From Rhizaria sp. SCN 62-66 (lineage: Eukaryota): a stretch of 20,000 bases of DNA. Below, one piece after another: positions 1 to 20,000 of this stretch. The stretch spans positions 108,595 to 128,594 of the forward strand of contig MEDY01000030.1 of the NCBI GenBank assembly GCA_001724265.1. The letters are read 5' to 3'. Numbering within the stretch: position 1 is the stretch's first letter; every line of letters starts with the position of its first letter. The position numbers and the translations under genes were made by a program. The notes beneath the pieces were generated by a model, which saw only the letters and a list, made by a program, of their open reading frames with translations, searched no databases and was not told the DNA's origin.

Positions 1-3000
1 CCCGGGTCCGCTTCGGGGGACGGAGAGCCGACTCTGGTAGCGGGCCGCGACCTCGTGGCGACTGAGCTGTGGCAGCCCAAGCTGCGGCTAAATCCTGCGC
101 AGGAGCAGACCCAGTACCAGGTGTCGTGGCACCTGCGTGAGTGGCGCTTCGCGGGTGAATCGCTGCATCTGATCCCTCAGCTGGCGTATCCGCGGTGCCC
201 CGACTGTCTCGCGTGTGAGCACTGCGGCGAGCCGGACGAGCCCGAAGCGATGGTGACGTGCGATGTGTGCGAGCTCCGCGTGCATATGCAATGTCTTGAC
301 CCGCCGCTCGCGTCGCGCCCGCCCGGTGGGTGGATCTGCGTCGATTGCGTGCGCTGCCGCTCGTGCAACCAGTCCACCTCGAACAGGTACGCAGCGCCCG
401 AAGAGCTCGTTTACCGCGCTCTCGGCCGCGCGCCGCCCAAGCGCCCCGCTGGCGGGTCCCGCGCGGGCAACGCCAACACCGTCAACGCCGAGGTTGCCGC
501 CAACAGCGCCAAGGACCGGCGCGAGGCTGAGGCCGCGGCTGTTGAGTTAGGTTTCGCCAAGGCGAACCGGAACAAGAAGATCGTGCACCACGCCGACGAC
601 GACGCGCCTCATGGCTCCAAAATGCGTTCGTCCCCGCGCGCGTCAAAGCATTTGGCGGCGCACGTTGACGGCGCAATGGCGTCCGCGTCGCGGTCGCTGT
701 TCCAGGCCGCGCATCAGCGCACGTCGCGCGCGCGCAAGCCCGCGACCGTGGAGTCCGGCGTGCCGGTGCTGGAGCTTCTGGCGCGCGAGGCCGCACTGGA
801 GCTGTCGCACCCGATGCTCGCCGCGCGCGCTGGACTGCCGCGGCCGCTGGTGTCTGCGCTGGCGATTGCGGACGCGCTGGGGCTAACGATTGAGAGCATG
901 ATCCCCGATAAAGTGCGTCTGCCGGTCATGCCTGAGGCACCGCGCGCGGTGGTGCACTTGTTGGTCGAGGAGGAGGCCACGGCGCAGGCTCTGGCGGCGG
1001 CCAAGGTAAGTGCGAATGCTGCACAGGCGGCTGCGGCTGCAGAGCACTCTGAGAGACTCGCATCTGCGGCATCTGCGGCCTCGGCGTCTGCGGCTTCTGC
1101 GGCTGTCACGGACGCCACCGCAGCAGCGCCGGAGATTGCGACAGAGACCGACTCAACTGCGACTGCTGCTGCCGCTGCTGTTGCTGGTCCCGTGCCTGCG
1201 ACGGAGAGCGACGTCACAACTGCGATGACCGACACCGACCCGTCGACAATCCCCGACAGTGCGAGCTCTGCGAGCACCACTGCGTCGACTGTGCCAGCTT
1301 CTACGAGCGCCACCGCGAGCGCGACGAACGCAGCGGGCGCGGCTAGCACAACGGGCGCGGCTACGACCTCCATGGCGGAGGACGAAGAGCTGGCGATGAG
1401 ATTGGCGGCTGAGGAGGCGGAAGGGCTGGGTCCTGCCGCGGCGGCGCGCCGGCGTGCGGCGGCTGTGCGTCTGGACCAACTGCGCAGCGCTGCGGAGGCT
1501 GCGGATGAGGAAGCGAGCCGCAAGCTTGTGGCGCCCTCCGTGTGGCTCAAGATCATGTACGCCACGTGCCCGTTCCTGCAGACGCCGATGCTGAGTCTGT
1601 CCGCACTTATCACGCGCAACTTCGTCCCGCCCGTGACGCCCGTATCCGTGCTCGACGCCACCGAGTACGCCGAGGCGCTGCGTGAGCATAGGTTGCAGCA
1701 CAGGCGCGACCGCCCGCCGCTGCCGTACCGCCCCACCACCTCGCGCAAGAGCCAAGTGCGGCGCAACGGGCTCTTCGCCTCGTATGCCGAGCTTTCGGAC
1801 GAGGAAGAGGCTGAGCGCGTGGCGAGCCGTCTTCAGGCTCGTGCCGCCGCGACTGCGCCGCCACCCCCGCTGGTGTGGCACGCGCCGCCTCGCCCGCAGG
1901 AGGCCGCACAGACTGCATTCCGCGCCATTTCCAAGGTTCTGACGGCGCTTTTCTCGCCGCAGTCGCCCGAGGGCCCCGACGCGCCGGTGCGGCCGGTGCT
2001 CGTGGCGCGGGACTACCTCACGCTCGTGCGCGCGCAACTGCAGCGGCACGCGGTGAGTTCGCACTGGCGCGTGCTCGGCGCGCGGCCGGACGACGTACCG
2101 GTGTGGAAGTTTGACTACACGATGTGCTACGAGTGTGGCGTGCGGTGCGATCAGAACTGGAGCTGCCCGCTGTGCGACAAGGTGTGGTTTGAGGATGAGC
2201 CCGAACCGATGATTGAGTGCGACACGTGCCAGCGCTGGGTTCACGTCAAGTGCGACGGTATGACCGGGGATGTGTTCGAGGAGGCTGCCAGCGACACTGT
2301 GCGCTACCAGTGCCCCGAGTGCGTCAATCACAAGAAGACAGACCTGCTGCTCGAAGTGCTGGACCGGCTCGCCGCACTGGACCGCATGGGGTATTTCCTC
2401 TCGCCGATCACCGACGACGATGCACAGGGGTACTCCTCGGTCATTAAGGTACCTATGGACTTCTCTGCGATCCGCGCGAAGCTCGTTGAGCTGCAGTACA
2501 GCTCCGTTGACGCGTTCAAGCACGACCTTAACCTCGTCTGGCGTAACGCGCGCGACTACAACGGCCTTAACTCCGTCGTGTGCAAGTTCGCCGCGCGCTT
2601 GCAACAGGCCGCGGTGGAACCCATCAACGCCGTCGAGCTTCGCTTCCGCAAGCGTAACGAAACGCTCGCGCCCGCCGCTGGGCCCGGAGCCGGCGGTCGG
2701 CTGCAGATTTCATCCTCCGCAGGTGGTGCTGCGGCGCCCACGACCGTCGCTACGACTGGCGCTGACTCTAGCGCTTCTGCTGCTACGGTCACACTCGTTA
2801 CCGATGCCACGGGCGCTGCTGGTGAGGCGACGGAGGCCGCTGCTGAGGCCAACGACGCCGCGGTCTCCGGCTCAGACGCTGCTAACGCTGCTGCCTCCGC
2901 TTCTGCCGCGAGCGGCGCTAGTGACGCGCTTAATGGCGCCTCAGCGACTGGCCGCGACGGCGCTAACAACAATGCCAAGCATGCTACAGGATTGCAGTCT

Positions 3001-6000
3001 GGCCTTTCGTCAATGGTCCCGAGCATCCGCAGCCGTTTCCTGCCCGCCGTGGGCTCCATCATCGCGCACGCTGCGGCTGCGGATGTGCGCGCGCCGTCCG
3101 GCAACGTGCACACGAGCGCGCTCGCAGTATGGGGCGTCGAACAACCGCCTGTGTCCGCCGCGGCGGCCGCGGCTCATCGCGCCGCGTCGTCGCTCGAAAA
3201 CGAAGAGAGCATGCGCGCGGGCTCGGCGGCCGCGATGGCGTTGGCGGCGGTGACGGCGGCGGCGTTCCACTCGAGTGCGATGCCGCTATACTCGCTGTCA
3301 ACCGAAGCGCCGGGGCTCGTAGAGGCACTGGCGCTCTCGCGGGGCGCGCCCACGACGGCCGCGGCGCTGGCGTTGACGTTTGCTGCGCAGTCTGGCGCGC
3401 ACTGCGGCGTCGACGCGTGCGCGCTGTGCCAGTCCACGGGCGACACCGAACACATGCTCGCGTGCGCCGTCTGCGCTATGGCGGTGCACGTCTTCTGTGT
3501 GTTGCCCGGCGTGACAATGAACAGCATTTCACCCGAGGCCGCCGCGGCGTTCCGCTGCCCTGCGTGCGCCACGTGCACGGGCTGCAACGCGCCCGGCTCG
3601 ATCGGTAGCGTGCACACCGAACAGGCCGAGAACGTGGGCCAGCAGCTGTTCTATTGCCAGGGCTGTCTCGGAGCGTGGCATCCTATGCGCTGCGCAGGTC
3701 GGCGTCAATTACATGAAGCCAACGGGTTCCGTTGTCCCGACTGCATGCGCTGCCGTTCGTGTCAGTTCCCAATGGCTGGTCGCTTCAGCTACTCGCAGCA
3801 GCGCGATATTTGCGCCACATGTGAGCGCCTCGATGTCATCGGCCTTGTCTGCCCCATCTGCGACAAGGGCTGGGTGGGGCGCCCGGACGCCAGCACGCAC
3901 CGCATGCTCAACTGCGACCGCTGCTCGCGCTGGGTGCACGCCGACTGCGAGGGCGTCAGCGCCGATACGCACACAAAGTGGGCCGCGGACCCGTGGCGCC
4001 GGTACACGTGCCCGCACTGCCGTGCCGGCGACGAGGCCTGTGCGGGCACCAGTCTCGCGATCGCGTACAATGATGGCGCGACGCGTGGTGTGGGGTCGTG
4101 GGGCCAGCGCCGCGCCACGTTGCTGCACACGGCGGTCCAGGGCACGCGGCCGACGCAGAACACCTCGTGGTGGTGGCGCCAGCCCCCTGTGGCGGCCACT
4201 GTGGGCGCCGATTGCGGCAGTCGCTGTATCAGAAACGCAGCAGTGACTGCGATCGCGGAGCTGCCGCCGCTGCCACACACGACGCACTTGTCCGCAGCAC
4301 CCACGTTCTCATTGTGGGCGACTGCGCACGCGGTGGGCCCCGCCGTTGCGCCAGTACCGTTGTGGGTGCTCTCGGCCGCGCTCGGCGACGCTGCGGACTC
4401 TGCGCGCACGCCGATGGGGCTCACGAAGGCTGCGCTCGACGCTGTATTTACGCTCCAGCGTGGCGGAGCTGACGGTGCGAACGATAACAACAGCGGTAAC
4501 AAAAACTCACTCTTGTCTCGGCTTTCCGCGCAGCACGGGCTCGCGCCGCATATCCCGGCCTCAGGCGCTTCTGCGGACGCGTTTGTGGCGGACGCGCTCG
4601 CGGCTGGCCTGCTTGCTCTCAACGGCTCGCCGGCCGCACAGTCGCCTGCGAGTGCCGCGATGCTGCTGCGCGGTCTGAGCGCCACCATTGCTTCCGCTGC
4701 GCCCGCGTCTGCGGTCTCTGCTGCTTTTGCCTCTGACGCGCTGACAACACATCGCGCAACTCTCTCGGTTGCAGAAGCCGTGGCGGCGCCCGCGGCGGTG
4801 GCGCAGTGCGGCGCGCGCGTGTCGCTGTCGCTTGCGCCTGAGGCGGCGGCCTTCATCAGCGCTGTTGCGGCCTACGCGTCCTCTGCCCCCGCCGCCGCCG
4901 CTTTGGTTGCGGCCGCGCGCAAGCCAGCGCTGCTGCTGGCGGCGCCGGCGTGGCGCGCGCGTCGTTTCCACGAGCCACCGACTGACTTCGCGAACTCTTT
5001 GCCTGAGCATATAGCTTTGATGGCGCTTAACGAGCCACCGCCGGTGGTTCTGACGGCGCCGAAGCGGCAGTCAGGCTCGGAGGCCGCTGAACCCGACACA
5101 GAGGCGGCACTGGAGCTGGACACTGACGCTGCGCGTTTGGCCGCGGCTACGGCTGCGGCGGAGGAGACCGGCCCCGACGGACGGCCCAAGCGGGCTCAGC
5201 GTAGCCGCGGACGCAAGAGTGAGGCTCAGAGGTTGCTCGAGCGCTCTGAGGCCGAGCTTATCTTCAAGCGTGGCTCGGAGAGCGATGCTGTGCCCGCAGC
5301 ATCGTCGACGCAGCTGTCAGCTAGTGCCCGAGCGGCGGCCGCTCTGTCCGCGCTGTCGGAGCAAGGCCTCACAGCCGCCGCCGCCGCTGCCGCGGGCTCC
5401 GGCACCGCGGGCGCGGGCACGGTTGCACTCCACGCTGCCGCCACCGCGGCCGCGCTGGTGCAGGCCGTCGAGCGCGCACAGGCGCAGCGTCGCCGTGTGC
5501 GTCGCCGGACTCTGCTCGACGTCCAGCGCTGCTCGCGCGCCGCGGCCACGGTCGGCGACTTCGGATTTGGCCACCCGCCGCCTGGCCCGAGCGTGATGCT
5601 GACCGGCGGGAGCGATTGTGACGACGACGCCGCGCTCTGGTCTCTGGTCCACTCTTCGTACGCGGCCGCCGGGTCTGAGGCAGGTGCAATGGGCGACTGC
5701 GCGGAGCCTGAGGTGCAACTGGGTGCTCTGGGCGTCACTGCACTGCGCCCGCTCCTGGTGTACGGCGAGCACGGCTTCTCGGTCGTCGACGGTCAGGAGT
5801 ATGCCACGGCGCAACCAGGCGCTTCAGGATCGCAGTTGCCGTCTGCGGGGATTCCCCGCGGCCGTGTACGCTCTTCGCTCAGTGGCGAAGCGCGCGTCAC
5901 CGCACCGCGCATTTTCAAGCGCCAGCTCGCCAAGACTGAGGACCTCGATGGATTCCTGGTTCTTGCGCCACGCACGCCAGGTATGCTGCCCTGGGTTCCT

Positions 6001-9000
6001 CTCACATCGCACTGCGACTTGACTGGCGGTGTTGCTGACACTGGTGCTTTGCGCAGGTTTGATATTTCGGGCCCCACACCCTCCCTCGCCCCGGTGCGCT
6101 TTTTCGCGCCTGCTGCTCCGGCCGCGGGCCGCGGCGTCGGTAAGCTCGCTGGCATCAAGGTGCGCGCGGCTTCGTTCGGCGCTCGCGCCCCCGTAGCCGT
6201 GAGCGCTAAACGGGCTGCTGAGTGCGCGGCGGTGCCTGAAATGCTCTCGGCCACTCTGCGCACTGCCCTCGCGCGTCTGCCGCCCGCCGACCGCGCCGCT
6301 GCCCGCGCCGGCCTCAACGGCTGTACCGGTGCCTACAAGCACTCGCATTGCAACTCCACTGCCAAGACGACTGAGCGCGAGCGCGAGCCTGAGCCCACGT
6401 CTGCGTCCATTGTCGCGAGCGCAACAGCTGAGTCGGAGCCCACGTGGCAGGCAGAGTCCAGCGACGCGATGGCTTGGTTCTTGCGCGTCGCCACGAGCGT
6501 GCCCGCGCTGTCCGCCGCCGCGGCACCGGCTCTTGGCCGCGAGGCGCTGCTGCCGCATGTCCCGCTGCCGCCCGCGCCGCACGCGCTCAAGGCCGACACA
6601 CGCACGTGCCTCTTCTGCCGCGGCCGCGAAAACGCGCACCCGCCCGGCGTCCACAGCACTGCGAGCCCCGGTCGCCTGCTCTCAGTCGGCTCGGTCCCGT
6701 CGGCGCTGTACGCGTCCGCACTTGAGACGGCCGAGTTCCCGGCCGCTCCGGGGCCCGCGGACGCGTTGCAGTCGACGGCCGCTATGGCGACTCGCTCACC
6801 GCTGCTGGCGCTGCCTGCGGGCGCGCGGGCGGCGATGGCGACGCTGCTGCAGTGCCCCACGAGCGCTTACACCACGCTGCCTGGCTGGGCGCACGCACAG
6901 TGCTTGGTCTGGGCCACGGGCGTGCAGGAGCGCTTCATCGAGGCCACGACCGCGCACGGCAAGATCACCGCCGCCACCCCGGGCGCTGTTGACACCGCGG
7001 TTCTTTCTGACGCCTCAGGCAACGTCAACGCCGCGGACGCCGCGGGTGTGGCTGGTGCCGCTACCCTTGCTACCGCTGCTGCTGCTGCTGCTGCCGGGGG
7101 CGCCGGTGATGCCGCTGCTCCGGCGGGCGAGGAAGGTGCAGCGGTGCCGCTGGAGGACGTGTTGATGTTCGAGACGCTACCGTGGGGCGCGCCGCCGCCA
7201 CCGATGCCTGAAGCCGCACAGTACTCGCCCTTGATGCACCGTGCACTGGCGCGCGTGCACAACCTCATGGTGGGCCGTCGCCGCCCGCAGGGCTCGCTGC
7301 GCACGCCGAACCAGCTCGTGCGCGGGCTCTGGGTGCTCGTGGGCGTGCCGCCGCTGCTGTTGGCGGCCGCGGGCCGTCTCTGCGACTGCTGCGCGCGCCC
7401 CGGCGCGTCGCTGCTGTGCGCGGGCACGACCTCCGCGGCTCCGATCGCGCAGTTTGCCGCGTGTGGCTGCGCGGCGCACTTCGGCTGCGCCGTGGCCGCT
7501 GGGTGGGAGTTCCTGGGTGTCCGCCGCGTGCATTGCCCCGCGCACCGGCCGCATCCCGTGGGCTCGCTGTCGGCGCTCGCGCAGTCGCAGCTGACCCCCG
7601 CCGTCGCGCGCCGCGTCGTGGTGCAGGAGGCGTGGGCCGTGCTGGGCGACGAAGCCGGCGCGGGCGCGGATATCGCGACACCACTCACTGCGCGCCTTGT
7701 TGCCACGCGGTCTCCCGCCGTGGCGCCGAGTGCGGCGAACGACGGCGAGGGCGAGGACGGCGACGCTGACGATGCGCCGGTGCCGCGCGCGACCGCGCGG
7801 CGCGGGCGCGGTCCAGGCGTGACGCGCATTTCGTTACGCGAGCGTGACCGCGACGGACGACGCGCTATCGTCCGCATGGCTGCCGCGCTGGTGAACGCGC
7901 TGGGACCGGACTCGATTCTGCCGCCGCTGGCCGCGGTTCTTGGCGCCGCGTGCGTGGATCGGCCCGTGTCCGAGGACTCTGTGCGTGCTGCGCTTGCGAC
8001 GCCCGGTGCGGGCTCCGCGCGGCGTCTGTTTGCGCTGATCGGTGCGTCGTGGACGGCCTGCCCCCCCGTGCCCATCATGCGCGGCGCGCCTCCGTTGTGG
8101 ACACCACAAACCACTGCTGAGCTCCGCCGTCGCGCTGCTGAGATGTTGATGAACGTGACCTCGGTCGATGACGCGCGCGCCGCCAACGCTGCCGCCGTCA
8201 CCGCCGCGGCTGCCTCCGTTGCCGTCTCCGCGCTCAGTCCGAGCAGCCCGAATAACGCCAGCAACATGCCTGGCGGGACTGGCGCGACTGCGCTTGCTCC
8301 TGTGTCGACGCTGCTGCACCTCGGCGGCGCCACTGTGCACAGGCTCGGCGAGCTGCTGCCGCTGCTGCCCGCGTTCCACTCGCCTGCGCGGCTCGTGCCG
8401 TTCGGGTTTGCGGCGACGCGCCGGATGTGGTCGTTCCGCACCCCACGGCGCCGCGTCGTCTATGCCTTCACCGTGGGCGCCGAGGTCGACGCGCCGGCTA
8501 TGGCCGCCGCCGAGGCCGCGCTGCTCGCGCTGCGCTCCACGAGCTCCTGGCGCGAGATGCTTGAGGCGTGGCGCGAGGACGAGGCGCGCGCGCTGGCTGA
8601 GGTGCACTTAACGTCGTGGCGTCGCGCCGGCGCGCGTGACGATCCCATGTTAGGGCTGATCGGTTACCAGGGAACGCAGTACCGCTCCACGACGGCGTCG
8701 CTGGCCGGCCGCGTGCGCGATCGGCTGGCGGTGATCGGCGCTGTGCCGCTCGTCGCTGTGTCGACCGATCCCGCAGTGCTCGCGCGTGTGGCCGATGCCG
8801 CGGGGGCGTACCTCGCTGCCGTTGCCGGTCAGGTCCAGACGCACTGCGAGGTCGAGGAGGCCGCTGCGGTCGAGGCTGCCAAGCTCGCTGCGGAAGCGGC
8901 GAAGGCTGCTGCGGAGGCCGCTGAGAAGGCGGCCGCCGAGAAGGCAGCGCGCCTGGCTGCCGCGGCCGAAAGGGCAGCTGCTGCGGCCGCGAGCTCCTCC

Positions 9001-11073
9001 AGCGACAACTTCTCTGACTCGTCATTCGCGACTAGTGAGAGCGCAAGCGGGTTCTCCAGCGCCACCGCCAGCGGTAGCGTTCCCGCTGACGCTGCTGATG
9101 CTGCTGCTGCAATTGCTGATGCTGATGCTGATGCGGAAGCTGCGGCGGCTCGTGCGCAAGCACTGGACGCGGCCGCCGCCGCGCACGCTGCGATGTCGAT
9201 GCAGAGGGACGATTTCGACGGTGTTGACACGACCACTCAGTCAGAGCCACTCCAGCAGCAGGTTAGCGGTGACGTTGATGACGCTGACGACGACGACGAC
9301 GACGACTTGCTGCTGGGCGTGCCGGGCTCTCTGTCCGCGTCAGCCTCGGCCTCGGTCGCCGCCGCCGCGGCGCGCTACCTGCCGCCCGGTTTGCTGTGGG
9401 CAGAGCTGGTGTCCGCGACCGTGGCTGCGTTGGACGTCAGCGTCGCTCCTACACTGCGCTGGCGCCCGCGCTACACGCTCACTGCTGCGGACGCGCCTGA
9501 CGAGCCTCTGGGCGACGCGTGCCCCGAAGCTCTCGCCGCCACGCACGCCGCGCGTGTCGCTGCTATCAACGACACGGCATCCGCGAAGAGCAGCCCTGCC
9601 GCGAGCATCGCCATGAGCGACACTCCCGCTAGCCTCCGTGCGAATATGAGCGCCACCACCGCCGCACCGCCGCTGCTGCTGCTGTTCGGCCTGATGCACC
9701 CGCTCGTGACGTCGATGCTCGAGCGCTCTGCCGCGGCGCCGCTGTGCCTCAAGTACCATTTCCGCCACCGCGCAGACATCGCGCCGCTTGCTGCCCGCGC
9801 GCGCGCTCTGTGCGAGGCCACCGGACTCGACGGCACGCTGCTGCGCGCGCTGGGCCTCGCGCCAGCGCAGCTCGAGGCCACACCCGAGCTGGCCGCAGTG
9901 CGCGCTGCGTTTGCGTCTACTCGCCGCGCGACACGGCTCGCGGCGGCCCTGCGCGCGCCCGCGGGCTCCGACCCCGCAGCGAGCCAGCTGCTGCTTGCGC
10001 CGACTTGGCACGACACGATGGCGGGCCGCGCGCAGCACGATCTGCCGCCCGTCGCCGGCGGCTGCGCGCGCGCTCAGGTGCTCTCGCGTCGCAAGCGCAC
10101 GAGCGCGCAGATGGGCTCGGCGCGCTACCTGGGCGCCAAGCGGCCCGCGCTGCGCGGCGACCTGTGGAGCGCGTCTGACGCCGAGGTGGCGGACTGGGCG
10201 ACGACGCGCTACGCCGGCGGTCTGTCGCGTGAAGACGCGGAGATGGCCGCGCTGCTCATCCCGGCCCCGCCGGAGCCCGTGGACGTGCATGCGGCGGCCA
10301 TCGCGGTCTCGCTGGCAGAGGCGGCGGGCGCGCCGGCGGCGGGCGCTGCTGCGGACGGCGGCGGCGGCGACGGCGACGGTGAGTCAGGCGCGGCGGGCGC
10401 GGGGCGCGATGGTGACGGTGCGGTGGCAGATGACGATGACGTCTCCGCGCCCACGGCCGGCGCTGCGGCGGCTGCTGCTGCGGCCGCTGCGGCGGCGTCT
10501 GCGGCGTCCGAGCACCGGCGCGACACGCGGTCCAAGGGCGCCGGCCGCGGCTCCGACGCGGTGGGCGGCGCTGATGACGGGTCATCTGGCGGTGTCGACA
10601 AGAAAAATCTCATCCCGATGTACCGCGAGATGAAGGAGGAGGCCGAGGCGGCGCGGCCGTGCGTGGGCCACTCTCCAATCCACGAGTGGGGTCTGTTCGC
10701 GGCGCATGACTACGAGCAGGACCAGATGATCATCGAGTATGTGGGCGAGATGATCCGCCAGAAGGTGGCCGACTCGCGCGAGAAGCGCTATGAGGCCGTT
10801 GATATCGACTCGTGCTATATGTTCCGCATCGATGCCGAGTGGATTGTTGACGCCACGAAGCAGGGCAATGCGTCGCGCTTTATCAACCACTCGTGTGACC
10901 CCAACTGCTACACACGACAGATCCAGGTCGATGGCGCCACGAAGATTGTTGTGTTTGCCAGCAGGTTTATCCCGCGTGGCATGGAGTTTACCTACGACTA
11001 TTGCTTCTCCAGTGAGGAGGAGCGCATTCAGTGCCACTGCGGCACCGCCAAGTGCTCTGGACGCCTCAATTAA
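1..11073 (+). CDS. Trithorax/MLL (KMT2/SET1-family) histone H3K4 methyltransferase, 5'-partial
   Basis: Frame 1 is open from base 1 to TAA at 11071-11073. The GTG 'start' at 55 is arbitrary because no stop lies upstream in the window. The C-terminus has SET (SPIHEWGLFA...IIEYVGEMIRQKVADSREKRY...RFINHSCDPNC...EFTYDY) and post-SET (CHCGTAKCSGRLN*). PHD fingers, a bromodomain, ePHD, FYRN/FYRC and a WIN motif occur in the order known for KMT2 proteins. Confidence 0.95.
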   Translation, partial: PGSASGDGEPTLVAGRDLVATELWQPKLRLNPAQEQTQYQVSWHLREWRFAGESLHLIPQLAYPRCPDCLACEHCGEPDEPEAMVTCDVCELRVHMQCLDPPLASRPPGGWICVDCVRCRSCNQSTSNRYAAPEELVYRALGRAPPKRPAGGSRAGNANTVNAEVAANSAKDRREAEAAAVELGFAKANRNKKIVHHADDDAPHGSKMRSSPRASKHLAAHVDGAMASASRSLFQAAHQRTSRARKPATVESGVPVLELLAREAALELSHPMLAARAGLPRPLVSALAIADALGLTIESMIPDKVRLPVMPEAPRAVVHLLVEEEATAQALAAAKVSANAAQAAAAAEHSERLASAASAASASAASAAVTDATAAAPEIATETDSTATAAAAAVAGPVPATESDVTTAMTDTDPSTIPDSASSASTTASTVPASTSATASATNAAGAASTTGAATTSMAEDEELAMRLAAEEAEGLGPAAAARRRAAAVRLDQLRSAAEAADEEASRKLVAPSVWLKIMYATCPFLQTPMLSLSALITRNFVPPVTPVSVLDATEYAEALREHRLQHRRDRPPLPYRPTTSRKSQVRRNGLFASYAELSDEEEAERVASRLQARAAATAPPPPLVWHAPPRPQEAAQTAFRAISKVLTALFSPQSPEGPDAPVRPVLVARDYLTLVRAQLQRHAVSSHWRVLGARPDDVPVWKFDYTMCYECGVRCDQNWSCPLCDKVWFEDEPEPMIECDTCQRWVHVKCDGMTGDVFEEAASDTVRYQCPECVNHKKTDLLLEVLDRLAALDRMGYFLSPITDDDAQGYSSVIKVPMDFSAIRAKLVELQYSSVDAFKHDLNLVWRNARDYNGLNSVVCKFAARLQQAAVEPINAVELRFRKRNETLAPAAGPGAGGRLQISSSAGGAAAPTTVATTGADSSASAATVTLVTDATGAAGEATEAAAEANDAAVSGSDAANAAASASAASGASDALNGASATGRDGANNNAKHATGLQSGLSSMVPSIRSRFLPAVGSIIAHAAAADVRAPSGNVHTSALAVWGVEQPPVSAAAAAAHRAASSLENEESMRAGSAAAMALAAVTAAAFHSSAMPLYSLSTEAPGLVEALALSRGAPTTAAALALTFAAQSGAHCGVDACALCQSTGDTEHMLACAVCAMAVHVFCVLPGVTMNSISPEAAAAFRCPACATCTGCNAPGSIGSVHTEQAENVGQQLFYCQGCLGAWHPMRCAGRRQLHEANGFRCPDCMRCRSCQFPMAGRFSYSQQRDICATCERLDVIGLVCPICDKGWVGRPDASTHRMLNCDRCSRWVHADCEGVSADTHTKWAADPWRRYTCPHCRAGDEACAGTSLAIAYNDGATRGVGSWGQRRATLLHTAVQGTRPTQNTSWWWRQPPVAATVGADCGSRCIRNAAVTAIAELPPLPHTTHLSAAPTFSLWATAHAVGPAVAPVPLWVLSAALGDAADSARTPMGLTKAALDAVFTLQRGGADGANDNNSGNKNSLLSRLSAQHGLAPHIPASGASADAFVADALAAGLLALNGSPAAQSPASAAMLLRGLSATIASAAPASAVSAAFASDALTTHRATLSVAEAVAAPAAVAQCGARVSLSLAPEAAAFISAVAAYASSAPAAAALVAAARKPALLLAAPAWRARRFHEPPTDFANSLPEHIALMALNEPPPVVLTAPKRQSGSEAAEPDTEAALELDTDAARLAAATAAAEETGPDGRPKRAQRSRGRKSEAQRLLERSEAELIFKRGSESDAVPAASSTQLSASARAAAALSALSEQGLTAAAAAAAGSGTAGAGTVALHAAATAAALVQAVERAQAQRRRVRRRTLLDVQRCSRAAATVGDFGFGHPPPGPSVMLTGGSDCDDDAALWSLVHSSYAAAGSEAGAMGDCAEPEVQLGALGVTALRPLLVYGEHGFSVVDGQEYATAQPGASGSQLPSAGIPRGRVRSSLSGEARVTAPRIFKRQLAKTEDLDGFLVLAPRTPGMLPWVPLTSHCDLTGGVADTGALRRFDISGPTPSLAPVRFFAPAAPAAGRGVGKLAGIKVRAASFGARAPVAVSAKRAAECAAVPEMLSATLRTALARLPPADRAAARAGLNGCTGAYKHSHCNSTAKTTEREREPEPTSASIVASATAESEPTWQAESSDAMAWFLRVATSVPALSAAAAPALGREALLPHVPLPPAPHALKADTRTCLFCRGRENAHPPGVHSTASPGRLLSVGSVPSALYASALETAEFPAAPGPADALQSTAAMATRSPLLALPAGARAAMATLLQCPTSAYTTLPGWAHAQCLVWATGVQERFIEATTAHGKITAATPGAVDTAVLSDASGNVNAADAAGVAGAATLATAAAAAAAGGAGDAAAPAGEEGAAVPLEDVLMFETLPWGAPPPPMPEAAQYSPLMHRALARVHNLMVGRRRPQGSLRTPNQLVRGLWVLVGVPPLLLAAAGRLCDCCARPGASLLCAGTTSAAPIAQFAACGCAAHFGCAVAAGWEFLGVRRVHCPAHRPHPVGSLSALAQSQLTPAVARRVVVQEAWAVLGDEAGAGADIATPLTARLVATRSPAVAPSAANDGEGEDGDADDAPVPRATARRGRGPGVTRISLRERDRDGRRAIVRMAAALVNALGPDSILPPLAAVLGAACVDRPVSEDSVRAALATPGAGSARRLFALIGASWTACPPVPIMRGAPPLWTPQTTAELRRRAAEMLMNVTSVDDARAANAAAVTAAAASVAVSALSPSSPNNASNMPGGTGATALAPVSTLLHLGGATVHRLGELLPLLPAFHSPARLVPFGFAATRRMWSFRTPRRRVVYAFTVGAEVDAPAMAAAEAALLALRSTSSWREMLEAWREDEARALAEVHLTSWRRAGARDDPMLGLIGYQGTQYRSTTASLAGRVRDRLAVIGAVPLVAVSTDPAVLARVADAAGAYLAAVAGQVQTHCEVEEAAAVEAAKLAAEAAKAAAEAAEKAAAEKAARLAAAAERAAAAAASSSSDNFSDSSFATSESASGFSSATASGSVPADAADAAAAIADADADAEAAAARAQALDAAAAAHAAMSMQRDDFDGVDTTTQSEPLQQQVSGDVDDADDDDDDDLLLGVPGSLSASASASVAAAAARYLPPGLLWAELVSATVAALDVSVAPTLRWRPRYTLTAADAPDEPLGDACPEALAATHAARVAAINDTASAKSSPAASIAMSDTPASLRANMSATTAAPPLLLLFGLMHPLVTSMLERSAAAPLCLKYHFRHRADIAPLAARARALCEATGLDGTLLRALGLAPAQLEATPELAAVRAAFASTRRATRLAAALRAPAGSDPAASQLLLAPTWHDTMAGRAQHDLPPVAGGCARAQVLSRRKRTSAQMGSARYLGAKRPALRGDLWSASDAEVADWATTRYAGGLSREDAEMAALLIPAPPEPVDVHAAAIAVSLAEAAGAPAAGAAADGGGGDGDGESGAAGAGRDGDGAVADDDDVSAPTAGAAAAAAAAAAAASAASEHRRDTRSKGAGRGSDAVGGADDGSSGGVDKKNLIPMYREMKEEAEAARPCVGHSPIHEWGLFAAHDYEQDQMIIEYVGEMIRQKVADSREKRYEAVDIDSCYMFRIDAEWIVDATKQGNASRFINHSCDPNCYTRQIQVDGATKIVVFASRFIPRGMEFTYDYCFSSEEERIQCHCGTAKCSGRLN
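193..2322 (+). other. First PHD cluster: tail of an upstream PHD, PHD (214-348), split C4 zinc knuckle (355-366 and 2125-2136), MLL-PHD3-like finger (2164-2322)
   Basis: Cys4-His-Cys3 patterns CEHC...CDVCELRVHMQC...WICVDC and CPLCDK...MIECDTCQRWVHVKC...YQCPEC. The sequence WICVDCVRCRSC ... WKFDYTMCYEC resembles the PHD2-PHD3 junction of MLL1-type proteins. Confidence 0.85.
2344..2640 (+). other. Bromodomain within the KMT2-like protein
   Basis: YFLSPI...GYSSVIKVPMDFSAIRAKL...QYSSVDAFKHDLNLVWRNARDYN matches the bromodomain ZA-loop PMD motif and the conserved NA..YN motif. Confidence 0.9.
3418..4020 (+). other. Second PHD cluster (three PHD fingers plus a C4 knuckle)
   Basis: CALC...CAVCAMAVHVFC...FRCPAC; CTGC...CQGCLGAWHPMRC...FRCPDC; CRSC...CATC; CPICDK...CDRCSRWVHADC...YTCPHC. 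Confidence 0.85.
6607..7545 (+). other. Extended PHD (ePHD, C2HC pre-PHD plus PHD), fragmented by insertions
   Basis: Segments DTRTCLFC...GRLL, then GWAHAQCLVWATGV.E, then CDCCARPGASLLC...CAAHFGCA...VHCPAH follow the KMT2 ePHD motif order. Confidence 0.8.
8314..9768 (+). other. FYRN (8314-8475) and a fragmented FYRC (about 9457-9535 and 9679-9768)
   Basis: LHLGGATVHRLGEL...FHSPARLVPFGFAATRRMWS...RRVVYAFTV is FYRN-like. PRYTLTAADAP and LFGLMHPLVTSMLE...CLKYHF are FYRC-like. Confidence 0.75.
10057..10080 (+). other. WDR5-interaction (WIN) motif, GGCARAQV
   Basis: Matches the G[CS]AR[AST]E-type WIN motif and lies between FYRC and SET, as in KMT2 proteins. Confidence 0.75.
10660..11070 (+). other. 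SET and post-SET catalytic domain
   Basis: Contains the WGLFA, EYVGE, RFINHSCDPN and EFTYDY motifs and the post-SET CxC-x4-C. Confidence 0.97.
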
Positions 11074-11428
11074 ACACGGGTGGAAGATCAAACGAAACAA
11101 TTGACTGCAACTCATAACTTGAATTAGATAGCTTTGCTAGTTTAAAGAGATAATTACTACATGTGATAGGATAGATGGAAAGAAAGCAATAACGAAATAC
11201 AAAGGTTTTTATTACAAACAAGAGATACGCGTGAACGCGCAACCACAATTACGAAATGAACTCTGCTCACGATGATAAGACGACCCTACGTCGCATCATG
11301 AACGTATTCTGATGCTGATGAACAGATCGGGCACGCGCGTAATTTAAATAAAGGCCATACCACACTCGAAGCAAAGTGTGTGAACAATATTCGGTCGGTC
11401 AGAGCAACGAGCAATGCTATTTCCAAGT

Positions 11429-12839
11429 TCAAGTTGCGCCGCCGTCAAGCGCGATGACCTGGCCCGTAATAAAGGCAGAGCCGGGTGACGCAAGCCACGC
11501 GCACAGAGCAGCAACCTCACCGGGCGTGCCAGTGCGACCTGCTGCAGACCGCGCGATGACTTCGTCGCGGCGGGCCGCGGACAAGGCTGAGAAGAGTGAC
11601 GAAACACAGTAGAGAGTGAAGAAACACGTTGAAAATACAGCGAACGACAACAACCAACTTTTAAAACACACGGAAGCAACGTTGAAATAATGGAGCTATG
11701 TTAACCCGTCTTGTAAAATATTCGTTTACGCAGTAGGTAATATCTTCTCATGAGGATGTTTGGAGACGTACTTTTGCTGGTCATTTCAGTCTCGATGAAG
11801 CCGGGCGCAATCATGTTGACCGTCACAGAGTTGCCGCGGAAGGTCGCAACTTCCTTTGCAAGCGACTTAGTAAAGCCCACTGCACGTAGACGTATACAAA
11901 CAATGCAGCGAGATATGATAATCATTGTCGAAGAGAGTTGGTTAGTGTGGTTGTCGAAGAGAGTTGGTTAGTGTGATTTCATTCATTCAATCTTTGTCCA
12001 AACGCGCTCGACTCATTATCATCACCAGGTTTAAAGAAAGCAGAAAACATATCGCACATGTCGTCATGTGAACCAAAAAGCGGATTGAGCGTACCCATTG
12101 CGGACTTGGTGGCCGCGTAAAGCGTGAGCCCCGCCGCGCCCTGCGTGCCAACGATACTGCCGAACGTCACCACACGCAGATAATCACTCTCCGCACCGTT
12201 GCCTTTAGGTGCGTGCTTTAGCATCAGTTTCGCCGCGCTCATGGCGCCGCCCACGTTAACGCGGAAGGCATCGGTCACGGTCGCGGGCGCAGTGCGCAAC
12301 AACAGGCCCTGGGGGCAGACGCCGGCGCAGGCGTAGAGCTGAGACGCCGGGGCCGGGAACAGCGTGGGAAGCGCGCGGAAAACGCTCTCCAGTGCGGCCT
12401 CGTCACCCACGTCGCAGACAAACGGCGCGACAAGCTGTTGTAGCTCTGGCACAGCGGTGGAGTCCGAGGCAGCGGCTGGCGCGGGCGCTGAGGCAGCGAC
12501 GGTAGCGGTGGCGGCTGCGGTGGCGGTCATGGGGTCGCGGAACGACGCTGCAGGATGCGCAGGGGAAAGCGCAGCAATAGCTTTAGCGCAAGACTCGTTG
12601 GTGCTCGCAAGAAGCGCGACGTTGGCGCCGAGCGACAGCATTTGGTGCGCGATGGCGAGGCCGATGCCGCGTGTGCCGCCGGTGACCACGATGGTTTTGC
12701 CGCGGAGCAGCGTCGGGGACGGCAGAGAGGGCAGTGCGGGCAGCATGGGCACAGAAGATGCCGCACTTGATAGAGGTGCGGCGCATTGCGATAAAACACG
12801 GCGCACAGAGCGCGCAGACCGCAGAGCGGAGCGCAGCAT
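11429..12839 (-). CDS. Short-chain dehydrogenase/reductase, 3-oxoacyl-ACP reductase-like (FabG/CBR4/OAR1 type), probably mitochondrial. Exons 12839-12095, 11879-11772, 11586-11429 (336 aa)
   Basis: Rossmann motif TGGTRGIG, catalytic Ser (GSIVG) and YAATK. Splicing two GT-AG introns gives a continuous YAATKSAMVGFTKSLAKEV...VTVNMIAPGFIETEMTSKTLSAARRDEVI...GRTGTPGEVA...AFITGQVIALDGGAT*. The exons total 1011 nt, divisible by 3. The N-terminus MLRSALRSARSVRRVLS is Arg/Ser/Ala-rich with no acidic residues, typical of a mitochondrial presequence. Confidence 0.92.
11587..11771 (-). other. Spliceosomal intron 2 of the SDR gene (185 nt, phase 1)
   Basis: Donor A|GTACGT at 11771 and a pyrimidine-rich acceptor CTCTTCTCAG| at 11587. 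It is AT-rich, and splicing restores the frame into the conserved SDR C-terminus. Confidence 0.88.
11880..12094 (-). other. Spliceosomal intron 1 of the SDR gene (215 nt, phase 1)
   Basis: Donor G|GTACGC at 12094 and acceptor TGCAG| at 11880. It is AT-rich and has CACTAAC branch-point motifs with no other AG between them and the acceptor. Splicing restores conserved SDR sequence. Confidence 0.9.
11925..11975. repeat. Tandem duplication, 2 x 25 nt (TTGTCGAAGAGAGTTGGTTAGTGTG, period 26)
   Basis: Exact copies at 11925-11949 and 11951-11975, inside SDR intron 1. Confidence 0.95.
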
Positions 12840-13166
12840 GGGGATTGGAGTGGGGCTCTGGGCCAACTGAAGCGGAGAAAAGTTGAGGTCGTTTGCAGGA
12901 GTGTGATCGTCAAGTGAGTTTAGATTAAAATGCGGTGCCTTAAAATAATTATTTATATACTATTCATTAATTATATATTCTAAAACCCCTTTAGACACCC
13001 ACATTGCTCACTTTCTCCGTCTTCGATTCCTGTTCGTTGTGACCGTTAGACCTCCTTGGCTCGCGCTTTGGTTACCTCTTGATATCAAGTTGCATTCAAG
13101 GGTTTTCTCTTCAAGGCTGGTTTATCTGGGTTTTAACAAGTGGTTTACGTTAGATACCGAAATATT
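12840..13166. promoter_or_regulatory. Short divergent (bidirectional) promoter region with an AT-rich, TATA-like core at about 12940-12985
   Basis: 327 nt separate two head-to-head start codons (12839 on -, 13167 on +). The central tract TAAAATAATTATTTATATACTATTCATTAATTATATATTCTAAAA stands out against GC-rich flanks. Confidence 0.6.
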
Positions 13167-16100
13167 ATGTCGTACTCCCGCGACGGCGCGCAGTTCCAGA
13201 CACCGCGCGGCCCCGCCCCTGCCGTCGATCCAGATCTCACCCGCGGCTACGCTTCCTCCGCTCCTCCACGCGAACACACGAACCCATTCCACAGTCTTTC
13301 CCAGCGCGCCCACGCCGCGCCTTTTGACGGTTTGCGCGAGGCTACCCATTTATTGACGCCAATTCCTGCTGTCAGGCCTCCCGCGATGACTCCCCTCCGC
13401 TCTCCTTTCTCCGGCCCCGCGCCCGCGCCTCAGCCCGCGGTCGCTTCCAACTCTGCTACGAGCGCGAGATACGGCGTCCCCGCGGCCGTCCCGCTGCCTT
13501 TTAGTCTGCAACCGCGCCCTGCAGCAGTGAGCGCGCCCCAGAGCCACAGTAGCACGCACGGTCCAATGCACACCTCGACCATCAACACAAGCAGCAGCGC
13601 AGCAGCAGCTAACACGACGTCACACGCGGCCAGTGGCTCTCTGCTCGACGCACAGCTCTCTCATGCGCGCGCTGTGACGGCCGTCTCCGCGCCCGTCTGG
13701 CCGCCGCTGCCGCCGGCGCTGGCAGACGCCGCCACAGCCGCGCTTGCCACTAAAACATCGTACATCGATGTCCGCACGATGTCGCCCCCGCCACCCTCTC
13801 GAAACGCCCACGGATACGGTAACACGAGTGTTGATTACGGTGTTGCTAACAGTGGGCGCGGAGGGGTTGCGGCCGCAGCTGCAGCGGCGCGCGCATCGCG
13901 GATTGCGGCAGAGTCATCGTTCTCCGCAGTCTCCGCCGCTGCCACTGCAACGCCCTATACTCACATCCACAATCACAGTCAGGCTTATGGACACAGCGCT
14001 GGTTCCAACCGCGCTACCGGCATCAACGCGGTTCCGTTGCTGCAGCCAGTGCCTGTGCCGGCGAGTCTCGCTGTTCACAGTCCCGCAACGCACAGCAGTT
14101 ATCACAACCTCAACGCACTCAACGCGAGCGTCTTGAACACTAGCGCCAGCGCCGCCGTCGCCATCGCTGCCAGCGCCGGCGCAGCCGACGCACACGCGGT
14201 CAGCGAGACTCTGCGCCACTCGGCGTCGCTCTCGTATGCGAACTCGGCAGCGGTGGCTGAGGCGCTGGCGGCTCTGCAGGCGCGGGCGCTAGCTGCCGAG
14301 GCTGAGGCCGCGCGGGTCCGGGGCGAGTCCCTTCGTGCCGCGGCCGCCGCCGAGCGCGCGCGCGCCGCGTGGGAGGACCGCCTTGCCGCGGCGGCGCGGG
14401 AGCGAGACTCGGCGCGGTTGGAGCAGGAACAGACGGCTAAACGGCTCGAGCAGACCGAGGCAGCGCTCGCGCAGCGCAGTGCGGAGGCGGCGGCGGCGGA
14501 GGCGGCGGCGCGCGCGCGGGGGCGCGCAGACGCGGCCGCTGCGGGCGACGCCGCGCGCGCCGCTGCGGCGGCGGAGGTGGCCACCGTTGAGGCCGCCGCG
14601 CGCGCCGAGGCCGCCGCCGCCGCGGACGCGCACAAGACCGCCGCGGCGGCCGCGGGGGAGACGGTCCGCCGTCAGGCCGGGCAGATGCGCGAGCTCGAGG
14701 CCGCCGTGCTGCGGCTGGAGAGGGAGGCCGTGGCTGTGCGCGCTGAACGCGACCAGATCGCCGCGGAGGCTGCCTTCCTGCTGGAAGAAAAGACGCGTGA
14801 AGCGGAGCGCGCGGCGGCGGAGGTCGGCGCACTGGCTCCGGCGCGGGACGAGGCTGCCGCACTGCGTCGCGCGGGGGCTGAGGCTGCGCGTGAGGCTGCA
14901 GCGGCGCGGGCTGACGCCGCGGCGGCGCGCGCCGAGGCTGCGGCTGCCATCGACGCCCGTGACCGCGCCGCTGCCGCCGCTGCGGACGAGCTGGCTGCGG
15001 CAGACGCGGCGGCGGCGGCGGAGCGCGAGCGCGCGCGGGCCGACTGGCACCGCGAACGCGCCGCGCTGACCGCTGCGCTGGAGCGGGAGCGCGCGCGGTG
15101 GGACGAGGCCTGGCAGCGCACACGCGAGACCGCCGCGGAGGACGCGCGGCGTGAGCTCGCTCTGGCGGAGGCTGCGGCGGCGCGGGAGGTAGCCGCAGCC
15201 AAGGCCGCGGTCGAGCGCGAGCGCGCGCGCGCTGAGGAGCGCGTGGCATCACTGGCAGACGCGCTGGCCGCTGAGGCCGAGAGCGGAGCAGAGCAGGTGG
15301 CCGCGCTTGAGGAGAAGCTCCGGCGCGCGCTCGCGGCCGCGGCGCAGCACAGACAGGGCGTGTGCCGTTGTGTGTGCCAGACTGGCGACGGTGTGCCCTG
15401 CAGTGCGGTTGCGGCGGGCCAGGACCGCGTTCTTGTCAACTTCGTCTCTGACACGGATCATAACGCAAGTAATATGAACAACAATCAACATAACGCCACC
15501 GTTGACAATGTAACTGTTTCTCACAATGCTATTGCTGCTAAGCGTGGTGATACATCGGCACCGGCGACGCCACGTAGCTTTGCACGCGGCTTGCCTCCTG
15601 TGGAGTCGTCACCGGCCGCTGGAGCGCGTGGGACGCCTCTCAGGCACTCTTCTTCTGTCACCGGGATGCAACAGGGAAGCAGGGGCGCGACGCCGGCGCG
15701 CAAGTGGGTGCTGATCAGTCCCGCTACGACTGCGGCCGCGTCCGCTACTTCAGCTGGTGCTGCTGCTGCTGCCGCTCCTACACACGAGTCTGCCACAGTG
15801 GTCGATGCAGACAACGATCATCACAATGACGAAGAGCAGAGCCAGGGAGACCGTGAGCAAGGCGACCGCGAGAAGAGCCGTGCAGGCGACTCTGTTGTAC
15901 GCGCGTTGGATGCGATGCTTCACGATGCGTCGCTCACCACGCTCACCGCAACTGCTCCTGCACAGGGTGGAGTGGCTTTACACAGGGATATCCATGGCGA
16001 GAATGCGACAGCTACTTCGGCGAATCACAGTCACAAGGGCTCTGAGGTGTCTTACACCGGGCACTTTGCACAGTCTCCGTCGCACTCGCGCTTCTTTGCA

Positions 16101-19100
16101 CAATCACATACCGCCGCGACTGGCGCTGCTGAGACGGCCACGGAGTTTACGCAGACTCACGCGTACGCCGACGCAGCGCGTGCGCCCAACGCAAACGCTG
16201 GACTCCCACTTTAGCGGCCCTACAACTTGCCCAGCCACCAGCGTTCACAGTCGCTTTCTCACGGCAACACGAGCAATGCGGCAGCCGCCGCTGCGGCGGC
16301 CCAGGCCGCGGCCGCTGCACTGCGCTCACAGTCTCAGCTCCCGTCGGGGTTACACTCGCAACTACACTCGATCGCGCCCTCGCCGGCCGTTTCCGCCTCT
16401 GCCGCCGTCGCGCCCACCGTCGCCGCGACGGCTGCGGTGACTGAGGCGCCGTCGGGCACTGCGGCGCTGGACGCGTTTCTGAACATGAACATGAACATGA
16501 GCCAGAACGTGAGCGCGAACATGAGCGCAGCTGCAGGGAAAGCGAACACAAACGCTGCTGGGGGCGACGGAGCTGTTCTGGCCCCGCTCGTGGCAGCTGC
16601 ACTGAGTCAGCTGCAGACGCAGCAGTCGTTGTTGCTGCACGTGTTGGAGCGACAGGACCGCATTCTACTGCCGAATACTGCCGCTAGCGTGAATAACACT
16701 GCGCACAATACGGTGGTTGAGGCAGAAGTCAAGCCGCATCTGCTTCAGGTTAAGACACCAGTAAAGGAACGCACACCTGCACCCTCGCCCAAAGCACAGT
16801 CTTCATCTGTTCACGCATCCCCTGCTCCTGTCGCGGTGCCTGCTGTCGCTGACGCACGCAGTGCAAAGCTGTCGCTGCCGCTTCCGCTCACTCCGGCATC
16901 TGCATACGCCTTTGCACACGGCCATGACAGCAAGCGTAGCTTCAACTTTGCACCTGCACCTGCTATTGCTGAATCGCCCGCTGCGACTGCTGCTCCGGCC
17001 GCGCTCGCAGTGCCCTCGGCTCCCGTCTCCACAGCGCCCTCCCCTAGGGCCTCTGCTTCCCCAGCTGCTGCAGGCGCGGCGACACAGCCAAACGCTGCGG
17101 GGGGCCGGCCGCATCACCCTGCGTTCCGTTCCCCTTTGTCGCCTTCAGCGGCTGAGCGCGAGCGCCAGCGCGACCGCGAGGAGCAGCTGAGGCTGCAACA
17201 GCTGCAGCAGCTGCAGCTGCAGCGTGCCGGCGACAGCGAGGAACAGAGCTCGCGGCTGCAGAGTGACCGCGAGTCTGAGCTCGGCGGCTTGACAAGCGAC
17301 GACGAACGCGGCCAAACTTTCCTTGCGCTCGTCGACGATGACGTTGCTGACTCCAGTGACGACGACGCTTACTCGCGTTTTGCTCGCAAGAATGAGCCGC
17401 GCAATGCGCCCAGTGCGAAGAACAGCAGCTCGCGTCACAGCGCTGCACGCCCCCGTGCGCGCAGCAGTGTCACTACTCCCAGCGTCAGTGCCCGCGCCGG
17501 CCTCCCAGAACTCGAGCCCGTTTCCGATGCCGACGGTTACGATGCTGCGGCGGATGCGGCCGCGGTGGCGGAGCTCTCTGACGTCGCCTCTGACGCTGAC
17601 ACGGACTCAGCTACAGCGCGTCCAGCCTATGCGACTGCGGCAGCGGGCGGCGCTAGTAGTGCAGTGACTGTTGACGCTGCGCAGCTGGATAAGCTTGTAG
17701 CGACGGCGGCGTCGCTGACTGTGTTTTCGGAGCAGGCAACGCGGTCGATCTCGCAGCTTGAGCAGGAGAACGCACGGCTAAAGCAACAGTTACTGTCAAA
17801 CTCGACTGCGACTGAGGCTGGCGGTGCGGTCACCACTGTGAACACTGACTGGAGTAGCAGCGATGTCGACGCTGACGTTGGCGCCAACAACAGCGACGGA
17901 GATGCAAGTGATGATGAATACGGTCGCGCGAACGCTGCTGCTGCAATGTCATCTGCGGCTAACGAGTCTGCAAAGGTCCCGCGACTTGATTTGCCGCAGT
18001 CGCAATCTCCCTCACACGCACTGCCTGCGCTGCCACAGGCTCACGTCATTAACCATCCGTCACATTTGTAGAAATATGCGAACAGCGCGGCGCACCGTTC
18101 ATTCGACAACGACGTCCGCCCTGTTGGTATCTTGACAGACTCGCCCGCTCTGACCGCAATGGACGCCACGCTTGATACAAGCGTTGCCTCCCATAGCACT
18201 GTACGGCGCAACACTGCACACGGTGCAATGCCGCGGTATCAGGTGCCGACCGCTTCTTGGGAGCGTAAACAGCGCATCCGCGAGGCTGCCGCCGCCGCAC
18301 GCGCCGCTGCAGCCGCCGCGACCGCACAGCGGTCCGCAGCGCGCACGCGCTCGCGCTCACAGTCACGGTCACGGTCACGCTCCGGCGCCAGCGGTAGTCT
18401 GTTTGCGCCGGATTCTGCAGTCGCGCTGCCGTTTGTTGCTGGCCGGTCGACGGCGCCGTCGCACTCACTGCCAGTGACACTGCAGACCGTGCTTGCGGCG
18501 TCAACGCCCGTGCCGGCGCCGGAGTTCGCGTCTACCTCTGCGATGTACAGCGTGCAGAGGCGCGGACAGGCCCCTGCGCCGGCCCGACCTGAGGACAGCG
18601 GTGCCAATACAAGGCCAAACTTCGAGACGGGGCGGCCCGTCTTTGAAGATGATGGCGCGTCGTTTGTGAACGCCGTTCCGATGAACGATGTGATCGTGAG
18701 TCAGCACTCACTTGCGCATCCTTTGAACAACAGCACCAGTCGCGACCAGAGCTACACAGAGGCGCAGTCTCAGTTGCAGTCGAACGCAGCTGCGATGCCA
18801 GAGTCATTACAGACACTTGCGCGCGCTATTGCGGCAAAGGAAGCGAAGCTCGCTTCCCGCGTTGCTGAACTGCGCGCTCTGCCCGGTGCCCGCGGCCACC
18901 GCGGTACTGAGACTGAGGCTGACACCGCTGCGTGGGAGCGGGTGCGTGCTTATGATGCACATGTGCGCGCACTTCGCGTTGAGTTGCAGCTGCGCACTCA
19001 GGAGTGGGCTGCGTTGCAGGGTCAGTTCACTCATTCGCAAAGCCACGCAATTATGACTGCAGACGACTACAATGGGCGTGACGGAAATAACGGCGTTTTG

Positions 19101-19703
19101 TATGAGGATGCTGGCAGTGCAAACGCGAGTCACAGCTTTGTGGGCACCAACGCCAGCTTATACTTCCACGGCCACAATGCGCTTAACAGCTCCACAACCG
19201 ATGACCACGCAATGCGCTCGCACGCCCGCGCTCATAGTCACACTTTGCAGCGCGCCGCGCCGCTCGTGCGGTTAGAGTCACCCGCGCGGCTGCGTGTGTT
19301 TGCGACTCCAGCCGATGCCGCTGCAGCAGACGCTGCTGCCGCAGCTGCTGAGCTGAATGCTGTTCACAATGCTTCCGTCGCTGCCACAGAGGCTGCGCGT
19401 GTGAAGGCGTTGCGCTCTGGTCCCGCTGCCATTATCTTCACACCTCAGAATACTAGCAGTGCAGTCAGCACCACAGCTAGCGCAATGGCGTCGCCGTTGC
19501 GTGCTACAAGTCGGCCTGCCTCAAGCTCTGTTGCTCACAGTCACTTGACTGGAGCTGTGTCGGGCAATGGTGGGCTTGGGGTGATGTCCTCGCCGCCGCG
19601 GCGCGCACTGTACCGCAGTCAGGCTGCGGTAGACGCGGGTGAGAAACAGGTGCGCAGTATGCGCGTGATTTCGGAGCTTAAGGCACTGACGAGGCCGCAG
19701 TGA
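13167..19703 (+). CDS. Large hypothetical coiled-coil/intrinsically disordered protein (about 2178 aa), one reading frame containing two in-frame TAG codons (16212-16214, 18069-18071)
   Basis: Track ORFs 13140-16214, 16227-18071 and 18132-19703 are all in the same frame, and the only interruptions are two TAGs. The first ATG is at 13167 (MSYSRDGAQFQTPRG) and the frame ends with TGA at 19701-19703, followed by AT-rich sequence. Ala/Ser/Thr-rich coding composition is continuous throughout. No homolog recognised. Confidence 0.7.
14250..15350 (+). other. Long Ala/Glu/Arg-rich coiled-coil region
   Basis: About 365 residues of almost proline-free, A/E/R-rich helical sequence (e.g. MRELEAAVLRLEREAVAVRAERDQI, VAALEEKLRRAL). 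Shorter coiled coils lie near 17745-17796 and 18810-19020. Confidence 0.8.
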
Positions 19704-19926
19704 AAGCGACATCAATGTTAATTCTACAAGAGATTCACATGGTTAATATAGTTTGTTTTGTGACAAAATACACATTTTCTGACATTGGTTGCGACAAAAC
19801 AAGCGAAGTATCACATCTTTGTGATACGTAGAATGCCATACTTGAAAGGGAACGCGTACACGTGCGATTATTAAGTGCCCATAACACAAATTTTAAAACA
19901 AAGTAGTATGGGGTGGAGCGGACTAT

Positions 19927-19997
19927 AACTCACACGAACAAAAATGAACTATCACATAAGTCATCACAACTCACACGAACAAAAATGAACTATCACA
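19927..19997. repeat. Direct repeat, 2 x 30 nt (AACTCACACGAACAAAAATGAACTATCACA), possibly continuing past the window end
   Basis: Exact copies at 19927-19956 and 19968-19997 separated by 11 nt. The window ends in AACT, the start of the unit. Confidence 0.9.
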
Positions 19998-20000
19998 ACT

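Follow-up and report, generated by a model that had tools for sequence, protein, structure and literature searches.

To our knowledge, a change in the meaning of UAG without UAA is known in just a handful of lineages. According to PMC5304391, the rhizarian exLh translates UAG as leucine, with 384 in-frame UAGs in 71 genes, and Iotanema spirale translates it as glutamine. In phyllopharyngean ciliates, as described in PMC11687900, UAG specifies leucine or glutamine and UAA is the favoured stop. The DNA analysed here comprises a stretch of 20,000 nt (the window) and L001, a 7.1-kb metagenome contig that extends it, is identical to it over 1,859 nt and was the one locus found by a scan of metagenome contigs. 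As in the UAG-only codes, only UAG occurs in frame at this locus, UAA or UGA stands at seven of seven gene ends, and coding sequence continues downstream. The density of UAG is orders of magnitude lower than that given for exLh (three in-frame TAGs, in two genes, in ~7,700 codons), and, unlike in those codes, none of them falls on an alignable conserved column. The organism is GC-rich and intron-poor and shows no sign of being a ciliate.

Programmed stop-codon readthrough occurs in viral and cellular genes, for example in viral gag-pol and replicase. The present locus resembles such systems in having an in-frame UAG followed by a long conserved extension, C in the +4 position of two sites out of three, and a stop that is kept among virophage variants. 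It differs from them in that no stimulatory structure follows the two TAGs of the host gene (TAG1 and TAG2), that two sites lie in one cellular gene, and that the stop in the virophage-like ATPase cuts through one catalytic domain and does not mark the border between two functional products. Protist genomes are known to contain integrated virophages and polinton-like viruses. The element next to our host gene is like integrated virophages in having a single block of genes for a Sputnik-type major capsid protein (V20 C-terminal domain), a V18/19 minor capsid protein and a packaging ATPase of the P-loop type, in adjoining a host gene, and in existing as several variants. Unlike them, it has an in-frame TAG in the packaging ATPase and a protein with a PLA2-like domain; its apparent integration is seen in one contig, and up to the end of that contig no protease, integrase or polymerase was seen.

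Layout and coding signal of the frame with two TAG codons

The features of the locus are listed in Table 1. The sequence-only reading had described a single 6.5-kb frame in which two TAG codons are the sole breaks and which closes with TGA, and the stop count agreed with this on every point: across its 2,178 codons, the frame holds no frameshift and no stop other than the two TAGs before the final TGA. Over the same span, the two other forward frames contain 45 stops (5 TAG, 3 TAA, and 37 TGA) and 94 stops (15 TAG, 18 TAA, and 61 TGA), respectively. At the density of the first of these (45/2178), open runs of 618 and 543 codons would arise by chance with probabilities of ~3e-6 and ~1e-5, indicating that the openness of segments 2 and 3 is far above random expectation. 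The next in-frame ATGs, placed by that reading 271 and 88 nt beyond the TAGs, were located at positions 16485 and 18159. No Pfam family matched segment 1 at E<=0.01. Both TAGs of this frame lie in low-complexity sequence that is not alignable.

Table 1. Positions of the features in the window and in contig L001.
Feature	Position	Strand	Description
MLL/Trithorax-like SET gene	1..11073	+	>3,690 codons; open at window start; ends TAA
Short-chain dehydrogenase (SDR, FabG-like)	11429..12842	-	three exons; ends TGA; Pfam adh_short 3e-21
Segment 1	13167..16211	+	1,015 codons from ATG; disordered Ala/Ser-rich N-terminus, then long Ala/Glu/Arg coiled-coil-like stretch
In-frame TAG1	16212..16214	+	context CTT TAG CGG; +4 = C
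Segment 2	16215..18068	+	618 codons; low-complexity, short coiled-coil stretches
In-frame TAG2	18069..18071	+	context TTG TAG AAA; +4 = A
Segment 3	18072..19700	+	543 codons; holds the only conserved parts of the frame
Frame terminator TGA	19701..19703	+	AT-rich sequence follows
Start of high-copy tandem-repeat array	19920..20000 (to L001 2043)	.	Tandem Repeats Finder periods 15, 50, 95
In-frame TAG of P-loop ATPase	L001 6882..6880		flanked by Walker A (GSGKS) and Walker B (FLLCFDD)

The neighbouring SET gene matched the Pfam families SET (1.6e-24), PHD (2.5e-23), Bromodomain (5e-18), and FYRN (5e-12). In the SDR gene, removal of two introns with GTACG donors (12094..11880, 215 nt, GC 0.41; 11771..11587, 185 nt, GC 0.39) gave an uninterrupted 336-aa product, and the terminators previously assigned to the two genes, TAA and TGA, respectively, were confirmed, the latter with this model. 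In the Atlas, the C-terminus of the SET protein and the first exon of SDR retrieved generic SET and SDR clusters only. The true intergenic spacers are 324-355 nt long and AT-rich, with a GC content of ~46% compared with 60-80% in coding sequence.

Coding scores were compared along the frame. Segment 1 scored 0.52 and 0.33 nats per codon against the two shifted frames. The 90 codons from TAG1 to the next ATG scored 0.405 nats per codon and the 29 codons from TAG2 to the next ATG scored 0.442, against a gene mean of 0.40 and intergenic means of -0.11 to -0.21. Codon usage thus remains coding-like immediately 3' of both TAGs. GC content near TAG1 was ordinary (26th-46th percentile of the gene). 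TAG2 lies inside a 30-nt AT-rich patch at the 0.6th percentile, the 29 codons upstream of it score at the gene's 2nd percentile, and its +4 position is occupied by A, the base that also follows each of the three host terminators. In these three respects TAG2 resembles a true gene end, an observation that speaks against translation of UAG.

The same features would be expected if TAG2 were a genuine terminator and the three ORFs were expressed separately, by gene fission or internal initiation, with segment 3 starting from ATG 18159 or ATG 18228. The former ATG has G at both -3 and +4, and P0003, the sole relative of the gene (a 359-aa ORF), spans just the C-terminal module. However, the spacers between such genes would be 270 and 87 nt long, GC-rich, stop-free, in frame, and coding-like, and a contig from an RNA library crosses TAG2. 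Separate expression also leaves the ATPase unexplained, as there the Walker B motif comes after the TAG but before any ATG. We therefore regard this arrangement as very improbable.

Conservation was seen only in segment 3, in a coiled coil (AKEAKLASRVAELRA...WERVRAYDAHVRALR) and, at the C-terminus, in the motif SSPPRRALYRS...KQV..MR..SELKAL. A phmmer search with positions 16215-19700, read with TAG as Gln, against 1.84 billion representatives gave three matches, namely two ORFs of the gene itself and P0003; segment 2 matched only its own ORF, P0001. P0003, which is encoded on a 5,232-nt JGI contig, aligned with segment 3 from approximately residue 139 of the latter and was 49% identical over 71 residues and 67% identical over 36 residues (24/36) in the C-terminal motif. 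The reverse search with P0003 matched P0003 and P0002 only. A profile search for relatives of the gene, in which 8,000 candidates were scored, was dominated by low-complexity words and recovered just an ORF of the gene itself. Because a diverged relative keeps the C-terminal motif, segment 3 appears to encode a protein; judged by this conservation, it is or recently was translated.

Recurrence of the TAG codons across samples and in RNA

A DNA contig from run X3, possibly the source sample itself, covered positions 14606-19944 with 0 differences to the window, and one from run X4 (record 14; a 2025 sample from a different study) covered positions 17581-18317, also with 0 differences. Both TAGs were thus seen again in other assemblies and samples, indicating that they are not assembly errors. 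CAG at these sites, as an error or a heterozygous allele, had been named by the sequence-only reading as a refuting result; no variant was present at either site in any of the four runs compared. The RNA-labelled run X8, which is probably DNA, spans neither TAG.

In the polyA RNA library X5, a contig (record 24; positions 17911-18146) crossed TAG2 with 0 differences, showing this codon unspliced and unedited, and no piece over position 16212 (TAG1) was present among the pieces listed. Another contig of the same library retains 102 nt of one of the introns of the SDR gene, and the library may accordingly include DNA or pre-mRNA. A-to-I editing of UAG to UGG takes place in sexual-stage transcripts of some filamentous fungi, and the TAGs could in principle be changed in this way or be removed from the mRNA as short in-frame introns. 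Pyrimidine-rich, acceptor-like runs precede both TAGs, and one in-frame candidate, 72 nt long (16163-16234), combines a CAG acceptor with GTACGC, the donor of SDR intron 1. Its GC content is 0.65, however, compared with 0.39-0.41 in the inferred SDR introns, which are 185-215 nt long, and no candidate with a GTACG or GTAAG donor was found at TAG2. No candidate at either TAG matched the SDR introns in length, GC content, and donor together. The RNA-library contig over TAG2 argues against splicing and editing alike, and Pfam P-loop profiles cross the ATPase TAG without insertion. Of all the readings considered, a change at the mRNA level is the least probable.

The samples were nearly identical (5 differences in 9 kb). 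The TAGs could for this reason be young, and very recent lesions may be their source. Under the standard code, they would then be recent nonsense mutations that leave a low-complexity gene, evolving fast and dispensable, with an allele that is truncated or in decay, and the ATPase TAG would be an inherited defect that the copies of a defective endogenous element have in common. Several observations suit this account: both SNPs found between samples within segment 3 are nonsynonymous, this orphan gene has a single distant relative in the 1.84 billion representatives, and its conserved neighbours carry no TAG. In contrast, the marks of a pseudogene were not seen in the target, which has no frameshift and no in-frame TAA or TGA; apart from TAG2, no further stop occurs over the 1,161 codons past TAG1 before the terminator, and the coding score is the same after the TAGs as before them.

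The packaging ATPase of the adjoining virophage-like element

The tandem-repeat array that begins at the end of the window has a depth of 205-418, compared with ~6-7 in its flanks, and in L001 it joins the host gene to a virophage-like element. The host-virophage link is made by L001 alone, across this high-copy repeat; no contig with the exact element proteins was longer than 7,121 nt, and contigs with the target ORFs reached 122,100 nt. Three Pfam matches in L001 were above the cut-offs (MCP_V20_C 4e-10, V18/19 minor capsid 1e-7, and PLA2-like domain 5e-9), and the capsid scores were 39.8 bits for PF22031 and 31.3 bits for PF21507 (cut-off 27 for each). Judging from the capsid matches and the ATPase described below, the major capsid protein, the minor capsid protein (penton), and the packaging ATPase constitute a Sputnik-like virophage morphogenetic module. 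The GC content of the element is 49-50%. The penton is intact in five of seven cluster members and the PLA2-domain protein in three of four. No match was found among GTDB genome contigs, or in IMG/VR with either the capsid protein or the ATPase.

L001 ends inside the ATPase gene, which carries the third in-frame TAG. The assignment as an ATPase is made from the Walker A and Walker B motifs and sub-threshold P-loop matches only. When read through the TAG, the protein has ~271 residues, and five P-loop Pfam profiles, all below their cut-offs, align across the TAG without insertion (for example, residues 7-113 with positions 5-109 of AAA_22). PHROGs gave weak matches only, with the terminase large subunit at E = 0.0038; a PDB sequence search found unrelated proteins, the best with an E-value of 0.079, and an AlphaFold2 model of the read-through product, made without an alignment, was poor (mean pLDDT 42.7).

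The N-terminal ORF of the ATPase ends at the same residue in six of six variants (93-99% identical; the other five are known as proteins only), and the ORF 3' of the TAG is intact in all six. Variable columns were fewer downstream of the TAG (2/117) than upstream (10/136; Fisher p = 0.04), which means that the half beyond the stop is the more conserved one, contrary to what a pseudogene would show. Walker B precedes the first ATG 3' of the TAG. Among the 42 candidates scored, none was an ATPase without the interruption. These results weigh against the nonsense-mutation account, which has to accommodate a stop shared by variants up to 7% different, a better conserved downstream half, otherwise intact element genes, the lack of an intact helper copy among those candidates, and, with the host gene, three independent events in two unrelated genes within 25 kb.

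C is the leakiest +4 base for stop-codon readthrough, and it follows the stop both at TAG1 (TAG CGG) and in the ATPase (AAA TAG CAT, with A at -1 and -2). The standard code could be combined with programmed, site-specific readthrough that yields full-length products at a low rate beside truncated ones. The constant position of the ATPase stop in the six variants fits such a mechanism, by which the virus could hold the level of its ATPase low. On the other hand, the 100 nt after the TAGs of the host gene had no more RNA structure than shuffled sequences (TAG1 z = -0.56; TAG2 z = +0.57), the +4 base at TAG2 is A, and the tobamovirus-type CAR-YYA motif is absent from all three sites. A fragment limited to Walker A would be without evident use, and it would be unusual for one cellular gene to contain two readthrough sites, followed by extensions of 618 and 543 codons. 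We consider programmed readthrough improbable. In a literature search limited to open papers, no report of stop codons inside virophage genes was found.

Frequency of TAG and the reading of UAG

In-frame TAG was rare in the host DNA. Two were counted among the 2,178 codons of the target gene and none among the 3,690 SET and 336 SDR codons, in agreement with the earlier statement that the other two genes lack it. In the two large genes, TAG occurred 2 times and CAG 167 times, so that TAG was at least 80 times rarer. This scarcity, and the complete lack of TAG in the conserved SET and SDR genes, count against translation of UAG, as known UAG reassignments are much denser. Within 25 kb, seven genes ended five times with TAA, twice with TGA, and never with TAG, a small sample to which the element contributed four of the seven.

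It had also been argued that a frame interrupted only by TAG, and never by TAA or TGA, is itself evidence for reassignment. This argument was rejected, because 65-70% of the one-step nonsense changes in the target yield TAG, and nonsense mutation would predict the same pattern. The corresponding share in the ATPase is 52-58%, and three TAGs out of three would be obtained with p ~0.25. The mutational target is thus a point in favour of plain nonsense mutations; set against the open frame and the shared ATPase stop, they remain an unlikely but serious explanation.

The proposal that UAG is decoded, through reassignment or readthrough, and UAA and UGA act as stops was upheld in part. The coding signal past the TAGs, P0003, the lack of TAG at the seven gene ends, and the ATPase TAG support it; the only-TAG argument carries no weight, and TAG is rare and absent from SET and SDR. 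Translation of UAG in the host is the explanation that we favour, at a probability somewhat short of even. UAG would then stand for an amino acid, whether because it is a rare sense codon or because it is efficiently suppressed throughout the organism, and UAA and UGA would terminate. Positions 13167-19703 would form a single gene, whose product would be a coiled-coil protein of 2,178 residues that is disordered for the most part, and the ATPase of the element would be made as a whole protein. Decoding could be performed by a tRNA with a CUA anticodon, or by a near-cognate tRNA in combination with poor recognition of UAG by eRF1, and glutamine is the simplest guess for the amino acid. The fuller picture, in which UAG is a rare sense codon of an uncultured GC-rich, intron-poor wastewater eukaryote and a genome-resident virophage-like element uses the same codon in its packaging ATPase, is a little more tentative.

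Some further observations run against translation of UAG. P0003 is only 359 aa long, and both SNPs in segment 3 change the amino acid. No tRNA gene was detected by ARAGORN in the 25 kb of the window and L001, which also had 0 Rfam matches, and the virophage is linked to the host through one contig.

If UAG is translated, the host and its mobile virus would together exhibit a UAG-only code change that is new, lies outside the known lineages and may be at an early stage; no report of a wastewater eukaryote with a variant code was found among open papers. An organism that decodes UAG at so low a codon frequency could be at a point in stop-codon capture that is early or still ambiguous, a stage that is debated in theories of code change, and a virophage sharing the codon would be a mobile virus that tracks the code of its host. 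Should nonsense mutation alone account for the TAGs, the finding would be an ordinary one. Standard gene callers split genes of this kind, so their proteins would be systematically fragmented in metagenome catalogues. Databases hold only pieces of them; the 614-aa ORF between the two TAGs of the host gene was recorded from one JGI and five Logan/ENA contigs.

The TAG-interrupted frame

The 20-kb window, part of a GC-rich eukaryotic contig (GC 60-80% in coding sequence versus ~46% in spacers), holds three genes: the SET gene, the SDR gene, and the target frame (Table). Near-identical sequence was found in bioreactor, wastewater, and activated-sludge metagenomes, and at least part of the window was present in 11 of the 13 runs listed, from eight studies. 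The SET gene is a single uninterrupted ORF, open at the window start, with no introns and no in-frame TAG; intron 1 of the SDR gene holds a direct repeat of ~30 nt.

The frame starting at 13167 contained exactly two stops ahead of the TGA at 19701, namely, TAG at 16212 (TAG1) and TAG at 18069 (TAG2), whereas the two other forward frames contained 45 and 94 stops over the same stretch. The next in-frame ATGs, when recomputed, lay 271 nt after TAG1 and 88 nt after TAG2. The sequence-only reading, which described a 6.5-kb frame broken only by two TAGs and gave the same ATG distances, was therefore borne out, and its terminators for the SET gene, the SDR gene, and the target (TAA, TGA, and TGA) were also those of our gene models. 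With the SET gene as training set for a codon model (nats per codon), the 90 codons after TAG1 gave 0.405 and the 29 codons after TAG2 gave 0.442, against a gene mean of 0.40 and spacer means of -0.11 to -0.21, in line with the earlier statement that the sequence after the TAGs is coding-like, unlike the real gaps. Because these scores are at gene-mean level, the three ORFs must, at any rate until recently, have been a single coding frame.

Both TAGs are real. A DNA contig from run X3, possibly the source sample, matches the window at every position over 14606-19944, and a contig from run X4 (a 2025 sample from a separate study) does so over 17581-18317. X4 acts like a DNA library, since a contig of this run reads straight through both introns of the SDR gene. 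No variants at TAG1 or TAG2 were listed in the four runs compared, and the 614-aa ORF between the two TAGs was recorded from six contigs. Elsewhere, X4 differed from the window at three coding positions, all amino-acid-changing: 12562 (P>H in the SDR gene), 18390 (S>R), and 19177 (N>S), the latter two in segment 3, the part after TAG2. Two further differences lay in the SET-SDR spacer.

A phmmer search with the residues encoded by 16215-19700 against 1.84 billion representatives returned the target's own ORFs and a single relative, P0003 (359 aa); by this search the target is an orphan gene. P0003 aligned to the last 400 residues of segment 3, which shows that this segment is protein-coding; the alignment was confined to segment 3 and reached neither TAG site. 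Conservation was strongest in the last 36 residues, where the best-conserved part of the target protein, SSPPRRALYRS..(K/D)KQV..MR..SELKAL (19587-19700), shares 24 of 36 residues with P0003, the only relative found, and may serve in targeting or interaction.

Features of the window and of contig L001, a 7,121-nt JGI metagenome contig
Feature	Coordinates	Strand	Description
MLL/Trithorax-like SET gene	1-11073	+	SET, PHD, bromodomain, FYRN domains; >3,690 codons; terminator TAA
FabG-like short-chain dehydrogenase (SDR) gene	11429-12842	-	3-exon model; 336-aa product; terminator TGA
SDR introns (inferred)	11880-12094 and 11587-11771	-	215 and 185 nt; GC 0.41 and 0.39; both begin GTACG
Tandem-repeat array	19920-20000, on to L001:2043		periods 15, 50, 95 nt; separates host gene from element
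Virophage-like element	L001:2316-7121 (~window-equivalent 20457-25262)	-	4 genes, all TAA-terminated
Sputnik-type major capsid protein	L001	-	630 aa; PF22031, 4e-10
PLA2-like domain protein	L001:4141-5265	-	375 aa, lysine-rich; PF08398, 5.3e-9
V18/19-type minor capsid protein (penton)	L001	-	292 aa; PF21507, 1e-7
P-loop packaging ATPase	L001	-	Walker A + Walker B motifs; runs off contig end

Rarity of TAG and the sequence around it

TAG is extremely rare for a sense codon. It accounted for 2 of 2,178 target codons and for none of the 3,690 + 336 neighbour codons, as previously noted for about 4,000 codons, while CAG occurred 167 times in the SET gene and the target together. The seven gene ends surveyed comprised five TAA, two TGA, and no TAG. 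That only TAG interrupts the frame and is never a confident terminator had been offered as an argument for decoding; it proved weak, because 65-70% of the one-base nonsense changes possible under the target's own codon usage give TAG. The share is 52-58% in the ATPase gene of the element, and the chance of three TAGs in three under mutation alone is p ~0.25 (product of per-gene shares). TAG-only interruption is thus also what recent nonsense mutations under the standard code would produce.

The top in-frame intron candidate at TAG1 (16163-16234) has GTACGC as donor and CAG as acceptor; however, its length and GC content (72 nt, 0.65) are unlike those of the SDR introns (185-215 nt, 0.39-0.41), and no candidate over TAG2 had a donor comparable to theirs. 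A contig from the polyA metatranscriptome X5 spans 17911-18146 and keeps TAG2 intact, with neither splicing nor editing. Since 102 nt of SDR intron 2 remain in another X5 contig (11440-11688), X5 is not to be taken as mature mRNA; retention of the TAGs in RNA, as anticipated earlier, was seen for TAG2 in a library that also keeps intron sequence. Introns or editing are highly improbable as the explanation. RNA downstream of TAG1 and TAG2 folded no better than shuffles. Programmed site-specific readthrough is an unlikely reading here.

TAG2 resembles a genuine gene end in some respects. The +4 position holds A, as it does at the three host terminators; the stop falls within a 30-nt AT-rich patch (0.6th percentile of the gene); and the 29 codons upstream have a weak coding score (2nd percentile). 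These features would suit ORFs expressed separately, chiefly at TAG2.

A virophage-like element and its interrupted ATPase

L001 is identical to the window over 18142-20000 and reaches ~5.3 kb past its end. Beyond the target TGA and the tandem-repeat array, GC drops to ~49%, versus 60-70% in host genes. The four genes found there, judged by their profile matches and motifs, form the morphogenetic module of an element of virophage-like type, of which several variants, 93-99% identical, are present in public assemblies. The PLA2-like domain is an unusual passenger, being best known from parvovirus capsid proteins. Depth over the array was 205-418 in all four runs, compared with ~6-7 in the flanks; the array may be a terminal repeat belonging to the element, and it is also a place where assembly may have been chimeric. 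The host gene and element are linked by L001 alone, across this high-depth repeat, and the longest contig with the exact PLA2-domain and penton proteins is 7,121 nt, whereas contigs carrying the target ORFs reach 122,100 nt. It is possible that the join is chimeric or that the element comes from another organism in the same samples.

The ATPase gene contains an in-frame TAG (AAA TAG CAT, L001 6882..6880) after Walker A (YAAPGSGKS) and before Walker B (FLLCFDD), its identity as TAG being read from L001 alone, as the other variants are known only as proteins. Five Pfam P-loop profiles, all below their cut-offs, span the site without insertion. The first ATG downstream is past Walker B, so that the second half, if separately started, would be without this motif. 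Separately expressed ORFs are a very unlikely reading overall.

In protein collections, the ATPase was present only as two halves, and scoring of 42 candidates revealed no uninterrupted form. The N-terminal ORF (136 aa) was recorded in six variants, 93-99% identical, all stopping at the same residue, and the C-terminal ORF in six variants, 98-100% identical, all intact. Upstream, 10 of 136 columns varied; downstream, 2 of 117 did (Fisher p = 0.04). Of the 7 penton cluster members, 5 (95-98% identical to the L001 copy) were full-length, as were 3 of the 4 members for the PLA2-domain protein. Element genes that stay intact while diverging, together with a fixed ATPase stop and a well-conserved downstream half, are hard to read as decay; the pattern fits translation through the stop. 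Recent nonsense mutation is, on this evidence, rather doubtful. The AlphaFold2 model obtained for the ATPase was of unusable quality.

Possible translation of UAG and known UAG-only codes

One explanation, translation of UAG in this organism, accounts together for the TAGs at all three sites, a coding signal that runs on unbroken, an ATPase stop that is conserved, and seven gene ends without TAG. We hold this reading tentatively, at somewhat under an even chance, because the codon is rare and the TAG sites offer no alignable position. The earlier proposal that UAG is decoded while UAA and UGA remain stops gains from coding continuity and the ATPase TAG and loses on those two counts.

Among known systems, those closest to this case are the UAG-only nuclear codes found in the rhizarian exLh and in Iotanema (both PMC5304391) and in phyllopharyngean ciliates (PMC11687900). 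Like the present case, they combine in-frame UAG with UAA and UGA stops, but they are defined by dense UAG at conserved sites, a matching tRNA, and an altered eRF1. exLh has 384 in-frame UAGs in 71 genes (PMC5304391), whereas UAG here is sparse, without an alignable site. If UAG is translated, this would be one more UAG-only code, with two unusual traits for which searches of open-access papers listed no earlier report: a very low UAG codon frequency and a virophage-like element using the same codon in an essential gene.
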